From: Acidilobaceae archaeon
GTDB taxonomy: Archaea; Thermoproteota; Thermoprotei_A; Sulfolobales; Acidilobaceae
DNA length: 64,000 bases
Reading direction: 5' to 3'
Assembly: GCA_027014125.1 (NCBI GenBank)
Contig: JALWEI010000022.1
Span: 28,128 to 92,127 of the forward strand
Part shown: piece after piece, positions 1 through 64,000 of the stretch
Layout: each line of letters begins with the position of its first letter
Numbering within the stretch: position 1 is the first letter of the stretch
Notes under the pieces: model-generated
What the model was told of the DNA's origin: nothing
The model's database searches: none
Seen by the model: only the letters and a program-made list of their open reading frames with translations
Made by a program: the position numbers and the translations under genes

Positions 1-1
1 G

Positions 2-370
2 AAGGGCTCAAAGATCATAGTATTCACTCAATACAAGAAGCAGGCAGAGGAGATAGCAAAGAGGGTCGGAGGCCTCCTACTCCACGGCGGCCTAGACCCT
101 AGGGAGAGGGCTAGGACGCTAGAGGCGTTCAGGTCCTCTAAGAGCGGGGTCCTAGTCGTCACCACGGTCGGCGACGAGGGGCTCGATATACCGGATGCCA
201 ACGTCGGTATCCTAGTATCGGGTACAAGCTCCTCAAGGCAGTTCATCCAGAGGCTGGGCAGGCTGCTTAGGCCTGGGAAGGGCAAGAAGAGTGCAGTCCT
301 CTACGAGGTCATAGTTGAGGGCACGAGTGAGGAGTACCAGAGCAGGAAAAGGAGGAGGATGCCGTTATAG
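2..370 (+). CDS. SF2 DNA helicase, XPB/Rad25-like, C-terminal part (5' end outside the window)
   Basis: The frame is open from the window edge, so it is absent from the ORF track. It translates ...[23 protein letters not shown]...[46 protein letters not shown]..., which carries helicase C-domain motifs V-VI (QRxGRxxR). TAG stop at 368-370. Confidence 0.6.
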
Positions 371-1246
371 CACCTCCGAGACTAGCTTGGGTATGTCGAA
401 GGGCATCCTTGCAACCTTGATGCCGGCCCTGGTTAGGGCCTCCACCTTCCCCTTATACGTTCCAGAGCCCATCATTATTATCGCGCCAGCGTGGCCCATC
501 CTCTTGCCCTCGGGGGCCGTCCTGCCGGCTATGAATGCTACTATCGGCTTGGTGACCTCTCCCCTCTCAACCATGGCGGCCGCCCTCTCCTCCATGTCTC
601 CGCCGATCTCCCCTAGCAGGACGATGGCCCTAGTCTGGGGGTCTTCCTCCAGCATCTTCAGGGCCTCGGTGAAGCTTGTCCCTATAACCGGGTCTCCTCC
701 TATGCCTATGACGGTGCTCTGCCCTATGCCACTCTTGGTTAGAGCGTAGGCTACCTCGTATGTTAGGGTTCCGCTCCTCGATACTATAGCGACCTCACCC
801 TCCTTGAATATGTGACCTGGCATTATGCCTACCTTCGACTTGCCCGGGGATATTACTCCGGGACAGTTTGGCCCGATCACTGTGACACCCCTGCTCCTGG
901 CGTAGTTTATGAAGCGTAGGGACTCGTGGACTGGTATGCCCTCGGTTATAACCACCACTAGCCTCATGCCTGCATCCACTGCCTCGTAAACCGCGTCGGG
1001 GGCGAACCTGGCGGGTACGAATATTATGGAGGTGTTGGCATCCGGGTGAGCCTCTACCGCCTCCTCCATGGTATCGTATACTGGGACCCCGTGGACCTCC
1101 ATGCCGCCCTTGCCGGGGGTTACCCCTGCTACCACCTTGGTGCCGTACTCTAGCATTAGCTTGGTGTGGAATGATCCCTCGCGACCGGTTATACCCTGGA
1201 CGATTACCCGGGTATCCTCTCCCACGAGCACAGCCATCCCGTACAC
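365..1246 (-). CDS. sucD: succinyl-CoA synthetase alpha subunit
   Basis: 293 aa with ...[36 protein letters not shown]... and the GHAGAII phosphohistidine loop. It lies immediately downstream of sucC. The ATG at 1237, preceded by GGGGGTG, may be the real start. Confidence 0.95.
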
Positions 1247-1250
1247 CCCC

Positions 1251-2387
1251 CTAAAGCTCCATGACCCTCTTAACCGCCTCTATAGGGTCTGTGTAGGCGA
1301 TGATCCCGGCCTCGCTCAGTATCTTCCTCCCCTCCTCCTCGTTTGTGCCGGCTAGCCTAACTACTATAGGCTTCTCTATCTCCCCTAGCTCCCTGAGCGC
1401 AGCTACTATGCCCCTGGCCACCTCATCCCCACGGGTTATGCCCCCGAAGATGTTTATGAAGATCTTCTCAGCCTTCGGATACTCTAGCAGGAAGCCCACC
1501 GCCTTCTTCACCAGATCCGCCCTGGCCCCGCCTCCTATGTCGAGGAAGTTGGCCGGCTTCCCGCCGTACTCTAGCACTAGGTCCATGGTGGTCATGGTTA
1601 GGCCGGCCCCATTGCTTATTATCCCAATGTTCCCGTCGAGCTCCACGAATGTTAGGCCTGCCTTCCTGGCCTTAACCTCCCACTCGGTGTACTCGCCGCT
1701 CTCCTCTATCCTCTCCCCGCCCAGCTCGGGGTGCCTGTAGAGGGAGTTATCGTCGACAATCAGCCTCGCATCCAGTGGTATAACCTTGTCACCCACGACT
1801 GCTATGGGGTTGCTCTCGGCTAGTTCCCCATCGTACTCAGTAAACAATCTGTACAGGGCCTGGAGGAATTTGGCATAGCTTGCCAGTGCCTTGCCTGTTA
1901 GGCCTATCTTCTTCCCTATGAGCCTGGCCTCGTACTGCCTGAGGCCGACGTAGGGGTCAACGAGCCTCCTCACAATACTCTCCGGCTTCTCCCTAGCGAT
2001 CTCCTCTATATCCATACCGCCGAACCTGCTTGCCAGTATAACGGGCTTCCTCTCACTCCTATCTATCACTATAGCAGTATACAGCTCGGCCTCGTGCTCC
2101 ACAGCCTTCTCTATGAGGAGGAGTTTAGGCACAACACCCTTGATCGGGGTCTCGAAGAGCCTCTCAGCGATCTCCACAGCCTCATCTATACTCCTCGCGA
2201 GTTTTATGCCGCCAGCCTTACCCCTGCCAGCAACAAGAACCTGGGCCTTAACCACTACTGGAGGCTCCAGACCGGCCTCGAGTATCTTGGACCTCACATC
2301 CTCGCCTTTCCTAACTAATACGGAGGGTGGCACCTCCACCCCATACTTGGCCAGCAACTGCTTGGCCTCGTACTCGAAGAGCTTCAT
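1251..2387 (-). CDS. sucC: succinyl-CoA synthetase beta subunit (ATP-grasp)
   Basis: 378 aa starting [17 protein letters not shown]..., with [18 protein letters not shown] and a C-terminal CoA-ligase domain (NIFGGITR). It forms an operon with sucD. Confidence 0.95.
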
Positions 2388-2480
2388 CCCTGGGGCACCG
2401 GGTCTCTTAACGTGGAGGGCCAGTATTTAAGCTAGGGATAGTGGATCCACATTAATACCCTAGCCGCTCGACCCCCGCCA

Positions 2481-4709
2481 GTGGAGCGTGTCTCCGGGTT
2501 GGCATGGTGGCATAGGCCCCTGAGGGCCCTCCAGGTTAACATAGAGGATCCCTACGGCTTCTATGCTGACAGAGTAGACGCCGAGAGGATACTGGAGGCG
2601 GCCAAGAGGGCCAGGGCAAACCTTATAGTTGTGTTCGCCAGGGACCCGTGGGGGAGGGTATTCTACAGCGGTAGCAAGCTGTACCCTAGACACCACAACT
2701 CCAGGCTAGACCTCAAGGAACTAGTGGACAAAGCCAGGGAGGAAGGCATACGCGTGGTAGTCATGGCGGCTCACACAGCTAATAGGTACCTATACAGGCT
2801 CCACCCCTCATGGGCCCAGAGGACTAGGGAAGGAGAGGTCATCGTACTAGAGCATTACCCAAGAGTGGAGAGGGTTAGGGATCCCCACTGGCCCCAGATC
2901 TGCCTAAACAGCCCCGCCCTGGAGAGGTACTTCGCAGAGGAGGTTAAGGAGGCCCTGGAGGCTACTGGAGCCGATGGGGTGCTGCTAGACAGCTTCAGGT
3001 ACATGCCAGACCCTTCCAAGGCATGTTACTGTAGCTACTGTAGGACAAAGTTCAGGGAGAGATACGGGGTGGATCTCCCCTCGAGGGAGGATATGGAGGA
3101 TGAAGCCTTCAGGCTGGCGTGGCAGTGGAGGTATGAGGTGGTAGTTGATGCCATGAAGCTCCTCAGGTCGAAGGCCAAACAGGTCGGGGAGGACAGGATC
3201 TTCTTCTACAATAGCCATCCAGCGGGGTGGGCTGGCAGGGGCAACATCGTGGTCTCCAGGGCCAGGAACCTGCTTGACGCGGTCTTCGCCGAGGCGAGTG
3301 AGGCAGATATTAGGGGGCCAGGCATGCTGACGCTTGCCGCCAAGATAAGCAGGGCCATGCTTGGGAAGGGCAAGCCGGTTATAGTATCCAGGAACGCATT
3401 CTACGCGCTTAGAACTGTTCAATCAGCGACTCCATGGCAGATCAGGATGGGTATATGGGAGATAGTAGCCGCCGGGGGCCACCCCATGGTTACCATATTC
3501 TCCTCCCAGCTAATCGAAGACCCCCGGGCTCTAGACTATGTAGCCAGCGCCTATGAGGTCCTCGAGAGGCTGGAGGACGTTCTGGAGGGGCAGGAGCCGG
3601 TTAGATTCGTGGGTATAGTATTCGACCCCGAGACGCATGACAAGGCGTACTACAACAGGCCGGACTTCTATGTCGGCGAGATCGAGGGGTTCTCCCTGGC
3701 ATTCTTCGCGAAGAACACCGTCTGGGATATAGTATCCTCGCAGGACCTAGAGGACCAAGAGGAGGCCTCAAAGTACAGGGTCCTCGTAGCCCCCGATATG
3801 AAGGTTGTGGGGGACAGGCTCGAGGAGTCCCTGAGGGGATACGTGGAGCGGGGAGGCCTCCTCGTGGCAACCCACGAGTTCGGCGTTATGAGGCCAGACT
3901 ATACCTACAGGCACTCCCTAGCCCTCCAGGACCTGGCAGGTGTGTCGTACGAGGGTGTACTGTGGCTGGGGTACAGCTACCTAGACCTAACCGGGGACCC
4001 AGGCCTCTGGGCAGGCCTCCCCAAGGCGGTTATACTGGGCGACCATAGCACGGCTTTCGTGAGGGAAAGGGCAGAGCCGAGGCTTGGAGAGGTTGTCAGG
4101 GCTAGGCCACGGGGCTCCAGGGTCCTTGCATGGGTCAGGATGGGGAGGAGTGGGTACGGGTACGAGTATACCCTGGGAAGGAGCACGCCGGCCCCCGACT
4201 CGAGGCTAGAGCTGGCGGGGATAAGCCTCGCCAGGGCCGGTAGGGGGGCTATACTCTACTACTCCGCCAGGATCGGGATGCACGTCACCAGGATAGGGCA
4301 CCCAGACTACATAGAGCTGATCACCAGGCCGATATACAGTGTGGCCGGAGAGCCTCCAATAACTGTAGATGGCCCGGAGACAGTCCAGGTCGAGGCGTAC
4401 GAGAAGGAGGGAGGATACAATATACACATAGTGAACCACACCTACAACCAGAGGATACTCAGCGCACCCACAGGGCCCAGCAAACAGGCAGTCCCAGCCT
4501 TTGACCCGCCATACAGGGTACACCCAGCCAGGGTCGTGGTGCCGGTAGGGCCGCTAAGGGTAAGAGTCAAGGCTAACGGGGACAAGTATAGGGTGGTGGA
4601 GGAGGTCTCAGGAGAGGAGCTGCACCACGAGTCTAGGGGTGGATGGCTCACCATAACACTGCCACGGGTCACGGAGTACGCGCTAGTCACGGTAAGGCCC
4701 AGGGCCTAG
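2481..4709 (+). CDS. large glycoside-hydrolase-like protein (GHL6 / GH42-type TIM barrel plus trimerisation-like domain), function uncertain
   Basis: 742-aa ORF. The N-terminal part (LQVNIEDPYG...ANLIVVFARDPWGRVFY...IRVVVMAAH...ADGVLLDSFRY) resembles a hypothetical glycosyl hydrolase TIM barrel. The middle segment KYRVLVAPDMKVV...GGLLVATHEFG resembles the beta-galactosidase trimerisation domain. Confidence 0.5.
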   Translation: MERVSGLAWWHRPLRALQVNIEDPYGFYADRVDAERILEAAKRARANLIVVFARDPWGRVFYSGSKLYPRHHNSRLDLKELVDKAREEGIRVVVMAAHTANRYLYRLHPSWAQRTREGEVIVLEHYPRVERVRDPHWPQICLNSPALERYFAEEVKEALEATGADGVLLDSFRYMPDPSKACYCSYCRTKFRERYGVDLPSREDMEDEAFRLAWQWRYEVVVDAMKLLRSKAKQVGEDRIFFYNSHPAGWAGRGNIVVSRARNLLDAVFAEASEADIRGPGMLTLAAKISRAMLGKGKPVIVSRNAFYALRTVQSATPWQIRMGIWEIVAAGGHPMVTIFSSQLIEDPRALDYVASAYEVLERLEDVLEGQEPVRFVGIVFDPETHDKAYYNRPDFYVGEIEGFSLAFFAKNTVWDIVSSQDLEDQEEASKYRVLVAPDMKVVGDRLEESLRGYVERGGLLVATHEFGVMRPDYTYRHSLALQDLAGVSYEGVLWLGYSYLDLTGDPGLWAGLPKAVILGDHSTAFVRERAEPRLGEVVRARPRGSRVLAWVRMGRSGYGYEYTLGRSTPAPDSRLELAGISLARAGRGAILYYSARIGMHVTRIGHPDYIELITRPIYSVAGEPPITVDGPETVQVEAYEKEGGYNIHIVNHTYNQRILSAPTGPSKQAVPAFDPPYRVHPARVVVPVGPLRVRVKANGDKYRVVEEVSGEELHHESRGGWLTITLPRVTEYALVTVRPRA

Positions 4710-6025
4710 AGGTCCAGCGCGGGTATGCCGGGCCTCGTCAGCCTCCTCAGGTCTAGTAGCTTATCCACCTCCTCCCTAGTGTATCCCAGCTCCTCTAGAG
4801 CCTCCCTGATGCTCCTACCCTCACCCATTAGCCTCGACAGCTCGGCTGCCTTGTCGTAGCCTATCACTGGCGCCAGCACCGTGACTAGGGCCTGGCTAGA
4901 CTCTGCCAGCCTAGCCATCCTCTCCCTCCTTGCCTCGATCCTGTCGACAACTAGGCTCGAGAGCTTGGAGAGGGACTCTCCGAGGAGAACCGACTGGGTG
5001 ACAACGTTGTAGCCAACCAGCGGTATGCCCATGCTCAGCTCCAGCTCGCCCAGGAGGTTCGCCATTGAGTTAGCCTGGTCAAGCCCCGCGACCTGCGCGG
5101 AAGCTTGCATAACAGCCTCAACTGTCACGGGGTTAACCTTGCCAGGCATCATGCTACTACCAGGCACTGCCTGGGGCATATCGATCTCCGCCAGCCCGGT
5201 GTTTGGCCCGGAGTACATTAGCCTAAGGTCCTGGCCTAGCCTCCACAGGTCGAGGGCTATAGCCCTGTAGGCACCGCTGAGGGATACCAGGTCTGTGAGG
5301 AGCCTCATAGCCCTGAACCGGCTCTCGGCCTGTTCTAGGGGGAGGCCGGTAGCCTCAGCTAGCTTGGCCACAGCCAGGCGCGGGTAGTCCGGGTGGGCAT
5401 TCAGCCCAGTGCCGACAGCGGTGCCGCCTAGCGGCACTAGCCTAACCAGGTCTAGTGCAGAGTCTAGGAGCCTCATATCAGCCTCCAGGGCCCTCCTGAA
5501 CGCATCCAGCTCCTGGCCCAGGGTCACGGGTAGAGCATCCCTCAGGTGAGTCCTCCCCGGCTTCACGGCATCCTCGAACCTGGAAGCGGCGTTGGCTAGC
5601 GAGGCTATTAGCTGGCCTAAGGCAGGCTTAACCCTCCACAGGGCCTCGGCTAGCGCCGCAACCCTTATAGCAGTTGGCACCACGTCATTGCTGGACTGGC
5701 TCTTATTCACGTGATCATTGGGGTGCACCTCTACCCCAGCTATCTTGGACGCCTCGGCGGCTATGACCTCGTTGACGTTCATGTTGAGCCCGGTGCCAGA
5801 CCCAGTCTGGAAGACGTCCACGACTATCAGATCATCGTAGGCCCCATCCGCCAGCTTGAGCGCAACCTCCTTAATAGCCTCCCCCCTCTTCTCGTCCAGG
5901 AGCCCGAGCTCCATGTTGGCGGATGCAGCAGCATACTTGACCATACCCATTGCCCATATTATCCTGCGAGGGAACCTGGTCCCCGTGTCTAGGAAAACCT
6001 TCACTGCATTCTTGACATACTTCAA
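4706..6025 (-). CDS. fumC: class II fumarate hydratase (fumarase/aspartase superfamily)
   Basis: 439 aa carrying the superfamily signature GSSMMPGKVNP plus TGSGTGLNMNVNEV and SQSSNDVVPTA. TTG start. Confidence 0.9.
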   Translation of the reverse strand: MKYVKNAVKVFLDTGTRFPRRIIWAMGMVKYAAASANMELGLLDEKRGEAIKEVALKLADGAYDDLIVVDVFQTGSGTGLNMNVNEVIAAEASKIAGVEVHPNDHVNKSQSSNDVVPTAIRVAALAEALWRVKPALGQLIASLANAASRFEDAVKPGRTHLRDALPVTLGQELDAFRRALEADMRLLDSALDLVRLVPLGGTAVGTGLNAHPDYPRLAVAKLAEATGLPLEQAESRFRAMRLLTDLVSLSGAYRAIALDLWRLGQDLRLMYSGPNTGLAEIDMPQAVPGSSMMPGKVNPVTVEAVMQASAQVAGLDQANSMANLLGELELSMGIPLVGYNVVTQSVLLGESLSKLSSLVVDRIEARRERMARLAESSQALVTVLAPVIGYDKAAELSRLMGEGRSIREALEELGYTREEVDKLLDLRRLTRPGIPALDL

Positions 6026-6114
6026 CCCGCAAGACCCCCGTCTCCAGGAGTGACACCTGGACCTGGATTGACCCTAATTAAGCCTAATCTGTAGCATAAG
6101 ACTGGCCCGGTGCC

Positions 6115-7032
6115 ATGGTTATGGGGCAACGGCAGCTGCCGCCGGAGGCCTTGGAGAAGGCTAGGGAGTTCTGCGTGGACGAGTATATAGACTATGTGAT
6201 CTACAAGGAGCTCGCAGCCAGAGAGTCGGATGAAAGGATGAGGGAGGTCTTGGAGAGGTTCTCCGAGCAGGAGTACAGGCACTACAAGTTCTGGTCATCA
6301 CTAGCCGGGGAGTGCCAGGTCAGCGTGCCGGGGTGGAAGCTAGCCTTCTTCAGGGCCTCCAGGAAGCTCCTGGGCCTAACCTTCACCCTCAAGTACCTTG
6401 AGAGGCATGAGAAGGATGTTATCGAGAGTTACAGGAGCTACATGAAGTACCTAGAGGGGGAGGAGAAGAGGGAGCTAGAGAGGATAATAAGGGATGAGGA
6501 GGAGCATGAGAAGACGCTGATAAGCGGGATGAATGAGAATATAGTGAGGTACCTAAGCTTCATAGCGCTGGGTTTGGCCGACGCGATAGTGGAGATAACA
6601 GGTGTCCACGCGGGCTTCCTAGGGGCAACAAAGGAGACGCTGGTAGCGGGAATTGCGGGCCTAATAGTAGGGGTATCAGCAGCTCTATCAATGTCCGGGG
6701 CAGCATACCTACAGGCCAAGGCTGAGGTGGGAGAGGCCAGGGAGAGCCCGGGGAGGAGCGCGATAGTGACAGGGGTCTCATACCTACTAGCAGTCATAGT
6801 ATTGGCGCTTCCATACTTCCTAACGCAGCACCAAATAACAGCCTTCGTAGTATCTGTAGTGTTGGCTATAGTAATCGTATCAGGGTTCACGTACTACAAT
6901 TCAGTGTTGAACGAGAAGGAGTTCAAGGGGGAATTGCTAGAAAACCTGGCAATACTATTCGGAACGGCTATCATAGCATACATGTTCGGAGAGGCACTAG
7001 GAAGCATATTCGGCATCCAGGGCATACTCTAG
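6115..7032 (+). CDS. VIT1/CCC1-family iron/manganese transporter with N-terminal ferritin-like (rubrerythrin-like) domain
   Basis: 305 aa. The N-terminal part has helical E-rich repeats (EYIDYVIYKELA...EQEYRHYKFW...EEEHEK). The C-terminal part has about 5 predicted TM helices. Confidence 0.65.
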   Translation: MVMGQRQLPPEALEKAREFCVDEYIDYVIYKELAARESDERMREVLERFSEQEYRHYKFWSSLAGECQVSVPGWKLAFFRASRKLLGLTFTLKYLERHEKDVIESYRSYMKYLEGEEKRELERIIRDEEEHEKTLISGMNENIVRYLSFIALGLADAIVEITGVHAGFLGATKETLVAGIAGLIVGVSAALSMSGAAYLQAKAEVGEARESPGRSAIVTGVSYLLAVIVLALPYFLTQHQITAFVVSVVLAIVIVSGFTYYNSVLNEKEFKGELLENLAILFGTAIIAYMFGEALGSIFGIQGIL

Positions 7033-7093
7033 CACACCAGTAGAGAAACATCTAAAAACCCCGCAGCCATCCAGAAACCGACACGGGAGGCAT

Positions 7094-7171
<78 letters not shown>

Positions 7172-7387
7172 CACAGGGCCCAGCCCCCACACAAGGGCTC
7201 CTACACGCTCCATATCCACCCACGATATTCAACTCTACCCATAGGTCTCCGGGAGTACCTCCGTGTACGACCAAAATAATTATACCTCCAGATCAGAAAA
7301 ATACTATAATGTAAATGTTAATTTTTTTGCAGATCGATACGCCATAATTTTTTAATGGGAAAGATATAAACTATAACATAACGAGAT

Positions 7388-7771
7388 ATGAATGCGAGGT
7401 GTATGGCGGTGTCAAGCCCGCTACAGAGGATCTTGGGGGACATGGCTAGGATCCCCGGCGTGACTGCGATATTCGTCGTCAGCAAGGAGGGATTCGTCAT
7501 AGAGAAGGCTACAGCAGGAACCATATCCATCGACGAGGACGCCATAGCTGCTATGCTAACGGCAGTCTACGGCTCCACAACGCAGCTGGGAGAGGAGCTA
7601 GAGCTGGGCAAGCCAGAGACAACCACACTGGAGTACCCGGGCCACTACCTGCTAGTACACGATATGGGCGAGAACCTGCTGACGGTACTAGCTGACAGGA
7701 GCAAGGCGGTACTGGGCAGGCTAAGGTATGAGGTCAAGAAGCAGGCCCCTAGGATAGCCAACGTCCTCTAG
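7388..7771 (+). CDS. Roadblock/LC7 (MglB-like) domain protein
   Basis: 127 aa with ...ILGDMARIPGVTAIFVVSKEGFVIEKATAGTISIDEDAIAAMLTAVYGSTTQLGEELELG...YLLVHDMGENLLTVLAD..., a typical Roadblock pattern. An AT-rich promoter-like region lies upstream. The start could instead be an internal ATG. Confidence 0.8.
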   Translation: MNARCMAVSSPLQRILGDMARIPGVTAIFVVSKEGFVIEKATAGTISIDEDAIAAMLTAVYGSTTQLGEELELGKPETTTLEYPGHYLLVHDMGENLLTVLADRSKAVLGRLRYEVKKQAPRIANVL

Positions 7772-7798
7772 CCTCAGTGCTAGAGGAGGGGCCCAGAG

Positions 7799-8326
7799 AT
7801 GGATGGGTATAAGGAGGGAGAATTCACATTGGCGGAGAAAATTGAGATCCCGAGCGGCCTGATTAATGCGATAATCGCAGGCTACCAGATAGCGCTAAAC
7901 AAGACACTAGGGGCAGGAGCAGCTGCTATGACGCAACTACTCATAAAAGACATAGGCGACTTCCTAGAGGATATGCTGGAGGAGATAGGGTTCGAGGTAC
8001 ACGAGATAAGCGACCTCAAGCAGGACATACCCAAAGCATTCAAGATGCTAGGGATAAGCGACGACGTAGAAGTCGAGATACCCAGCAACGGGGCAAACTC
8101 CGGAGACAAGTACATAATCAAGATAAAAGACAGCATATTCAAGCCAGTGGCAAGGCTCCTAGCAAAGAAGGGGATAAAGTTCACGCTAAGCCCCGAGTCA
8201 TTCCTGGCAGCGGCTATAGTCAGGAAGGCGATAAGGAAGACGAGGCCAGATGCACAGGTAAGAATAAAAGTCCACCCACAGAAGGATCCAGACGACCCCC
8301 TAGTGATAGAGGTAATCGTGAGGTAA
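7799..8326 (+). CDS. hypothetical protein, second gene of the Roadblock operon
   Basis: 175-aa ORF starting 27 nt after the previous stop. Composition is soluble alpha/beta-like. I cannot assign a family with certainty. A V4R/Bet3-like fold is only a guess. Confidence 0.6.
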   Translation: MDGYKEGEFTLAEKIEIPSGLINAIIAGYQIALNKTLGAGAAAMTQLLIKDIGDFLEDMLEEIGFEVHEISDLKQDIPKAFKMLGISDDVEVEIPSNGANSGDKYIIKIKDSIFKPVARLLAKKGIKFTLSPESFLAAAIVRKAIRKTRPDAQVRIKVHPQKDPDDPLVIEVIVR

Positions 8327-8333
8327 AACGGGT

Positions 8334-9062
8334 GTGAGCAGGGGAGAGGCAAGCTCAGAGGATGTATTAAGCCTCCAAGAATTCTTTTCCAAGCTAGACG
8401 GGATAGACTCATTCGTGGCAGTAGAGGAAGGATTCCCAATAGCATACCACGGCCTATCCGGGGAAGAAGCAGACGCCATGGCGGCACTAGCAGTAGACAT
8501 ATACACGGCAAGCAGCACAACGCTGGGAGATATACTCGGTAGAGAGAAAGCAGGGAAAGAGATCATAATAGTCCTGGAAGACGGGCGGGTCATAGATGTA
8601 GCTAAGGTAAGGGAAATAATACTGGCAGCAAGAGGCGCGAGAAAGCCAGCAGAAGAATCGATCCAGGCAGCCACGCTATACCTAGAGAATAAGAGAGTAT
8701 TATGCCCATACTGCAAGAGAGACCTGACACTGGAGACATATAAGTGTGGCAAGTGCGGCAAGACGTTCCCCTACCGGTCCAACACGTGCCCCCACTGCGG
8801 GACACCAGCACTAGTCAAGAAGTGCCCCGGATGCGGCAAGCCAACGACAGGAGACGGCAGGAGAGTAGAACTAGTGAAGCCGCCAGAAGCGAAGAGCCTA
8901 GCAGTACTCGAGGGGATCGTGGGAGCAGCAATAGCAGGTATAGTAGCACTACTAGCAACTGGGAATCCGATCGTCGTGGGAGCAGCAGGCATAGCAGGGG
9001 GAGCAGGGCTAGCGTATGCTACATATAAGAGTGTGAGACCAGAGTACAGGGTCATAGATTAG
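8334..9062 (+). CDS. Roadblock-like domain fused to a double zinc ribbon and a C-terminal glycine-zipper membrane anchor
   Basis: 242 aa. The N-terminal part (FVAVEEGFPIAYHGLSGEEADAMAALAVDIYTASSTTLGDILG) is Roadblock-like. It is followed by CPYC-x9-CGKC and CPHC-x8-CPGC, then GIVGAAIAGIVALLATGNPIVVGAAGIAGGAGLAYA. GTG start 7 nt after the previous gene. Confidence 0.65.
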   Translation: MSRGEASSEDVLSLQEFFSKLDGIDSFVAVEEGFPIAYHGLSGEEADAMAALAVDIYTASSTTLGDILGREKAGKEIIIVLEDGRVIDVAKVREIILAARGARKPAEESIQAATLYLENKRVLCPYCKRDLTLETYKCGKCGKTFPYRSNTCPHCGTPALVKKCPGCGKPTTGDGRRVELVKPPEAKSLAVLEGIVGAAIAGIVALLATGNPIVVGAAGIAGGAGLAYATYKSVRPEYRVID

Positions 9063-9889
9063 AGGAGAACATTCACATACCCCTTAGCAGAGATATCCTC
9101 CAGGAACTTTTTAACACCATCCAGGCTATCCATGCAAACAGACTCTATCAAATCCTTCTTGAACATCGATACTACAAAACTACAGGATTCCCATCCACGG
9201 AGAACACAAACATACTCTCCCTCCCTACCAACCACAGCAACACCATGTCTAGACACCATCTCAATAGGATCCCTACCAGCCTCCATGCAATCCATACGCC
9301 CGCATACTTGCCAAACCCTATCTAAACACAAGCTTATCACATCAACTCCACCCGGCTCGCCGTGCATTATGCTTGGTTCCATCTCACTCCTCCCAGGAGT
9401 CCCACTACCTCCTGCCTTATCCATTCCTCTCCCACGTGAGGTCGCCTCATCGATCTTCAGAATACTGTGGAGTATGGAAGGAAGCATACTCAGATCGACC
9501 CTAGTCAGCTTTATCCCCATACTGCCAGCTATTTCGTGGTCTAGACTTGCCGCCGTTTCGGTAGCCCGAAACTCCTCTATAGCCACCTTGTAAACCTGAT
9601 TTAAGTCAAATGCATCCCCGGCTATATTATGCATGATAATGGCCTCGTTCTTCATAGGGTTAATCCAGATACGTATTTCAAATTGTGAATTAGAAGATAT
9701 TATTATATTAAGTAGGACAATAGTATCTTTATTTTTAATTTCGATTATATTTTCTATAATATTCATTATTATAAATGGTAATTCCTCGGGTTCGTTCACA
9801 TCAATTACGATTGTATTTACATATTCTTTAAACGAAAAGCTTGGAAGTCTAATGCCGCCTCCTATATCCGCCATTATACCCCACTCCAC
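9059..9889 (-). CDS. hypothetical protein with a compositionally chimeric gene (AT-rich 5' third)
   Basis: 276-aa ORF convergent with the Roadblock operon, with a 4-nt overlap. The N-terminal ~95 codons are very AT-rich and Ile/Asn-rich, while the rest has normal composition. No recognisable family. Confidence 0.5.
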   Translation of the reverse strand: MEWGIMADIGGGIRLPSFSFKEYVNTIVIDVNEPEELPFIIMNIIENIIEIKNKDTIVLLNIIISSNSQFEIRIWINPMKNEAIIMHNIAGDAFDLNQVYKVAIEEFRATETAASLDHEIAGSMGIKLTRVDLSMLPSILHSILKIDEATSRGRGMDKAGGSGTPGRSEMEPSIMHGEPGGVDVISLCLDRVWQVCGRMDCMEAGRDPIEMVSRHGVAVVGREGEYVCVLRGWESCSFVVSMFKKDLIESVCMDSLDGVKKFLEDISAKGYVNVLL

Positions 9890-10135
9890 TATTGAATATT
9901 AATAATATGTCGTAGGGTAATATTTATTTTATACGGTAGTGCATAAGACTATTGCATATATATTCGCAATAAAATAAATACCTAATGGTTATAGCATATA
10001 ATTAATAATTTAAATGTATGGATACGTGTTAAAACTTTAAAAACCCCTTATGATATACGATTGTGAACCAGTAGACCCTAGTAGATAATTAGGATAAACA
10101 CCAAACTAGTAAATCTATGGCGGGTGTGACCAAGC

Positions 10136-10561
10136 ATGAAACTGGTAGTTTATAGGGATGGTGGAGATGCTCGAAATACTAGTTCAATTGTTAAGGAAGA
10201 TATTAAAAAGATTATAAGTGATGTACTTTTAGGGCTTAATAGTAATGCTATTATAGTAAAAGAAAAGGAATTATTAAATTATGTAAGTAAGGGTTTGTTT
10301 CATGCGGTGGGTGTTGCTTTAAAGGTTTACAGGATGTACCGTAAACCTGTCATTGTGTCATTGTTAAAGGATAGCCTAACGGGGATAGTTGTAGTAGCTG
10401 GATATCCGGCGGTCAAGAGTGGATTAATTGTATGTAGAATAGACCTTGGTATGGTTGTTGACTGTAATAGTACGGATGCTTTTATGGCGGGAATCGGGTG
10501 GGGGGGGGATAAGAATAATTATAGTAAAATAAATATAATAATTATAAATGATAATGTATAA
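10136..10561 (+). CDS. hypothetical protein encoded in an AT-rich island
   Basis: 141-aa ORF with low GC and a Lys/Ile/Asn-rich product. It contains a G9 homopolymer at 10500-10508. No recognisable family. Confidence 0.45.
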   Translation: MKLVVYRDGGDARNTSSIVKEDIKKIISDVLLGLNSNAIIVKEKELLNYVSKGLFHAVGVALKVYRMYRKPVIVSLLKDSLTGIVVVAGYPAVKSGLIVCRIDLGMVVDCNSTDAFMAGIGWGGDKNNYSKINIIIINDNV

Positions 10562-10715
10562 AGTATAGATTTTGTAGAGGAAAAAGTAATTACGGTATTT
10601 ATAATGATGTTTGTAGTATAGGATAATTGTACTTTGTAACAGTGCTAATCCTTTTATAGTTGGGGTGGGTCCCTATATGGGTTAAACAAAAGTGTGGGTG
10701 GCGGTGATATAGGGA

Positions 10716-11834
10716 GTGGGTTACATAGAGGCTAAGGAGGCTATAATTTATGGAAGATATGTTGAGGGGGTTAGGATCAGGCATGTTGTAGATGAGTATT
10801 ATGATCTCATCGTTATACCTGGGTTTAGTGATGGACACATGCATCCCCAAGTCGTTGACGCCGGGCTGAAGCCTGGGACGGTGTGGAGGCACAGTTATGA
10901 GTGGTTCGAGAATAGGAGGCTGGAGGTGGATGAGGCGGGGATAAGATCTGATTTGAGATTATCCAGCGCGCTGGCCAGCCTCGTCTTCAAGAGGGCCCTA
11001 CTGGAGGGTACCACGCTGGTTGCAGTAACTGGGAGGCTAGAGGCGAACCTCAGGGCTTGGCTCTCACTCAGGGAGAAGCCAAGGGCAGTGTTCCTGCCCA
11101 CCGTGATGAAGAGGAGGGGGTGGGCCTCAGTCCCGGAGGTTGCAGGTGTAGCGCAGAGGTATGCTAAGTACCTTGGCGACGGGTTGGCCCGGATAGGTGT
11201 GTTTGTGCATAGCGTACGCTACGGGGCTTCTATGCTCAGGGACGCGTTACTCCTGGCAAAGAGGCTGGGTAGCGTTGTAGGTATACATGTGAGTGAAGGC
11301 CTGAGAGAAATGGAGGAGCTATCAAGGCTGGCAGGAGGCCCGCCGTACCCTGCAAGGATAGTTGGGGTCCACTGCATGGAGGAAGAGGACCCGGCATACT
11401 ATGGGGTTACATGCATATCATGTCCATATTCCAACCACTTACTCTACAGGAGGACGCGAGGTAGTATAAGTGGCATAACGGGTTTCGGAAGCGACTGGCC
11501 CCTCCTAGTAGGGAGCGTTGGGAGCCATATAGGGACTATAGCCAGCCTATTCAAGGAGGATGTAATGGGTATCCTCAAGAGGGCAACAATGGGCAGCTAC
11601 AAGGCATACAGTATGAGGCACCACGGGGACATGGTAGCAATGGACGGGGGACTAAACAGGCTCCTAGATGGCAAGGCCAAGGTGAGGCTCGTCACCGTGA
11701 ATAATAGGCTAGTCGTGAGGGAGGGACGCCTAGTCAGCACAGGAGAGAGCCTAAGGGATGTCATGAGGAGGATACAGGAGGCGATAACGCAGGCTAAACG
11801 CCTCTACCCGATCGAGCAGATAGCCAGAAGCTAA
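10716..11834 (+). CDS. metal-dependent amidohydrolase (chlorohydrolase/deaminase-like)
   Basis: 372 aa with GFSDGHMHPQ (metal site), GIHVSEG, VHC and FGSDWP motifs in the order expected for the amidohydrolase superfamily. Confidence 0.7.
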   Translation: MGYIEAKEAIIYGRYVEGVRIRHVVDEYYDLIVIPGFSDGHMHPQVVDAGLKPGTVWRHSYEWFENRRLEVDEAGIRSDLRLSSALASLVFKRALLEGTTLVAVTGRLEANLRAWLSLREKPRAVFLPTVMKRRGWASVPEVAGVAQRYAKYLGDGLARIGVFVHSVRYGASMLRDALLLAKRLGSVVGIHVSEGLREMEELSRLAGGPPYPARIVGVHCMEEEDPAYYGVTCISCPYSNHLLYRRTRGSISGITGFGSDWPLLVGSVGSHIGTIASLFKEDVMGILKRATMGSYKAYSMRHHGDMVAMDGGLNRLLDGKAKVRLVTVNNRLVVREGRLVSTGESLRDVMRRIQEAITQAKRLYPIEQIARS

Positions 11835-12145
11835 TCCATCGTCACGCCGGTAATACCCTTTCTAGCCATACCCTCCATGAGCATCTTCACAGTACCCACG
11901 AGTTCTCCCGGCTCGCTAGACTCAACAGAAACCCGGATCCTAGCCTGTAACGGCATATCGAGCTCCCTAGGTATCCAAACCTTAACTATCGAGCCGCCAC
12001 ACGCAGCCAGCGCCCATGCATGGCTGGCGACAGAGTCGCACCCAGAGGCCTCGAGGACCCCAACTATAGCCCGGTAGTACTCGGGTAGGAGGCCCGGATC
12101 GGTAAGGTTAACATTAAGACCAGCCGTGAAGCATGTGCACCCCAC
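11831..12145 (-). CDS. hypothetical protein
   Basis: 104-aa ORF whose 3' end overlaps the convergent amidohydrolase stop by 4 nt. No motif recognised. Confidence 0.4.
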   Translation of the reverse strand: MGCTCFTAGLNVNLTDPGLLPEYYRAIVGVLEASGCDSVASHAWALAACGGSIVKVWIPRELDMPLQARIRVSVESSEPGELVGTVKMLMEGMARKGITGVTMD

Positions 12146-12210
12146 GATTAGACACCAAGGGTATATAGATTCCCTAGCCGGGGAATCTTAAGCGGCACCC
12201 CCGGGGGTTA

Positions 12211-12990
12211 ATGCTCTTGGAAGGGGAGGTAGCAAGGCTAGCCAAGCTACTCTTGCTCACACTCTCCGTACCCATAAAGCCAGGGGCAATACACAGGCTA
12301 CGGCTAGACGACACATTCGAGCAGGCACTAGAGGAGGCGGTCCACATAATCTCCCACGCGGAGGAGGCCTACAAGAGGGGGGTGGAACTCCGGAGGGGAG
12401 ACAGGAGCTTGCACAACCTGGGGCTGGGGAGAATCATCCAGTCCAGCCTGGTCAAGGTCTTCGAGGACCTGGAAAAGAGGCCGCTCCTAGGACTGCATGT
12501 TGCTGTGCACACATCAGCGCTACTCTTAGGATACGATGATGGGCATAGGAGCCTCCTAGATCGTGTAAAGACCCTATACAGGATCGGGCCGGATGATGTA
12601 GTAGCTATAATAGACGGCATGGAGGCCTCTAGCCTAGGGGACGAGGTTAGGTTTCTAGACTCTAGGGGGATTACAAGGAGGAGCGTAGCCCTACAGGGCA
12701 CAAGCCTAGGAGACTTCTACGAGGTTATGAGCACACTAGATACCGGGTTCCTCCTCAACCTGAAGGGCGTCAGGACACTCAAGGAAGCTAAACCTGATGG
12801 TGATGGCAACGTCTATAAGATAGTGCTGGATTCCTACCTGAGCCTGGCTAGGACTAGGAGGCTTCTCCGGGTGGAGGATAGAGGGTTAAGGTATCTGGCG
12901 AAGCTTGACAGGGAGATCGGGCTAGACTCCAGGTTTAACAGGCTACTGGGAGGCACGTTCCTCCTCACGCTAATTAGTACGAGCAGGTAG
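12211..12990 (+). CDS. hypothetical protein, possibly CitG-like (triphosphoribosyl-dephospho-CoA synthase family)
   Basis: 259 aa. The N-terminal LLLTLSVPIKPGAIHRL resembles the KPG(L/N)V motif of the CitG family. The assignment is weak. Confidence 0.35.
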   Translation: MLLEGEVARLAKLLLLTLSVPIKPGAIHRLRLDDTFEQALEEAVHIISHAEEAYKRGVELRRGDRSLHNLGLGRIIQSSLVKVFEDLEKRPLLGLHVAVHTSALLLGYDDGHRSLLDRVKTLYRIGPDDVVAIIDGMEASSLGDEVRFLDSRGITRRSVALQGTSLGDFYEVMSTLDTGFLLNLKGVRTLKEAKPDGDGNVYKIVLDSYLSLARTRRLLRVEDRGLRYLAKLDREIGLDSRFNRLLGGTFLLTLISTSR

Positions 12991-13064
12991 CTACCATAAT
13001 ACCCCGTGCTACCATGCTCAGCCTCAAAAAAGTAGCGTGGGGCCAGGGCCCCCAGGCCTGTCTC

Positions 13065-13937
13065 CTACTTCTTCCTCAGCTTGTATAGTATAACGGCTAT
13101 CACGCCAGCGGCTGGTATGAGGGCTAGCAGGCCTATACCGCTGGATGACCCGCTGACTAGGACTCCTCCAACGAGTCCTGCTCCGGGTCCTGGGCCTCCG
13201 CCCCCGCCTCCTCCGCCGGGTACTATCACGTTTATACCTACACTCGAGCTTGCGACGCTGGCGTTGATCCCTGTGAGTATGCCTGTTACTGTTATGGTGA
13301 AGGTTGTGTTGTCGCTGGCCATATCGCTGGTTATGGTGAAGCTAGTGTTAAAGTTGCCGTCGCTGTCTGTTGGTATTGTGGTGGTGAAGACGGTTGCCGT
13401 CCCGTTGGAGACCTCGATGGCGATGCTGGCATTGCTTATACCCTCACCGTTCTCCTCCACGTAGAATGAGCCGGAGATTGTGACTGTATCGTTAACGTTG
13501 TATGTGGACCCGTCGACAGGGCTCGATATACTGATTACGGGTGTGCCCACGACGAACATGGTCGAGTCGCTGGGCCCGCCGGATACCTGGGCTATGACGT
13601 TCCAGTCGCCATATACATCACCGTAGATGGCGGTGGACACGTTGAAGAGTAGCTGGAAGTGGCCTGTGGAGTTTGTTACCAGATACCTCGTCAGAACCAC
13701 ATTATTGCCGGGATCCTTTATTGTAACTATTACTAGAGCCCCTGCATCGGGAGATCCATCGGTCTCCACGTAGCCAGTTATAGTGACTAGATCGTCCGGG
13801 TTGTATAGCGGCGAGTCGGTCCAGACGTCTATAGTGGTGGCCGCGTATGATATTATCGGTGATAGGGGGAGTAGGGAGAGGAGTAGCGCCAGGGCTACTA
13901 TTCTACCCTGGGCTTTGCTTAGCCTGATAGCGTTCAT
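13065..13937 (-). CDS. secreted, probably N-glycosylated cell-surface protein with poly-Gly linker and C-terminal TM anchor
   Basis: 290 aa with a Sec-type signal peptide (...LLPLSPIISYA/ATT) and many N-x-S/T sequons. The C-terminus reads PGGGGGGGGPGPGAG followed by a hydrophobic helix and KLRKK. Confidence 0.7.
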   Translation of the reverse strand: MNAIRLSKAQGRIVALALLLSLLPLSPIISYAATTIDVWTDSPLYNPDDLVTITGYVETDGSPDAGALVIVTIKDPGNNVVLTRYLVTNSTGHFQLLFNVSTAIYGDVYGDWNVIAQVSGGPSDSTMFVVGTPVISISSPVDGSTYNVNDTVTISGSFYVEENGEGISNASIAIEVSNGTATVFTTTIPTDSDGNFNTSFTITSDMASDNTTFTITVTGILTGINASVASSSVGINVIVPGGGGGGGGPGPGAGLVGGVLVSGSSSGIGLLALIPAAGVIAVILYKLRKK

Positions 13938-13958
13938 AGCTCCCAGCCCCTTCCATGG

Positions 13959-14474
13959 CTAGGGTACTACAGTGAATGTTATTGTTACTGGATTCGCTAA
14001 TAGGGTTGCACCCGGCTCTCCGGGCATCCTGTCTAGAACTAGAATGTCCACCTCATAGGTTCCTGTCGGGTAGCTTCCCAGTATTAGGAACGGCAGGTAG
14101 GTGACAAATGATTCTCCAGGGTCTACCGTGGTCACTGTTATGTAGGCTAGAGATGTGTAGTAAGGCATGTAGACGGTTACCACGATATATGCAGTTAGGG
14201 GTGTCGCGTTCGTATAGTAGTATGTGTCTAGCAACGGGTAGGTTAGGTTTATCATTATGTATGCGGTCTCACCGCGGGTGAACACGTTATCCGGCTGGAA
14301 GGTTGAGTTGAAGGTCTGGGCTGCCAGGGTCATGGGGTAGCTGCTTGACTCTATGTCTACGCTGGTGCCCATGGGGCCGTTTATGTAGAATGCGGCCCCT
14401 AGGCTTGATAGCAGTACTACTGCCAGGATCGGTATTATCATCACTTTGCTATTCTTAGTCATCCTTCTATCCAC
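13959..14474 (-). CDS. secreted/membrane-anchored hypothetical protein
   Basis: 171 aa with an N-terminal hydrophobic segment (VMIIPILAVVLLSSLGAAF) and a Thr/Tyr-rich beta-type body. It lies directly upstream of 13065..13937 on the same strand. Confidence 0.6.
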   Translation of the reverse strand: MDRRMTKNSKVMIIPILAVVLLSSLGAAFYINGPMGTSVDIESSSYPMTLAAQTFNSTFQPDNVFTRGETAYIMINLTYPLLDTYYYTNATPLTAYIVVTVYMPYYTSLAYITVTTVDPGESFVTYLPFLILGSYPTGTYEVDILVLDRMPGEPGATLLANPVTITFTVVP

Positions 14475-14691
14475 CCTTGTTTCTGGTGTATTATTGAGCG
14501 ACGGGGTACATTATAAGCATTACACCCTGGAAGCCCGGTCGGTTGAGACAGGTTTCGCCATCCCCATAGAGGAGGGTCAGACCCGTGGAGTCCCCATCCG
14601 GGCCCCAGTCATGGAGGCGGGTGGAGCCTAATATTTAGCCTACGGAAGAGGATGTAATCACACTAGGGATAGAAGGGCAAGGGATGAGGAT

Positions 14692-15801
14692 ATGGGGACA
14701 GGAAGAATATGCGCTAGGTGCGGCAGGAGGGTTGAGAAGACTATACGGGGCCTGTGCAGCTCATGCTTCGCCGAGGTGTATGGGGTAGGCAGGCTGCCAA
14801 GCCGGGTGAACCTGGTAGTGTGTAAGTACTGTGGCGCAATAAGAGTCAAGGGAGCCTGGACCAGTGGAACTGAGGGTTCGCTGGAGGACGCCATAAGGGA
14901 TACCGTATTCACGATCCTAACCGAGAAGCTAAGGCCCACAGAAGGGCTTGACTATGCGTGGATCGACAGTATAAAGATCCTGCCCGAGCTCCACGGGCCA
15001 GGGATCTACAATGCCATCACTACACTCAGAGGCGAGTCCAACGGCGTAGAGGCTAGAGAGGAGAGGGTTATACAGCTCAAGCTAGACCTGGGAGTATGCC
15101 CAGCCTGCACCAACAGGATAACAAAGAGGGGATACGACGCCATAATACAGGTGAGGAGCAGCTCGGGGAGGCTAAGCGAGGAGCATAGGAGGCTACTTGA
15201 GAGGGTCCTGGCCAGGCTTGACCCCGGAATCAAGTCGTCTATAATCAGTATAGAGGAGGGCAGGAACGGGGTAGATCTTCTTATCGACGAAGCCTCGTCG
15301 GCTAGGGTCATAGCGTCTAAGATAAGCAGCGAGATGCTGGGCAGAACCGTGGAGGCGTACAAGCTTGTTGGCAGGAGGAGCGATGGGAAGAGGAAGGGTA
15401 GGCTAACAATATCCGTTAGGCTACCCGACGTGAGGAGTGGAGACGTGATCAAGGTAGGCACAACGAGATACCTAGTATTCGGACTAGGCAAGGGGGGCCT
15501 GACCGCGTTCAACATGGACAGGGGAGTGGAGGAGACCATAGGGGCCGACGACCTTTGGGGAAGAGGGTTCGAACACGACCATGAAGTCCAGGACGCGAGA
15601 CTACTCCTAGTGTACAAGGGGGAGGACACCATACTCTTCACGGACCCCTCCAGGCCCGAGGTTCTTCTAGAATACCCTACCAGCCAAGTCAGAACAATGG
15701 TTGACCGCCTCAGGGAGGGATTCCTATACAGCGTGATCAGATACGGCAAGTTGATATATGTAATAGAGGAACTGGGTATGGGGGTGCAGGAAAATGGCTA
15801 G
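14692..15801 (+). CDS. NMD3-family protein (archaeal homologue of the 60S export adaptor)
   Basis: 369 aa with N-terminal Cys clusters (CARCGRR...CSSCF...CKYCG...) typical of NMD3. It lies upstream of aIF1A/Rio1. Confidence 0.8.
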   Translation: MGTGRICARCGRRVEKTIRGLCSSCFAEVYGVGRLPSRVNLVVCKYCGAIRVKGAWTSGTEGSLEDAIRDTVFTILTEKLRPTEGLDYAWIDSIKILPELHGPGIYNAITTLRGESNGVEAREERVIQLKLDLGVCPACTNRITKRGYDAIIQVRSSSGRLSEEHRRLLERVLARLDPGIKSSIISIEEGRNGVDLLIDEASSARVIASKISSEMLGRTVEAYKLVGRRSDGKRKGRLTISVRLPDVRSGDVIKVGTTRYLVFGLGKGGLTAFNMDRGVEETIGADDLWGRGFEHDHEVQDARLLLVYKGEDTILFTDPSRPEVLLEYPTSQVRTMVDRLREGFLYSVIRYGKLIYVIEELGMGVQENG

Positions 15802-16132
15802 AGGCAGGAAGAAGGGGGGCAAGCGCGAGTCCAAAGGCGAGATGCCCCTGCCGAGCGAGGAGGAGGGAACGATCCTGTGCGTGGTTACCAGGAACCTTGG
15901 AGGAGGCTTCCTGGAGGTGCTATGCACCGATGGCAACGTGTACAAGGCCAGGATACCGGGAAAGATGAGGAGGCGTGTGTGGATGAGGGAGGGAGACGTG
16001 GTCCTGTTCCTCCCCTGGGGCACCTCGGATAACAAGGGAGAGGTAGTCTACCGCTACCTCAGGGATGAGGTGCGCACGCTGATAGAGAAGGGGCTAATAA
16101 CAGAGGAGTTCCTCGAGGAGGTAGTCGAGTAA
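15794..16132 (+). CDS. eif1a: translation initiation factor aIF-1A
   Basis: 112 aa, ...EEGTILCVVTRNLGGGFLEVLCTDGNVYKARIPGKMRRRVWMREGDVVLF..., an S1-like OB fold of eIF1A. Confidence 0.92.
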   Translation: MARGRKKGGKRESKGEMPLPSEEEGTILCVVTRNLGGGFLEVLCTDGNVYKARIPGKMRRRVWMREGDVVLFLPWGTSDNKGEVVYRYLRDEVRTLIEKGLITEEFLEEVVE

Positions 16133-16135
16133 GCC

Positions 16136-16930
16136 TTGCCCAGGGCTAGGTGGTACAAGAGGAGGAGGCAGGAAGAGAGGAGGATAAAGGACAGGAACCT
16201 ATTCAAGACCGTGGAGGAGGTATTTGACTCCATAACCATGGGCCATATATACAGGCTAGAAGCCAGAGGCATAATCTGGGAGCTCAAAGGAGTAGTGAGC
16301 TCTGGGAAGGAGGCCAGGGTATACTGGGGGAAGGACAAGAGGGGCGGAGATATCGCGGTAAAAATATACCTATCAGCAACGGCGGAGTTCAGGAAGAGCA
16401 TTAGAAAGTACATCGAAGGGGATCCCAGGTTCGAGTCCATACCCCGGGGGAACTTCAGGAAACTGATATACGAGTGGGCAAGGAAGGAGTATAGAAACCT
16501 AGTCAGGCTTGAAAAGGCAGGTGTAAGAGTTCCAAGCCCCCGGGGCCTATCAGGGAATGTCATAGTAATGCAGTTCCTAGGAGAGGATGGGTACAGGGCC
16601 CCGCTGCTAGTAGAGGCCGTAGAAGACGCTACTAGAGAGGAGCTTGAAGGCTACTACGAGGACCTTCTATCCCAGATAGAGGCAATGGTTTGCAAGGCAG
16701 GCCTAGTACACGCCGACCTTAGCGAGTACAACATAATGATCTGGGAGGGAAAGCCCTGGATAATAGACGTCGGCCAGGCGGTCCTGCTAAACCATCCCCA
16801 CTCGCTAGAATTCCTACAGAGAGATATAGATAACTTAACAAGCTTCTTCCAAGAGCATATAGGTAGGAGCCTCAGGGACGAAATAGGGGGTGCACTAGAA
16901 CAGTGTCTAAAGGAGAAGGCGGAGGCTTAG
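16136..16930 (+). CDS. rio1: RIO-type serine/threonine protein kinase (Rio1)
   Basis: 264 aa with ...SSGKEARVYWG...IAVKIY... and LVHADLSEYNIM...IIDVGQAV kinase motifs. It sits in the conserved aIF1A-Rio1-KH arrangement. Confidence 0.9.
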   Translation: MPRARWYKRRRQEERRIKDRNLFKTVEEVFDSITMGHIYRLEARGIIWELKGVVSSGKEARVYWGKDKRGGDIAVKIYLSATAEFRKSIRKYIEGDPRFESIPRGNFRKLIYEWARKEYRNLVRLEKAGVRVPSPRGLSGNVIVMQFLGEDGYRAPLLVEAVEDATREELEGYYEDLLSQIEAMVCKAGLVHADLSEYNIMIWEGKPWIIDVGQAVLLNHPHSLEFLQRDIDNLTSFFQEHIGRSLRDEIGGALEQCLKEKAEA

Positions 16931-17496
16931 CAAGGCCGAGAATATACGTCAGGGTCCCCCCAGACAGGCTGGGAGCGGTAATAGGAGCCGAGGGCACGGT
17001 CAAGAAGTATATAATGGAGAAGACCGGAGTCAATATGACGATAGATACAGAGAACTCCCTAGTCATACTTGAGTCAGACACCGCGGCCCCCATAAACTTA
17101 ATGAAGGCAGGCGAGGTGGTGAAGGCCATAGCCTACGGGTTCCCCCCAGAGAAGGCATACCGCCTACTGGACGAGGACCAGATACTAGTGATAGTTGACC
17201 TGAAACAGATAGTAGGCGACTCCCCAAACCACCTAACCAGGGTTAAAGCAAGGATAATAGGAGAAAGGGGCAGGGCCAGGAGGACCCTGGAAGAGATGAC
17301 GGGCACATACATACATGTCGGAGACCACTATGTAGCGATAATAGGAGACTACGAGAGGGCCATGCTAGCAAAGAAGGCAGTAGAGATGCTAGCCGAGGGA
17401 AGGATGCACGGAACAGTCTACAGGCACCTCGACAGGATGCTCAGGGAAGTCAGGAGAAGGGAGAGCCTGAGGCTCTGGCTGGACGAGGAGGCATGA
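16903..17496 (+). CDS. KH-domain RNA-binding protein (Dim2/Pno1-like)
   Basis: 197 aa with two KH motifs (LGAVIGAEGTVKKYI; IIGERGRARRTLEEMTG). GTG start overlapping the rio1 3' end. Confidence 0.85.
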   Translation: MSKGEGGGLARPRIYVRVPPDRLGAVIGAEGTVKKYIMEKTGVNMTIDTENSLVILESDTAAPINLMKAGEVVKAIAYGFPPEKAYRLLDEDQILVIVDLKQIVGDSPNHLTRVKARIIGERGRARRTLEEMTGTYIHVGDHYVAIIGDYERAMLAKKAVEMLAEGRMHGTVYRHLDRMLREVRRRESLRLWLDEEA

Positions 17497-17876
17497 ATAG
17501 CGATTGCAGGCTACTAGTCAGGGGAGGAGCCTCCAGGATAGACGAGATCCTAGACGAGGTAAAGTACAAGATATACGAGTACAACACTAGGATATCAGAC
17601 ACCGGCTACTACCTCAAGCCAGTCCACAAGGTCTACAAGAGGCTTAGCGACGGCACATTAAAGATATACGAGTACTACGGCAGATACTACTGGAGGAAGC
17701 AGGGTAACAGGCTAGTATACGCCGGGACGGAGAAGCCGAGGAGCCTGCCAGAGCCAGAGCCGACGCCCCTGGAGGGGCTTACACTAATCAGGGTAGGAGA
17801 CGACATTATAATAGAGTGCAGCGTCTACGATAGGTACAAGGACCTGTTCAAGGGGCTAGAGGTGGAGAGGTACTAG
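17493..17876 (+). CDS. hypothetical protein
   Basis: 127-aa Tyr/Lys-rich ORF, translationally coupled to the KH gene by an ATGA overlap. Confidence 0.55.
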   Translation: MNSDCRLLVRGGASRIDEILDEVKYKIYEYNTRISDTGYYLKPVHKVYKRLSDGTLKIYEYYGRYYWRKQGNRLVYAGTEKPRSLPEPEPTPLEGLTLIRVGDDIIIECSVYDRYKDLFKGLEVERY

Positions 17877-18739
17877 AGGCTAGCCACGTGTATCGTAATC
17901 TTCTCCCCTATCTCCAGCCCCAGCTTCCTAGCAGCGCTACCCTGGTTAACCGCAATCTCGAGGTGGCCGAAACTATTCACATACATAACCAGGTCGCCCG
18001 GGTTCACGTCGGAGAAGGTCCTCAGGAACGGGATCCTATACGAGACCCCCGACATGGTCTCAACTATAACCGGCTCGCCCAGCTTGAGCGGTATAGAGTG
18101 CTCCCTAGCACTAAGGGCGGCATTGCCGAACTTGTCCACGTAAACCACGGTGGCACGATAGCCGCTGTTACTCCTCTCAACATAGTCTATAGAAGCCCTG
18201 GCGAGGTCCTTCAGCTCCAAAGGCTCCCCCAACTCCTCCAGCCTATGCCCCAAAGCTACTAGGGCGGCGGCTGGCACAAACACGTCTCTCCCGTGGAATG
18301 TGTTTGAGAGGGGCCACTTTCCCCGGGGTAGCTTGCCTAGGAACCTGGGCTCGGCTAGCCTGGCTACCCTCTGGGGCGATAGCCGTACTCCCTGCTTGAA
18401 GCCCTCCCGTGCTATAGCGGGGTATAGGACCCCGTTGTTTGGCCCTATGAAGTAGTAGTCGCCGGCCTCAACTGCCACCGGATCCCTAGTCGACCCGACG
18501 CCGGGGTCTACGACTGTGGCTACTACACTGCCCCTAGGAAGCCACCTGTACGTGTGGGCTACAACATAGGCCCCGGCTAGGGTGCTGAAGCTCGGCACGC
18601 TATGGTCTATATCCACTATACAGGAGCTATCCCCGGTTATACTGTGTGCGAGCGACCTTATGATCCCCGTGTAGGGGCTATCGCCGAAGTCTGTGACCAG
18701 GCCTATGCACTTCACAGCCTCAATCCCCACCTTATCCAT
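17873..18739 (-). CDS. SAM hydroxide adenosyltransferase (DUF62, chlorinase/fluorinase-like)
   Basis: Motifs GLVTDFGDSPYTG, VDIDHSVPSF, VVDPGVGSTR and IGPNNGVL. I placed the start at ATG 18739 (MDKVGIE...). The 38-codon Arg/Pro-rich extension in the ORF track looks spurious. Confidence 0.8.
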   Translation of the reverse strand: MDKVGIEAVKCIGLVTDFGDSPYTGIIRSLAHSITGDSSCIVDIDHSVPSFSTLAGAYVVAHTYRWLPRGSVVATVVDPGVGSTRDPVAVEAGDYYFIGPNNGVLYPAIAREGFKQGVRLSPQRVARLAEPRFLGKLPRGKWPLSNTFHGRDVFVPAAALVALGHRLEELGEPLELKDLARASIDYVERSNSGYRATVVYVDKFGNAALSAREHSIPLKLGEPVIVETMSGVSYRIPFLRTFSDVNPGDLVMYVNSFGHLEIAVNQGSAARKLGLEIGEKITIHVASL

Positions 18740-18944
18740 GGAGGACTTATACCCCCCGGTGTACAGGATATATTCCTTATCCTGGGGGTTGCGACGCCCG
18801 GGTGAGGCCCTACATGTAGGGCGCCGTGAGCCACGGGCCTCTGGCCCCCGCACACGGTGGGGTCCTAGTGGGTTGGGGGTGCGTGTTATAACCAGACAGT
18901 ATTTGCATAAAACAATATGTTAGAATAGCGAGTGCATTTATACC

Positions 18945-20240
18945 ATGGCGACGCATATATCTACCCGGTGCCGTGGAATGGCACACCGTGATCCATACGA
19001 GGAAGCCAAGAAGCAGCTCAAGCAGACGATCGACCTCCTAGGACTGGGAGACGATATATACGTGATGCTTGCAGTGCCCGAGAGGATAATCCAGGTCAAG
19101 ATACCGGTCAAGATGGATGACGGCAGCGTCAAGGTATTCATAGGCTGGAGGAGCCAGCACAACAGTGCCCTGGGCCCCTATAAGGGCGGAGTCAGGTACC
19201 ACCCCGACGTGACGATGAACGAGGTTATAGCCCTAAGCATGTGGATGACCTGGAAGAACTCCCTAGCAGGACTACCCTACGGAGGCGGCAAGGGCGGCGT
19301 CAGGGTAGATCCACACATGCTCTCAAAGTCAGAGCTAGAGAGGCTATCACGGGCCTACTTCGAGGCGATAAGTGACGTAGTCGGAGTAGACCAGGACATA
19401 CCCGCACCAGACGTCTACACGGACCCCCAGGTCATGACCTGGTTCTTCGACCAGTATAGCAGGATAAAGAGGGGCCAGTACTTCGGCGTGGTCACAGGAA
19501 AGCCACTAGACCTAGGAGGCCTATACACTAGGATAATCTCAACCGGATATGGAACCGCGATAACCGCCAGGGAGGCAGCCAAGAAGGTATTCGGAGGGAT
19601 AGAGGGCAGGACCGTCGCAGTCCAGGGATACGGGAACGCGGGCTACTATGCAGCAAAGTTCCTCCACGAGATGGGTGCCAAGGTAGTCGCGGTTAGCGAC
19701 AGCAGGGGAGGCATATACTCCAGCAAGGGGCTAGACCCGGACGATGTTAAGGCGGTTAAGAACAAGACGGGTAGTGTGATACACTACGAGAAGGATGTCG
19801 AGAAGAAGATAGGTCTCGAGGAGATACTAGAGTTAGACGTCGACATACTCATACCAGCAGCCATAGAGAACGTGATCACAGAGGAGAACGCGGACAGGAT
19901 AAAGGCCAAGATAATAGCGGAGGCGGCAAACGGGCCGACAACTCCAGAGGCAGAGGAGATACTAACAAAGAAGGGAATAGTAGTCATACCAGACATACTA
20001 GCAAACTCCGGCGGAGTAATAGTAAGCCACATAGAGTGGGCCAACAACAGGATAGGAGGCCTCATAACAGAGGAGGAGGCCAAGCAGAGGCTGGAGAACA
20101 AGATGACAACAAACTTCGCAAGGGTATGGGACTACTGGAACAAGAAGCTAGACACCTCAAAGCACAACATGAGGACAGCCGCATACGCTATAGCAGTAGA
20201 GAGGGTAGTAAACGCGATGAAGCTAAGGGGCTGGATATAA
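18945..20240 (+). CDS. gdhA: glutamate dehydrogenase
   Basis: 431 aa with GPYKGGVRYHP and GGGKGGV motifs and a GYGNAGYY Rossmann fold. The start could be the ATG at 18978. Confidence 0.95.
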   Translation: MATHISTRCRGMAHRDPYEEAKKQLKQTIDLLGLGDDIYVMLAVPERIIQVKIPVKMDDGSVKVFIGWRSQHNSALGPYKGGVRYHPDVTMNEVIALSMWMTWKNSLAGLPYGGGKGGVRVDPHMLSKSELERLSRAYFEAISDVVGVDQDIPAPDVYTDPQVMTWFFDQYSRIKRGQYFGVVTGKPLDLGGLYTRIISTGYGTAITAREAAKKVFGGIEGRTVAVQGYGNAGYYAAKFLHEMGAKVVAVSDSRGGIYSSKGLDPDDVKAVKNKTGSVIHYEKDVEKKIGLEEILELDVDILIPAAIENVITEENADRIKAKIIAEAANGPTTPEAEEILTKKGIVVIPDILANSGGVIVSHIEWANNRIGGLITEEEAKQRLENKMTTNFARVWDYWNKKLDTSKHNMRTAAYAIAVERVVNAMKLRGWI

Positions 20241-20348
20241 CCAGCCCCAAGAACTACAACCCAGGGGATCACATGTTCTCCTATTTCCTTTTTCCCACAC
20301 AGCACGAGGAAAAGAAGATAACACCCTCCACCCACACCTAAACTATAG

Positions 20349-20843
20349 GTGAAAAACGTGAAGCTCGAGGCAATAGACATAGAGATACCAGAGGGAGCAA
20401 ACGTCATAATAGGAAAAAGCCACTTCATCAAGACGGTAGAGGACCTCTACGAGGCCCTAGTAACAAGCTGCCCCAGCCTCAAGTTCGGCATAGCATTCTG
20501 CGAAGCCTCGCAGAAGAGGCTCATCAGGCATGATGGCAATGACGAGGAGCTGGAGGGTATGGCAGTAGAGGCATGTAAGAAGATAGCTGCTGGGCACGTG
20601 TTCGTGATCTACATACGCAGCGGGTGGCCAATCAACGTTCTCAACGCCATAAAGAACGTGCAGGAGGTCGTAAGCATAGAGACAGCGACCGCTAACCCGC
20701 TCAAAGTCGTAGTAGCAGACCTAGGGGAGCAGAGGGCCCTGCTGGGGGTAGCAGACGGCTTCACACCCCTAGGAGTAGAGGCGGAGGACGACAGGAAAGA
20801 GAGGATCGAGCTCCTAAGAAAAATAGGGTACAAGAGGGGCTAG
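20349..20843 (+). CDS. adenosine-specific kinase family protein (PAE2307-like)
   Basis: 164 aa. ...[18 protein letters not shown]...[21 protein letters not shown]...GHVFVIY...[15 protein letters not shown]... matches my recollection of this small archaeal family. Confidence 0.6.
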
Positions 20844-22063
20844 CCAGAAAGAATACTCCTCAGCCTCTCCACGCCCTCAACAATATTTTCACGAGACGTC
20901 GCGAAGCTAAACCTCACAAAACCCTCCCCAGCCTTGTCAGGGAACGAGGATCCGGGCAGAACCAGTACGCCAGCCTTGAACAGTAGAGTCTTAACGAGCT
21001 CCTCGCTATCCCTAACACCAAGCCTAGCTATAGCACCAGTAACGCGAGGGAAGAGGTAGAAGGCTCCCTGAGGCCTATAAGACTCGAACCCAGGCACATC
21101 CTCTAGGAGCGAGGCGAGCAGGGAAGCCCTAGCCTCGAACTCCCTAACCATCTCCTCCACAGGCCCCCAGTCTCCCCTAAGAGCATCAACAGCAGCCTTC
21201 TGGGCAAAACTGGGCGCGCAGCTATACAGAGTAACCGCTAGGTCTACAAGCCTGGGTATAACCTCCCTCCTAGCCACCACGTACCCGAGCCTCCATCCAG
21301 TCATCGAGAAGGTCTTGGAGAAGCCGTTAACATAGACAAGGTAGTCTCTCCAGTCGTCGAAGGATAGGAAGCTCTTAAACCGGGCCCCGTTGAACACGAA
21401 GTTATCATATATCTCATCAGCAACGATGACTAGGCCCCTACGCCTAGCTAGCTCCATTATGGACTCGACCTGATCCTCTCCGAAAACCGCACCAGTGGGG
21501 TTGTGGGGGTTGGTAACCACTATGGCCCGGGTCTTGCTTGATACGGCATTTTCTATAGCCTCGATGTCTAGGCTGAACCCGTGGCCTGGGGTGAACCTCA
21601 TGGGAACAAATACAGGAGTCCCGCCGAAGATCTTAACCACCTGAGCGTAGGCATAGTAGCTGGGCTCGGGTATGATAACCTCATCCCCCGGCCTAACATA
21701 GGAGGCGAGGGCCATAAAGACTGCGGTCTTGGCCCCAGTAGTGACTATAACCTCCTCCGGATCCACCCCAGCATTATACCTCTTATTCAAGTACCACGAT
21801 ATAGCCTCCCTAAGCTCTGGTATACCAGCAGTCTCGGTGTACCCGGTGAAACCCTCGTCCAGGGCCCTCTTAGCACTCTCTCTTATATGGCGTGGTGTAA
21901 CATAGTCGGGCTGACCTATCCCAAAGCTTATAACCCTAATACCCCTAGCCTCGGCCTCCCGGGCGAGTCTTAGATAGGCGAACCCGGTCTCACCGATGAT
22001 CTCGTCTAGTATCGGGGAATAGTTGAGAGTTGGCTGGCTGCCCACGATTGGCACCCATGTCAA
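20840..22063 (-). CDS. class I/II PLP-dependent aminotransferase (aspartate aminotransferase-like)
   Basis: 407 aa with the [13 protein letters not shown] lysine motif, NPHNPTG and the typical fold order. Confidence 0.88.
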
Positions 22064-22126
22064 CAGTGGCCAGCTCGGGGATATAAGCCGGATCGGGAAC
22101 CATGATCCCCTAGCACCACGGGGGCG

Positions 22127-22666
22127 GTGGGTGCAGTGGCCAAGGGGAAGGTTAAGGTGAGGGTAGTATGGTACAAGATCCAGGAGGAGGACTATGGCGG
22201 GGTGTCAATAGAGGTACTAAAGCCGGTTAAGGAGTATGTTACGGAGGAGGCAGGCGACCCTGTTGACGTGATCCTCAGGGTCTCGGAGGCGTCATCAAAA
22301 GCCTCCACAGGCGACTACTTTGAGGTTATTGTGGAGGATAGGGATGTGAGGAGGATCATGGGAGAGTTCCCGAGGAGGGGGCAGAGGCAGAGGAGGGGGG
22401 TAGAGAGGATACTCCCCCGTCCAGCCAGGCTCCTAAGGGTTGGACTGCTAAGGGCGGGGCAGGCGGGTGGCGAGGGAGGGAGGCAGTTTAGGGTGGAGGA
22501 TGCAGAGTGGCATGCGCCACGGGGGGCTGTGTACGTCTATGAGGGTAGGGTCAGGATCGGTGAGGGTGTAGATGCGGTCATCGTTGATACAGACGCTGGA
22601 AGGGCGATTATAGTTAAGAGTCGGAGTAAGAGGAAGAAACCCTCTCAACCTCATAACGGATCATAG
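22127..22666 (+). CDS. hypothetical protein
   Basis: 179-aa ORF. The N-terminal 90 aa look protein-like. The central part is Arg/Gly-rich low complexity. Confidence 0.4.
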   Translation: MGAVAKGKVKVRVVWYKIQEEDYGGVSIEVLKPVKEYVTEEAGDPVDVILRVSEASSKASTGDYFEVIVEDRDVRRIMGEFPRRGQRQRRGVERILPRPARLLRVGLLRAGQAGGEGGRQFRVEDAEWHAPRGAVYVYEGRVRIGEGVDAVIVDTDAGRAIIVKSRSKRKKPSQPHNGS

Positions 22667-22913
22667 CTAATATATCATTATAATGAGTATTCCCTAGGTG
22701 CCTGCACAAGCCTAGGCCCGACCTAAGCCTGGCCCCACATATGGGGCAGACCGGCTCTCCTGGCTTGGGTCTACCTAGCTGTGTTGCCACGTTATTTGCG
22801 GCCTCTATTAGGTATCTAGGCGCTTCAGGCGTTCTTGGGCTCTTGGAGGAGCATGCTAGGGAGATTACGTACCTAACTATCGAGTCAAGGATCTTGTCCA
22901 CGGTATACCCCAT
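22614..22913 (-). CDS. small C2H2 zinc-finger protein
   Basis: 99 aa containing C-P-I-C-x12-H-x4-H (CPICGARLRSGLGLCRHLGNTH). Confidence 0.55.
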   Translation of the reverse strand: MGYTVDKILDSIVRYVISLACSSKSPRTPEAPRYLIEAANNVATQLGRPKPGEPVCPICGARLRSGLGLCRHLGNTHYNDILAMIRYEVERVSSSYSDS

Positions 22914-22916
22914 GCT

Positions 22917-23741
22917 TTACGGGTATATGGGGTCTAGGTGTATATCACTGTTGTCCATTACTATGGGGACTATCTCGACATACTCCCTGATGAGCGACGT
23001 CTTGAGCTTGGGCATAAGTACCTTCTCGACTTGGAATAGGCCGGCAGGGTTCCTCATATTGACTCGTATCCTCAGGGGCCTTATAGAGCCTGGCTCTATC
23101 TCGACGCTCCTTATGCTTAAGGCGGAGACTGCATGGATATCCGTCTTCCCGTGCTTATAGGGTAGTCTGGCCCTGCCCTCGGCCATGTCTGTCGCGTCGG
23201 CGACCTTGACTATACTAGCCTCCACTGTAAGCGCGTCCACCTCCATAGAGGTAGAGTATATTGCATGCATGACCTCGGCCTGTATTTTCGCCTGCAAGAG
23301 TCTATCCCCGCCTAGTAGCGGGGGCAGGATCCTCTCCAGTATATCCTTGGCAAGCATGGAGCCGATCAGCTCGTGGCTAACCCTGTGCACGGCATTTCCT
23401 ATATCGTGTAGGTATGCAGCTAGCATTACTATTAGTTTAGCCTGATCCTCGGAATCAACTATGCCATCCATTATGCTAGAAGGCTGTATCCCTGATTTGA
23501 GCAGTATATCGTAGATCTCCAGCGCAGACCCAGTAACTATTCTCGCGTGAAGGGGGCCGTGATCATTGTAGAGTAGCCTCTTCACCGTGGTTACGTTACT
23601 CATCTCCAGTAGCGCCTGTACCTCGGGATCCTCTTGGAGGGCCTTCCAGGCCCTGGCCAGCAGGCTGCTCTCCTCAATGTGCTTCTCGACGAGGGATGGG
23701 GTTACTAGGGTCAACCGGGCCTCACCTCCTCGTCGACCCAC
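22917..23741 (-). CDS. HD-domain phosphohydrolase
   Basis: 274 aa with HGPLHARIV... and AAYLHDIGNAVHR (H...HD...H metal ligands). Confidence 0.8.
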   Translation of the reverse strand: MGRRGGEARLTLVTPSLVEKHIEESSLLARAWKALQEDPEVQALLEMSNVTTVKRLLYNDHGPLHARIVTGSALEIYDILLKSGIQPSSIMDGIVDSEDQAKLIVMLAAYLHDIGNAVHRVSHELIGSMLAKDILERILPPLLGGDRLLQAKIQAEVMHAIYSTSMEVDALTVEASIVKVADATDMAEGRARLPYKHGKTDIHAVSALSIRSVEIEPGSIRPLRIRVNMRNPAGLFQVEKVLMPKLKTSLIREYVEIVPIVMDNSDIHLDPIYP

Positions 23742-24055
23742 TTCATGTAGTCGGGGTTGCCGCCGAGTATGGGTAGGGCGACCACCTCGGGCACGCTATA
23801 GGGGTGTATCCTCTTCACTTCAGCTACAAGCCTGTCTAGGACGTCGGCTCTAGTCTTGACTATGAGAAGCTCCTCCTGGTCCTCCTGGATCTCCCCCTGC
23901 CACCAGTATAGGCTAGTCAGGCCTGGGACTACGTTAACGCAGGCGGCAAGCCTGGATTCTACTAGTGCACGGGCGATCCTCTTACCCTCGCCCTTGGGGG
24001 TGGTTATTAGAACCACTATCCTACCGCTATTGCTTGGCACTCCCGTGTCACCCAC
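23711..24055 (-). CDS. cutA: divalent-cation tolerance protein CutA
   Basis: 114 aa. ...LVESRLAACVNVVPGLTSLYWWQGEIQEDQEELLIVKT...HPYSVPEVVALPI... is a typical CutA1 sequence. Confidence 0.88.
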   Translation of the reverse strand: MGDTGVPSNSGRIVVLITTPKGEGKRIARALVESRLAACVNVVPGLTSLYWWQGEIQEDQEELLIVKTRADVLDRLVAEVKRIHPYSVPEVVALPILGGNPDYMKWVDEEVRPG

Positions 24056-24102
24056 CTGTGGCGCAGGGATATGGTGATTGTTTGGGGCTAATATGCTGAC
24101 CC

Positions 24103-24747
24103 TTATATTATGTATAGCGTGGGCGGCTCTCTATGCCCTAGCGAGGAGGGGCTTAGCTCTGTTATGTCGATCTTAGACCCGTTGAAGCTGACGGTATAGA
24201 TCCCGTCTAGCCTTGCCTCCCATATATTATCCGCCAGGCTGTCGTGGCCGGGATAGAAGGATTCAAGGAGCCGTCTTGCCTCGGCTAGATCCTCGGGGCC
24301 CCTTCTAGCCGGCTCCTTGAGCGCCCATCTAGGCAGTAGTATAGCAGGGTTTGTGCTTGCAGGTATTGCTATGTAGAATTCCTCGGCTAGGGTCGAGTAG
24401 TTTAATATCTTGTATGAGGTTCTCGCCTTTATATAAGCTTCCCCGTACAGTATAAAGTTGTGTGGAATAAACCCGGTCTCAACCTCCACTATTACACTGC
24501 CCCAGGGAGCCTCCCCGTATATATCAGCCCTCAGCCCCCTGCCTAAGAGCTTCTCCACCTGGATATCGTATCCCATCTTATAGAGGTATACAGCCATAGC
24601 GTACTGAACAAGTGCATGGACCCCTGCAATCCCCCTCCTCCTGTAGAGGGATGACAAGGTGATGTACGCCTCTCGGAGCCCGTCGCTGGGCTCCACGCCC
24701 ATAAGCAGGTTTACCCTACTCAGCTGGGGCTCCAGGCTTCTAGCCAA
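24103..24747 (-). CDS. hypothetical protein (possible PD-(D/E)xK nuclease-like core)
   Basis: 214-aa ORF. ...GLRADIYGEAPWGSVIVEVETGF... has the D...E-x-E/K spacing of restriction-endonuclease-like folds. The assignment is weak. Confidence 0.4.
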   Translation of the reverse strand: MARSLEPQLSRVNLLMGVEPSDGLREAYITLSSLYRRRGIAGVHALVQYAMAVYLYKMGYDIQVEKLLGRGLRADIYGEAPWGSVIVEVETGFIPHNFILYGEAYIKARTSYKILNYSTLAEEFYIAIPASTNPAILLPRWALKEPARRGPEDLAEARRLLESFYPGHDSLADNIWEARLDGIYTVSFNGSKIDITELSPSSLGHREPPTLYII

Positions 24748-24871
24748 GACCAGGCGGCCCGAGTGTCTCTATAGCATACCCACGGTTATATGTGGAGATG
24801 GGTATTACCCACGGCGCTCCACGGAATAGCATTTAAGGAGGACGGCTTGTAGTTGGATACGGTGTCCAGGA

Positions 24872-26227
24872 TTGGATAGAGCCCTCGCAGTAGCCTCGGC
24901 CGCGCTAATCATAGCCCTAATAGGGTTCGGGGCAATATACGCAGGCATAACAAGCCTCAAAACACAGCTAGAAGAGGCTAACAACAGGATAGCAAACCTC
25001 CAAAACGAGGTGAAGGCACTGAAAGAGGCAAGCAGCGGCTACGCATCTACAACCCAGCTGGAGGATGTAAGGAGCGCGCTGCAAGAGATATCAGGGGATA
25101 TAAAAAGTATACAGAGCAAGATCGAGAAGGCGGCAACCCAGGGCGACGTACAAGAGATAGCACTCCAAGTAGCAAGCCTACAAGAAAGGCTAGCAGCCCT
25201 AGAGAAGCTAGCCTCGGAGGAGCTAAAGGGACAGATAGAAGAACTAACAACCCGGCTAGACGAGTTGCAAGCAGAGGTCCAGGAGCTATCGGCCAGGATA
25301 AAGTTCCCCGTAGTTGTGACAGACGCGACAGGGGAGCAGGTATTCATAGCATCAGAGCCGGAGAGAATAGTATCACTGGCACCAGCAGTAACCGAGACCC
25401 TATACTTCATAGGAGCACTAGACAAACTAGTCGGGGTTGACGAGTACTCGAACTACCCGCCAGTGGTAGCAGAGATGGTGGAAAACGGCACCATCAAGAC
25501 TATAGGGGGGTTCTGGAATCCCAGCATAGAGGAGATACTATCACTAGAACCAGACCTAGTCATAGGCGTAGATGCACCCCCACACAAGCAGGTAAAGGAG
25601 GTATTAAGGGACTACGGTATACCAGTAATAATCCTCCCCCAGAATAGCATAGACGACGTGAAAAGATCTATAATAATAACTGGAATGGCTACCGGGAACA
25701 TGGAGCAGGCAATAGACGTACTAGGAAAACTCAGCAGGACGCTAGCACAAGTCAAGACAATGGCAGACAGTATAGACGGTAAGGTGAAAGTAGCCCTCAT
25801 AGTATGGGTAAACCCGATATTCGTAGCAGGCAACGACACGTTCCAGAACGACATAATAGAGTTCGCTGGCGGCATAAACGCCTTTGCAAACCTAACAGGA
25901 TGGCCAGTAGTAAGCGCAGAGGACCTCCTAGCCGCTAAGCCAGACGTGATAATACTCTCCAGGATAAACGTCACAGACTTCCTAAACATACTAGTAGGCC
26001 AGCTAGGAGACTCGGCCCTAGAGATACCCGCGGTAGCAAACAAAAGGATATACACGATAACAGGAGACTACGCAGACATGCTATCCAGGCCCTCACCCAG
26101 AATCGCCCAGATCATCCCCCTAATACAGTACATACTATACCCACACCTATACGGCTCAACACCAGGCGATATACCACAAACAATATCGCCAGAGACAATG
26201 CCAGAGACACCACAACCCCAGGCATAA
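24872..26227 (+). CDS. ABC-transporter substrate-binding protein (BtuF/FecB, iron-siderophore/cobalamin type) with N-terminal TM anchor and long coiled-coil stalk
   Basis: 451 aa. It starts with a TM helix, followed by ~120 aa of heptad-rich Q/E/L sequence. Then comes ERIVSLAPAVTETLYFIGALDKLVGVDEYSNYP and the rest of a class III periplasmic-binding fold. Confidence 0.8.
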   Translation: MDRALAVASAALIIALIGFGAIYAGITSLKTQLEEANNRIANLQNEVKALKEASSGYASTTQLEDVRSALQEISGDIKSIQSKIEKAATQGDVQEIALQVASLQERLAALEKLASEELKGQIEELTTRLDELQAEVQELSARIKFPVVVTDATGEQVFIASEPERIVSLAPAVTETLYFIGALDKLVGVDEYSNYPPVVAEMVENGTIKTIGGFWNPSIEEILSLEPDLVIGVDAPPHKQVKEVLRDYGIPVIILPQNSIDDVKRSIIITGMATGNMEQAIDVLGKLSRTLAQVKTMADSIDGKVKVALIVWVNPIFVAGNDTFQNDIIEFAGGINAFANLTGWPVVSAEDLLAAKPDVIILSRINVTDFLNILVGQLGDSALEIPAVANKRIYTITGDYADMLSRPSPRIAQIIPLIQYILYPHLYGSTPGDIPQTISPETMPETPQPQA

Positions 26228-26238
26228 GGGGAGGAGCA

Positions 26239-27216
26239 CTGAACAGGATCCTAGGCTACACGCTCATCCTACTATTTCTACTATCAGCGGCGCTAGCAAG
26301 CCTACTAACCGGGCCCTACAAGGGGATAACACTAGGAGACATAGTAGACTACATCAAAGGCAACTACGAAGGGCCACACTCAGGAGTCTTAAGGTACAGG
26401 CTAGTAAGAACCACAGCAGCAATACTCGCAGGAGCCGCACTAGCCGGCTCAGGAATCGCAATCCAATACACACTCAGAAACCCCCTAGCAGACCCCTACC
26501 TCCTCGGCATATCAAGCGGCGCAGCACTAGGAGTACTGCTGCTAATACTAAAGGCACAGTCCCCGCCAGTATACGGTTTGTACGCCACGGCATTCATAGC
26601 AGGTCTAGGAAGCTTCGGGGCAGTAGTTATCCTCTCCACGCTGATGGGCCTATCAGCCACCGCAATGATAGTGGCAGGAGTGTCGGTGTCATACCTGCTA
26701 GGCGGTGTGAGCATGGTCCTCCTTGTCAGGCTGGGAGACAAGATACCCGGAGCAGCGGCATGGCTATTCGGGACAGTTGCATACGTAACACCAAACCAGC
26801 TGGTATATACTGCGATCGCATCAATAGCAAGCCTAGCAGGCCTACTACTCGTATCAAGGAGGATAGGAACCCTAATACTAGGAGAGGAGATGAGCAGGGG
26901 AATAGGGGTTAATGTAACAACACTAAGGCTAGCATCGGCGGCCCTAGCCTCACTAGCTGCGTCCAGTGTGGTAGCCATGGCCGGGCCTATAGGCTTCATC
27001 GGGCTCGCCGGGCCATGGATGGCCAGGCTACTAGTAGGATCATGGTTTCCCCACGCCTACCCGGCCGCGCTGATAGCAGGGGCCGCCCTGGCAGTCTTCT
27101 CGGACGTCACTGTAAGACTGATTGGGGGTGGCGAGGTGCCCCTTACCGCCGCATCGTCACTCTACGGCGGTATAGTATTGCTCTACCTAACCCTCAGGAG
27201 TGGAAGAGAGCTATGA
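26239..27216 (+). CDS. FecCD/BtuC-family ABC transporter permease (non-canonical start codon)
   Basis: The ORF track only calls 26578..27216. The same frame is open from before 26221 and encodes the conserved N-terminal half (RLVRTTAAILAGAALAGSGIAIQYTLRNPLADPYLLGISSGAALG). There is no ATG/GTG/TTG in that stretch. CTG 26239 (after GGGGAGGAG) or ATA 26224 are the candidate starts. Confidence 0.75.
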   Translation: MNRILGYTLILLFLLSAALASLLTGPYKGITLGDIVDYIKGNYEGPHSGVLRYRLVRTTAAILAGAALAGSGIAIQYTLRNPLADPYLLGISSGAALGVLLLILKAQSPPVYGLYATAFIAGLGSFGAVVILSTLMGLSATAMIVAGVSVSYLLGGVSMVLLVRLGDKIPGAAAWLFGTVAYVTPNQLVYTAIASIASLAGLLLVSRRIGTLILGEEMSRGIGVNVTTLRLASAALASLAASSVVAMAGPIGFIGLAGPWMARLLVGSWFPHAYPAALIAGAALAVFSDVTVRLIGGGEVPLTAASSLYGGIVLLYLTLRSGREL

Positions 27217-28016
27217 CAGGGTGTAGTGTCGAGGCGAGACATCTCAAGGTCGAGGTCGGTGGCAAGGTCCTCGTCGAGGTTGACGAGCTATCCCTGGGGC
27301 CCGGGGGACTTCACTTCATAATAGGGCCCAATGGGGCTGGCAAGACAACGCTCCTTAGGTCAATACTTGGCCTAACAAGGCACCAGGGGACAATCAGGAT
27401 ATGCGGCACCACGCCTAAGAGGGCGCGGGGACAGGTATCATACATCCCTGCATCCATAACGGTAGACCCCTGGGCCAGGGTAGTAGAGGTGGAGAAAGCG
27501 GTGCTCTATGGGGCCGAGCCTAGTCAGCCTGTAGATGTCGGCAAGCTACTTGGAGGTGTGGGCTTAGAGTGGGTTGCCAGCCTGGCCGGGAGGAGATTCG
27601 GAGAACTCAGTAGCGGAGAGCAGAGGCTGACGCTGATAACGGCAGCCATAGCGAGGGGGCCAAGGCTCCTGGTCGCCGATGAGCCCCTCTCATTCCTAGA
27701 TATATCCAACCAGGTCAGGGTGCTAGCCCTCCTCAGGGAGGTGTCTAAGCATGCAACCGTAGTTATGACCACGCATGAGATAATGTATGTAGGATACGCT
27801 GATACGGTAACACTACTCAATAGGGGTGCGATAGCCTATAGTGGGCCCCCCTCAGGCCTGGATACGGGGATCATAGAGGAGGCGTACGGGATCAGGGTTA
27901 GGAGTGTGGAGGTTGATGGAGTCAGGTTCCTCCTGCCCCACTCGGCTCAGATGGTCCGTGAACGCTTCACCACCCCCACCAGGGGGGCTCACGGCTCAAC
28001 CCAGCGGTCATCATAG
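27213..28016 (+). CDS. ABC transporter ATP-binding protein (FepC/BtuD-like)
   Basis: Walker A GPNGAGKTTLL, signature LSSGEQRL, Walker B LLVADEP. The ATG at 27213 overlaps the permease TGA (ATGA coupling). The upstream 66 codons in the track ORF overlap the permease and were rejected. Confidence 0.88.
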   Translation: MTGCSVEARHLKVEVGGKVLVEVDELSLGPGGLHFIIGPNGAGKTTLLRSILGLTRHQGTIRICGTTPKRARGQVSYIPASITVDPWARVVEVEKAVLYGAEPSQPVDVGKLLGGVGLEWVASLAGRRFGELSSGEQRLTLITAAIARGPRLLVADEPLSFLDISNQVRVLALLREVSKHATVVMTTHEIMYVGYADTVTLLNRGAIAYSGPPSGLDTGIIEEAYGIRVRSVEVDGVRFLLPHSAQMVRERFTTPTRGAHGSTQRSS

Positions 28017-29006
28017 CCTTGGGGCCGGGGGTCCCAAGCTCCTAAGCAGCCTAGCCGCGTTGCCCCTAAGTATAGCCTCCTTTGCCTTCCCCGGTATATC
28101 TAGGAGGCTTATCTCCCTAACCCAGTCCGCGGGCTTGGTGCCGGTGACATACGGGTAGTCGGAGCCGAAGAGTATCTTATCCCACCCGGACTCCTCAACA
28201 GCTAGCCTCACGAAGTACGGGTCCACCGCGCTGGTGTCGGCGTATACGTTATCCCTAGAGAGGGCCTTAACCGCCTCGTGGAAGAATATACCGGGCGTGA
28301 GGGCGCTATAGGAGCCCAGGTGGGCTACCACGAACACCAGATCCCTATGCCTCCTAGCGGCATCCTCGACGAGCGAGGGCCTAGCGTGGCTGCATAGGCT
28401 GGGGAGCTCCCATACTCCAGGGTCGCAGCCGGTGTGGACTATCACGATCTTCCCCCTACCCTCTAGCTCCCTGTAGAGCTTGGATAGGCTGCCATGGTTG
28501 GGCCTGATGAAGTGTAGTGTGGGAAAGATCTTTACGCCAATTATCTTGTCCAGGACCCTGCGTAGCCTGGATATGTTTCCGTCCACCCCGAGGTCGGGGT
28601 TGTAGCTGGCCACCGGTATGATCTCGGGGTGGAGGCGGGCGGCCTCCAGCACCTCCTCGGTCGTCCTAGTATGCTCCCTAAGGAAATCCACGTGCTCCTC
28701 AAGAGCGTCCCTAGTCTTGTATACCAGGTTAGTTAGCATCGGTATCCTGCTGAGGGCAACAAGGTCCATATACTCCCCCAGTGCATTATAGACCCTCCGC
28801 TCATCCACATTACTACGGAAAAGCCTGATACTAGGCTCAACCGCTATGACGAGGCCAGCCTCTATACATGCCTCCCTCCAGGCATCTACAAGGATCCCGC
28901 CAGCCCTCCCGGGATCCCTAGCCCACCATGGTAGGTGGGCGTGCATGTCTACAGGGTGCAGGCTACAGTCCAAGGCCCCCTTCTCCATCCAGCCAGGCCC
29001 CAGCAT
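28011..29006 (-). CDS. TIM-barrel metal-dependent hydrolase (amidohydrolase_2 type)
   Basis: 331 aa with DMHAHLP, VIVHTGCDPG, VAHLGSY and FGSDYPY motifs. Confidence 0.75.
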   Translation of the reverse strand: MLGPGWMEKGALDCSLHPVDMHAHLPWWARDPGRAGGILVDAWREACIEAGLVIAVEPSIRLFRSNVDERRVYNALGEYMDLVALSRIPMLTNLVYKTRDALEEHVDFLREHTRTTEEVLEAARLHPEIIPVASYNPDLGVDGNISRLRRVLDKIIGVKIFPTLHFIRPNHGSLSKLYRELEGRGKIVIVHTGCDPGVWELPSLCSHARPSLVEDAARRHRDLVFVVAHLGSYSALTPGIFFHEAVKALSRDNVYADTSAVDPYFVRLAVEESGWDKILFGSDYPYVTGTKPADWVREISLLDIPGKAKEAILRGNAARLLRSLGPPAPRL

Positions 29007-29403
29007 ATGATAGCCAGCTAAGGGTTATTAGGCACTAACCGCTGCACGTAAGCAAGCAACCCTCGAAACACTCCATACTCTCGCAATCCTCAGCACAGAT
29101 CTGCACGCAATCCATCCCAACCAGCACCCAGAGCCGTGCACCAGTGCCACGAGATAACAGGCCGGGCATTATTAAATAGAAGATACCAGTCACACCGAGT
29201 AATAACTATAATAAGGGTCGGGACGGGAATACTACGCTTCACCGCGCTCCATGCAGACAGCATCTATTTGAGGCGGGCAAGAGAGGGAGCAGCATGCACC
29301 CTAGCATCCTAGCCTAAAGATGCTAGGTTAATAGTGCCGCCATTTCCATCTAGCCAGCCAAGTAATGGTGGATACACGGGGCAGGATGGGGACGGACCCC
29401 GAT

Positions 29404-29482
29404 TGGTGCGGCGGCCGGGATTTGAGCCCGGGATCACCGGCTTGGGAGGCCGGCGTCCTAGTCCAGGCTAGACGACGGCCGC
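29404..29482 (-). tRNA. tRNA-Gly (anticodon CCC), CCA encoded
   Basis: Reverse complement reads GCGGCCG-TC-GTCT..GGAC-G-CCGGC-CTCCCAA-GCCGG-TGATC-CCGGG-CTCAAAT-CCCGG-CCGCCGC-A-CCA. There is one C6:C67 acceptor mismatch and C at position 54. Confidence 0.85.
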
Positions 29483-29510
29483 TCCTTGTTGTTAGGGTGG
29501 ATTGTAGGGG

Positions 29511-29518
29511 GTTTATAT
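29511..29518. promoter_or_regulatory. TATA-box-like element (GTTTATAT / ATATAAAC) between divergent tRNA-Gly and the RHH gene
   Basis: It lies about 30 nt upstream of the tRNA-Gly 5' end (29482) on the minus strand and upstream of the plus-strand RHH ORF. Sequence inspection only. Confidence 0.35.
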
Positions 29519-29582
29519 CGTATTTCCCGGGGGGTTGCTGGGTATTATAGCACTGGTGTGCAACACTCTCCTACTGGTGTGC

Positions 29583-30281
29583 GTGTTGACGGATAGGGTT
29601 GTTGTAAAGGTAGAGCTTGACAGGGATACTTATGTAATGCTTAGGGAGAGGGCGAGGAGGGAGGGCTACGCGCTGGTGTCGGATTACATTAGAGACGTGT
29701 TATCCAGGGAGGCCCGGGGCGAGGCGCCTACCATAGGGGGTTGTGGCGACGAGAAGAGGTTGGCGGAGGCTGTTGCTAGGAGGGTGGAGAGGGTTGTGGC
29801 GGACATTGTTAACCCGTTTACGGGTAAGATCGACGAGGTGGCCAGAAGGCTCGCTGACCTTGTGGAGAAGCTTGAGGGCGGCGAGGCCGAGTTGGCTAGG
29901 CACGAGGCCAGAGCTGTCGAGCAGAGGTATGTGCAGAGGCAGCAGAGGGCTGGTGCTATAGATAGGTTAAGGCAGCAGAAGGTCCTCTTCTGGGAGGATG
30001 TAAAGTGGATGAAGGCACCGGATAGGCTATTCGCGAAGCTAGAGAAGGAGGGGGCCATAGTGTTCGAGGCCGGGGGCGAGAAGATTGCCGTGGACCGGGG
30101 CTTCTGGGAGGAGTTTGTCAAGGCAGTGGAGGAGGTTGCTGTAAGGGATCCCAGCGAGGCCTCGATCCTAGTAGAATCGGCCCTCGGAGAGAGGGCCAGA
30201 ATGCTGTTCGAGAAGTTGGTATCAAACGGCCTGGCATACTATGACGAGGACCTAGGGCACTGGATAGTACCGCAGCCCTAG
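29583..30281 (+). CDS. ribbon-helix-helix (CopG/Arc/MetJ-like) domain protein with long coiled-coil/C-terminal extension
   Basis: RVVVKVELDRDTYVMLRERARREGYALVSDYIRDVL is a typical RHH beta-alpha-alpha unit. The track ORF starts at TTG 29535. I prefer GTG 29583 or TTG 29586 because the preceding 16 codons are hydrophobic read-through of the promoter region. Confidence 0.6.
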   Translation: MLTDRVVVKVELDRDTYVMLRERARREGYALVSDYIRDVLSREARGEAPTIGGCGDEKRLAEAVARRVERVVADIVNPFTGKIDEVARRLADLVEKLEGGEAELARHEARAVEQRYVQRQQRAGAIDRLRQQKVLFWEDVKWMKAPDRLFAKLEKEGAIVFEAGGEKIAVDRGFWEEFVKAVEEVAVRDPSEASILVESALGERARMLFEKLVSNGLAYYDEDLGHWIVPQP

Positions 30282-30283
30282 GC

Positions 30284-30760
30284 CTATAGGGGCCCGGCAT
30301 CAGGGTACCCCTGACGTAGCCCCCTGCCTGCGTGGCGTGAGAGCGCGGTGGGCCCTTCCTTGAGCATGAGGGCCAGGTTTCTGGCGTGCTTCCTAGCCCT
30401 ATCAAGGGCTATCCTGCGCAGCTCCTCCGGATCGCTAGATTCATCTTCGTGCACGGTAACGTCGACCAGGATGGAGCCCGTCAGGAGCTCGGCCATAATC
30501 AAGCCTATGCTCATCGCCAGGTAGCTGTACTTATCCGCCTCCCTTCTCCCCACCCAGCCGAGGGTGATCACGCCCCTGCACCCATACTGGTCGACCAGCC
30601 GCTTAGCCGCCCCGGGCAGATCCTTTATGCCAGGGACGGTATGCCTTATGATCCTATACCCGGGTAGCAGCTTCTCTAGCTCCTCCATGGCGGGCCTGGC
30701 CATGTCTACCCTGGCGAAGGTGGTGTCAACTACCCCCACACACTTCTCTGCATGCCTCAA
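30284..30760 (-). CDS. ribC: archaeal-type riboflavin synthase
   Basis: 158 aa. VGVVDTTFARVDM...IIRHTVPGIKDLPGAAKRL...VHEDE...AGRGLRQGYPDAGP closely matches the Methanocaldococcus RibC pattern. Confidence 0.9.
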   Translation of the reverse strand: MRHAEKCVGVVDTTFARVDMARPAMEELEKLLPGYRIIRHTVPGIKDLPGAAKRLVDQYGCRGVITLGWVGRREADKYSYLAMSIGLIMAELLTGSILVDVTVHEDESSDPEELRRIALDRARKHARNLALMLKEGPTALSRHAGRGLRQGYPDAGPL

Positions 30761-31412
30761 TTATCTCAGCCCCCCTGACTAGAGGCCAGCCCCTCTCCCT
30801 CCCGATCCTATACGCCTTATCTACGCTGAGTGCTGTGCCCTTGTCCAGCATCTCTGCTATGACCATGCTTGGCCTTAGCCCGGCTATCCTGGAGAGGGCT
30901 ATGGAAAGCTCTGTGTGCCCCCTCCTCTCGCTTAGGCTCCTTGACGCGAGTATCGGCACGTGGCCTGGAGCCTGGAACTCGTTGTAGAATATTCTCCTAG
31001 CGTCCTCCACCCTCCCCTCCAGTACGAGGGCCACGATCTCGTCCAGCTTCCTGATAGTAGTGCTCCTATCGGTGTCCCGTATACCGGTCTTCACGGATAT
31101 ATGGTTGACCCAGATCGTGAAGGCTGGCCTGTCACCGTAGCCCAGCCTCCTTGAGGCTAGCGGCCTGAGGTTGGGGTGCATGCTGATAAGCTCATCCCCC
31201 CACGGAAGGCCCAGGCTCCTGGTTATGCTGGAATCGGTTACGAAGCATATGAGGCCCCCGGCTAGGGTGCGTAGAGTGTATATGGCGTCGCTAGTAACAG
31301 TTGGTGCGTAGTATACCAGGTCTACCTCCGCCTCCCTGTTATCGTCGTCGTAGATCATCACCGGGTTCCCCGCTTTCAGCGACTCTACCGCCTCTTCCAA
31401 GGCCATACTCAT
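30726..31412 (-). CDS. ribB: 3,4-dihydroxy-2-butanone 4-phosphate synthase
   Basis: ...EAVESLKAGNPVMIYDDDNREAEVDLV...AGGLICF...FQAPGHVPIL...RRGHTELSIAL... Start moved to ATG 31412 or 31406. The track ORF begins at 31442. Confidence 0.9.
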   Translation of the reverse strand: MSMALEEAVESLKAGNPVMIYDDDNREAEVDLVYYAPTVTSDAIYTLRTLAGGLICFVTDSSITRSLGLPWGDELISMHPNLRPLASRRLGYGDRPAFTIWVNHISVKTGIRDTDRSTTIRKLDEIVALVLEGRVEDARRIFYNEFQAPGHVPILASRSLSERRGHTELSIALSRIAGLRPSMVIAEMLDKGTALSVDKAYRIGRERGWPLVRGAEIIEACREVCGGS

Positions 31413-32010
31413 ACACCACCGACACAGCAAGTAGCACAGCAAGGGTTATACCCACTAATATTTCGGGGCTACCCATGAAGCCGCCATCAACCTCGGTAGG
31501 GGTCGTGCTCCTGGTAGTCGGCGAGCCGCTTCCTACCACATTAATCGGCTCAGCAGCACCTGGCTGGTCCCCATTCCCGCTTGCCTCGTCTCCTGGTCGT
31601 TCGGCTCCTATTTCAGCTACTATCCTAGCCTTGACGCCGCCTATATCTAGCACCACTATTATAGGGGGTCCATCCAGGTACATTATCCCCCTCAACCGAG
31701 CCCCGTCGATCTCCAATATACAATTGTTGCTGTCTATGCGTGCAGAGCCTGACCCTAGGGCTAGTTCGGTTATGTTTAACTGGCCCTTCCATACCTCCAC
31801 GATGGACGTATCAGAGCAGTTATCGGGGCTGGGGAGATGGATGGCTAGTTTTGGGTAGTAGCGGCCCCTATATTTTATAACCTCTGCATTGACTAGGGAG
31901 AGGTCTTTAAGGGGAGGCTCAGAGTATACTTCCACCGTAGGAGCCCCGTGAGCAGGGGGCGGGATGAGGAGTAGGGCTAGCATTAGTATTGGGACGCTAG
32001 CCCTTGGCAC
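31339..32010 (-). CDS. secreted protein with C-terminal TM anchor, unknown function
   Basis: 223 aa with a signal peptide (ILMLALLLIPPPAHG/AP) and a Ser/Thr/Pro-rich linker, then ILVGITLAVLLAVSVVY. The 3' end overlaps the ribB start by about 70 nt. Confidence 0.6.
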   Translation of the reverse strand: MPRASVPILMLALLLIPPPAHGAPTVEVYSEPPLKDLSLVNAEVIKYRGRYYPKLAIHLPSPDNCSDTSIVEVWKGQLNITELALGSGSARIDSNNCILEIDGARLRGIMYLDGPPIIVVLDIGGVKARIVAEIGAERPGDEASGNGDQPGAAEPINVVGSGSPTTRSTTPTEVDGGFMGSPEILVGITLAVLLAVSVVYEYGLGRGGRVAESGEPGDDLRRR

Positions 32011-32929
32011 TCTGGTCCACCACGACCGCTGATTGTATGAACGTAGTTAGATCCTTAATCACGGAGGTAGCTATGCGCTTAGTCATCAGGGATAGCCTCT
32101 GCGGCGGACCTTCTATAACGTGCTTACCCAGGACAAGCTTATCAAATAACTTCAGGCTAGCGACGTCCTGCGCACCCACACTTATGAATTCTCCCCATGC
32201 CTGGGGGACCTCGACGATCCTCCTCATATGAGCCGTCTCCCCCGGCCTCCCGCTTATCTTGACGGCGATGCTTAGTGTGACGCCCACCACAGTAGCGTTG
32301 TTGACATGCTTGGCATAAGAGATGGCCCCTGACCCGGCTGGCGGGACCGCTGCGCTTGTGTGAACTATGCCCTCCACCTCTGTCACCACGGTGTCAATCC
32401 TATCCTCAACCATGGACAGGCTCGATATCGGCAAGGGTATAGTCCTTATGTTCCCGATACGCCTCGGGGGATCCTCTAGCATAGAGTGGCTTAGAACATA
32501 CACCTCCCGGGCCCTCTCCCGGCCAGCCCAGACTCTTACACATTCCTCCGCCAGCCTACCTGGCGGTATCAAGAGTATGGAGGACGAGTCTGAGAGAGCC
32601 GTAGTACAGGACTTGGTTAGGCCTGAGAGCGACTCGGTTACATACCTCTCTATGAACGAGGAAAGGGTTTTCCTGAGGATCGATATTGTCTCAGTATCGC
32701 TTATCCTCATCCTGCGTACTATCGTGGATAAGACGCTACCTAGGTTAGATATTATGGTCGGGTTTGGCTCCTTAGACGTGGCGTCCCGGAGGTAGTTGCC
32801 TAGCGTGATCGATAGCGATTCCCTTCCCCCAATAGCCTCACTCTCTAGCCGGGATAGGAAGCCCTCTAGGTTCTCGACGGTGATCCTTATCGAGTCCAGC
32901 AGGTCTGGGTATCGGATCCGTGCTCCCAT
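31997..32929 (-). CDS. hypothetical protein, distantly eIF-2B alpha/beta/delta-like (sugar-phosphate isomerase fold)
   Basis: 310 aa. ...ILLIPPG...VYVLSH...VDTVVTEVEGIVHTSAAVPPAGSGAISYAKHVNNATVVGVTLSIAVKI follows the IF-2B family layout only loosely. Confidence 0.35.
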   Translation of the reverse strand: MGARIRYPDLLDSIRITVENLEGFLSRLESEAIGGRESLSITLGNYLRDATSKEPNPTIISNLGSVLSTIVRRMRISDTETISILRKTLSSFIERYVTESLSGLTKSCTTALSDSSSILLIPPGRLAEECVRVWAGRERAREVYVLSHSMLEDPPRRIGNIRTIPLPISSLSMVEDRIDTVVTEVEGIVHTSAAVPPAGSGAISYAKHVNNATVVGVTLSIAVKISGRPGETAHMRRIVEVPQAWGEFISVGAQDVASLKLFDKLVLGKHVIEGPPQRLSLMTKRIATSVIKDLTTFIQSAVVVDQSAKG

Positions 32930-32941
32930 TTAGTCCCCCTA

Positions 32942-33568
32942 CTAAGCTAATAGTTTGAACGCTACTATTATGCTTATCAGTAGAATTAGTACAATCGTAA
33001 CGGTAGACTCCACGACGCCGGCAACTATTAGCATGGCTATGGTTAGGGGTAGCAGCGAGAGGGAGTATACAACTGCCTTCTTGAGCCCATGCCTTCCAAC
33101 GCCTATTAGGGGCGCGACAACCAGCGATATAGCGGGAATCTCCACCACACCGTGGGGTACCAGGCCGTAGTGTATAAGGAGAGGTGTAAGCTGCACTCCC
33201 ACACTAGGCGCCAGATAGTCTCCATGGAGGACCGCGGAGATCATATACCCTACGGCGGCACCCTGGAAAGCCTCTATCATAACGGGTAGGACCAGGGTTG
33301 GCGAGGATAGGGCCATGATCAGTGCGACCCGCACGTTATTCAGGATGATTAGCGCCATCAGAGATAGGGGGTTAAGGGGGCCTCCTCCAGCCTTCTCCAC
33401 CAGCTGCTCCAGCTGCCTCCTGATGGCGTCCCCGACGCTGGACTCAGCTATTGCTGGGTACGCGGCTGACACGGCCACCATTACTACGACTATTATGGCG
33501 GTGGAGAGGATCCAGTCCCTCAGGAACCCCCTACTGTAAACATACTCCTCAGCTCTTCCCATCAGCAC
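32942..33568 (-). CDS. SpoIIM/DUF95-like integral membrane protein
   Basis: 208 aa with about 5-6 TM helices and the GLVPHGVVEIPAISL motif characteristic of the family. Confidence 0.5.
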   Translation of the reverse strand: MLMGRAEEYVYSRGFLRDWILSTAIIVVVMVAVSAAYPAIAESSVGDAIRRQLEQLVEKAGGGPLNPLSLMALIILNNVRVALIMALSSPTLVLPVMIEAFQGAAVGYMISAVLHGDYLAPSVGVQLTPLLIHYGLVPHGVVEIPAISLVVAPLIGVGRHGLKKAVVYSLSLLPLTIAMLIVAGVVESTVTIVLILLISIIVAFKLLA

Positions 33569-33824
33569 AATCCCTCACCAATATTACGCAGTCCATAGGA
33601 AGCTCCTCGACCCGGAGTAGGTCCTCTGCGCAAGCCTCCACTAGGCCCCTACACTCGCCTCCCGGCCTCAGGGCCCCTTTGGGCCTATCTTTGAGTAGAG
33701 GCCACTCGTCATCCAAGGAAGGGCACCCTCGTCACTATAATGCTTATCACCCAGCCTAAATACTACCCTCTACAGGGGCCTAGGCGTTGAATATTCGGGG
33801 GATTGTTAAGGGTGTGCCATTGGG

Positions 33825-34577
33825 ATGAGGGAGAATGTTGACGTTAAGCGGAGGCTAGCGGTGCTCGTTGATCTCTGGAACGAGATCGTGGGCATGTGGG
33901 ACTCCGGAGCCAGGGTTACCAGGGATAGGGTCATAGAGATGCTGAAGGACGCGTACAGGAGGGAGAGGCTGAGCCCTCTAAGAGGGGCCAGCATGCCCGA
34001 GGACATATTCGAGAAGGAGCTGATAAGCCTGTATGTAGTAGGCAAGCATGGCATGGGCCTAGACCAGCAGTACCCCGAGCTGTTCGACACCCTATTCCCA
34101 GACATAATAAGGTACGACGAGGCAGTGAGGATCCTACTCACAGAGGAGCCGGAGAAGGCTAGGGACAAGATAAGCCTCCTGCTAGGCTCGCTAGACGACA
34201 ACACACTGGCCAGGATGCTGAGGGTTAAGATGACCGAGGTTTACTTCGGCTTCTCCGACCACAGGGCACTCATAAACCTCATAAAGGCGGTCTCAAAGGC
34301 CCTCCCAGAGAAGGAGAGGCTGGCGGTCAAGTATGCTAGGTTCTACATAGCATTCAGGGTGGCAGAGGCCATAGCGTCAGGAGAGGTTAGGGATAGGATC
34401 TCGAAGGAAGCACTCAAACAGGCACTCGCACTGGAGACGGGGATAGAGAAGGGGGTTATACCCGATGATAAGTACATAGAGAAGATAGCCTCGGAGGTAT
34501 TCAAGGTCCCCAGGAGGATCACCGGCATGGTTCTATCTCACGGGGGTAGACAGAGGAGGGGACAGGGCAAGGGCTAG
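33825..34577 (+). CDS. conserved-looking helical hypothetical protein
   Basis: 250-aa ORF with helical, charged composition. No catalytic motif recognised. Confidence 0.55.
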   Translation: MRENVDVKRRLAVLVDLWNEIVGMWDSGARVTRDRVIEMLKDAYRRERLSPLRGASMPEDIFEKELISLYVVGKHGMGLDQQYPELFDTLFPDIIRYDEAVRILLTEEPEKARDKISLLLGSLDDNTLARMLRVKMTEVYFGFSDHRALINLIKAVSKALPEKERLAVKYARFYIAFRVAEAIASGEVRDRISKEALKQALALETGIEKGVIPDDKYIEKIASEVFKVPRRITGMVLSHGGRQRRGQGKG

Positions 34578-34693
34578 CCTGTCTGCATGGATTCATATAA
34601 TTGTTGTTGATTAACATATTTAAACCCGTATTTATCATCATTTTAATGTGATTAGTGTGAACCTTGAGGATTAGGGGAAGGTGAAGGGGTGAA

Positions 34694-35593
34694 TTGACAA
34701 GGCCGCTGACGATGGTACAGAGGGAGGTCCTAGAGACCCTAACCAGGCTCTATGAACAGCATAAGAGGATGATAAAGAGCAAGGAAGTCGCGAGAGTCCT
34801 GGGAAAGGACGAGGGGACAGTCAGGAACATAATCATGGTCCTAAAGAATATGGGATTAGTGGAGAGCAGGACAGGGCCAGCCGGGGGATACGTGCCGAGC
34901 CTGAAGGCATACGAGGTCCTAGGCGCCGCAACCACATTCCACCTGGCAGGCCACGGGGTCATGATCATCCCCAGGGGCGACAGGGAGATCAAGCTAAGCG
35001 TAGTAAACCTGGAGATCATAGGCCTATTCGCGCCAGAGCCGGCCAAGGCAGTCGTCAGGGTTGCCGGTAACCTCGGCGAGGTCAGGAGGGGCGACAGGGT
35101 AAAGATAGAGAGCAGCCCTGACAGGAGGATAGTTATAGAGGGCACTGTTGAGAGGGCCGACCTTCACGCGGAGGAGGTCCTGGTTTCCATAAACAGGATG
35201 GTCATACTCCCGGACGTCAGGGTAGGCGAGATAACTAGGAGGAACCTCATCACGATAAGAGAGACTAGCACACTCAGAGAGGCGGCCAAGGTCCTCTACA
35301 GCCACGGTATAAGGGGTGCACCCATAGTATCGGAGAAGGGTGATGTGATAGGATTCATAACCACCACAGACATCGCGATGGTGGTAGCCAACAACGAGGA
35401 CCTAGACGCCCCTGTTACCAGGTATATGAGGAGGAACGTGGTCGTCATATCAGAGGGAGACACGATACTAGAGGCAATCAGGATAATGAGCTTCCACGGG
35501 ATAGGCAGGCTACTAGTGATAAACAGCCAGGGAAGGCCTGTAGGGATAGTAACGAGGACAGATATACTAAGGTTCATAACAGCACTCAGGTAG
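34694..35593 (+). CDS. winged-helix DNA-binding domain fused to a CBS-domain pair (putative regulator)
   Basis: 299 aa. The N-terminal part has SKEVARVLGKDEGTVRNIIMVLKNMGLVESRTGPAGGYVPS (wHTH). The C-terminal part has two CBS repeats (GIRGAPIV...; GIGRLLVINSQGRPVGIVTRTDIL). Confidence 0.75.
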   Translation: MTRPLTMVQREVLETLTRLYEQHKRMIKSKEVARVLGKDEGTVRNIIMVLKNMGLVESRTGPAGGYVPSLKAYEVLGAATTFHLAGHGVMIIPRGDREIKLSVVNLEIIGLFAPEPAKAVVRVAGNLGEVRRGDRVKIESSPDRRIVIEGTVERADLHAEEVLVSINRMVILPDVRVGEITRRNLITIRETSTLREAAKVLYSHGIRGAPIVSEKGDVIGFITTTDIAMVVANNEDLDAPVTRYMRRNVVVISEGDTILEAIRIMSFHGIGRLLVINSQGRPVGIVTRTDILRFITALR

Positions 35594-38234
35594 CCTCCTG
35601 CATGCTAGACAGTATCTCCATTATACGGTCGTGGAGTATAGCAAGGAGGCGGCGCCTATCCTCCATAAGCACCACGTCACTATACCCCTTAACCACCAAG
35701 TGATGGGCCATAGGTGACGGGTACGGTAGGGGCCCCCTTACCACCAGCCTGATCCTGCCGCTCCTGATCCCATCTAGCACCCATATTGCCTTCTCCACAT
35801 CCATGTAGTCCTCCAGGATCTCCCTAAAGGTCTCCCTAACGACGGGATGACTGGGGTCTAGGTGCCTTAACACGTCTAGGAGCCTCTCAGCACTAATCTG
35901 CATCCTCTCCGGGCTCCTCTCCCTACCCCTATAGCGCTTGAGGATCATGAAGCTCCTCTGGGCTACATGCCTGAAACGGCGCTTGACAAGCTCGGTCCTA
36001 GACAGGGCCTCCTCGAGGATCCCCCTAAACTCCCTAGGGTCAGCCCTCTCTATCAGCTCCTTAACCAGCCCCTCGCTTGGTTGGGTGTCGGTTATGAGCA
36101 TGAATCCGTTATCTGAGACGCTGATCCTAACAGGCGCCGAGGTTATACCCGCCAGTATACTGGCCATGCCCCTAGATAGGGCGTCGTTGACCCGGCGTCC
36201 GTAGAGTGTGTGGAATACTATTGCCCACCCCTCCTCGAACCTGAAATACTCTACCAATACCAGGTCGTCGCCGGGGACGACACCTGTGTATGCTAGCTGC
36301 TCCCATATGTAGGTCTTCACCGCCTCGGCTGAGTGTGGCTCCAGGTTATACTCATCCCTCAGGATCTTGTCAACCTCGCCACCCCTACCCTCGGCAAGTA
36401 GGGATGCGATCCTCCTCCTGAAGGCCCCCACCCGGAGGGCGCTATCGAAGCTCAGGGGTAGCATCTCGCTGAACCAGCTAGGTACGGTGGGCTTCGCGCC
36501 CTCCGCGCTCTCGACGATGACCTTCATGCCTGAGGACTTGATGAACCTGTAGGTCCTGCCGCCTAGGACGAATATGTCCCCAGGAGCGAGTATCTCGGCG
36601 AACTCCTCCTCTAGGTTCCCCACGTACTTGCCCTTGACTGTGTATACCTCTATCTTGGACTCGTCCGGTATGGTCCCCGTGTTCAGCTGGTATATCATCC
36701 TGGCGCTCCTCTTACGCCCGAACACGCCCTCCTCCTCGTCTAGCCAGATCTTGGCGTAGACCTTCTCGTCCTCAAGGCCGTCCCTGCCGGCGAGGTAGCG
36801 GAGTACCCGGATAAAGTCGTCCCTGCTGAGGGTATGGAAGTTGTAGGACCTCCTAACCAGGTTGTATGCGTCCTCGATCCTCCACTTGTCCTCGACAGCC
36901 ATCCCGACCAGGTGCTGGGCCAGCACGTCTAGGGGGTTCATCGGTATGCGGACCGAGTCTATGAACCTCTCATTGGCGCTCTTCACGAGAACGCTACACT
37001 CGACGAGGTCGTCCCTGTCAACCACGACTACCCTGCCCTTGCTAACCTGCCTTATATGATGGCCTGCCCTCCCGATCCTCTGGAGTAGCCTGCTAACACT
37101 CTTCGGGCTGGATAGGAGCACCACTAGGTCTATATAGCCTATGTCTATCCCGAGCTCTAGGCTAGTACTCGACACCACTACCCTCAGCTCTCCCCTCTTC
37201 AGCCTCTCCTCCACGTCGAGCCTTAGGTGGCGTGATAGGCTGGAGTGATGGGCCTCGATGAGGTCCTCGCTCCACCCTAGCTCCTCTTTAAGTAGCTTCT
37301 TCAGCTTGTATACAACCCTCTCGGTGGCACTCCTGGTATTTGTGAATATGAGGGTAGTCTTGTGGCTCCTGATTAGCTCAACCAGCTTCCTATATATAGC
37401 GTCGTTAACCACATCAGCCGGGTCGTGTATGAGGTCGACCTCGGGAGAGATTACACGTATATCGATGGGCTTGGAGAACCTGGCATCCACGATCTTTACA
37501 GGGCGTGGCCTGCCATCTGCATCGTAGCCCCCGAGGAACCTAGCCACAACCTCTAGAGGCGAGATGGTGGCAGACATGCCTATCCTAACAAGCCTGCCAC
37601 CCCGGGACGAGACAAGGTGGTCCAGCCTCTCCACGCTAAGAGAAAGGTGGGCACCCCTCTTGCTCTGGGCCACCTCATGGATCTCGTCAAGGATCACCCA
37701 CCTAGCCGTAGCTAGCCTCTCCCTAAACTTAGGCGCAACCAGGCTTATGGCCAGACTCTCCGGAGTCGTGATCAGGATATGGGGAGGCTTCCTAAGCATC
37801 CTCTGCTTCTCCGACGGAGGAGTGTCGCTGGTCCTAACGCCAACCCTAATCTCAGGGGGCTCCAGGCCCCTCTCCTCCATGAGCCTACGTATCTCGCCTA
37901 GAGGCTCTAATAGGTTCCTCCTCATATCATTGTTGAGGGCCCGGAGGGGGCTCACGTATATGGCGTAGATAGCATCCTCTAAGCCCCCCTCGCCCCATAT
38001 CCTGAACAACTCGTCTATGATCCCGAGGAACGCGGCTAGGGTCTTACCCGTACCTGTAGGGGAGGAGACTAGAACGTTGAACCCACGCTTAACGTAGGGG
38101 ATAGCCCACCGCTGGGGCTCCGTGAACTCCCCATACTTGCCCCTAAACCACTCTGCAACGTAGGGTGTAAGCAGCTTGTATACCCCGATATCGCCAGCCG
38201 CCACTCGCGGGCCCCCAGGGTAATACCATACCAC
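35586..38234 (-). CDS. lhr: Lhr-type large SF2 helicase (DEAD/DEAH box plus DEAD/H-associated C-terminal domain)
   Basis: 882 aa with SSPTGTGKTLAAF (motif I), ILDEIHE (motif II), MSAT, and QRIGRAGH (motif VI), plus a long C-terminal domain typical of archaeal Lhr/Hel112-like enzymes. Confidence 0.88.
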   Translation of the reverse strand: MVWYYPGGPRVAAGDIGVYKLLTPYVAEWFRGKYGEFTEPQRWAIPYVKRGFNVLVSSPTGTGKTLAAFLGIIDELFRIWGEGGLEDAIYAIYVSPLRALNNDMRRNLLEPLGEIRRLMEERGLEPPEIRVGVRTSDTPPSEKQRMLRKPPHILITTPESLAISLVAPKFRERLATARWVILDEIHEVAQSKRGAHLSLSVERLDHLVSSRGGRLVRIGMSATISPLEVVARFLGGYDADGRPRPVKIVDARFSKPIDIRVISPEVDLIHDPADVVNDAIYRKLVELIRSHKTTLIFTNTRSATERVVYKLKKLLKEELGWSEDLIEAHHSSLSRHLRLDVEERLKRGELRVVVSSTSLELGIDIGYIDLVVLLSSPKSVSRLLQRIGRAGHHIRQVSKGRVVVVDRDDLVECSVLVKSANERFIDSVRIPMNPLDVLAQHLVGMAVEDKWRIEDAYNLVRRSYNFHTLSRDDFIRVLRYLAGRDGLEDEKVYAKIWLDEEEGVFGRKRSARMIYQLNTGTIPDESKIEVYTVKGKYVGNLEEEFAEILAPGDIFVLGGRTYRFIKSSGMKVIVESAEGAKPTVPSWFSEMLPLSFDSALRVGAFRRRIASLLAEGRGGEVDKILRDEYNLEPHSAEAVKTYIWEQLAYTGVVPGDDLVLVEYFRFEEGWAIVFHTLYGRRVNDALSRGMASILAGITSAPVRISVSDNGFMLITDTQPSEGLVKELIERADPREFRGILEEALSRTELVKRRFRHVAQRSFMILKRYRGRERSPERMQISAERLLDVLRHLDPSHPVVRETFREILEDYMDVEKAIWVLDGIRSGRIRLVVRGPLPYPSPMAHHLVVKGYSDVVLMEDRRRLLAILHDRIMEILSSMQEAT

Positions 38235-38324
38235 GGCCCCGGCAGGGGATAAAATGTGGAGGACAGTACCCGCTGTGCAGATAGGGAGGGTATCCTAGAG
38301 GGCTAGGAGTGGGGTGTATAGGGT

Positions 38325-38401
38325 TGGTGGACCGGCCGGGATTTGAACCCGGGGCCTCTCGGGTGCAAGCCGAGCGCTCTTCCAGGCTGAGCTACCGGCC
38401 C
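38325..38401 (-). tRNA. tRNA-Ala (anticodon UGC), CCA encoded
   Basis: Reverse complement reads GGGCCGG-TA-GCTC..GAGC-G-CTCGG-CTTGCAC-CCGAG-AGGCC-CCGGG-TTCAAAT-CCCGG-CCGGTCC-A-CCA, with the G3:U70 alanine identity pair. Confidence 0.92.
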
Positions 38402-38458
38402 ACTCCGGATTAGAGGGTGTATCTACCGGTTGCTCTTTTAAGGGTTACCCTCGTAGTG

Positions 38459-39916
38459 TTATAGCCTTACTAGGGACTTGGCTGTTATCAGGTATGCTAT
38501 GACCTCTAGCCTGCCTAGGCTCATCGCAGCTATCAGTATCGACTTCACCAGTGGGCTGGTGGCGGCGCTCGTTATGCCACTACTAACCCCGACGTTGCCC
38601 ATTGCGCTTGCTACCTCTAGCATGGCGTCCTCGAGGCTTGTGTATGGGGCGGCTATGAGCAGGGCTAGGACTAGTATTGTGTACGTGGCCAGTATTGCTG
38701 CTATAGCTGCTAGGGTCCTGAGTGCGAGGTCCTCGCCCACTATGTACTTTCCCAGCCTCTTGTTGGGCATGTAGCCGGGTGGGTGCATGGTCTTTGAGGC
38801 CTCTATCATTATACTCTTCATGGCGACCAGGATTCTGAGGACCTTGATCCCTCCCGCCGTGGAGAAGGCGCTCCCACCTATAAGGGCTAGTGTCGCCAGG
38901 AGCAGTTTATACCCTGGGCCTGACTCTGCGAGGCTGGAGGATTGGAAGCCTGCTGTCGCGCTGGTAGAGACTATGTTGAACACGACATCTATTGGCTGCA
39001 TGGAGTGGTGTAGACTGGGATCCCTATCCCATAGGGCCAGACCTGCCAGGGTGGCTAGTGCTAGGATTAGTATCTGGGCCTTTAGCTCCACGCTATCCCT
39101 GAGGCTGGATAGTCTGAGCCTTAGCAGGTTGTAGTGGTCGCTGAAGCTCACCGCTCCCATCATGACTACTATCATGCCAGCGAGCAGTATGGGGGTTGTA
39201 TGGTAGAACCCTAGGCTCTCACTGTGCGTGGAGAATCCAGCGGTGGCAACCCCGGTCATGGAGTGGTGGACTGCATCCCCCAATGGCATGCCTGCCAGGG
39301 AGAATAATGCCACGCCGGCCAGGGTGAGGAGTACATAGATCTCCCCCATCAGTATGGCGCTCCTCTTCAGGCTGGCCTCTAGCCTCTCAAACTTGCCCTC
39401 AGCAAGGTAGAGGACTGCAACCGAGATGCCCGGAGGGGCCAGGACTGCTATCGTGAAGACCACGATCCCGAGGCCGCCCTCCCACTGGGTCAGTGTTCTG
39501 AGCCATTTGAAGGCCTCGGGGAGCTCCTCTATCCGGGGCACGTAGACGCCTCCAGAACTACTGGGTTCCCCCGTGAATATCGTGAGGCCGGTGGTGGTCC
39601 ATGCACTGACACTCTCAAAGAGGGAGTCGAGCGCGGGTATGCGGAGGAGCCAGTAGAAAGGGGCTGCGCCCAGTATGGGTGTGACGACCCATATCAGGGT
39701 CGTGGCCGCCACGGCCTCCCAGAGGTGGAGCCTAGAGTAGTAGCGCCTGTAGAGTAACAGGCCTGCTAGGATATAGGATAGGCCGAGCAGAGACAAGGGG
39801 TAGCCGGGCCACTTCTCCCCGTATAATATGATGGCTATGGCTCCCGAGGAAAGTATTGGTAGGCCAGCCGCTACTAGGCCGGCTCCCAGTGGCCATAGTA
39901 GCCTGCCCGGCCTCAT
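38459..39916 (-). CDS. trkH: TrkH/KtrB-family cation (K+) transporter
   Basis: 485 aa, polytopic, with repeated pore-loop-like TTGL/ATAGF/ATAGF/NVGVS motifs. Confidence 0.8.
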   Translation of the reverse strand: MRPGRLLWPLGAGLVAAGLPILSSGAIAIILYGEKWPGYPLSLLGLSYILAGLLLYRRYYSRLHLWEAVAATTLIWVVTPILGAAPFYWLLRIPALDSLFESVSAWTTTGLTIFTGEPSSSGGVYVPRIEELPEAFKWLRTLTQWEGGLGIVVFTIAVLAPPGISVAVLYLAEGKFERLEASLKRSAILMGEIYVLLTLAGVALFSLAGMPLGDAVHHSMTGVATAGFSTHSESLGFYHTTPILLAGMIVVMMGAVSFSDHYNLLRLRLSSLRDSVELKAQILILALATLAGLALWDRDPSLHHSMQPIDVVFNIVSTSATAGFQSSSLAESGPGYKLLLATLALIGGSAFSTAGGIKVLRILVAMKSIMIEASKTMHPPGYMPNKRLGKYIVGEDLALRTLAAIAAILATYTILVLALLIAAPYTSLEDAMLEVASAMGNVGVSSGITSAATSPLVKSILIAAMSLGRLEVIAYLITAKSLVRL

Positions 39917-41040
39917 CCCTGCCCTACTGCCTGGGCCTGCTGGGTGTACTCTCTTATAAGCTCCTCCACAGCTCCTGGCCCTGCCTCTTTGAGCCTTCTA
40001 AGCTCCTCTATCAGGGCCTCGACGATCTCCTTGTAATCCCCTACCACACCGTAGTCGGCCTGGTTGAATATGGGTGCCTCGGGGTCTATGTTTATGGCTA
40101 CTATCCTCGTGGCCTCTCTGACCCCTATCATGTGTTGTGCGGCGCCGCTTATGCCGACTGCTATGTATAGTATGGGCTTCACGCTCTTACCGGTCTGGCC
40201 CACCTGCCTCTCGTGGCTTATCCACCCTGCGTCCACCGCCTTCCTGGAGCCCGCCACGACTCCTCCTAGTATGCTGGCGAGCTCCTCTAGAAGCTTGAAG
40301 CCATCAGGGCCCCCGACGCCCTTGCCCCCGGATACTATTATCTCGGCCTTCTCGATCGGTATCTCCTCCCTCTTCAGGATCTTCCTTGATATCAGCTTGG
40401 ACCTGGCAGTTAGTATACTAGTCTTCTCGAACTTGATCTCCCCTCTCCTGGACTCGTCGGCTGGGGGCACCGGGAAGACGTTGGGCCTAGCCGTCCCTAT
40501 CTGGGGCCTCCTGAATGGGGTCTTTATGTATGCTAGCATTATGGCGGCGAATGGGGGCCTTATGAGGAGCACGTCCCTAGTCTTCTCGTCGACGTCGAAG
40601 TCGGTGCAGTCAGCCGTGATTCCGGCGCGGAGCGTGTTTGCTATGTAGGGGCCCATCTCCCTGCCCCTCATGGTGGCCGCTATTAGTATGACCTCAGGCT
40701 TATACTTCCTGGCAAGGTCTACAACCACCTGGCCGTAGACCTCGGGATAGTACTCGCTCAGCATTATGTCGTCTACAACTATGACCTCGTCCGCGCCGTG
40801 CTTTATCAGGGTATCTGCATGCCTGGAAACGTTGTATCCGAGCAAGACCCCGACAACCTTGCTATCCAGCTTCCTGGCTATCTCGAGGGCCGGGGTCAGC
40901 ATCTGTAGGCTTGCCTCGCTAACACCCTCCTCTGTAGCCTCAGCTATTACCCACACATGCTTAAACTCGTCAGGCTGCTCGCAGGGCCACTCGGGGCAAA
41001 GCTTACTACAATCCACCCTGACCATCACGCACCACCCCAC
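39913..41040 (-). CDS. fixB: electron transfer flavoprotein alpha subunit (FixB/EtfA) with short Cys-rich N-terminus
   Basis: 375 aa. C-terminal FAD-binding motifs are IVSGGKGVGG...AGSRKAVDAGW...QVGQTGKSVKP.LYIAVGISGAAQH. The N-terminus is MGWCVMVRVDCSKLCPEWPC. Confidence 0.9.
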   Translation of the reverse strand: MGWCVMVRVDCSKLCPEWPCEQPDEFKHVWVIAEATEEGVSEASLQMLTPALEIARKLDSKVVGVLLGYNVSRHADTLIKHGADEVIVVDDIMLSEYYPEVYGQVVVDLARKYKPEVILIAATMRGREMGPYIANTLRAGITADCTDFDVDEKTRDVLLIRPPFAAIMLAYIKTPFRRPQIGTARPNVFPVPPADESRRGEIKFEKTSILTARSKLISRKILKREEIPIEKAEIIVSGGKGVGGPDGFKLLEELASILGGVVAGSRKAVDAGWISHERQVGQTGKSVKPILYIAVGISGAAQHMIGVREATRIVAINIDPEAPIFNQADYGVVGDYKEIVEALIEELRRLKEAGPGAVEELIREYTQQAQAVGQG

Positions 41041-41864
41041 AGAGCCTTATAGAGCGCCTCCCTAGTCTTCTCGTCGCTGAAAAGCTGAGCCAGGATCCAC
41101 CTGGCCGCATCCCTCGGGTCCTTCGGCTTATATACGATCTTCTTCCTGGGAACCTCGGGTAGGTACGTCACCTTCGACACTATAGTCGGGGAACCCTTGA
41201 GGCCGACGCACCTGGGATCAAGGCCCAAGTCCTTATTGGTCCACACTGTTATCGGGTTCTCTAGCTTAGCCCTAAGCTTGTAGGATAACCTAACAGGCCT
41301 AGCCTTCAACGCCTTCATGGCGACGCTGACAACAGCGGGTGTCGAGACCTCGAACTCCTCCACAGCGCTCTCCAGCTGCCTCACAACCCTTAATCTACCA
41401 TCCTGGAGCCAGGCCTTCTTCACGTAGTATATGTACGGCCAGCCGAGCCAGCTAGCTACCTGCGCACCTATATGGGCGGTGCTAGAGTCTATGGTCTCCT
41501 GGCCGAAGACCGCCAGGTCTACGGGGCCCCACTCCTCCTCTATCTTCCTTATCCCCTGCGCTATGACGTAGCTAGTGGCCAGCGTGTCGGCGCCGGCGAA
41601 GGCCCTATCGGTAAGGAGGACCGCCCTATCGGCGCCCATGCCCAGTATATGCTCCAGCCCCTGGACAGCTGGTGGAGGCGCCATGGTTAGTACAATAACC
41701 TCCCCCCCGTACTCGTCCTTCAGCCTAAGGGCGAGCTCGGCGGCGGGGAGGTCGTGGGGGTTCACTATAGCGGGGACCCCTGTCCTTATCAGGGTCCCCG
41801 TCTTAGGGTCGAACCTGACTGCCTGGGTGTTTGGGACCCACTTGATCCCGACTACTATACGCAT
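41025..41864 (-). CDS. fixA: electron transfer flavoprotein beta subunit (FixA/EtfB)
   Basis: 279 aa, MRIVVGIKWVPNT...NPHDLPAAELALRLK...VLTMAPP.., a typical EtfB. Confidence 0.9.
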   Translation of the reverse strand: MRIVVGIKWVPNTQAVRFDPKTGTLIRTGVPAIVNPHDLPAAELALRLKDEYGGEVIVLTMAPPPAVQGLEHILGMGADRAVLLTDRAFAGADTLATSYVIAQGIRKIEEEWGPVDLAVFGQETIDSSTAHIGAQVASWLGWPYIYYVKKAWLQDGRLRVVRQLESAVEEFEVSTPAVVSVAMKALKARPVRLSYKLRAKLENPITVWTNKDLGLDPRCVGLKGSPTIVSKVTYLPEVPRKKIVYKPKDPRDAARWILAQLFSDEKTREALYKALWGGA

Positions 41865-41885
41865 GGGCTATACACCCCCAGGGGG

Positions 41886-42188
41886 CTAGGTGAATCTGAA
41901 TTGTATACCTTTCCCGCTCTTGGGGTACTCCCAGCGTATCTTCTCCTTGGGAGTCACCACCCTGCATAGGCCACACTCGAAGCATCCCTCGTAGCTGAAG
42001 AGCACCTTGTCACCTATCATGGTGTAGCACCCTGCGGGGCATAGATACACTAGCGCCTTCTTGGGTATCCCGGTCTGGTCGTCCATAGGGATCTCTATGT
42101 GTGGGTCCTCGTCGACGTCCCATATATCCCTCTGGAGTAGATCCTCGAGCTTGAGGGGCTTCTCCAGGACGCTACCCTGTTTGCTCAA
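41886..42188 (-). CDS. fixX: ferredoxin-like protein FixX
   Basis: 100 aa with CPAGCY...GCFECGLCRV. It lies between fixC and fixA. Confidence 0.85.
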   Translation of the reverse strand: MSKQGSVLEKPLKLEDLLQRDIWDVDEDPHIEIPMDDQTGIPKKALVYLCPAGCYTMIGDKVLFSYEGCFECGLCRVVTPKEKIRWEYPKSGKGIQFRFT

Positions 42189-43492
42189 AGCTTACCCACC
42201 ACCGATCCAACCTTCATAATCAGCCTCGTCAGGGTAATATCCTCCTCCGCTAGTGACTCTAGGAACGCGTCGATTAATGTTGGTTCCTCGTAGTCAGCCT
42301 CATACAGCTTCTGTAGCATCCTAATTAATACCCCGACCGCCTTTGTGAAGTAGAACTCGTCCTCCATCACCTTAGCTATACCACGGTGCCTAACAAGCTC
42401 CCTCCAGACAAAGCTCTCCTTGAGCCTATCCTCGTAGAGCTTCAAGTTCTCCCCAGTAGGTCCTCCACGGTTGAAGGCCTCTATGATAGCCTCGGCGGCT
42501 ATCTTACCGCTGGCAGCAGCAAAGTCGACACCCCTCACCGTATAGCCAGTGTTTAGTAGGAGGCCAGCGGCGTCGCCCACGATTACCAGGCCTGGGGCAT
42601 ACAGCCTCTTGGGGACCATCCTTAGGCCGCCCTCTATGGTCATGTGAGCCCCGTACTCCATGATGTCGGCGTCCCTCCAGTACTGTTTGAAGTAGGGGTG
42701 GAGCCTGAACTCCTCAAGGATCCTCGACACGTGCTTATTTATCTGCCCTGCCTCGGCCTTCTCAGCCGCCTTTCCTATGTGGAGGACTAGGCCTATGCTG
42801 ACAGCCTCCTTCATGGTGTATATGAAGCCTCCACCCGGTATGCCGGCAGTTATGTCGCCAGCGACCATCCAAGCCATGCCCTCCCCCTTGGGGAGTCCGA
42901 AGCGCTCCTCTATCGCACCCTTGCCCACGTTGAGGACCTCCTTCACGCCCAGCGCTACATACTCCGGGTTGAGCTTGTCGACGAGCCCGAGCCTCTCGAG
43001 TAGAAGCCTATTTACGCCCTCGGCATCAACTACCACATCAGCCTCTATAAAGTCGGGCCCGCTCCTGACCCCGACAACCCTGCCATCCCTAACGACAATC
43101 TCATCCACTCTAATCTCGTCGACGAGAAGGGCCCCTGCCTCGGTAGCCTTCTTAGCCATCCACTTAGCCAGCTCGGGTAGGAAAGTAGTGAACCCCACCC
43201 TCCTACCCAGGCTATACTCGATGGTGGCCACCCTCTCGCCCCTAACGAAGCTAATCCTCTCCCTGGTAACCCACCTGTGGATCGGCGCCTCCTTATCCAG
43301 CTCAGGCCATATATCCCTCAACGGCGGAGCGTAAACCTTGCCGCCGAATAGCTCCTTAGAGCCAGCCCCCCTACCCCTCTCAAGCATGAGAACCTTAAAG
43401 CCAGCCTTGGCTAGCACATACGCCGCCGCCGAGCCGGCAGGCCCAGCGCCGACCACCACCACGTCAAACTTGCTGGGGACGCCGCCACTCAT
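42185..43492 (-). CDS. fixC: FAD-dependent ETF:quinone oxidoreductase-like protein FixC
   Basis: FDVVVVGAGPAGSAAAYVLA dinucleotide fold. Start placed at ATG 43492 (MSGGVPSKFDV...). The track ORF begins 14 codons earlier. Confidence 0.88.
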   Translation of the reverse strand: MSGGVPSKFDVVVVGAGPAGSAAAYVLAKAGFKVLMLERGRGAGSKELFGGKVYAPPLRDIWPELDKEAPIHRWVTRERISFVRGERVATIEYSLGRRVGFTTFLPELAKWMAKKATEAGALLVDEIRVDEIVVRDGRVVGVRSGPDFIEADVVVDAEGVNRLLLERLGLVDKLNPEYVALGVKEVLNVGKGAIEERFGLPKGEGMAWMVAGDITAGIPGGGFIYTMKEAVSIGLVLHIGKAAEKAEAGQINKHVSRILEEFRLHPYFKQYWRDADIMEYGAHMTIEGGLRMVPKRLYAPGLVIVGDAAGLLLNTGYTVRGVDFAAASGKIAAEAIIEAFNRGGPTGENLKLYEDRLKESFVWRELVRHRGIAKVMEDEFYFTKAVGVLIRMLQKLYEADYEEPTLIDAFLESLAEEDITLTRLIMKVGSVVGKL

Positions 43493-43687
43493 AAGCAACC
43501 ACCTTTCAAGCCTATAAGGCCCCCAGTAATCCACGTAGCTCCGTGTGGCTCCGGGATATTTTAATTAGCACAAGCCAGTGTCCGGGCTAGCATACACCAT
43601 AGGTTAAATACTCCCGGTATGGGGGCGTCAGGGCTTGAGACCCACCCCATCAGCCAGTCGGGAATCCCGCTCCTCCTCACCCGCCCC

Positions 43688-44812
43688 CTAGTGAGATACG
43701 GCTAGGTGGAGTATAAGCCTCGCAAGCTTATAGGGTGAAACGAAGAGGCTAGAGTCCCCGCTACCAGGCTTGCTGGCTCTGCCGAGTAGGTGGGGTGCGT
43801 GGGAGGCCCTAGGGGCGTGTACCGCGAGTATCCACCTGTAATGCCTAGAGGCTATAGAAGCGTTCTCCTCCTGCTCAAAGTGGCCCGGGAGGGGTATGGA
43901 CACTGTAGGGACTCCAAGGGAGGCCACACTAGCCAGGGTACTAAGCCCGGCTAGAGAGACAACGGATGAGAACCCCCTCATCAGCAGGGGTATACGGTAC
44001 CTAAGCCCGCTGGCTATCCCATAGACGCCAGGGGGAGGACTGGAAAGGGTGGTGGCAACACTGAAACCGGCCCTGGCTAGGGATGATGCTGCCTCGTATA
44101 TGATATCATGCCCAGCCTTAGTGCCGCCGGGCAGGGCCAGCACTGGGGGCTCCTCCAGCCCGAGCTCCCTTAGGGCGTGGGTGGGGTTGAGGACCTCATC
44201 CTCCATGGCAGGTGGTATCAGCCCCACGGCCTCTAAGCGTGGGGCCAACTCGGAGAGGCGCTTGCCAACCAGCGGGGGCCAGCGGGAGGAGCAGAGCTTC
44301 TGGGGGAAGCCGACGAAGGCTATTGCATCGAAGCGGGGTAACCTGGACGCCATGAACCTGTTGAAGGCTATGGCCGCTAGTAGCCCCTTACTGTATGGGT
44401 ATGAGATGAAGTCTGTGACAAGGATTTTTGGAGTATTAGCCCTGTCCAGCCTGGCGTACATCAGCTCCCAGGACTCGTCTGACACCACGGCATCATAGAT
44501 TTCTAGGTCGATGTTATCCTCTATGATGGACGCGTTCCTGCGCGCAATCCTAGCCTCCTCCAGCTCCATCCTTAGCCCTATCCTACCCGACCCAGTGGAG
44601 GAGTAGAACCTGTCGACGACAGGAGAGTATGGATCAAGCATCTCTGACACGGGGTGCGGCTCCACGGAGTACGCCCTAAGGTAGGAGCCCAGAGGTGGAG
44701 GAGCGACGATATCCACCCTAGCGCCCATGCCCTCAAGGGCCCTGGATAGCACTCTAGCCCTAGCTACATGGCCCAGGCCTATGCCTGATACGGCGATAAG
44801 TATCCTAGCCAT
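43688..44812 (-). CDS. GT-B glycosyltransferase (MurG/GT28-like)
   Basis: MARILIAVSGIGLGHVARARVLSRALEGMGARVDIV is a typical N-terminal Gly-rich loop of GT1/GT28 enzymes. Start at ATG 44812. Confidence 0.6.
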   Translation of the reverse strand: MARILIAVSGIGLGHVARARVLSRALEGMGARVDIVAPPPLGSYLRAYSVEPHPVSEMLDPYSPVVDRFYSSTGSGRIGLRMELEEARIARRNASIIEDNIDLEIYDAVVSDESWELMYARLDRANTPKILVTDFISYPYSKGLLAAIAFNRFMASRLPRFDAIAFVGFPQKLCSSRWPPLVGKRLSELAPRLEAVGLIPPAMEDEVLNPTHALRELGLEEPPVLALPGGTKAGHDIIYEAASSLARAGFSVATTLSSPPPGVYGIASGLRYRIPLLMRGFSSVVSLAGLSTLASVASLGVPTVSIPLPGHFEQEENASIASRHYRWILAVHAPRASHAPHLLGRASKPGSGDSSLFVSPYKLARLILHLAVSH

Positions 44813-44886
44813 ACAGAGCCCCCGGCCCATCCGCTATGCAACACTAATTTATCCCTCTTAACACCTCAAGCCTCCTGGTGTAGCGG

Positions 44887-45543
44887 TTGGCCGTCGACCC
44901 AAGGAAGGTGCTGCCGACAAAGATAAACCTGATACGGCTGCGTAGAGAGGAGAAGATGCTGAGGAAGATAAGGGGGGTCATGGAGGAGAAGAGGGAGGTA
45001 CTCCTTCACTATATAAAGAGTGCTGCCGAGGAGTATAACAGGTACCAGAAGGAGGTCTTCGAGGCTATAAACGAGATCTTCACGGAGTACTACCTCGGCC
45101 TAGCGGAGGAGGGGGTAGAGAGGGCCTCGGCCTACAGCGAAGCGGTACCACAAACCCTCACAGTCGAGGCGGGCACGAGGGTCCTCTTCGCCGTTAAAAC
45201 CCCAACATTCACGCTCAAGGAAGACACGCTCCCCCCGCTCATACCACCCCCCGCGGCCAGCCCACACCTAACCAATAGCTGGATACTCATGAGGAGGCTC
45301 CTGCCCAGCATACTTAAGATGGCGGAGTACGAGGAGATGCTCAGGAGACTGATAGAAGAGCTAAGGGAGACCCAGAGGCTGATCAACGCGATGGACTATG
45401 TGATACTGCCAAGCTATGCTAGGGCTATAAAGTTCATAAAGTCGGTTCTAGAGGAGCGTATGAGGGAGGACTTCGTGAGGCTAAAAATGCTGAAGAGAAA
45501 GTTGGAGGAGCGCGCTATGGAAGAAGCAGCCCAACAAATATGA
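44887..45543 (+). CDS. atpD: A/V-type ATP synthase subunit D
   Basis: 218 aa. ...[36 protein letters not shown]... and the C-terminal coiled coil are typical of subunit D. No other ATPase genes are adjacent. Confidence 0.85.
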
Positions 45544-45763
45544 AGATCCCAGACATGGCGAGCATGGCCTTAAGCAGGCCACCTGGGGTCATCTCCCATA
45601 GTCCCTTGACCGCCTTGGCGGCGAAGTAGGTCAGCCCCAGCACTCCTATTATGGCGAACATTGTGAAGCCTGCTAGGAGGAGGTAGTATCCCAGATCAGC
45701 GTTTGGAACCACCCCTAGCTGCTTGAAGCTGTCAATAACCTGGTATAGGTCCTCCCTGGCCAT
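45515..45763 (-). CDS. small membrane protein
   Basis: 82 aa with two predicted TM helices. Confidence 0.45.
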
Positions 45764-45840
45764 ACCCTATTCACCCTCCCGGGGCTAAGTATTAGGCCCG
45801 GCTGGGAGGCTAAGGGTGGGGGGACTGTAAGACACGGTGA

Positions 45841-46191
45841 TTACCCTAGGATTACGAGGACCGCTAGGGTGTAGGCTATACTAGCTAGTACCCCAGCCAG
45901 GAGGCTCCTCCGCGACGGCGTGCCGCCTAGGCTATAGCTAGACCCAGCCGCCACCAGTATGATCCCTACGATGTTAGTAATCCAGTAGAACACTGCAAAT
46001 AGCACATCAACCCCTACTCCAGTTAGGCTCGACACGGCCTTAGCCATGCCAAGGGCCAAGGGTATATTAACCAGGGCGTCGTTCCACCACGAGGCAGGGC
46101 TCAGTATAAACCCTATAGTAGCAACGCCAGCCCCAAGTATCCTCCTGAAGCCGGGCGACCCGCTCCTAGGTAGCCGCAGGTTAAGCCTCAT
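45841..46191 (-). CDS. small integral membrane protein
   Basis: 116 aa with about 3 TM helices. Confidence 0.5.
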   Translation of the reverse strand: MRLNLRLPRSGSPGFRRILGAGVATIGFILSPASWWNDALVNIPLALGMAKAVSSLTGVGVDVLFAVFYWITNIVGIILVAAGSSYSLGGTPSRRSLLAGVLASIAYTLAVLVILG

Positions 46192-46277
46192 ACCCCTTTA
46201 GCCTCCATTTGACTCCTACTAGTGCAGGCCTTTTCTTAATACCCCTGCATATAGTGATGAACTAGTGGTGCCGTAAG

Positions 46278-47933
46278 TTGAATTATAACAGGCTCGCAGG
46301 GCTAGGAAAGGTAGCCAGCGCCCGCCAAGCCCTATCCAGGATCAGGGACGGCTCGGTGGTCGCAGTATCAGGGTTCAACATGTCCACAACACCAGAGCTA
46401 CTCATAGAGGAGCTGTACAGGCTCTACAAGGAGACTGGGCATCCCCGCGGCTTGTTCCTTATAAGCGACACGTTCCCAGGAGCGCCAGGCAGGGGCCTGG
46501 ACAAGGTCTTCGAGGACCTATACCGGGAGGGAGATGAGGGATTCATCAATGGGATACTGATGCCCTACCTAGGCTGGTCCAAGTGGCTCCAGAAGATGGT
46601 GCTCGAGGACAGGATCGAAGCCTATACGTGGTCAATAGGAGTCATGGCCTACTGGTTCAGGGAGGTGGGCAGCGGGAGGCCGGGGGTCCTGACAAGGGTC
46701 GGGCTAGGCACCTTCTTCGACCCGCGCATGGATGGCGGGTACCTCAATGACAAGGCTAGGAAGAGGGGGCGGGCTAGGGTCCACCTCATAACGATAGATG
46801 GGGATGAGTACCTACTCTACACGGCTCCCCAGCCCGATGTAGCCCTGATCAGGGGCTCAACCGCCGACGAGCTGGGGAATCTTACCATGGAGGACGAGGC
46901 TATATACGGGACGGTGCTCAACATCGCGCAGGCCACCAAGGCCTACCCCAAAAAGGGGCTAGTAGTGGCCCAGGTCCTGAGGGTAGCTAGGTATGGAAGC
47001 CTCAACCCGAAAGAGGTCGCAGTCCCAGGCCCCCTAGTGGATCACATAGTAGTGGCTCCTCCGGACAAGCATTGGCAGACCGCCTCTATAGGGTACGATC
47101 CTAGGATAGCAGGGCGTATAATACCACCCATAAGCGAGGACCTCGTCGGCAGGATGCCGCTCAGCATAAGAAAGGTGATAGCCAGGAGGGTCCTATTAGA
47201 GCTAGTCAAGTTAGCGGTTGATGAGGGCAGACAGATAATCGTCAACCTAGGGGTAGGTATACCAAGCCACGTCATGCAGGTGGCAGTAGAGGAGAAGGTA
47301 GACGAAGTCATAGCGACGACGATAGAGTCAGGCCCCTGGGGAGGGGTCCCACTAACCGGCCCCGACTTCGGCGCGGCTATAGGGCCGTACGCGATAATCC
47401 AGATGCCCGACCAATTCGCCATATACGAGGGTGGAGTGATAGACGCGGCTAGCCTAGGATTCCTACAGATAGACAAGGAGGGTAACGTGAACCCAAGCAT
47501 GCTCCCGGGCAGACTACCAGGGCCCGGCGGGTTCCCAGTGATAATATCGGGAGCCCCCCGGATATACTATGCCGGTGGCTTCACCGCCGGTAAGAGGGAT
47601 ATACGTGTAAGCAACGGGAGACTCCATATTGTAAGAGACGGGGAGGTAGTAAAGTTCGTGGAACACGTATACAAGGTATTCTGCCCGTGTAAGAGAATGG
47701 TGGAGGCCGGAAGGGACGTGCTAGTTATCACAGAGAGGGCAGTATTCAGGATGGAGAGTAGCGGCCTTAAACTCGAGGAGGTGGCTCCAGGCATCGACAT
47801 AGAGAGGGACATAATCGGAAAGATGGAGTTCAAGCCGGTGATAAGAGGAGAGCCAGAGGAGATGCCAAAGGAGATATTCCGCCCCGAGCCAATGAGGCTA
47901 AGACGGCTACTAGAAGAGGCCGGGAAGAGGTAG
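46278..47933 (+). CDS. family I CoA-transferase (fused alpha/beta, acyl-CoA:acetate/3-ketoacid type)
   Basis: 551 aa. ...GSVVAVSGFNMSTTPELLIEEL... at the N-terminus and ...TTIESGPWGG... (glutamate loop) match the YdiF-like architecture. Confidence 0.6.
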   Translation: MNYNRLAGLGKVASARQALSRIRDGSVVAVSGFNMSTTPELLIEELYRLYKETGHPRGLFLISDTFPGAPGRGLDKVFEDLYREGDEGFINGILMPYLGWSKWLQKMVLEDRIEAYTWSIGVMAYWFREVGSGRPGVLTRVGLGTFFDPRMDGGYLNDKARKRGRARVHLITIDGDEYLLYTAPQPDVALIRGSTADELGNLTMEDEAIYGTVLNIAQATKAYPKKGLVVAQVLRVARYGSLNPKEVAVPGPLVDHIVVAPPDKHWQTASIGYDPRIAGRIIPPISEDLVGRMPLSIRKVIARRVLLELVKLAVDEGRQIIVNLGVGIPSHVMQVAVEEKVDEVIATTIESGPWGGVPLTGPDFGAAIGPYAIIQMPDQFAIYEGGVIDAASLGFLQIDKEGNVNPSMLPGRLPGPGGFPVIISGAPRIYYAGGFTAGKRDIRVSNGRLHIVRDGEVVKFVEHVYKVFCPCKRMVEAGRDVLVITERAVFRMESSGLKLEEVAPGIDIERDIIGKMEFKPVIRGEPEEMPKEIFRPEPMRLRRLLEEAGKR

Positions 47934-47934
47934 G

Positions 47935-48843
47935 ATGAGGCAAGAAGAGGTTCATAGGCTACTAGCAGGCATCACCGGATCAAGGAGATGCCTAGACTAT
48001 GATGCCTGCCCCCTACAGGGGGGACTCCTGGTAAACATGGACGGCTACTCCATGTCAACAAGCAGGCCCCCATGGGCCAGTATAGGAGACTGGGCATGGA
48101 GGGCAGTGGCAGCAGCTGCCAGCGACATCGCGGCCAGCGGGGGCAAGCCGCTGGGACTCATGTACAGCATAGGAGTGCCTAGCCTAGAAGAGGCGCTGGA
48201 GGCCGCGCATGGTGTCGGGAGTGCCGCTAAGTGGATCGGCGTAGAGGTACTAAAGTCGGATACAAATAAGTGTGGATGCGACTCTTGGATAGACGTTGCT
48301 ATAGTAGGAATATCGACTAGGCCTATCCCGAGGAGCGGGGCTAGGCCAGGAGACCTGGTTGTACAGGTAGGCTACTCCGGCTACGGCCTCCTGGCCAGGC
48401 TAGCGATGGAGGGTAGGATAAACATTGCCGAGCTAGGTGAGGACCTCGTCGAGATGTTGAGGAGGCCCAGGCCACCGCTAGCCGCGGGCCCACATATATC
48501 ATCCTGCGGCGCATCCGCATCCTCTGATAATAGCGACGGCCTCGGCTATACTCTGAGGGTAATCGCAGAGTCCAGCGGCGTAGGGATGGTGCTAGGGGAC
48601 CCGCTAGTAGATCCTAGGGTGCTCAGGATTCTCAGGGGTCTAGGCATGGAGGCTGGAGATGCCTACAGTAGCTGGGAGGACTATAACCTTGTAGTAGCTA
48701 TACCTGAGCCCGGGGTAGGGTGCCTCCTAGACTCGTGCAAAGCACTAGGGATCCCCTGCCGGGTCATAGGGAGGGTAGTGGAGGATAGGGGCCTAGTTTA
48801 CCGGGGTAAGAGCCTTCGGGTCGAGCCGTGGGAGTGGTTCTAG
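47935..48843 (+). CDS. thiL: AIR-synthase-related protein, probable thiamine-monophosphate kinase
   Basis: 302 aa. DACPL..LLVNMDG...[25 protein letters not shown]... follows the ThiL/PurM-like pattern. Confidence 0.6.
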
Positions 48844-49615
48844 CCTGTTCTCCTCTTCCAAGCCCTAGGGTATAGGCCTGGCTCCATGATCACCCTCTCG
48901 GGCTTGAAGGCCTCACCCCTACTGGCTTCTAGGACCTCCTCCGTGGACATGAGGGCTTTGGCTAGACCTATTAGCTCCCCTTTGAGTGTGTGCATAGCAA
49001 CTAGATCCCCCCTCTTTATCCCCTCCTGGATCATTGCTATACCCGGAACTGCCAGGGTCGCTCCGTGGACTATGCTCTCCACGGCGGTGTCCCTGAGTAC
49101 AACCTTGGGGATGCCGCATACCGTGTACTCGCCTGGCAGTATGTAGCGGCGTAGCAGATCCTCCTTGCCCTCCTCCCTCCACCTGTACAGCGCCTCGGCT
49201 AGGTCCTGGAGCCTGACCAGGCCCTTGTCCTCGTTGAAGGGACCTGTCCTGGTCCTCCTGAGCTCCCTCATGTGAGCCCCCACGCCGAGTATAAGTCCTA
49301 TATCCCAGCATAGCTTCCTCATGTAGGTGCCTGCCTCGCAGTCTATTATCATCAAGGCGTACTTGCCTGTGTACTCGAGTAGCTCTATCTTGTTTATCCT
49401 CTTCCTCCTGAGGCTCCTCTTTACGCTGCTCCTAACCGGGGGTTTCTGGTAGATCGTCCCGACGAACATTGAGACTACTTGCCTGAGCCTGTCCTCGTCT
49501 ACGGGCTTGTGGAGCTGCATTACGCATACGTACTCCTTGCTAGAGTGTATCACCGTGCCCACGATCCTGGTCATCCTGGCTAGCGCTACGGGCAGGACAC
49601 CTGTAACCTTGGGGT
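48840..49615 (-). CDS. cbf5: Cbf5 pseudouridine synthase, exon 2
   Basis: After splicing it reads (D)[19 protein letters not shown]...YQKPP...[10 protein letters not shown]... plus a C-terminal PUA domain. The frame is open 13 codons upstream of the Met called in the ORF track. Confidence 0.9.
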
Positions 49616-49650
49616 ATCCCCGCCTCCGGCCTCCTATGTGCCTAGAGGCT
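49616..49650 (-). other. 35-nt BHB intron inside the cbf5 coding sequence (boundaries ambiguous by 1 nt because of a repeated A)
   Basis: RNA is CCCU-AGA-GCCUC-(18 nt)-GAGGC-GGGG-AUA-CCCC. This gives a 4-bp central helix flanked by two 3-nt bulges on opposite strands plus a 5-bp intron helix. Removal restores the GHGGTLDPKVTG motif and the reading frame. Confidence 0.85.
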
Positions 49651-49915
49651 CTAGGGTGCCCCCGTGCCCTGCCCGCTCAAGGTTGAACATTTTCTTTATC
49701 CACGCAACCACCTCGTGGCTGGTCGGCCCTGGAGGCTTGTCTAGGTTTATCACGCCATACTCTATATGCTTCTCTATGGGCCTCTCTGTGGGTAGCCACC
49801 CGTACTTGGGATCGGTGGGTTCATCATGCTTTACATGCCACGCCCTTCTGGAGCCGCAGAACTCGTCTATCTCTTCGAGGAACCTCTTGCCCTTGCTTGT
49901 GGGGTCCTCCGACAC
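49651..49915 (-). CDS. cbf5: Cbf5 pseudouridine synthase, exon 1
   Basis: GTG start. ...[35 protein letters not shown](D) is the N-terminal TruB/Cbf5 catalytic region. The unspliced frame runs into TAG at 49634-49636. Confidence 0.9.
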
Positions 49916-49984
49916 TATACGCTCCCCTCCGCCTATTGGGGTGCTTGTATGGGAGGATTAAGTATGGGTCCCAGAGGGTGGGGG

Positions 49985-50272
49985 CTATATTGTTGGTGCC
50001 GGCTTTACCTGCTCCCTCATAAAGTCCTCTAGCCCTGCCTTCTTTATGGCTTCCAGGACCTTGTCGTCGCTGGCGCCCTTCTCGATGTCGATCTTTTTAT
50101 CGAGAGGCTCTATGTGGTCTATATTGGCCCTCCTCCTCCTAACGCCTGTTAGGCTCTTGGGGCCCGTTATCAGTACGAAGTTCTCATCTATTATATCAAC
50201 TATGACGCACTTCCTACCCGCCTCCCTGCCGTAGACCTTGACGCAGATCCGCCCGACCTCGATCACTGCCAT
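49985..50272 (-). CDS. rpl14e: 50S ribosomal protein L14e
   Basis: 95 aa, [38 protein letters not shown].... Confidence 0.9.
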
Positions 50273-50304
50273 CCCTCAACCCCTGCCTCCACCTGTGAGG
50301 GTTG

Positions 50305-50883
50305 CTATATTAAATCCTTGCCCAGGGCCAGCCTGAGGCCCTCCACAGCGGCTCTATAGGCCTCTTCCCTGCCGTACGTGTAGGTGTCTATTATAATATC
50401 GAAGATGCCGAGATCCCTAACGTCGATGCCATAGTACCTCTTGAACCTCCTCCACTGGCTGTACTCCCTGGCAACTATCTCCTCTAGTGCCTCTCCGAGG
50501 CTTACCTTGTCCCTCTCAGCAACCCTTCTGGCCCTAACCATGAGTGGAGCCTTAGTGTAGACTAGGTAGTCTGCTATATCGTGTATAAGCCACGCGGCAA
50601 GGTGGCTATCGATCACGACACCGCCTCTACGAGCCTCCTCGATGGTCCTCTTGTCTATCATAAGGTCTATGCTAGGATCCGACTCTGCCATAACGCTAAG
50701 TTCTACAAGCGAGATGCCCAGCTTCCTGGCTGTCTCCCTGAAGATGGAGCCTGTGGAGAGGTAGCGGAGGCCTAGATCCCCTGCTAGCCTCCTGGCTATT
50801 GTAGACTTCCCGGATCCCGGGGATCCCGATACTACTATTACAAGCCTCTTATTATCGACTCTCTTAGGGCCTCTGCTAGGCAT
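50305..50883 (-). CDS. cmk: cytidylate kinase (archaeal type)
   Basis: 192 aa with P-loop VSGSPGSGKSTIARRLA and ...YLSTGSIFRE.... Confidence 0.88.
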   Translation of the reverse strand: MPSRGPKRVDNKRLVIVVSGSPGSGKSTIARRLAGDLGLRYLSTGSIFRETARKLGISLVELSVMAESDPSIDLMIDKRTIEEARRGGVVIDSHLAAWLIHDIADYLVYTKAPLMVRARRVAERDKVSLGEALEEIVAREYSQWRRFKRYYGIDVRDLGIFDIIIDTYTYGREEAYRAAVEGLRLALGKDLI

Positions 50884-51119
50884 GACGGACAGAGCACCCC
50901 GCCATACGGCCTCTCAGGCCTCTTACTTGTCCTGCTCATACCCCTTAGCACACTAGGCCTGGCCCTAGGGACGCCAGCTAGGGGCCTACCACACCTGGCA
51001 CACCTGGCCGGGCCCGGCCTCCTCCTCTCATACCTGGTGACAGTCCTACCTCCAGGAGTCCTCCTCTGGACCCTCCTCAGGCTCCTGCTCCTCAGTGCAG
51101 GCCTGACCATAGCGTGCAC
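50838..51119 (-). CDS. rpl34e: 50S ribosomal protein L34e
   Basis: MVRPALRSRSLRRVQRRTPGGRTVTRYERRRPGPARCARCGRPLAGV.... The likely start is ATG 51110. Confidence 0.9.
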   Translation of the reverse strand: MHAMVRPALRSRSLRRVQRRTPGGRTVTRYERRRPGPARCARCGRPLAGVPRARPSVLRGMSRTSKRPERPYGGVLCPSCLAEALRESIIRGL

Positions 51120-51178
51120 CCCGCCTAGCCCGCCGTGGAGGCGGCATGTTGCCTAGGCGGGTTATAAGGGTAAGGCCG

Positions 51179-51607
51179 CTATAGGAGGTGCTTCCTGTAG
51201 ACTAGACTCGTGTATATGAAGGCTAGGAAGTATAGCATGAACGTAGGTACGACTGTAGTCCCGTTGATCTCCGTGGTGACTAGTGGAAGGGAGTATGGCG
51301 ACTTGACTAGGGGATACACGATCACCGATGCCAGCCCCCCGGCTATGTAGAAGCTAGTCAAGATGAGGAACTTAACCATCGTGCTCCTGAAGATTAGCCT
51401 CCTAGCCCTCCTGTACTCGGGTTCCAGCGACTTCAGCTTCTTCTGCGCTCTCTTACCCTTAGCACCACGCTCCAGAGCCCTGTACTCCGCTATCACGTCG
51501 ATAGCAGTCTTAATAGAGTCGTAGGGGACGATGCGCCTATACACCATCACCGCTAGGATTGCAGAGGAGACCGCGAGGAGTGGCGGAAACAGTGGAAGTA
51601 GATCCAT
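51179..51607 (-). CDS. DUF106 / archaeal YidC-Oxa1-EMC3-like membrane protein
   Basis: 142 aa with 3 TM segments and a basic coiled loop (KGKRAQKKLKSLEPEYRRARR). It occupies the conserved position between adk and L34e. Confidence 0.6.
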   Translation of the reverse strand: MDLLPLFPPLLAVSSAILAVMVYRRIVPYDSIKTAIDVIAEYRALERGAKGKRAQKKLKSLEPEYRRARRLIFRSTMVKFLILTSFYIAGGLASVIVYPLVKSPYSLPLVTTEINGTTVVPTFMLYFLAFIYTSLVYRKHLL

Positions 51608-51629
51608 CGCGGGCCCCCAAAGGGGTAGG

Positions 51630-53605
<1,976 letters not shown>

Positions 53606-53908
53606 CCATCAGTCACCGCAACACCTAGACGCCAGGAGGCCCCTGATACACTGACACGGTTAAAAGGGTTATACGGCAAGGCCAGCACAGAGACAGGCTA
53701 GCCAACGCACCACCATGGTAGCCAGCACACAGTACTATGAATGAGTAACATAAGATAGTGCAAGAAAAATACAAATAAAGAGAAGTTGATCTACCCATGG
53801 GTCGCCCTAGGAGTAGGAGTAGGTGGATGCTAGCCCGCCATCCCATAGATAGGATTAATAAACCCACCTAGGGATACTGACCCCTAAAATGGGGCCGTGG
53901 GACAGAGA

Positions 53909-53996
53909 GCGGGGGTGCCCGAGCCTGGTCAAAGGGGTCGGGCTCAGGACCCGATGGCGTAGGCCTGCGTGGGTTCAAATCCCACCCCCCGCACCA
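53909..53996 (+). tRNA. tRNA-Leu (anticodon CAG), long variable arm, CCA encoded; serves as integration target (attL)
   Basis: GCGGGGG acceptor, TCGGG-CTCAGGA-CCCGA anticodon arm, variable arm TGGCGTAGGCCTGCGT, GTGGG-TTCAAAT-CCCAC T arm, CCCCCGC-A-CCA. Confidence 0.92.
53946..53996 (+). repeat. attL: 51-nt 3' part of tRNA-Leu repeated at 58784..58834
   Basis: AGGACCCGATGGCGTAGGCCTGCGTGGGTTCAAATCCCACCC[C]CCGCACCA is identical to the right copy except for C(53988) versus T(58826). Confidence 0.9.
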
Positions 53997-54831
53997 CTTG
54001 ACGCCTCCAACACCAACATTGAACTCCTCTAGGATCTTCCTGACTGGTATATGAGCTATCGGCCTCCTCTTACCGTTACCGAGGTACTCCTCTATTACGA
54101 GGTAGTGGTAGGTGCACCTGCCACTCCTAACCTTCTTTATATAAACATACATTTTGAAGTCGCCCAGTTGAGAACTATCTTGTGTAGCTCCTGGAGACCT
54201 GTTAGTCATGGTATCACGCCCGTCTTACCCACACGACTGCAACAGGACCACCATGAATCTGCTTCAAAACCATGTTGAAGCTTGCAGCTTGGACGCCGTG
54301 CTACGCCTCCTGCAGGTCTACCCACTCCTATTTGCAATGCTCAGCTTCAAGAACTGGGCGAGGGCGACTGAGAGGGATGGCTCGAGTTCATACACATATC
54401 GTCCATGTAGCTAGAACCCTGCTACGCTTCATACTAGACATAATAGACCAAATATCCTCAATATAACACATATAATACTATATAAATTATTGCATATTAA
54501 TATAATTGTTCTTAGATAATGAAAACATTTATGCAATAGAATCTGAACTAGCCTTCAGGTACTTAAATCCACTAATAAACGGGCAACCAGCAGGGATGGG
54601 CTGCACCGAGGGAGAGCTATACAGGCTGATGGATCTCCTGTATCTGGAGAACTATAGCGATCACTAGCAGAGTAAGCCCTGCAGGCGGCTACTCAGGCTG
54701 GTAAAGGACCTGAAGGAGTACAGTATGGGAAGAACTACGAGCCAAGTTGGGATACTAGCCTGTTTTTAATTTACTTTTACTATGGATTTATAGGGGTCTC
54801 TCTAAAACATTTTAAATGGAGGTCTATCGGA

Positions 54832-55365
54832 ATGCCGAAAAACGAAGACCCTCGCAGGCAGTATGCAGAGAACAAGGAGCAAATAAGAGGTAATTTAGAT
54901 CTTACTGTAGAAGATTGGATACTTGCGTTAATAGCCTACGCTGGGGGAAAGCTTAAAGGGAAGACTAGGATTCAAAAGGGCCTCTTCCTTGTATGGCAGG
55001 AGATCGGTGGTGTAAAAGCTGACTTCGCTCCGTACAAGTACGGGCCCTACAGTAAAGACATAGACGAGGCCCTCAACCGTCTAGCAGGCGAGAATCTAAT
55101 TCTCGAGCGGGTGGTACCTGGAGGCGATGAGTCACCTGCTGTAGAGTATGAGCTAACCAAGAGGGGTTGGGAAAGAGCTAGGCAGACGTTGAATCAGCTA
55201 GAGGAGAGCGGGATACTGGAGAGGGCTAGACCATTCCTAGACCTAGCCATCAAGGGCTCTCTGATAGCCCTCATAGGATTCGTATACAGCATGTATCCAG
55301 AGTGGGCGGCAAACAGTGAGATCAAAGGGAGAATACGAAGCCTAGAGAAGTTGAAGAGGTTGTAG
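54832..55365 (+). CDS. DUF4065/Panacea (SocA-like antitoxin) domain-like protein with wHTH-like C-terminal part
   Basis: 177 aa. ...KTRIQKGLFLVWQEIGG..ADFAPYKYGPYSKDIDEAL... resembles the KLQKLLY...W.hGPV motif pair. It is followed by ...LILERVV...VEYELTKRGWE (winged-helix-like). Motif-level call only. Confidence 0.5.
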   Translation: MPKNEDPRRQYAENKEQIRGNLDLTVEDWILALIAYAGGKLKGKTRIQKGLFLVWQEIGGVKADFAPYKYGPYSKDIDEALNRLAGENLILERVVPGGDESPAVEYELTKRGWERARQTLNQLEESGILERARPFLDLAIKGSLIALIGFVYSMYPEWAANSEIKGRIRSLEKLKRL

Positions 55366-55396
55366 ATATAACTTAATACTAATGCCTAGCTCAAAG

Positions 55397-55978
55397 CTAA
55401 GTAACTAGGCAGCCTCCATCTTGTATCCTATGCAGGAACTCTTTTGCATGTGATTCTAAATCTTCAGCATAATCCTTTATATTTTCAAGAATCGTGAAAA
55501 ATCTGCTTATATTATTAATAAATCTATATAATGGTTCAATTATTAACAATAGCATTATGATAAAAATAGGTAAGTATTTTTCATAGGAAATTAATATTAA
55601 ACTAATTGCAACTAATATTGATAATATAAGAGCAAACCCTGTTATTAATATTTGATGAATCATATTAACTATATCATTAGAACGTAAAATATCTTCTAAT
55701 TTAGCATAAGCATCATCAAGCCTTATCTTATATGCGACACAGTTATCAAGTATTAATAAGATCTCTTCTTCATTTTTAGTACTAGCTAGCAATGAAGCTA
55801 GTTCTAGTTTTAATTGTTTATTAATAGCCCTATAGTTCTTAAGGGTTTCGTTTCCTTTATCCTTTATGGTATGAAATCTACGAATTAATAATTTATATGC
55901 TGTCACTATTATAGATATTACTGCTGTTATTATTGTTGTGGCTACTTTAGCAAGTGTATCGAATAACCCTGATTCCAA
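55397..55978 (-). CDS. AT-rich gene for a 3-TM membrane protein with central coiled coil (candidate toxin/effector)
   Basis: 193 aa. TM1 is ATTIITAVISIIVTAY, followed by a helical charged segment. TM2-3 are ILITGFALILSILVAISLILI and LPIFIIMLLLIIEPL. GC content is far below its surroundings. It is convergent with 54832..55365 across a 31-nt gap. Confidence 0.6.
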   Translation of the reverse strand: MESGLFDTLAKVATTIITAVISIIVTAYKLLIRRFHTIKDKGNETLKNYRAINKQLKLELASLLASTKNEEEILLILDNCVAYKIRLDDAYAKLEDILRSNDIVNMIHQILITGFALILSILVAISLILISYEKYLPIFIIMLLLIIEPLYRFINNISRFFTILENIKDYAEDLESHAKEFLHRIQDGGCLVT

Positions 55979-56039
55979 CTCCTCGTTTCTCCCTCCATAA
56001 CTCCAATATACCCAATATACTAGTATATTAAGAGAAAAA

Positions 56040-56327
56040 CTACCCTCCTAGGCATCTGTCCATGCAACGACCACGATCCGTAAGCCTGATAATGTTCTTG
56101 GGTCCATCTGGAACTACCTCTACTAGGCCTAGCTTCTCTAGGATATTCCTGTACCGTATGACTACGCTCTGGTCTCGTTTCATGAACTGTGAGAGTTCGT
56201 ATGTGCTAGGTGTTTTCCCTGTTTGCTCGTAGGCTAATAGGGCTTTAAGCATGTCAAATGTGATTTGTAGTGTGTACCCGGAACTGCGTGCCACTATGTA
56301 CACACTATGTACACCATACACTAACAT
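56040..56327 (-). CDS. small winged-helix (MarR/ArsR-like) DNA-binding protein
   Basis: 95 aa, ...STYELSQFMKRDQSVVIRYRNILEKLGLVEVVPDGPKNIIRLTDRG.... It is divergent from 56416..56871. Confidence 0.6.
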   Translation of the reverse strand: MLVYGVHSVYIVARSSGYTLQITFDMLKALLAYEQTGKTPSTYELSQFMKRDQSVVIRYRNILEKLGLVEVVPDGPKNIIRLTDRGRCMDRCLGG

Positions 56328-56415
56328 GTGGGAAACGTATATTAACCACTAATCCAATAATTAGCTAATAGATAGTATATAGTGGTAGGGCAAGAATCTC
56401 CTGTAGAATATAGGC

Positions 56416-56871
56416 ATGAAACCAACAACCGATAACCTATACTGGGAAGAAAGACGCTTCATAGAGCGCAAGCTGAGAGCATGGCTTAACGGAGAATACA
56501 AGAAATCGAGAAGAGCATGGCTTGGCATAAGACTAACGCCCACGCTCAAGGAGATATACGATAGGGCACCAGATGACGTAAAGCAGGCCGCTAGGAGAGC
56601 CCTAGAGGCGGTCCTTATATCATGGTTTCTAGGGGAGAGTACTGTTGCATATAACAAGCCATCACACGCTACACATGTTTTTATCATAAACGTTAATATA
56701 AACGAGAACAGTAACAACGTAGATGTCGAGGTGAATATTGACTTAGCTAGCGTAATACGTGAATTAAGACGATTCGAGAACATACTTAGGAGTAGCCCGT
56801 ATGTCGGGCCTATTGCAAGGCGTACCCTCGAGAATGTTATAAGGCAGCTTGAGAAGGGTCTAACAAACTAG
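56416..56871 (+). CDS. hypothetical protein (element cargo)
   Basis: 151-aa ORF with no recognisable family. Confidence 0.5.
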   Translation: MKPTTDNLYWEERRFIERKLRAWLNGEYKKSRRAWLGIRLTPTLKEIYDRAPDDVKQAARRALEAVLISWFLGESTVAYNKPSHATHVFIINVNINENSNNVDVEVNIDLASVIRELRRFENILRSSPYVGPIARRTLENVIRQLEKGLTN

Positions 56872-56976
56872 TCATATTTATATTGTTTATTATTAGATAA
56901 TTAATATATAAACTTATTAATTTATATTAATTAACTAACTAATTAGTTGTGATGTGTCAGAAAGGGTGATAAAAGC

Positions 56977-57207
56977 ATGGGCCGCAGGCCTGTAGGAGTC
57001 TACGTGATCCCTAGAGTAGATTATGGAATAGAGCATATAGCAGTAGACGTTGTCAGAACTAAGAGTGAGTTATACGAGTTGGGTGTCAGGATACTGCTAG
57101 TCCTAGCCAAGCATGACAGGGTGCCAGACAACCTAGCCTATGTGTTTGAGAAGCACGACCCAGAAACGCTGGAGAAGCTCGTAGACCTGCTAGTGGCAGC
57201 GAGGTAG
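56977..57207 (+). CDS. hypothetical small protein (element cargo)
   Basis: 76-aa ORF preceded by a ~100-nt extremely AT-rich spacer and a GGTGAT-like SD. Confidence 0.5.
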   Translation: MGRRPVGVYVIPRVDYGIEHIAVDVVRTKSELYELGVRILLVLAKHDRVPDNLAYVFEKHDPETLEKLVDLLVAAR

Positions 57208-57234
57208 CCAGCCTATGAAGTAGCATAGCAGGGG

Positions 57235-57684
57235 TTGTTGCAGTGGCTGAGGCTTAGGGTTGTCGGTGGCGGTGAGTTCACTGATACGGTGATTGTCAGG
57301 GTCTCGGTGAGCAGGGAGGCGCTGAGGTTGAGAAGTATTGCTGTCGAATTGTACAGGGTGGCTAGCGAGCTGAGCGGCGCAGGCAGGTGGCAGGAGGTCG
57401 AGGTGCTGAGAGATAGTGGAGAGGCTCGAGCGAGATGCCCTGGAGAAGCTCAGGGAGAGCATCCAGGCGGCTGCGGAGGCAGCGTCCCGCTACGTAGCAT
57501 ACGAGGGCGGCTAGCCATGTTCGCGTACCTCAGCTGCGTAAAGAGGGTGGTGGCTTTCGGCCACACGAGCCTCACCGACCTGCCAGACGACGTGAGAACG
57601 TGCATCGTGAACGAGTGCAGGGAGCACGCTGTCAGCGGGAGACGCGTGAGCAGAGTAATAGGGGAGTGTGGTGGTAGGCGGTGA
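57235..57684 (+). CDS. uncertain ORF, probably two or three small or frameshifted genes
   Basis: The 149-aa track ORF has a Gly/Arg/Pro-rich middle that looks non-coding. An alternative frame (GTG 57416..TAG 57514: VERLERDALEKLRESIQAAAEAASRYVAYEGG) is more protein-like and is followed by ATG 57517 (MFAYLSCVKRVV...). Confidence 0.3.
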   Translation: MLQWLRLRVVGGGEFTDTVIVRVSVSREALRLRSIAVELYRVASELSGAGRWQEVEVLRDSGEARARCPGEAQGEHPGGCGGSVPLRSIRGRLAMFAYLSCVKRVVAFGHTSLTDLPDDVRTCIVNECREHAVSGRRVSRVIGECGGRR

Positions 57685-58059
57685 TCACTGCTAGGTACTT
57701 GCTCACACAGCAGAGCCTACTCCAGTACTATACTATTATACTATTAGCTATACAATTAGTAGAGGACTACAGGTGGCATCTCGGGGACAACGGGATGGAA
57801 CAACAGATGCTGGACCTACAGGGGCCTCAGATACCACTTGTATTATAGGTATTAGAACAAGAGTTTAGAGTGGTACACGGACGAGCAGACCCTCAGGAAG
57901 CTCGCCGAGGAGGGCCTGATCAGGCGCAGGGAGATCAGGAGGTGGAAGCGGGTCCTCTTCTACACGTCTCAAAACTACGAGTTCCTGGTCAAGAGCGTGA
58001 TGGAGCTAGGGAGAAAATAATCAAGAAGAGCTACCCCCGAGCCACGCCGCGTACTCCTC

Positions 58060-58834
58060 TTACACCTTATCCGCTATTATTAGCAGGTTTAGGTAGTGCC
58101 CGCGCAGGACATTGTCTGGAACCCTTCCCTGGATGAAGTTTATTGTGGCTTCTGGTATCTCTAGGTTAAGCATCCTAGTGGCTACCCATTTCCTCACGTA
58201 TTTGAATGGCACTAGTTCCAGCTCTATCTTGGCCTCTCGAAGCTCCTCCAGGTCCACAGGCCTCTCCTCTGGATACTCGAGTAGGTATGCCCAGAACGTC
58301 TGCTTACTACGCCTCGGCAAGCTGAGCTCGCACTTGACGAAGCCATCCAGCTCTACGCGCCTCAGCACACCCTCAACCAGCACCTTGTAGAAGAAGCCTA
58401 GGCTGCTCTCTAGGGCCCGCCTTATCTCCCCGTCCTCTGGCACGTACAGGTCTGGCATGCTCCTCCTGCTCTTCACCCGCTTGAACTCCTCGCAGGCTCT
58501 AGCATGTTGCTTCTCGTCGCATAGCCACTTCGAGAACCGTTTGTAGGCCGTAACGTGTCACCTAGAAGGCCTCCACTGGTTTCTCCCCTATGTCTATATC
58601 CTGCAGCTTCCTCGAGTACTGTGCACAGGTCTCCTAGCTCGAGTGCTGCCTGCGCCAGGCCTCGAACTCTGCTAGCAGCTTTTGTGAAACCTGAATTCCC
58701 AGCCTCTTCTTAAGAACACTAATAGCTTGTCCATTACTAGGTGATTGTCCTAGTTGATGCACGTAGGGTGTTAGGTCAGGCTGAGGACCCGATGGCGTAG
58801 GCCTGCGTGGGTTCAAATCCCACCCTCCGCACCA
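58060..58834 (-). pseudogene. integrase C-terminal part Int(C), SSV-type tyrosine recombinase, disrupted
   Basis: It starts in attR (WCGGWDLNPRRPTPSGPQPDL...). An in-frame TAG lies at 58634-58636, a second stop at 58562-58564, and there is a frame change near 58558-58565. The catalytic tail is ...YVRKWVATRML...FIQGRVPDNVLRGHYL (R..R, HY). Confidence 0.7.
58784..58834 (+). repeat. attR: orphan copy of the tRNA-Leu 3' half
   Basis: 51-nt copy of 53946..53996 with one mismatch (T at 58826). No tRNA 5' half precedes it. Confidence 0.9.
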
Positions 58835-59043
58835 TTCATAATGAAATAATCCTATGCAGTTTGATCATCAACCGTAATTGTTTACGTTATCGAGCATAGG
58901 AGGGTTTAGGTGTGGGCTTTATTGGGGCCGGGCTTATCTACTGCCTTAGGGGCCGGATGATCTGCCGTTGGGTGTCGCCCGCATCGTCGGAGTGGTGACG
59001 AGTCCCCTGGCTTTGACGGCCCTTTCTTCTAGGTTGATGCTGA

Positions 59044-59814
59044 TTAAGCTGTGATTCCTATCTTTTCTAAGAATTCTCTTAGGATGCTTGTGTATTCTGC
59101 TGGTTTCTGTATGTGGGTTAGGTGTCCTGCTCCCCGTATTATCTTGAGGGTTGAGCCCTGTATTGCCTCGTGTAGCTTGGCTAGCTCGTGTGGTGGAGTG
59201 ATTGGGTCTAGCTCTCCTCCTATGATCAGGGTTGGTCTGGATATGGTGTGGGTGATGTGGGTTAGGTCTTCTCCTTGTATCCTTGTAGCTACTCTCAGTA
59301 TGTAGTCGGGGCTTCCGGATAGTAGGCTGGATAGGTTGCTGGCGCCCAGCCTCCTGGCTATCCTCCCCTGGGCATCATGGTCCTCCTCTAGCAGGGCCCT
59401 CTGTAGTAGATCAGTGTTTATCCTTATCCTGGGGCTGGTGTTGGATAGGACTAGGGCTTTGACTCTATCCTTTGCCGCTTCATACAGCCTTAGCGCGACC
59501 ATGCCACCCATGCTAGAGCCAACTATCACTGCTTCCCCTACCCCCTCCCAATCCATTACGCCCAGCACGTCCCTGGCGAAGTCCGTGGTGCCCGGGGTAG
59601 TGGGCGGTCGCTCGGACCTGCCAAAGCCTCGCAGGTCCACAGCTATTGCCCTGAGTCTGGGCGAGAGCGCCTTTAGCTGGTAGAGCCAAGCCTCGGCCCT
59701 GCCGCCGAGGCCGTGTATAAACACTACTGCAACATCGCCAGAGCCGGCTATTATGTAGCTTATCCTAAGCCCCTCTACTACTGCAACCCTCCTCTCGTAC
59801 ATACCCTCGGGCAC
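59044..59814 (-). CDS. alpha/beta-fold hydrolase
   Basis: 256 aa with HGLGG oxyanion loop, nucleophile elbow GSSMGG and C-terminal GAGHL. Confidence 0.8.
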   Translation of the reverse strand: MPEGMYERRVAVVEGLRISYIIAGSGDVAVVFIHGLGGRAEAWLYQLKALSPRLRAIAVDLRGFGRSERPPTTPGTTDFARDVLGVMDWEGVGEAVIVGSSMGGMVALRLYEAAKDRVKALVLSNTSPRIRINTDLLQRALLEEDHDAQGRIARRLGASNLSSLLSGSPDYILRVATRIQGEDLTHITHTISRPTLIIGGELDPITPPHELAKLHEAIQGSTLKIIRGAGHLTHIQKPAEYTSILREFLEKIGITA

Positions 59815-59851
59815 CCAGTGTTAATGGCCACTGCCAGGGCATATTTCCGGG

Positions 59852-60115
59852 TTGGGTGTAAGGGGCTTGACAGCGCTGAGCAGGGCTCCTGAGGGTGCTA
59901 GGGTTAGGGTTAGGAGTGTACCCGGTGGTAGCGTGGGTGGCATGCTGAAGAGTAGAGGGATCATGCCGGGCTCCGTTCTCACCATAGTGAGCAACCCCAG
60001 CGTGCCTTGGAGCCCAGTTATAGTGAAGGTTATGGGGACCAGGGTTGCGGTGGGCCGTGACGTCGCCAATAGTATAGAGGTTGAGGTCCTGAGCGAGGGT
60101 GAACCTGTTTCTTAG
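59852..60115 (+). CDS. feoA: FeoA-domain protein
   Basis: 87 aa. ...ARVRVRSVPGG...LKSRGIMPGSVLTIVSN.....VIVKVMGTRVAVGRDVANSIEV matches the SH3-like FeoA pattern. Located upstream of feoB. Confidence 0.8.
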   Translation: MGVRGLTALSRAPEGARVRVRSVPGGSVGGMLKSRGIMPGSVLTIVSNPSVPWSPVIVKVMGTRVAVGRDVANSIEVEVLSEGEPVS

Positions 60116-60212
60116 CCGAAAAGCTTGCTAGTTTAACAGTGTTTATTAGACTCGGGCCCCCGGAATTTTACATGGTAGAATATATGTTAAAGCCGCGGGG
60201 AGTGGCACGAAG

Positions 60213-62291
60213 TTGAGGCACAGCCACGCAAAGACAATACACCTAGCGGAAGAAGCGGGGGAATGCAGCACGATAGTACTACTAGTGGGCACCCCAAACA
60301 GCGGGAAGTCCACACTATTCAACCAGATAACAGGCGGCAAGAGCAGGATAGCCAACTGGCCCGGAGTCACAGTAGACCTACACTACAGTAGGCTAGGCGA
60401 CACATGCATAGTAGACACGCCCGGAGCCTACGCCATGGACGGAGGCACGATAGAGGAGGAGATACTAGTAGACGCGATAACCAGCCTAAAGCCGAGCAAG
60501 ATAGTATTCATACTGGACGGGCTACAACCGGAAGCAGGTATATACCTACTAACACAGCTACTAGAAGCATACCAGGGCCCAGTAGAGGTGCTAGTCACGA
60601 AATCTCTACTCTCACACGGATCCGGGATACACATCGACGTGGAAGGCCTATCACGCAGGCTAGGTGTGAGGATCAACAGGGTGAGCATACTAGAAGGCGT
60701 AGGCATGGAGAGGGTCAAGGAGGCGATAAGCACGACAAGCACAAGCAAGCCACAGCTAAGGATAGACTATGGCCCGCTAGAACCCTACATAAGCATACTA
60801 GAGCAACTAATAGACGAGGACAAGATAAGACCCCTATCCAAGAGATGGCTAGCAGTACAGCTACTAGCCGGGGACCAGGTGGCAAGGGGAATAGCAGCAA
60901 GCATAGGCGAGGGGATACTGGGGGAGGCTGATAGGATAAAATCAGCCCTTGTATCACAGGGCATAGACCCCGAGGACGTGATCGCATCAGCCAGGCTAGA
61001 CACGGCGGAGACCCTGGCAAGGAGGTACGTTATAAGGAGGACCCCAGGGGAGCTGGGTGCCAGGATCGACAAGGTAATGCTACACCCCATACTAGGCCCC
61101 CTAGCCAGCATAGCGATTCTATTCGCAGCCTTCTTCGCAGTGTTCAGCATATCCATAGGCTTCCCGCTAAACATGATCCTCTACTCGCTAGGCATGCCCC
61201 ACGCCGCCGCGTTGATAGAAGAGTACAGCCTAGCCGGGATCATCAGCATGGCCTTCGATAGGCTACTATCAATGGTGCCAGACCAGGGGCTAGCCTGGGG
61301 CCTAGTCTCTGGCGTCCTAAGCGGTGTAGGCGTTATCGCCTCGTTCATACCATTAATAGCAGTGGCAACAGCCTTCCTAGCGATCCTCGAGGATTCCGGA
61401 ATTATGACTAGAATAGCAGTCTCACTCCACCCATTCCTCCAGAAGCTGGACGTCTCAGGCAGGAGCATCTACCCATACCTACTAGGACTTGGGTGCAATG
61501 TGCCGGCGATAATCACATCCCGCCTACTCCCAGCGGGCGAGAGGATGAGGGTCATATTCTCGATCCCATTCGTCATATGTAGCGCGAGGCTAATAGTGCT
61601 ACTCGCATTCGTATCCGCATTCTTCAAAGGCCCCCTAACCCAGGCCGTGGTTGCAGCCAGCATCTACACCCTATCGGCGCTGGTAGCCCTAATCACAGCT
61701 AGGATTGCCCACCGCATCTACGGGGGAGAGGATCCAGGGAAGCCCTATCTAGTAATGGAGCTGCCCCTAATGCACAAGCCAAGTATGAGAGTCGTATGGT
61801 GGAGTGTAAGGTCCTCGCTAGCGCACTTCATAAGGAAGATGGCGGGCCCTATAACAGTGGCAGCCGTGATTATATGGCTCCTCCTCCAAGCACCCGGCAG
61901 TGGAGCCAGCCTGGGCCACACGATAGGCTCAACCCTAGGTACCATATTCGAGCCGCTAGGTGTGGGGGAGGAGCAGGCACAGATACTAGGTCTAGCCGGG
62001 ATAGCAGGGTCTATGGTGAAGGAAGTTATAGTGGAGACCATCGGGGTGGCTTACGGCAGCCCTGACCCAAGGGAGGCTGTTGCTGCGCTAGGCCTTACAC
62101 CGGTCCAGGCCTACTCTATACTGGTATTCTTCATGTTCTACACCCCCTGCATAGCGACGGCGGTGGCGGTGTATAGTGAGACCGGCCGCCCCAGGCTACT
62201 GGCCTCCCTGATAGCATACTCCCTAGCGGTAGCAGTTGCCCTCATGTACATAACCTACGCAATCCTAGAGGTGGCGACCAGGTGGCTATGA
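60213..62291 (+). CDS. feoB: ferrous iron transporter FeoB
   Basis: 692 aa with an N-terminal G domain (GTPNSGKSTLFNQITG, DTPG), followed by a polytopic gate/nucleoside-recognition membrane domain. TTG start. Confidence 0.92.
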   Translation: MRHSHAKTIHLAEEAGECSTIVLLVGTPNSGKSTLFNQITGGKSRIANWPGVTVDLHYSRLGDTCIVDTPGAYAMDGGTIEEEILVDAITSLKPSKIVFILDGLQPEAGIYLLTQLLEAYQGPVEVLVTKSLLSHGSGIHIDVEGLSRRLGVRINRVSILEGVGMERVKEAISTTSTSKPQLRIDYGPLEPYISILEQLIDEDKIRPLSKRWLAVQLLAGDQVARGIAASIGEGILGEADRIKSALVSQGIDPEDVIASARLDTAETLARRYVIRRTPGELGARIDKVMLHPILGPLASIAILFAAFFAVFSISIGFPLNMILYSLGMPHAAALIEEYSLAGIISMAFDRLLSMVPDQGLAWGLVSGVLSGVGVIASFIPLIAVATAFLAILEDSGIMTRIAVSLHPFLQKLDVSGRSIYPYLLGLGCNVPAIITSRLLPAGERMRVIFSIPFVICSARLIVLLAFVSAFFKGPLTQAVVAASIYTLSALVALITARIAHRIYGGEDPGKPYLVMELPLMHKPSMRVVWWSVRSSLAHFIRKMAGPITVAAVIIWLLLQAPGSGASLGHTIGSTLGTIFEPLGVGEEQAQILGLAGIAGSMVKEVIVETIGVAYGSPDPREAVAALGLTPVQAYSILVFFMFYTPCIATAVAVYSETGRPRLLASLIAYSLAVAVALMYITYAILEVATRWL

Positions 62292-62518
62292 GTAGGGAGG
62301 CAAGGAGGCTGGCGCAGCTCCTCCAGTCCGGGGCTAGCCTGGAGGAGGCTGCCAGGGCTATGGGGATAAGCATGGTTAGGGCTAGGATGCTAGTCTCCTA
62401 CCTAGCATCGAGGGGCATAGTCAGGGCGGTCCCACAGGGATGTGGGGATTGCAGGTTGTGCCCCTTCAGGGGGTCCTGTAGGCTGGGTGGTAGGGTAGCC
62501 TACCTGGTTAAGGGGTAG
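62282..62518 (+). CDS. FeoC-like small winged-helix protein with C-terminal Cys cluster
   Basis: 78 aa. ...LEEAARAMGISMVRARMLVSYLASRGIV... is followed by CGDCRLCPFRGSC. It overlaps the feoB stop. Confidence 0.55.
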   Translation: MAMSREARRLAQLLQSGASLEEAARAMGISMVRARMLVSYLASRGIVRAVPQGCGDCRLCPFRGSCRLGGRVAYLVKG

Positions 62519-63477
62519 TGGCAAGCCACCATCCTGGAGGCTCCAGCCAGCTGGGGCTCCTCTTTAACGCATTTGGAGCCGTCGGAGTAGGGGCACCTGG
62601 GGTGGAACCTGCAACCGCTGGGTATCCTGCTGGGGTCGGCGATCTCCCCCCGGATCCTCAGGCTGGGCTTCCTGGCTCCACGGACTATTGTGGGGGCGGC
62701 GGCGATTAGTGCCTCCGTGTAGGGGTGGCCTGGGTTGTGTAGTATGTCCTCTGTTGGGCCTATCTCCACGATCTTGCCTAGGTACATCACGGCGGTCCTA
62801 TCTGCTACAAGCCTCGCCACGGCCAGGTCGTGGGTTATCATTATCATGCTCATATTATACTCCCTCTTGAAGTCTAGTAGTAGCTTCAGTATAGAGGTCC
62901 TCATGGAGACGTCTATCATGGACACAGGCTCGTCAGCTACGAGCAGGTCTGGCTTCAGTATCATGGCCCTGGCTATGACGACCCTCTGCCTCTGCCCCCC
63001 GCTCAGCTGGATAGGCTTCCTCCTATAGAAATCCCTGGCAGGGGTTAGGCCTACTCTCTCCAGCATCTCCAGCGCCTCCCTCCTTGCCTCGCTCCACGAA
63101 GCCCTGCCGTGGACTACCAGGGGCTCTGCTATGGCCTTGCCTACCTCCATTCTGGGGTTGAGGCTGGCGTATGGGTCTTGGTAGATCATCTGCATCCTGG
63201 GCCTTAGCCTCCTGAGCTCTCCCTCCCTCATCCTGGTTATGTCTATACCGTCGAATACGATCCTGCCGCTGGTGGGCTCCAGTAGCCTGAGTATTAGTTT
63301 CCCGGTGGTTGTCTTCCCGCTCCCGGATTCTCCTACTAAGGCCAGCGTCTCCCCCCGGTTCAGCTTGAATGAGACTCCGTCTACAGCCTTGACGATCCTC
63401 ACTCTACCCAGTAGCCTGTCTATTAGGTCGCCCTGGGTGAAGTGCTTCTTTAGGTCCTCAACCTCTAGTATGGCCAT
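62500..63477 (-). CDS. oppF: oligopeptide/dipeptide ABC transporter ATP-binding protein (OppF/DppF type)
   Basis: 325 aa with GESGSGKTT, LSGGQRQRV, LLVADEP and the C-terminal CRFHPRCP motif. Confidence 0.9.
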   Translation of the reverse strand: MAILEVEDLKKHFTQGDLIDRLLGRVRIVKAVDGVSFKLNRGETLALVGESGSGKTTTGKLILRLLEPTSGRIVFDGIDITRMREGELRRLRPRMQMIYQDPYASLNPRMEVGKAIAEPLVVHGRASWSEARREALEMLERVGLTPARDFYRRKPIQLSGGQRQRVVIARAMILKPDLLVADEPVSMIDVSMRTSILKLLLDFKREYNMSMIMITHDLAVARLVADRTAVMYLGKIVEIGPTEDILHNPGHPYTEALIAAAPTIVRGARKPSLRIRGEIADPSRIPSGCRFHPRCPYSDGSKCVKEEPQLAGASRMVACHYPLTR

Positions 63478-63483
63478 CTGTGG

Positions 63484-64000
63484 TCACCCGTATAGGTGGC
63501 ATGCTACCATTCTGTCCCTGATCCTGGTGGGCCTGGGCTCCCTGGACTTGCATGGCTCGAATGCCTTGTGGCACCTGGGGTGGAACCTGCAACCGCTGGG
63601 CGGGTTCCTGAGGTCTGGCGGGTTGCCTGGTATCGAGTATAGCGTCTTCTCCCTCCAGAGGTCGGGGGTGCTCTTTATCAGCGCTTCAGTGTATGGGTGT
63701 AGCGGCTCCTCTATGACCTGTTCCGCTGGTCCCTCCTCGACGATCTCCGCCGCGTACATCACGGCTATCCTATCACTAACCTCAGCCGCCAGTGCAATAT
63801 CGTGCGTTATTAGAATGATGCTCATCCCCATCTTGCGTTGCAGGCTCTTGAGGAGCCTCATTATGCTGGCCTGCACTATCACGTCTAGGGCCGTAGTAGG
63901 CTCGTCGGCTATGAGTAGCCTGGGCTTGAGCATCACCGCCATGGCTATCATGACCCTCTGCCTCTGCCCCCCGCTCAGCTGGTGGGGGTAGTACTTGACC
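63484..64000 (-). CDS. oppD: oligopeptide/dipeptide ABC transporter ATP-binding protein (OppD/DppD type), 5' end beyond the window
   Basis: The frame is open to the window edge: ...HQLSGGQRQRVMIAMAVMLKPRLLIADEPTTALD...ITHD...CRFHPRC.... Confidence 0.88.
   Translation of the reverse strand, partial: VKYYPHQLSGGQRQRVMIAMAVMLKPRLLIADEPTTALDVIVQASIMRLLKSLQRKMGMSIILITHDIALAAEVSDRIAVMYAAEIVEEGPAEQVIEEPLHPYTEALIKSTPDLWREKTLYSIPGNPPDLRNPPSGCRFHPRCHKAFEPCKSREPRPTRIRDRMVACHLYG

Follow-up and report, generated by a model that had tools for sequence, protein, structure and literature searches.

Cbf5 is the catalytic subunit of the H/ACA pseudouridylation complex. An intron of 16–44 bp has been described in the cbf5 genes of Desulfurococcales and Sulfolobales, with losses in Pyrodictiaceae and Ignicoccus (PMC2738675). 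Splicing of the cbf5 pre-mRNA has been verified by cDNA in A. pernix and in three Sulfolobus species (PMC2738675 and works cited there), and EndA-dependent cleavage of this pre-mRNA has been published (PMC2738675, PMC10485636), in which the endonuclease recognizes a structure resembling the bulge-helix-bulge (BHB) motif and the cuts fall between the second and third bulge residues (PMC2738675). Most of the predicted cbf5 structures have been termed ‘unconventional’ BHBs (PMC2738675), and in later papers the motif or substrate has been called relaxed or BHL-like (PMC10485636, PMC3241643). The closest known member is the 38-nt intron of A. pernix, which has been both verified by cDNA and cleaved by EndA (Watanabe 2002; Yokobori 2009, PMC2738675), and the introns of Sulfolobales have been found to need a hetero-oligomeric splicing endonuclease (PMC2738675, PMC10485636). 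No function of the cbf5 intron is known (PMC7714728). The same element, a 4-bp helix with two 3-nt unpaired segments that are cut after their second nucleotide, occurs in the BHB introns of archaeal pre-tRNAs and pre-rRNAs, for which the enzymes are EndA and the RtcB ligase (PMC7714728), as is expected for the locus described here. Unlike these RNAs, cbf5 provides an mRNA host whose reading frame must survive the splicing, and no mature tRNA body aids the recognition. The only other BHB intron reported for an archaeal mRNA is found in the 5′ UTR of Haloferax volcanii HVO_1309, where it is cut by the splicing endonuclease (PMC7714728); it belongs to an unrelated gene of a euryarchaeon with a homodimeric endonuclease, whereas the intron considered below lies in coding sequence.

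This intron is found on the minus strand of the window, by which we mean the whole 64-kb stretch of DNA that has been analysed, and it is a new example of the known crenarchaeal cbf5 pre-mRNA intron that brings nothing new on the mechanism. An earlier note on this DNA had already placed it in the known class of cbf5 introns removed by the splicing endonuclease, and the assignment has been borne out by the orthology to the cDNA-verified intron of A. pernix and by helices that covary across 59 loci. Both introns share the host gene and the same point within the codon of the catalytic Asp (CUA G|...|AY CCN), as well as the 4 nt at the start of the intron (AGCC) and the 9 nt at its end (GGCGGGGAU), and the A. 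pernix protein is 72% identical to exon 2 of the window. The A. pernix locus (L080) reads ...ACC CTA G|AGCCCC...GGGGCGGGGAT|AT CCT AAA..., and the rule by which the intron borders have been fixed here, a cut after the second unpaired nucleotide, returns 38 nt for it, which is the published and cDNA-verified size, compared with 35 nt in the window. The two loci differ upstream of cbf5, where riboflavin genes are located in A. pernix and an L14e-like gene, cmk and L34e in the window. The cDNA-verified introns of the Sulfolobales S. solfataricus, S. tokodaii and S. acidocaldarius also agree with the window in position, central helix and cut rule, but they are shorter (19–31 nt) and have a shorter inner hairpin, and their proteins are only ∼50% identical to exon 2 of the window. 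Five Sulfolobales loci (L058, L059, L068, L075, and L076) can be placed in one structural alignment with the window.

Structure of the cbf5 Gene and Its Spliced Product

One Cbf5 is spread over two ORFs of the minus strand, 49634..49915 (93 aa) and 48840..49574 (244 aa). Judged from its sequence, the locus is a single cbf5 gene in which a predicted intron of 35 nt lies inside the codon of the catalytic Asp, and which would encode a complete Cbf5 once spliced. Its parts are the following.

cbf5 exon 1: 49651..49915, minus strand; GTG start at 49915 (from the ORF call), 88 codons plus G49651, the first base of the Asp codon; contains DKCLD and the first part of TruB_N and ends ...AGHGGTL
Intron: 49616..49650, minus strand; 35 nt, AGCCUCUAGGCACAUAGGAGGCCGGAGGCGGGGAU
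cbf5 exon 2: 48840..49615, minus strand; begins AC CCC AAG GUU..., stop codon 48842..48840; contains bases 2 and 3 of the Asp codon, the remainder of TruB_N, and also TruB_C_2 and PUA

The frames of the two ORFs are offset by 2 nt (35 mod 3), and the second ORF is preceded by 13 in-frame codons before its Met, with no ATG, GTG or TTG back to the preceding stop. Once 49650..49616 (35 nt, AGCCTCTAGGCACATAGGAGGCCGGAGGCGGGGAT) are removed, the junction becomes CTA G|AC CCC (Leu-Asp-Pro), which restores GHGGTL-D-PKVTG within a spliced frame of 1041 nt and 346 codons that contains GHGGTLDPKVTG. In the unspliced RNA, the position of the Asp is occupied by Glu in the exon-1 frame and by Tyr (UAC, before CCC) in the exon-2 frame, and because of this the catalytic Asp is obtained only via excision at the RNA level (G|...|AC). 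The unspliced reading frame hits a stop 5 codons past the junction, and the second ORF is left without the catalytic Asp. Shifting both intron borders by 1 nt in the 3′ direction results in an identical mature sequence. On all these points the earlier note has held: the quoted strings and coordinates were correct throughout, as were the 2-nt offset and the 13-codon stretch; the deletion of 49650..49616 yields the Leu-Asp-Pro junction (CUA G|AC CCC) that had been derived from a cut after the second bulge nucleotide; and the motif of the catalytic Asp does appear only after removal of the 35 nt.

The unity of the two parts is clearly seen in the protein profiles. The Cbf5 equivalog NF003280 of NCBIfam matches the spliced product end to end in one stretch, with residues 25–344 on profile positions 3–321 of 323 and a score of 453.5 bits, as expected if the ORFs are, as had been proposed, the N- and C-terminal parts of one enzyme; the separate ORF products reach 90.1 and 321.3 bits, and neither covers profile positions 69–81. 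Pfam finds DKCLD, TruB_N, TruB_C_2 and PUA on the spliced product in canonical order. A comparison of the conceptual protein with Cbf5 orthologues, which had also been suggested, gives a gapless alignment with Pyrococcus furiosus Cbf5 (PDB 3LWO) at 2e-113, in which the junction codon 89 (D89) is aligned with the Asp of AGHGGTLDPKVSG. The Asp of this motif is the catalytic residue of TruB/Cbf5 enzymes.

RNA Fold at the Splice Junctions

The RNA around the junctions contains the exact strings CCCU/AGA/GCCUC-(18 nt)-GAGGC/GGGG/AUA/CCCC, and their helices are reproduced by the MFE fold of an 80-nt context, in which the stability as such is not significant (z = −1.35). For the 61-nt core, the MFE structure is identical to the centroid structure, with −28.6 kcal/mol and z = −3.53, and none of 200 shuffles has been as stable. 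In this 61-nt fold, both junctions lie between the second and third nucleotides of 3-nt unpaired segments, and the 4-bp helix lies between them. The elements of the predicted structure are listed below.

Central 4-bp helix, 5′ strand CCCU: 49653..49656, minus strand; from the Thr-Leu codons ACC CUA, pairs with GGGG 49618-49621
Central 4-bp helix, 3′ strand GGGG: 49618..49621, minus strand; intronic
Pairs of the central helix: C49656-U49653 with G49621-G49618, minus strand; from the fold
5′ splice-site bulge A-G|A: 49650..49652, minus strand; true bulge of 3 nt that separates the central from the inner helix, predicted cut 49651|49650
Inner intron hairpin: 49622..49649, minus strand; GCCUC(U) 49649-49644 with (G)GAGGC 49627-49622
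Extension of the inner hairpin: GGC 49642-49640 with GCC 49630-49628, minus strand; from the fold
3′ splice-site triplet A-U|A: 49615..49617, minus strand; one side of a 3x3 internal loop, predicted cut 49616|49615
Unpaired GCA (G49659, C49658, A49657): 49657..49659, minus strand; faces the 3′ splice-site triplet
Outer exon-exon helix: G49663-G49660 (GGGG, 49660..49663) with C49614-C49611 (CCCC, exon 2), minus strand; from the fold

Two bulges of 3 nt had been described by the earlier note; AGA is indeed a true bulge, and AUA has turned out to belong to a 3x3 internal loop, in which it faces GCA. The outer pairs beside the 3′ triplet are mismatches, A49657·C49614 and C49658·C49613, which result from the Gly GGC and Asp GAC codons used in the window and which open the 3′ site into the GCA/AUA loop. 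The strict hBHBh′ arrangement is found at the 5′ bulge and not at the 3′ site, and the modelled motif is a relaxed BHB, for which the epithet ‘textbook’ given to it earlier is too generous. Regarding its relation to A. pernix, the central helix CCCU:GGGG and the 5′ bulge AGA are common to both, and the inner hairpin is GCCCC:GGGGC in A. pernix and GCCUC:GAGGC in the window. The A. pernix codons Gly GGG and Asp GAU allow A:U and G:C by the 3′ bulge, whereas GGC and GAC do not, and the 3′ site of the window is therefore more relaxed than that of its cDNA-verified counterpart. With one preparation of A. pernix EndA, a relaxed cbf5 substrate has been observed to be cut slowly or barely at its 3′ junction (PMC3241643), which fits the 3′ loop in the window. 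For the outer helix, covariation is uninformative, because both of its strands are coding (GHGG and DPK).

A motif of this kind says little on its own. In a scan of both strands of the window for the relaxed form, in which a 4-bp helix and 3 nt are followed by an inner helix of 4 bp or more and the intron may not exceed 100 nt, 4469 BHB-like motifs have been counted, and 10 dinucleotide-preserving shuffles contain 4578 on average; there is thus no enrichment, and since the frequency in the window equals chance, the presence of the motif alone is uninformative. At one pre-specified pair of cut sites, the probability of finding such a motif by chance has been estimated from the scan counts as ∼4e-4, and here the cut sites are specified by the protein alignment, save for the 1-nt sliding that leaves the mRNA unchanged. 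It is the exact registration of the motif with the protein-defined junction that is above chance.

Comparison Across Related cbf5 Loci

One genome per GTDB species has been scanned for related genes, which resulted in 79 loci, and inserts have been located between the GHGGTL and PxVTG motifs. Of the 79 scorable copies (78 related loci and the window), 65 have an insert of 13–76 nt at the identical phase of the codon (CTA G|...|AY CCN). The lengths of these inserts fall into all three classes mod 3 (17, 22, and 24 of the 63 copies scored), read-through meets a stop in 55 of the 63 scored intron copies, and the last intron base is unconstrained among the orthologues (U, G, C or A). Thr-Leu is encoded as ACC-CTA in 54 of the 63 intron-bearing genes and in 1 of the 13 intronless ones, which show 11 different codon pairs, all of these being raw counts in which kinship is ignored. 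This bias indicates an RNA-level constraint on synonymous sites, by which the RNA structure keeps the Thr-Leu codons at ACC-CUA.

A gapless anchored alignment of 59 loci (54 distinct sequences) has been used to count pairs under an explicit hBHBh′ model. The central helix is paired in 100% of the cells, and two of its pairs have changed on both sides (e.g., CUCU:GGAG and CCUU:AAGG); the inner helix is paired in 96.7% of the cells, with compensatory changes at all 5 of its 5 pairs. No observed pairing measure is matched by any of 500 column shuffles, and when the 3′ partners are slid by 1 to 3 columns, the pairing drops from 90.6% to 33–63% (at most 62.5%). Such covariation argues for a structure that is maintained by selection in the orthologues. 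The two outer pairs beside the 3′ triplet are less constant and present in only 29 and 26 of the 54 distinct sequences. Both of them, i.e., the strict form, occur in 17 of the 59 loci, one in 24 and none in 18, and as the window is among these 18, its motif belongs to the least canonical third and is not the ‘unusually clean’ BHB that had been announced. A relaxed 3′ site is nevertheless common, given that both stabilising pairs are missing in 18/59 orthologues.

In an NJ tree calculated from the proteins after conceptual splicing, the window is grouped with L053 and L001 inside the Acidilobaceae/Aeropyrum clade. The loci nearest to the window are Acidilobaceae/Desulfurococcales MAGs, and its host lineage is within the clade known to carry the cbf5 intron. 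Four intronless loci (L023, L040, L052, and L054) nest among the intron-bearing Acidilobaceae in this tree, which suggests losses beyond the two that have been published.

Proposed Splicing Pathway and Alternative Readings

Taking these observations together, the locus very probably carries a BHB-type cbf5 intron that is cut by EndA at 49651|49650 and 49616|49615 and whose flanking exons are then ligated to the mRNA of a 346-aa Cbf5. We infer cleavage and ligation in the host organism, as well as the enzymes involved, from the orthology to the cDNA-verified intron. The primary transcript probably lies within a secY-adk-L34e-cmk-L14e-cbf5 cluster. In this RNA, CCCU of exon 1 would pair with the intronic GGGG, so that the 5′ junction would be exposed in the 3-nt bulge AG|A and the 3′ junction in a small internal loop, on its 3-nt strand AU|A. 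The cuts, after the second unpaired nucleotide at each site, would be made by EndA, the tRNA splicing endonuclease, which is expected to be of the broad-specificity (alpha-beta)2 form in the host lineage. RtcB is responsible for exon ligation, and a ligase of this type would join the exons to CUA-GAC-CCC, from which a 346-aa Cbf5 with the GHGGTLDPKVTG active site would be translated. In the 64-kb window, ARAGORN has detected no intron-bearing tRNA (default and -i option) among the four tRNA genes present, and neither EndA nor RtcB has been identified by an annotation that covered the 10 genes nearest cbf5; the window therefore gives no independent evidence for the splicing machinery.

One might suppose that the gene is dead, i.e., that a 35-nt insertion has inactivated cbf5 and both ORFs are decaying remnants, and the unspliced frame, with its stop 5 codons after the junction and a second ORF devoid of the catalytic Asp, does look like this. 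Decay is hardly compatible, however, with two halves that are both highly conserved, exon 2 being 72% identical to A. pernix and the whole gapless against P. furiosus Cbf5, nor with the conservation of the 13 untranslatable codons before the Met. The codon phase shared by the inserts of 65 copies and the covariation of the structure argue in the same direction, and the cDNA-verified gene of A. pernix has the same look. A pseudogene is thus very improbable.

To the same slight degree one may consider a truly split gene, whose polypeptides of 93 and 244 aa would assemble with no RNA splicing at all. Split genes occur in some archaea, and two CDS have been annotated at this locus by gene callers and in GenBank. 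Against this, the catalytic Asp is encoded by neither ORF and a conserved 14-residue segment would be absent from the assembled enzyme, and the product of the first ORF would finish with EPLGT, a non-conserved tail that is freely variable among relatives. Moreover, the same arrangement is spliced in A. pernix and Sulfolobus (PMC2738675).

Fainter still is the chance of translational recoding, in which a ribosomal frameshift or a bypass of 35 nt would join the frames. The 2-nt frame offset, the stop shortly past the junction and the stable hairpin make the locus superficially similar to known bypass sites. The codon before Pro in the exon-2 frame is UAC (Tyr), however, which makes the catalytic Asp impossible, and no matching take-off and landing codons are present around the gap. 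Recoding is also at odds with insert lengths that span 13–76 nt and every class mod 3 and with a last intron base that varies freely among the orthologues. An artefact of assembly or sequencing, to which a MAG as source might give rise, is effectively refuted by the identical 35-nt insert in L053, an independent MAG of another study, by the recurrence of both ORF products on several other contigs (5–6 cluster members from other assemblies) and by homologous inserts in dozens of related genomes.

Inserts Outside Crenarchaeota

Inserts at the identical codon phase have also been seen in 12 Bathyarchaeia-labelled genomes, with lengths of 16–76 nt, and at the identical position in a Nezhaarchaeales MAG (L072, 19 nt) and in a Woesearchaeota (DPANN) MAG (L077, 13 nt). 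These inserts outside Crenarchaeota have the same CCCU-type central helix, with compensatory changes of their own. Three Bathyarchaeia loci (L060, L063, and L066) fold as strict hBHBh′ motifs, and in L077 the 3′ bulge is canonical and the 5′ site lies in the hairpin loop. In the NJ tree, the Bathyarchaeia proteins form a clade of their own, apart from the Desulfurococcales and Sulfolobales copies. One of them, L071, originates from a closed chromosome; its relatives at 77% identity or more are truncated entries, and other Bathyarchaeota Cbf5 are full length with the motif intact. An intron in all Bathyarchaeia, as the 12/12 loci might be taken to imply, is ruled out by these full-length entries, and as far as can be read from the genomes, the cbf5 intron is patchily distributed in this group.

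Reviews of 2020 and 2023 have confined the cbf5 intron to Crenarchaeota or a small group (PMC7714728, PMC10485636), and text searches of the literature, of incomplete coverage, have yielded no paper reporting it outside Crenarchaeota; priority is not claimed. We lean slightly towards the view that the cbf5 intron is much more widely distributed than the literature states. If this is true, the intron would either be much older and have been lost many times, or would have been repeatedly gained or transferred at one hotspot codon. This wider distribution is the only part of the present analysis that could change the current picture.

Annotation and Genomic Context

The tendency of such genes to be annotated as two, to which the earlier note had pointed, is realised in GenBank. 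The 93-aa ORF is identical to MEB3861270.1, which is named ‘tRNA pseudouridine synthase A’, and the 244-aa ORF to MEB3861271.1, which is named Cbf5 and covers exon 2 only from the Met at 49574; both entries carry the source label of a ‘Desulfurococcales archaeon’ MAG. The spliced 346-aa sequence is in none of the databases searched. In the homologue search, every relative with at least 72% identity is an entry of 241–276 aa without the DKCLD domain, and the protein entry of A. pernix (P0117) has 260 aa, consists of exon 2 only and begins MTGVLPVAL.... Full-length Cbf5 entries start at 70% identity or below; among those with a name are Hyperthermus and Pyrodictiaceae, which have been published as intronless. 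The mis-annotation of cbf5 as two CDS is systematic and affects every close relative retrieved. Pipelines split an essential gene in two, misname its first half and drop the catalytic Asp together with 13 conserved residues, and a correction is of importance to completeness estimates and Cbf5 phylogenies as well as to conclusions on H/ACA pseudouridylation in these MAGs.

At its gathering threshold, Rfam finds 4 tRNAs in the window and nothing at the cbf5 locus. A self-splicing group I or group II intron is ruled out by the size of 35 nt, as such introns measure hundreds of nucleotides, and by the lack of an Rfam ribozyme match at this locus. Upstream of cbf5, the co-directional genes are secY, an adenylate-kinase-like gene, a membrane ORF, L34e, cmk and a 95-aa ORF, which looks like L14e and has no Pfam match at 1e-5. 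Downstream, an AIR-synthase-like gene and a CoA-transferase gene follow on the opposite strand.

Distribution of the cbf5 Intron

A cbf5 intron in the same codon phase has also been observed in loci labelled as Bathyarchaeia, in a locus of Nezhaarchaeales (L072) and in one of Woesearchaeota (L077), all obtained from the scan of one genome per GTDB species. The junction lies at similar positions throughout:

~2420-2500 in each of L060-L067, L069-L071, L073 (Bathyarchaeia), L072 and L077: cbf5 intron junction

The introns measure 16-76 nt in the Bathyarchaeia loci; L072 has one of 19 nt, and the one in L077 is 13 nt long. The helices of these introns carry compensatory changes of their own. These loci are outside the published Desulfurococcales/Sulfolobales range of the cbf5 intron, and no report of such an intron in Bathyarchaeia, Nezhaarchaeales or Woesearchaeota has been found in the searchable literature. 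The distribution is patchy, since other Bathyarchaeota Cbf5 entries (P0144, P0156, P0201, P0243) are uninterrupted. Regarding size, several introns far exceed the published maximum of 44 bp, namely those of L060 and L063 (75-76 nt), L045 (67 nt) and L011 (57 nt), in which the surplus sequence folds as extra hairpins within the intron loop.

Published losses of the intron are two, in Pyrodictiaceae and in Ignicoccus. In a quickly built neighbor-joining tree, which carries no support values, four cbf5 genes lacking the intron (L023, L040, L052, L054) have been placed among intron-bearing Acidilobaceae, and this nesting suggests further losses besides those two. The intron of L048, a MAG labelled 'Thermoproteota archaeon', is identical to that of the window in its first 11 nt (AGCCUCUAGGC), an agreement that may stem from common descent or from convergence; its exon-2 protein is just 62% identical to that of the window, and its central helix is the compensatory variant CUCU:GGAG.

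Codon Choice and Annotation

The exon side of the central helix is formed by two codons whose synonymous sites are constrained:

49653-49658 of the window, plus the corresponding codons of every locus: Thr-Leu codons

These read ACC-CTA in 54 of 63 intron-bearing genes vs. 1 of 13 intronless ones (raw counts, uncorrected for phylogeny), a preference that is a clear example of codon choice constrained by RNA structure.

The mis-annotation of intron-split cbf5 is systematic. In the window, GenBank names the exon 1 ORF (49634-49915, minus strand) 'tRNA pseudouridine synthase A' and enters the exon 2 ORF (48840-49574, minus strand) as a Cbf5 of 244 aa. For A. pernix cbf5 (2181-3283 of locus L080), the protein entry P0117 (260 aa) likewise takes as its start the Val codon of KVTG, which lies within exon 2. 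Relatives of at least 72% identity in a collection of 5.8 billion proteins are all truncated like these entries.

Neighboring Genes

Further minus-strand ORFs of the window are:

49985-50272, minus strand: ribosomal protein L14e-like ORF, 95 aa
50305-50883, minus strand: cmk ORF (mechanical ORF listing)
50838-51119, minus strand: L34e ORF (mechanical ORF listing)

The L14e-like ORF has given no match in a Pfam search at 1e-5. As listed mechanically, the L34e and cmk ORFs share 46 nt; the real cmk start is probably a codon further downstream than the listed one.

Follow-up and report, generated by a model that had tools for sequence, protein, structure and literature searches.

A split integrase gene at tRNA-Leu(CAG)

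Within the window, the whole 64-kb stretch of DNA analysed here, an intact 88-nt tRNA-Leu(CAG) gene (53909..53996, plus strand), the putative integration target, was called by both ARAGORN and Rfam (RF00005, 56.2 bits at 53909-53996). The start of secY (52238-53605, minus strand) lies 303 nt from this tRNA, in agreement with the original prediction of an element adjoining secY. A repeat search found that the 3' 61 nt of the tRNA (attL, 53936..53996) recur as a direct repeat at 58774..58834 (attR), neither copy being assigned a strand, with a spacing of 4,838 bp, 58/61 identical positions and a 42-nt exact core. The three mismatches fall at 53940/58778, 53945/58783 and C53988/T58826, the second of which is the first anticodon base and reads CAG in the tRNA and GAG in attR. 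Neither ARAGORN nor Rfam called a tRNA at attR, which is therefore an orphan tRNA-Leu 3' part. The repeat had been described as 51 nt carrying a single mismatch, extended by some 10 nt of weaker likeness, which amounts to the same 61 nt, and the two programs likewise bear out the predicted completion of an intact tRNA by the left copy only.

An SSV-type integrase gene is split exactly at this repeat, with Int(N) adjoining attL and Int(C) adjoining attR. The int(N) part (53997..54209, minus strand) comprises the N-terminal 71 element-encoded codons, and its open reading frame (53868-54209) continues through the tRNA complement. The int(C) pseudogene (58042..58834, minus strand) covers the catalytic part and matches Pfam PF16795 at 3e-19. 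Three-frame translation and tblastn against the intact integrase of a related provirus, L009, located three stop codons (TAG at 58634-58636, TGA at 58558-58560 and a premature TAA at 58060-58062), together with a frameshift close to 58567 and a gap of 15 codons around 58347. When the element was circularised in silico, Int(N) plus Int(C) aligned end to end with the 357-aa L009 integrase at 56-60% identity; the latter was rebuilt likewise from its own two halves, has no stops or frameshifts, and falls by its catalytic-domain fold family with SSV1 integrase structures 3VCF/4DKS (4e-28). Int(N) itself is 63-65% identical to L009 Int(N), 48% to the integrase of a second relative, L049, and 51% to the N-terminus of the APOV1 integrase. 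The best viral match of the window integrase is that of APOV1 (29% identity over 94% of its length, 3e-25), and the 64-kb window holds no second integrase copy. The PF16795 match of Int(C) and the likeness of Int(N) to its L009 counterpart confirm the integrase fragments predicted at both ends.

Empty sites and episomal relatives

The site is empty in L001, a sister genome of about 95% nucleotide identity and the closest available, in which window positions 50001-53696, the tRNA and 58774-61911 are contiguous at ~94-95% nucleotide identity, and likewise in L002, in which tRNA-Leu leads directly into the hydrolase flank. Both genomes thus supply the empty arrangement, tRNA-Leu and then the hydrolase gene, named in the original prediction. 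The attL copy has the same sequence as attB in the genomes with an empty site, and the tRNA-Leu sequence of the window is the same, over the tRNA, in L001, L002, L004, L006 and L008.

L049 is a metagenomic contig of 7,673 bp with a 91-bp exact terminal overlap and is therefore circular at 7,582 bp. Its unsplit 413-aa integrase, 75% identical to that of APOV1, contains a tRNA-Leu-like att core, and a core of ~55 nt is common to the window, L009, L049 and APOV1; in the two episomal relatives, L049 and APOV1, it lies inside the unsplit integrase gene. L049 further encodes an ATPase 33% identical to the APOV1 DnaA-like protein (phrog_5484 at 2.7e-15); this DnaA-like ATPase and the small membrane proteins of L049 have no counterpart in the window element. 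Integrated remnants occupy the same locus in L009 (8.1 kb), in L008 (1.6 kb) and, as Int(N) only, in L004 and L003. The window element is mosaic, its integrase being closest to that of L009 and its o177 gene to that of L049. The related collection sequences derive from metagenome-assembled genomes.

The split integrase at the repeat, the empty sites and the unsplit integrases of episomal relatives uphold the original prediction that a crenarchaeal virus or plasmid inserted site-specifically into a tRNA gene. A segmental duplication of the tRNA 3' half, unrelated to site-specific recombination, would account for the repeat itself and nothing more; it is refuted by the integrase halves that adjoin both copies in the predicted orientation, by the empty sites in L001 and L002, and by the att core inside the unsplit integrase genes of L049 and APOV1. 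Very improbable, too, is an assembly artefact in which an episome was threaded into tRNA-Leu through the shared 42-nt exact core during metagenome assembly. Such an error would suit the metagenomic origin of the related collection sequences and an independent Logan contig (L050) that spans only the interior (54077-58207), without the junctions. Against it, an element without replication functions and with a dead integrase would make an implausible episome, three positions distinguish the att copies, and L009, L008, L004 and L003 form a graded series of genuine integrated remnants at the same locus.

Cargo genes and pseudogenes

The element has a GC content of 45.9% (window, 54.6%), with troughs of 27.7% at 55397-55978 and 18% at 56872-56976. 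Its six intact cargo open reading frames (o177, o193, o95, o151, o76 and a 55-aa frame) are a surviving block of small regulatory and membrane genes. Their earlier description as small orphan frames fails for several of them, since homologues of cargo frames occur in L049 and L005.

Two of these homologues are partner genes, arranged divergently, in L005: o95 (56040..56327, minus strand), a 95-aa winged-helix regulator with weak wHTH matches in Pfam, PHROGs and PADLOC, is 64% identical in amino acids to L005 5056-5319, and the 76-aa protein o76 (56977..57207, plus strand) is 63% identical to L005 5409-5531. The intergenic spacer at 56872..56976 (unstranded, 18% GC) holds a 16-nt inverted repeat (56893-56908 / 56923-56938, 94% complementary) and shares a TTAGCTAAT/CTAATTAG-type motif with the spacer at 56328-56415 and with the spacer of the L005 divergent pair. 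On this sequence evidence it is probably the promoter/operator of o76; of the two relics named in the original prediction, promoter or origin, the motif shared with a chromosomal gene pair favours the promoter/operator over the origin. A 9-bp inverted repeat at 54488/54530, offered as another such relic, is present and is not significant, as ~11% of Markov-shuffled versions of the block contain such a repeat.

The 151-aa protein o151 (56416..56871, plus strand; phrog_11638 at 1.5e-6) has one metagenomic homologue, 88% identical, and searches of the phage collection and IMG/VR returned nothing. The gene for a family-conserved 55-aa Cys-rich protein (57517..57684, plus strand) is 64% identical in amino acids to L049 3717-3884. 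It is followed by a wHTH pseudogene (57666..58017, plus strand), a homologue of a 114-aa L049 protein and related to APOV1 orf1-128 (similarity to APOV1 1-387), for which tblastn matches lie in two frames, with a +1 frameshift close to 57795; direct reading of the sequence shows a TAG in frame at 57853-57855. At the other end, a structural-gene stub (54286..54454, plus strand; 74% nucleotide identity to L049 1145-1325) preserves, frameshifted, the ~57 codons at the 3' end of a gene whose 236-aa product in L049 is secreted/membrane-anchored, and residues 177-233 of that product gave tblastn matches in two frames. This stub is the right edge of a ~2.8-kb deletion. Set against its relatives, the element lacks the DnaA-like ATPase and candidate structural genes and carries several pseudogenes, in accord with the reduced remnant originally proposed.

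A candidate o177-o193 module

The intact 177-aa protein o177 (54832..55365, plus strand) resembles, by sequence profile and predicted fold, the DarG C-terminal domain and Panacea (PanA, SocA; PF13274) antitoxins, together with a winged helix. It matches the PADLOC profiles PDC-M19A (1.8e-12) and DarG (4e-7) and NCBIfam DarG (5e-5); its AF2 model (pLDDT 89.8) finds DarG 7YK3 as top Foldseek match (E 1e-4, TM 0.5), the family profile has DarG chain 7yk3_B as best PDB match, and PF13274 (SocA_Panacea) is matched by 11/67 family members. It is also 32% identical to hypothetical proteins of SSV3/4/5. Convergent with it lies o193 (55397..55978, minus strand; GC 27.7%), an intact 193-aa multi-pass membrane protein with a collinear homologue at L049 1988-2560 (32-36% identity, varying by method), the only one found in a homologue search. 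The AT-rich block at 55380-56040 is thus coding, being this membrane-protein gene.

Both genes are intact amid pseudogene neighbours, and the pair, perhaps with the o95 regulator, might be a functional two-gene module kept in the chromosome by selection, possibly in toxin-antitoxin/addiction, abortive infection or superinfection exclusion, with o193 as the membrane effector and o177 as the DarG-CTD/Panacea-like neutraliser. Membrane toxins are among the partners of PanA, and Panacea antitoxins neutralise membrane-disrupting toxins (PMC8832971). Furthermore, a convergent membrane/coiled-coil partner of the same architecture adjoins o177 homologues in L051-53, L054 and L056, an arrangement that recurs across five contexts with o177 identities as low as 34%, and o177 is 88% identical in amino acids to its L049 homologue (1422-1967) with a dN/dS of 0.10. 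That low ratio, however, reflects mostly time spent in active elements, and the membrane partners outside L049 share only 22-25% similarity, so the link may be one of architecture and not of homology. Unlike the DarG/Panacea systems, o177 itself has no direct Pfam match, no macrodomain and no DarT-like neighbour; its candidate partner is convergent and not co-transcribed, in contrast to the bicistronic operon of type II toxin-antitoxin systems, and the setting is an archaeal mobile element. We consider such a module possible though rather unlikely; it would be compatible with integration and decay and would add a function.

Proposed integration and decay of an APOV1-like element

We propose, with a probability of about 0.9, that a small circular APOV1-like (guttavirus/fusellovirus-related) element integrated in tRNA-Leu(CAG) beside secY and then decayed. 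The element's own SSV-type tyrosine integrase would have driven insertion, with attP recombining with the matching 3' part of the chromosomal tRNA. Because attP lies within the integrase reading frame, this recombination would restore an intact tRNA at attL and leave an orphaned 3' portion of a tRNA at attR. It would also cut the integrase gene in two, with Int(N) at one end of the insert and Int(C) at the other. This course is established by the anatomy of the locus, the empty sites and the unsplit gene of episomal relatives. We infer a crossover 3' of the anticodon, which would have kept the chromosomal CAG at attL and the element's GAG at attR.

After integration, the ~2.8-kb deletion would have taken the DnaA-like ATPase operon and small membrane/structural genes, and decay introduced the lesions described above, namely three stop codons, one frameshift and a gap inside Int(C), as well as the frameshift of the wHTH gene. 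The gene stubs suggest this order of events, in which an L049-like ancestor lost sequence, over an element that was small from the start. The deletion and the int(C) and wHTH lesions would leave the copy, 'captured' by the chromosome, unable to excise, replicate or form particles by itself. Neither an excised circle nor an exact circular junction of the element was found in JGI metagenomes, which is weakly consistent with immobility. Viral rather than plasmid ancestry is suggested by the relatives; the window integrase is 29% identical to that of APOV1, and the element has no virion gene.

The satellite spread of pSSVi/pSSVx with fuselloviruses is a model for mobilisation in trans. Since the att sites are nearly intact (58/61 identical, 42-nt core exact), a superinfecting APOV1-like element with a related, intact integrase could bring about excision, after which the copy might propagate as a satellite. 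Related elements occur frequently in the clade (L009, L049; remnants in L003, L004, L008), and integrated suicidal-integrase elements can, according to reviews, be excised by related integrases supplied from outside (PMC8371274). We nevertheless judge this improbable, as the element has no recognisable replication gene, no circular junction turned up in the JGI metagenomes, no helper lies within the 64-kb window, and the structural-gene stub and frameshifted wHTH gene point to decay and not to a streamlined satellite. Integration followed by decay remains our preferred account.

Among known elements, pSSVi and pSSVx are small integrative or satellite elements of Sulfolobus fuselloviruses, at about 5-6 kb close in size to the window element; pSSVi, like it, has an SSV-type integrase, inserts into a tRNA gene and lacks capsid genes. 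Both are active and encode replication functions, in contrast to the window element with its gene stubs, its frameshifts and its lack of a recognisable replication protein. The 'gene capture' model for such integrations is reportedly due to She et al. 2001/2002/2004 and Badel et al. 2020/2021.

APOV1 is a provirus in tRNA-Leu (PMC5882108), with an att core in the same tRNA-Leu 3' half, the SSV-type integrase closest among viruses to that of the window, and an orf1-128-like wHTH gene convergent to the 3' end of the integrase gene. In L049 the DnaA-like ATPase lies directly upstream of the integrase gene, whereas APOV1 has one additional small ORF, orf20-100, between them. The window copy differs from APOV1 in its 4.8-kb size, its dead integrase, its want of a DnaA-like ATPase and of capsid or large structural genes, its cargo (o177, o193, o95, o151 and o76, without APOV1 counterparts) and its host lineage, with Acidilobaceae/Desulfurococcales MAG relatives.

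In SSV-type (type I, 'suicidal') elements, whose mechanism is tied to PF16795, integrase fragments decay and trap the cargo in the chromosome (PMC8371274, PMC7253208). With attP in the integrase gene, a tRNA target and Int(N)/Int(C) flanking the insert, the window element differs from these in nothing of kind and adds a further case of an integrated suicidal-integrase element, in an uncultured vent crenarchaeon. Its attP copy with GAG, set against the occupied tRNA-Leu with CAG, illustrates in a small way that site choice is relaxed.

A provirus or plasmid trapped in tRNA-Leu next to secY

The ~4.8-kb insert beside secY is a provirus or plasmid trapped after integration by a suicidal integrase, a further example of a known phenomenon. 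The intact 88-nt tRNA-Leu(CAG) gene lies on the plus strand (53909-53996; called by ARAGORN and scoring 56.2 bits with Rfam), 303 nt from the start of minus-strand secY (52238-53605). A repeat search over 53000-60000 returned a 61-nt direct repeat (53936-53996 and 58774-58834; 58/61 identical, spacing 4,838 bp) that stands out from a background of other repeats of 14-33 nt and 73-93% identity. Neither ARAGORN nor Rfam called a tRNA in the right copy, after which the next gene encodes an alpha/beta-hydrolase (59044-59814), and GC content is 45.9% in the insert versus 54.6% in the window. Gene positions, composition, tRNA calls and repeat thus all agree with the original description of a tRNA-derived direct repeat adjoining secY.

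The two repeat copies differ at three positions (53940/58778, 53945/58783 and 53988/58826), the second of which is the first anticodon base, so that CAG in the tRNA is matched by GAG in the orphan copy. Judged from the repeats themselves, the crossover lies 3' of the anticodon, and the three att mismatches allow nothing finer; at 58826, the T may have arisen by later mutation or may be the base that the chromosome had originally.

Both ends of the insert encode part of an SSV-type integrase. A minus-strand ORF, Int(N) (54209-53868), starts inside the insert and exits through the tRNA complement ('...VKWCGGWDLNPRRPTPSGPEPDP...'), and the same peptide frame resumes in the right repeat (attR) as Int(C) and continues leftward into the insert, where 58476-58060 matches PF16795 (Phage_integr_3, the archaeal integrase catalytic domain; 3e-19, profile positions 53-153/161). 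As in SSV-type integration, the direct repeats are part of a tRNA gene that is regenerated on one side, attP falls inside the integrase ORF, and Int(N) and Int(C) sit at opposite ends of the element, each abutting an att copy. When the circular form was mimicked by joining 54209-53997 to 58834-58000, the resulting integrase was collinear with a 357-aa integrase obtained by the same joining of halves from L009, an integrated relative (56-60% identity). The L009 integrase matches SSV1 integrase structures (4e-28) and PF16795 (4e-32); a metagenomic circle, L049, encodes an integrase matching PF16795 at 3e-47, and both L049 and the Aeropyrum virus APOV1 carry unsplit integrase genes with an internal att. 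Reviews describe this 'suicidal' SSV-type mechanism and its PF16795 signature, and expect such elements to become trapped (PMC8371274; PMC7253208).

The reconstituted window integrase is predicted to be non-functional. Relative to L009, Int(C) has three in-frame stops (TAG at 58634-58636 in place of Glu, TGA at 58558-58560 in place of Trp and a premature TAA at 58060-58062 in place of Tyr), a frameshift near 58567 and 15 codons missing from the catalytic domain near 58347. These lesions speak to activity, not to origin. Compared by eye with the L009-SSV1 alignment, the fragments still show the motifs that surround the catalytic Arg, Lys, Arg and Tyr (LRRVE, KYVRKWVA, IQGR and RGHY). Among sequenced viruses the reconstituted integrase comes closest to APOV1 (Betaguttavirus; 3e-25, with 29% identity along 94% of its length), followed by Aeropyrum globular virus 1 and many Sulfolobus fuselloviruses, and an IMG/VR scan with the integrase returned APOV1 only. 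With its att sites intact, the element might be mobilised in trans by a related integrase, but we regard this as improbable given that it lacks a replication gene, that no helper was found within the 64-kb window and that the exact circular (attP) junction was not found in JGI metagenome contigs.

Empty sites and a series of decaying relatives

An exact-match query with the window SecY hit no record, and scanning it against one genome per species yielded 46 loci, every one in a metagenome-assembled genome of Acidilobaceae, Desulfurococcales or a related group. In the closest of these, L001 (SecY 98% identical), three window segments are contiguous at ~94-95% nucleotide identity: 50001-53696 corresponds to L001 7148-3453, the tRNA to 3198-3051 and 58774-61911 to 3111-1, and L001 holds no counterpart of 53997-58773. 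The site is likewise unoccupied in a second locus, L002 (83% nucleotide identity), and an unoccupied attB in both, the check named in the original note, favours insertion. Together with the split PF16795 integrase, the att repeats and the unsplit episomal relatives, these empty sites bear out the proposed site-specific integration, and a simple tRNA duplication is refuted. This adds a cleanly documented instance of 'gene capture', here by a suicidal integrase and in a hydrothermal-vent crenarchaeon that has not been cultured, with both an empty site and an episomal relative.

Related loci form a decay series at one tRNA-Leu hot spot, running from the 7.6-kb L049 circle and the 8.1-kb L009 provirus, whose rebuilt integrase is uninterrupted, through the 4.8-kb window remnant to a 1.6-kb integrase-only scar in L008, Int(N) stubs in L003 and L004, and the empty sites of L001 and L002. 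An assembly that had threaded an episome into the tRNA could also place these sequences together, but such an artefact is unlikely, as the sequence is replication-defective and integrase-dead and the L008 scar and the L003 and L004 stubs are genuine remnants at the same locus. The secY-adjacent tRNA-Leu locus is a recurrent integration hot spot.

Several observations concern the wider locus. The L008 scar (8214-9859, 1.57 kb) consists of Int(N) and a heavily decayed Int(C) only and has a 45-nt att copy at its boundary. L004 5897-6172 and L003 463-765 are Int(N) remnants from this integrase family, and further ones are found beside the secY-linked tRNA-Leu in L007, L013, L018, L028 and L046. 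The anticodon of this tRNA varies (CAG in the window, GAG in L003 and L013, TAG in L011 and TAA in L015), the genes being otherwise near-identical with D-loop position 21 co-varying with the anticodon. Because position 21 lies outside the att repeat, L003 and L013 have whole different isoacceptor genes rather than swapped 3' halves, and an anticodon switch by integration was rejected for these two. Exchange or rearrangement between tRNA-Leu genes may lie behind the variation, perhaps by way of elements integrated in them.

An APOV1-like lineage using the tRNA-Leu hot spot

The element belongs to an APOV1-like lineage that uses the tRNA-Leu hot spot in vent Acidilobaceae-like archaea. The L049 contig (JGI metagenome 3300005095, Ga0072504_103740; 1-7673, 7,673 bp), reached via its o177 homologue, has a 91-bp exact terminal overlap and so closes into a 7,582-bp circle. 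Its unsplit 413-aa integrase, 75% identical to that of APOV1, has a tRNA-Leu-like att core within the gene; directly upstream is a 244-aa ATPase (phrog_5484 'DnaA-like', 2.7e-15; 33% identity to APOV1 orf19), and proteins of 106 and 234 aa occupy the positions of APOV1 orf18 and orf17. APOV1 has an extra small ORF, orf20-100, between the ATPase and integrase genes, whereas L049 has none in that place. Two small two-transmembrane (TM) proteins and a 236-aa secreted protein are also encoded. The circle may be an APOV1-like virus or plasmid of about half the size of APOV1.

The integrated relative L009 (1281-9404; 8.1 kb) lies between two tRNA-Leu(GAG)-type repeats and encodes a P-loop ATPase in the same place, together with a protein of 656 aa and three that are small and hydrophobic. 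Joining its Int(N) to its Int(C) restores one uninterrupted frame, and L009 may represent a provirus that can be induced. By analogy, the small two-TM proteins encoded by L049 and L009 are candidate capsid proteins; a comparison with APOV1 proteins found no similarity. Over ~55 nt, the window, L009, L049 and APOV1 have almost the same att core, with differences mainly at the anticodon position (GAG in the window and L009, CAA in L049, TAA in APOV1).

To our knowledge, APOV1 is the only sequenced member of its family so far, and the APOV1-like lineage now extends beyond Aeropyrum. The ICTV profile describes APOV1 as a provirus in tRNA-Leu with a tyrosine integrase and a DnaA-like ATPase (PMC5882108). 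The window element shares with this virus and the Guttaviridae integration into tRNA-Leu through a common att core, but a DnaA-like AAA+ ATPase beside the integrase was not found in the window, and the capsid or structural genes are reduced to a frameshifted stub (57 codons) of a single L049 gene. Guttaviridae are further characterised by an ovoid enveloped virion, a trait of morphology.

Gene loss, retention and mosaic ancestry

Compared with L049, the window element lacks ~2.8 kb extending from the integrase start codon, across the circle origin, to codon ~176 of the 236-aa gene, a loss that takes in the ATPase gene, the genes for the 106-aa and 234-aa proteins and the two small TM genes. 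What remains of the 236-aa gene is the stub at 54286-54454. A winged helix-turn-helix (wHTH) gene of the family (114 aa in L049, related to APOV1 orf1-128) persists as a pseudogene (57666-58017), broken by a frameshift near 57795 and by an in-frame TAG stop codon (57853-57855). The view of the insert as a reduced remnant with no recognisable replication or capsid gene thus holds in comparison with a relative that has the ATPase and candidate structural genes.

Six ORFs are intact: o177 (54832-55365), o193 (55397-55978), o95 (56040-56327), o151 (56416-56871), o76 (56977-57207) and a Cys-rich ORF of 55 aa (57517-57684). Across 54077-58207 the sequence is matched at 100% identity by an independent Logan contig (L050, SRR14326976). 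The element is a mosaic: its integrase is nearest that of L009 and o177 is 88% identical to that of L049, while the o95/o76 pair, absent from L049 and L009, shares ~64% identity with two divergently arranged chromosomal genes in L005. Synonymous sites between o95 and its L005 homologue are saturated and hence yield no dN/dS, and o151 had no match in the phage collection or in IMG/VR. For annotation, three ORFs (53868-54209, 57666-58017 and 58042-58834) should be treated as pseudogene fragments, the tRNA gene as intact and the cargo block as acquired horizontally.

Upstream of the 55-aa gene, 57235-57516 resembles, by eye and in one frame, L009 7724-8110 and APOV1 orf3-113, and finishes, in a different frame, with what is plausibly a coiled-coil C-terminus (…EIVERLERDALEKLRESIQAAAEAASRYVAYEGG*); this stretch may represent a further frameshifted gene.

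The convergent o177/o193 pair

The 177-aa o177 product aligns to the C-terminal region of DarG only and is without the macrodomain. It matches PADLOC PDC-M19A (1.8e-12) and has no direct Pfam match, including to PF13274. Its family is large (737 representative clusters); in a 67-member sample, PF13274 SocA_Panacea was matched by 11/67 and PadR by 17/67, and the best PDB match of the family profile was a DarG chain. An AlphaFold model (pLDDT 89.8) gave 7YK3 DarG as its top Foldseek match (E 1e-4, TM 0.5), with MarR/PadR winged-helix regulators ranking below it. An IMG/VR scan with o177 found nothing, and a profile scan of JGI metagenome contigs for its relatives found one locus.

A convergent gene abuts or overlaps the 3' end of the o177 homologue in five contexts: the window (54832-55978), L049 (1422-2560), L051-53 (L051 6201-7427), L054 (2124-3012) and L056 (371-1554). 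The partner, a protein of 190-220 aa, begins with a TM segment, continues through a helical middle part and two or three more TM segments, and ends in a helix; this recurrent arrangement suggests that o177 and o193 form a functional pair. The antitoxin of PanAT or DarTG carries PF13274 or the DarG macrodomain and is encoded in a co-directional two-gene operon with its toxin, whereas o177 has neither domain and its partner gene is convergent in 5/5 contexts.

A homologue search with o193 returned the query itself only. Its GC content is 27.7%, versus ~54% in its only detectable homologue, in L049; such a value in a 54.6% GC genome, with a normal L049 homologue, suggests an allele replaced from a low-GC donor. 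That o177 and o193 retain a function in the host is possible, if doubtful. Equally tentative is the idea that o177 (DarG-C-terminal/Panacea-like plus winged helix) and o193 (a multi-pass membrane protein) constitute an undescribed archaeal module that the host has kept amid provirus decay, its effector allele swapped from a low-GC donor; if true, the module could serve addiction, abortive infection or superinfection exclusion. The convergent pair is found both inside and outside integrase-bearing elements, and two of the outside contexts lie near a radical-SAM gene.

AT-rich spacers around o95, o151 and o76

Two AT-rich features had been put forward as promoter or origin relics. The 9-bp inverted repeat is present, but its reading as a relic falls, as ~11% of shuffled blocks have one. 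The spacer at 56872-56976 (18% GC, with a 16-nt inverted repeat) fared better in part. A TTAGCTAAT/CTAATTAG-type motif is common to it, the o151-upstream spacer and the spacer of the homologous divergent pair in L005, and the window spacer is most simply read as a promoter/operator for the wHTH regulator, not as an origin. A scan for sigma-70 promoters and intrinsic terminators gave counts near the shuffled expectation, these models not being meaningful for an archaeon.

A palindromic AT-rich motif recurs in both spacers flanking o151 (56328-56415 and 56872-56976) and in the one spacer of the L005 pair; o151 seems to have been inserted into a divergent promoter region, with duplication of the operator. 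In L005 (4337-5576), the divergent o95 and o76 homologues lie beside a gene for a 181-aa membrane protein, immediately 3' of tRNA-Ala(TGC), and no equivalent of this segment lies near the tRNA-Ala of the window (38325-38401); the L005 segment may be a further small remnant linked to a tRNA.
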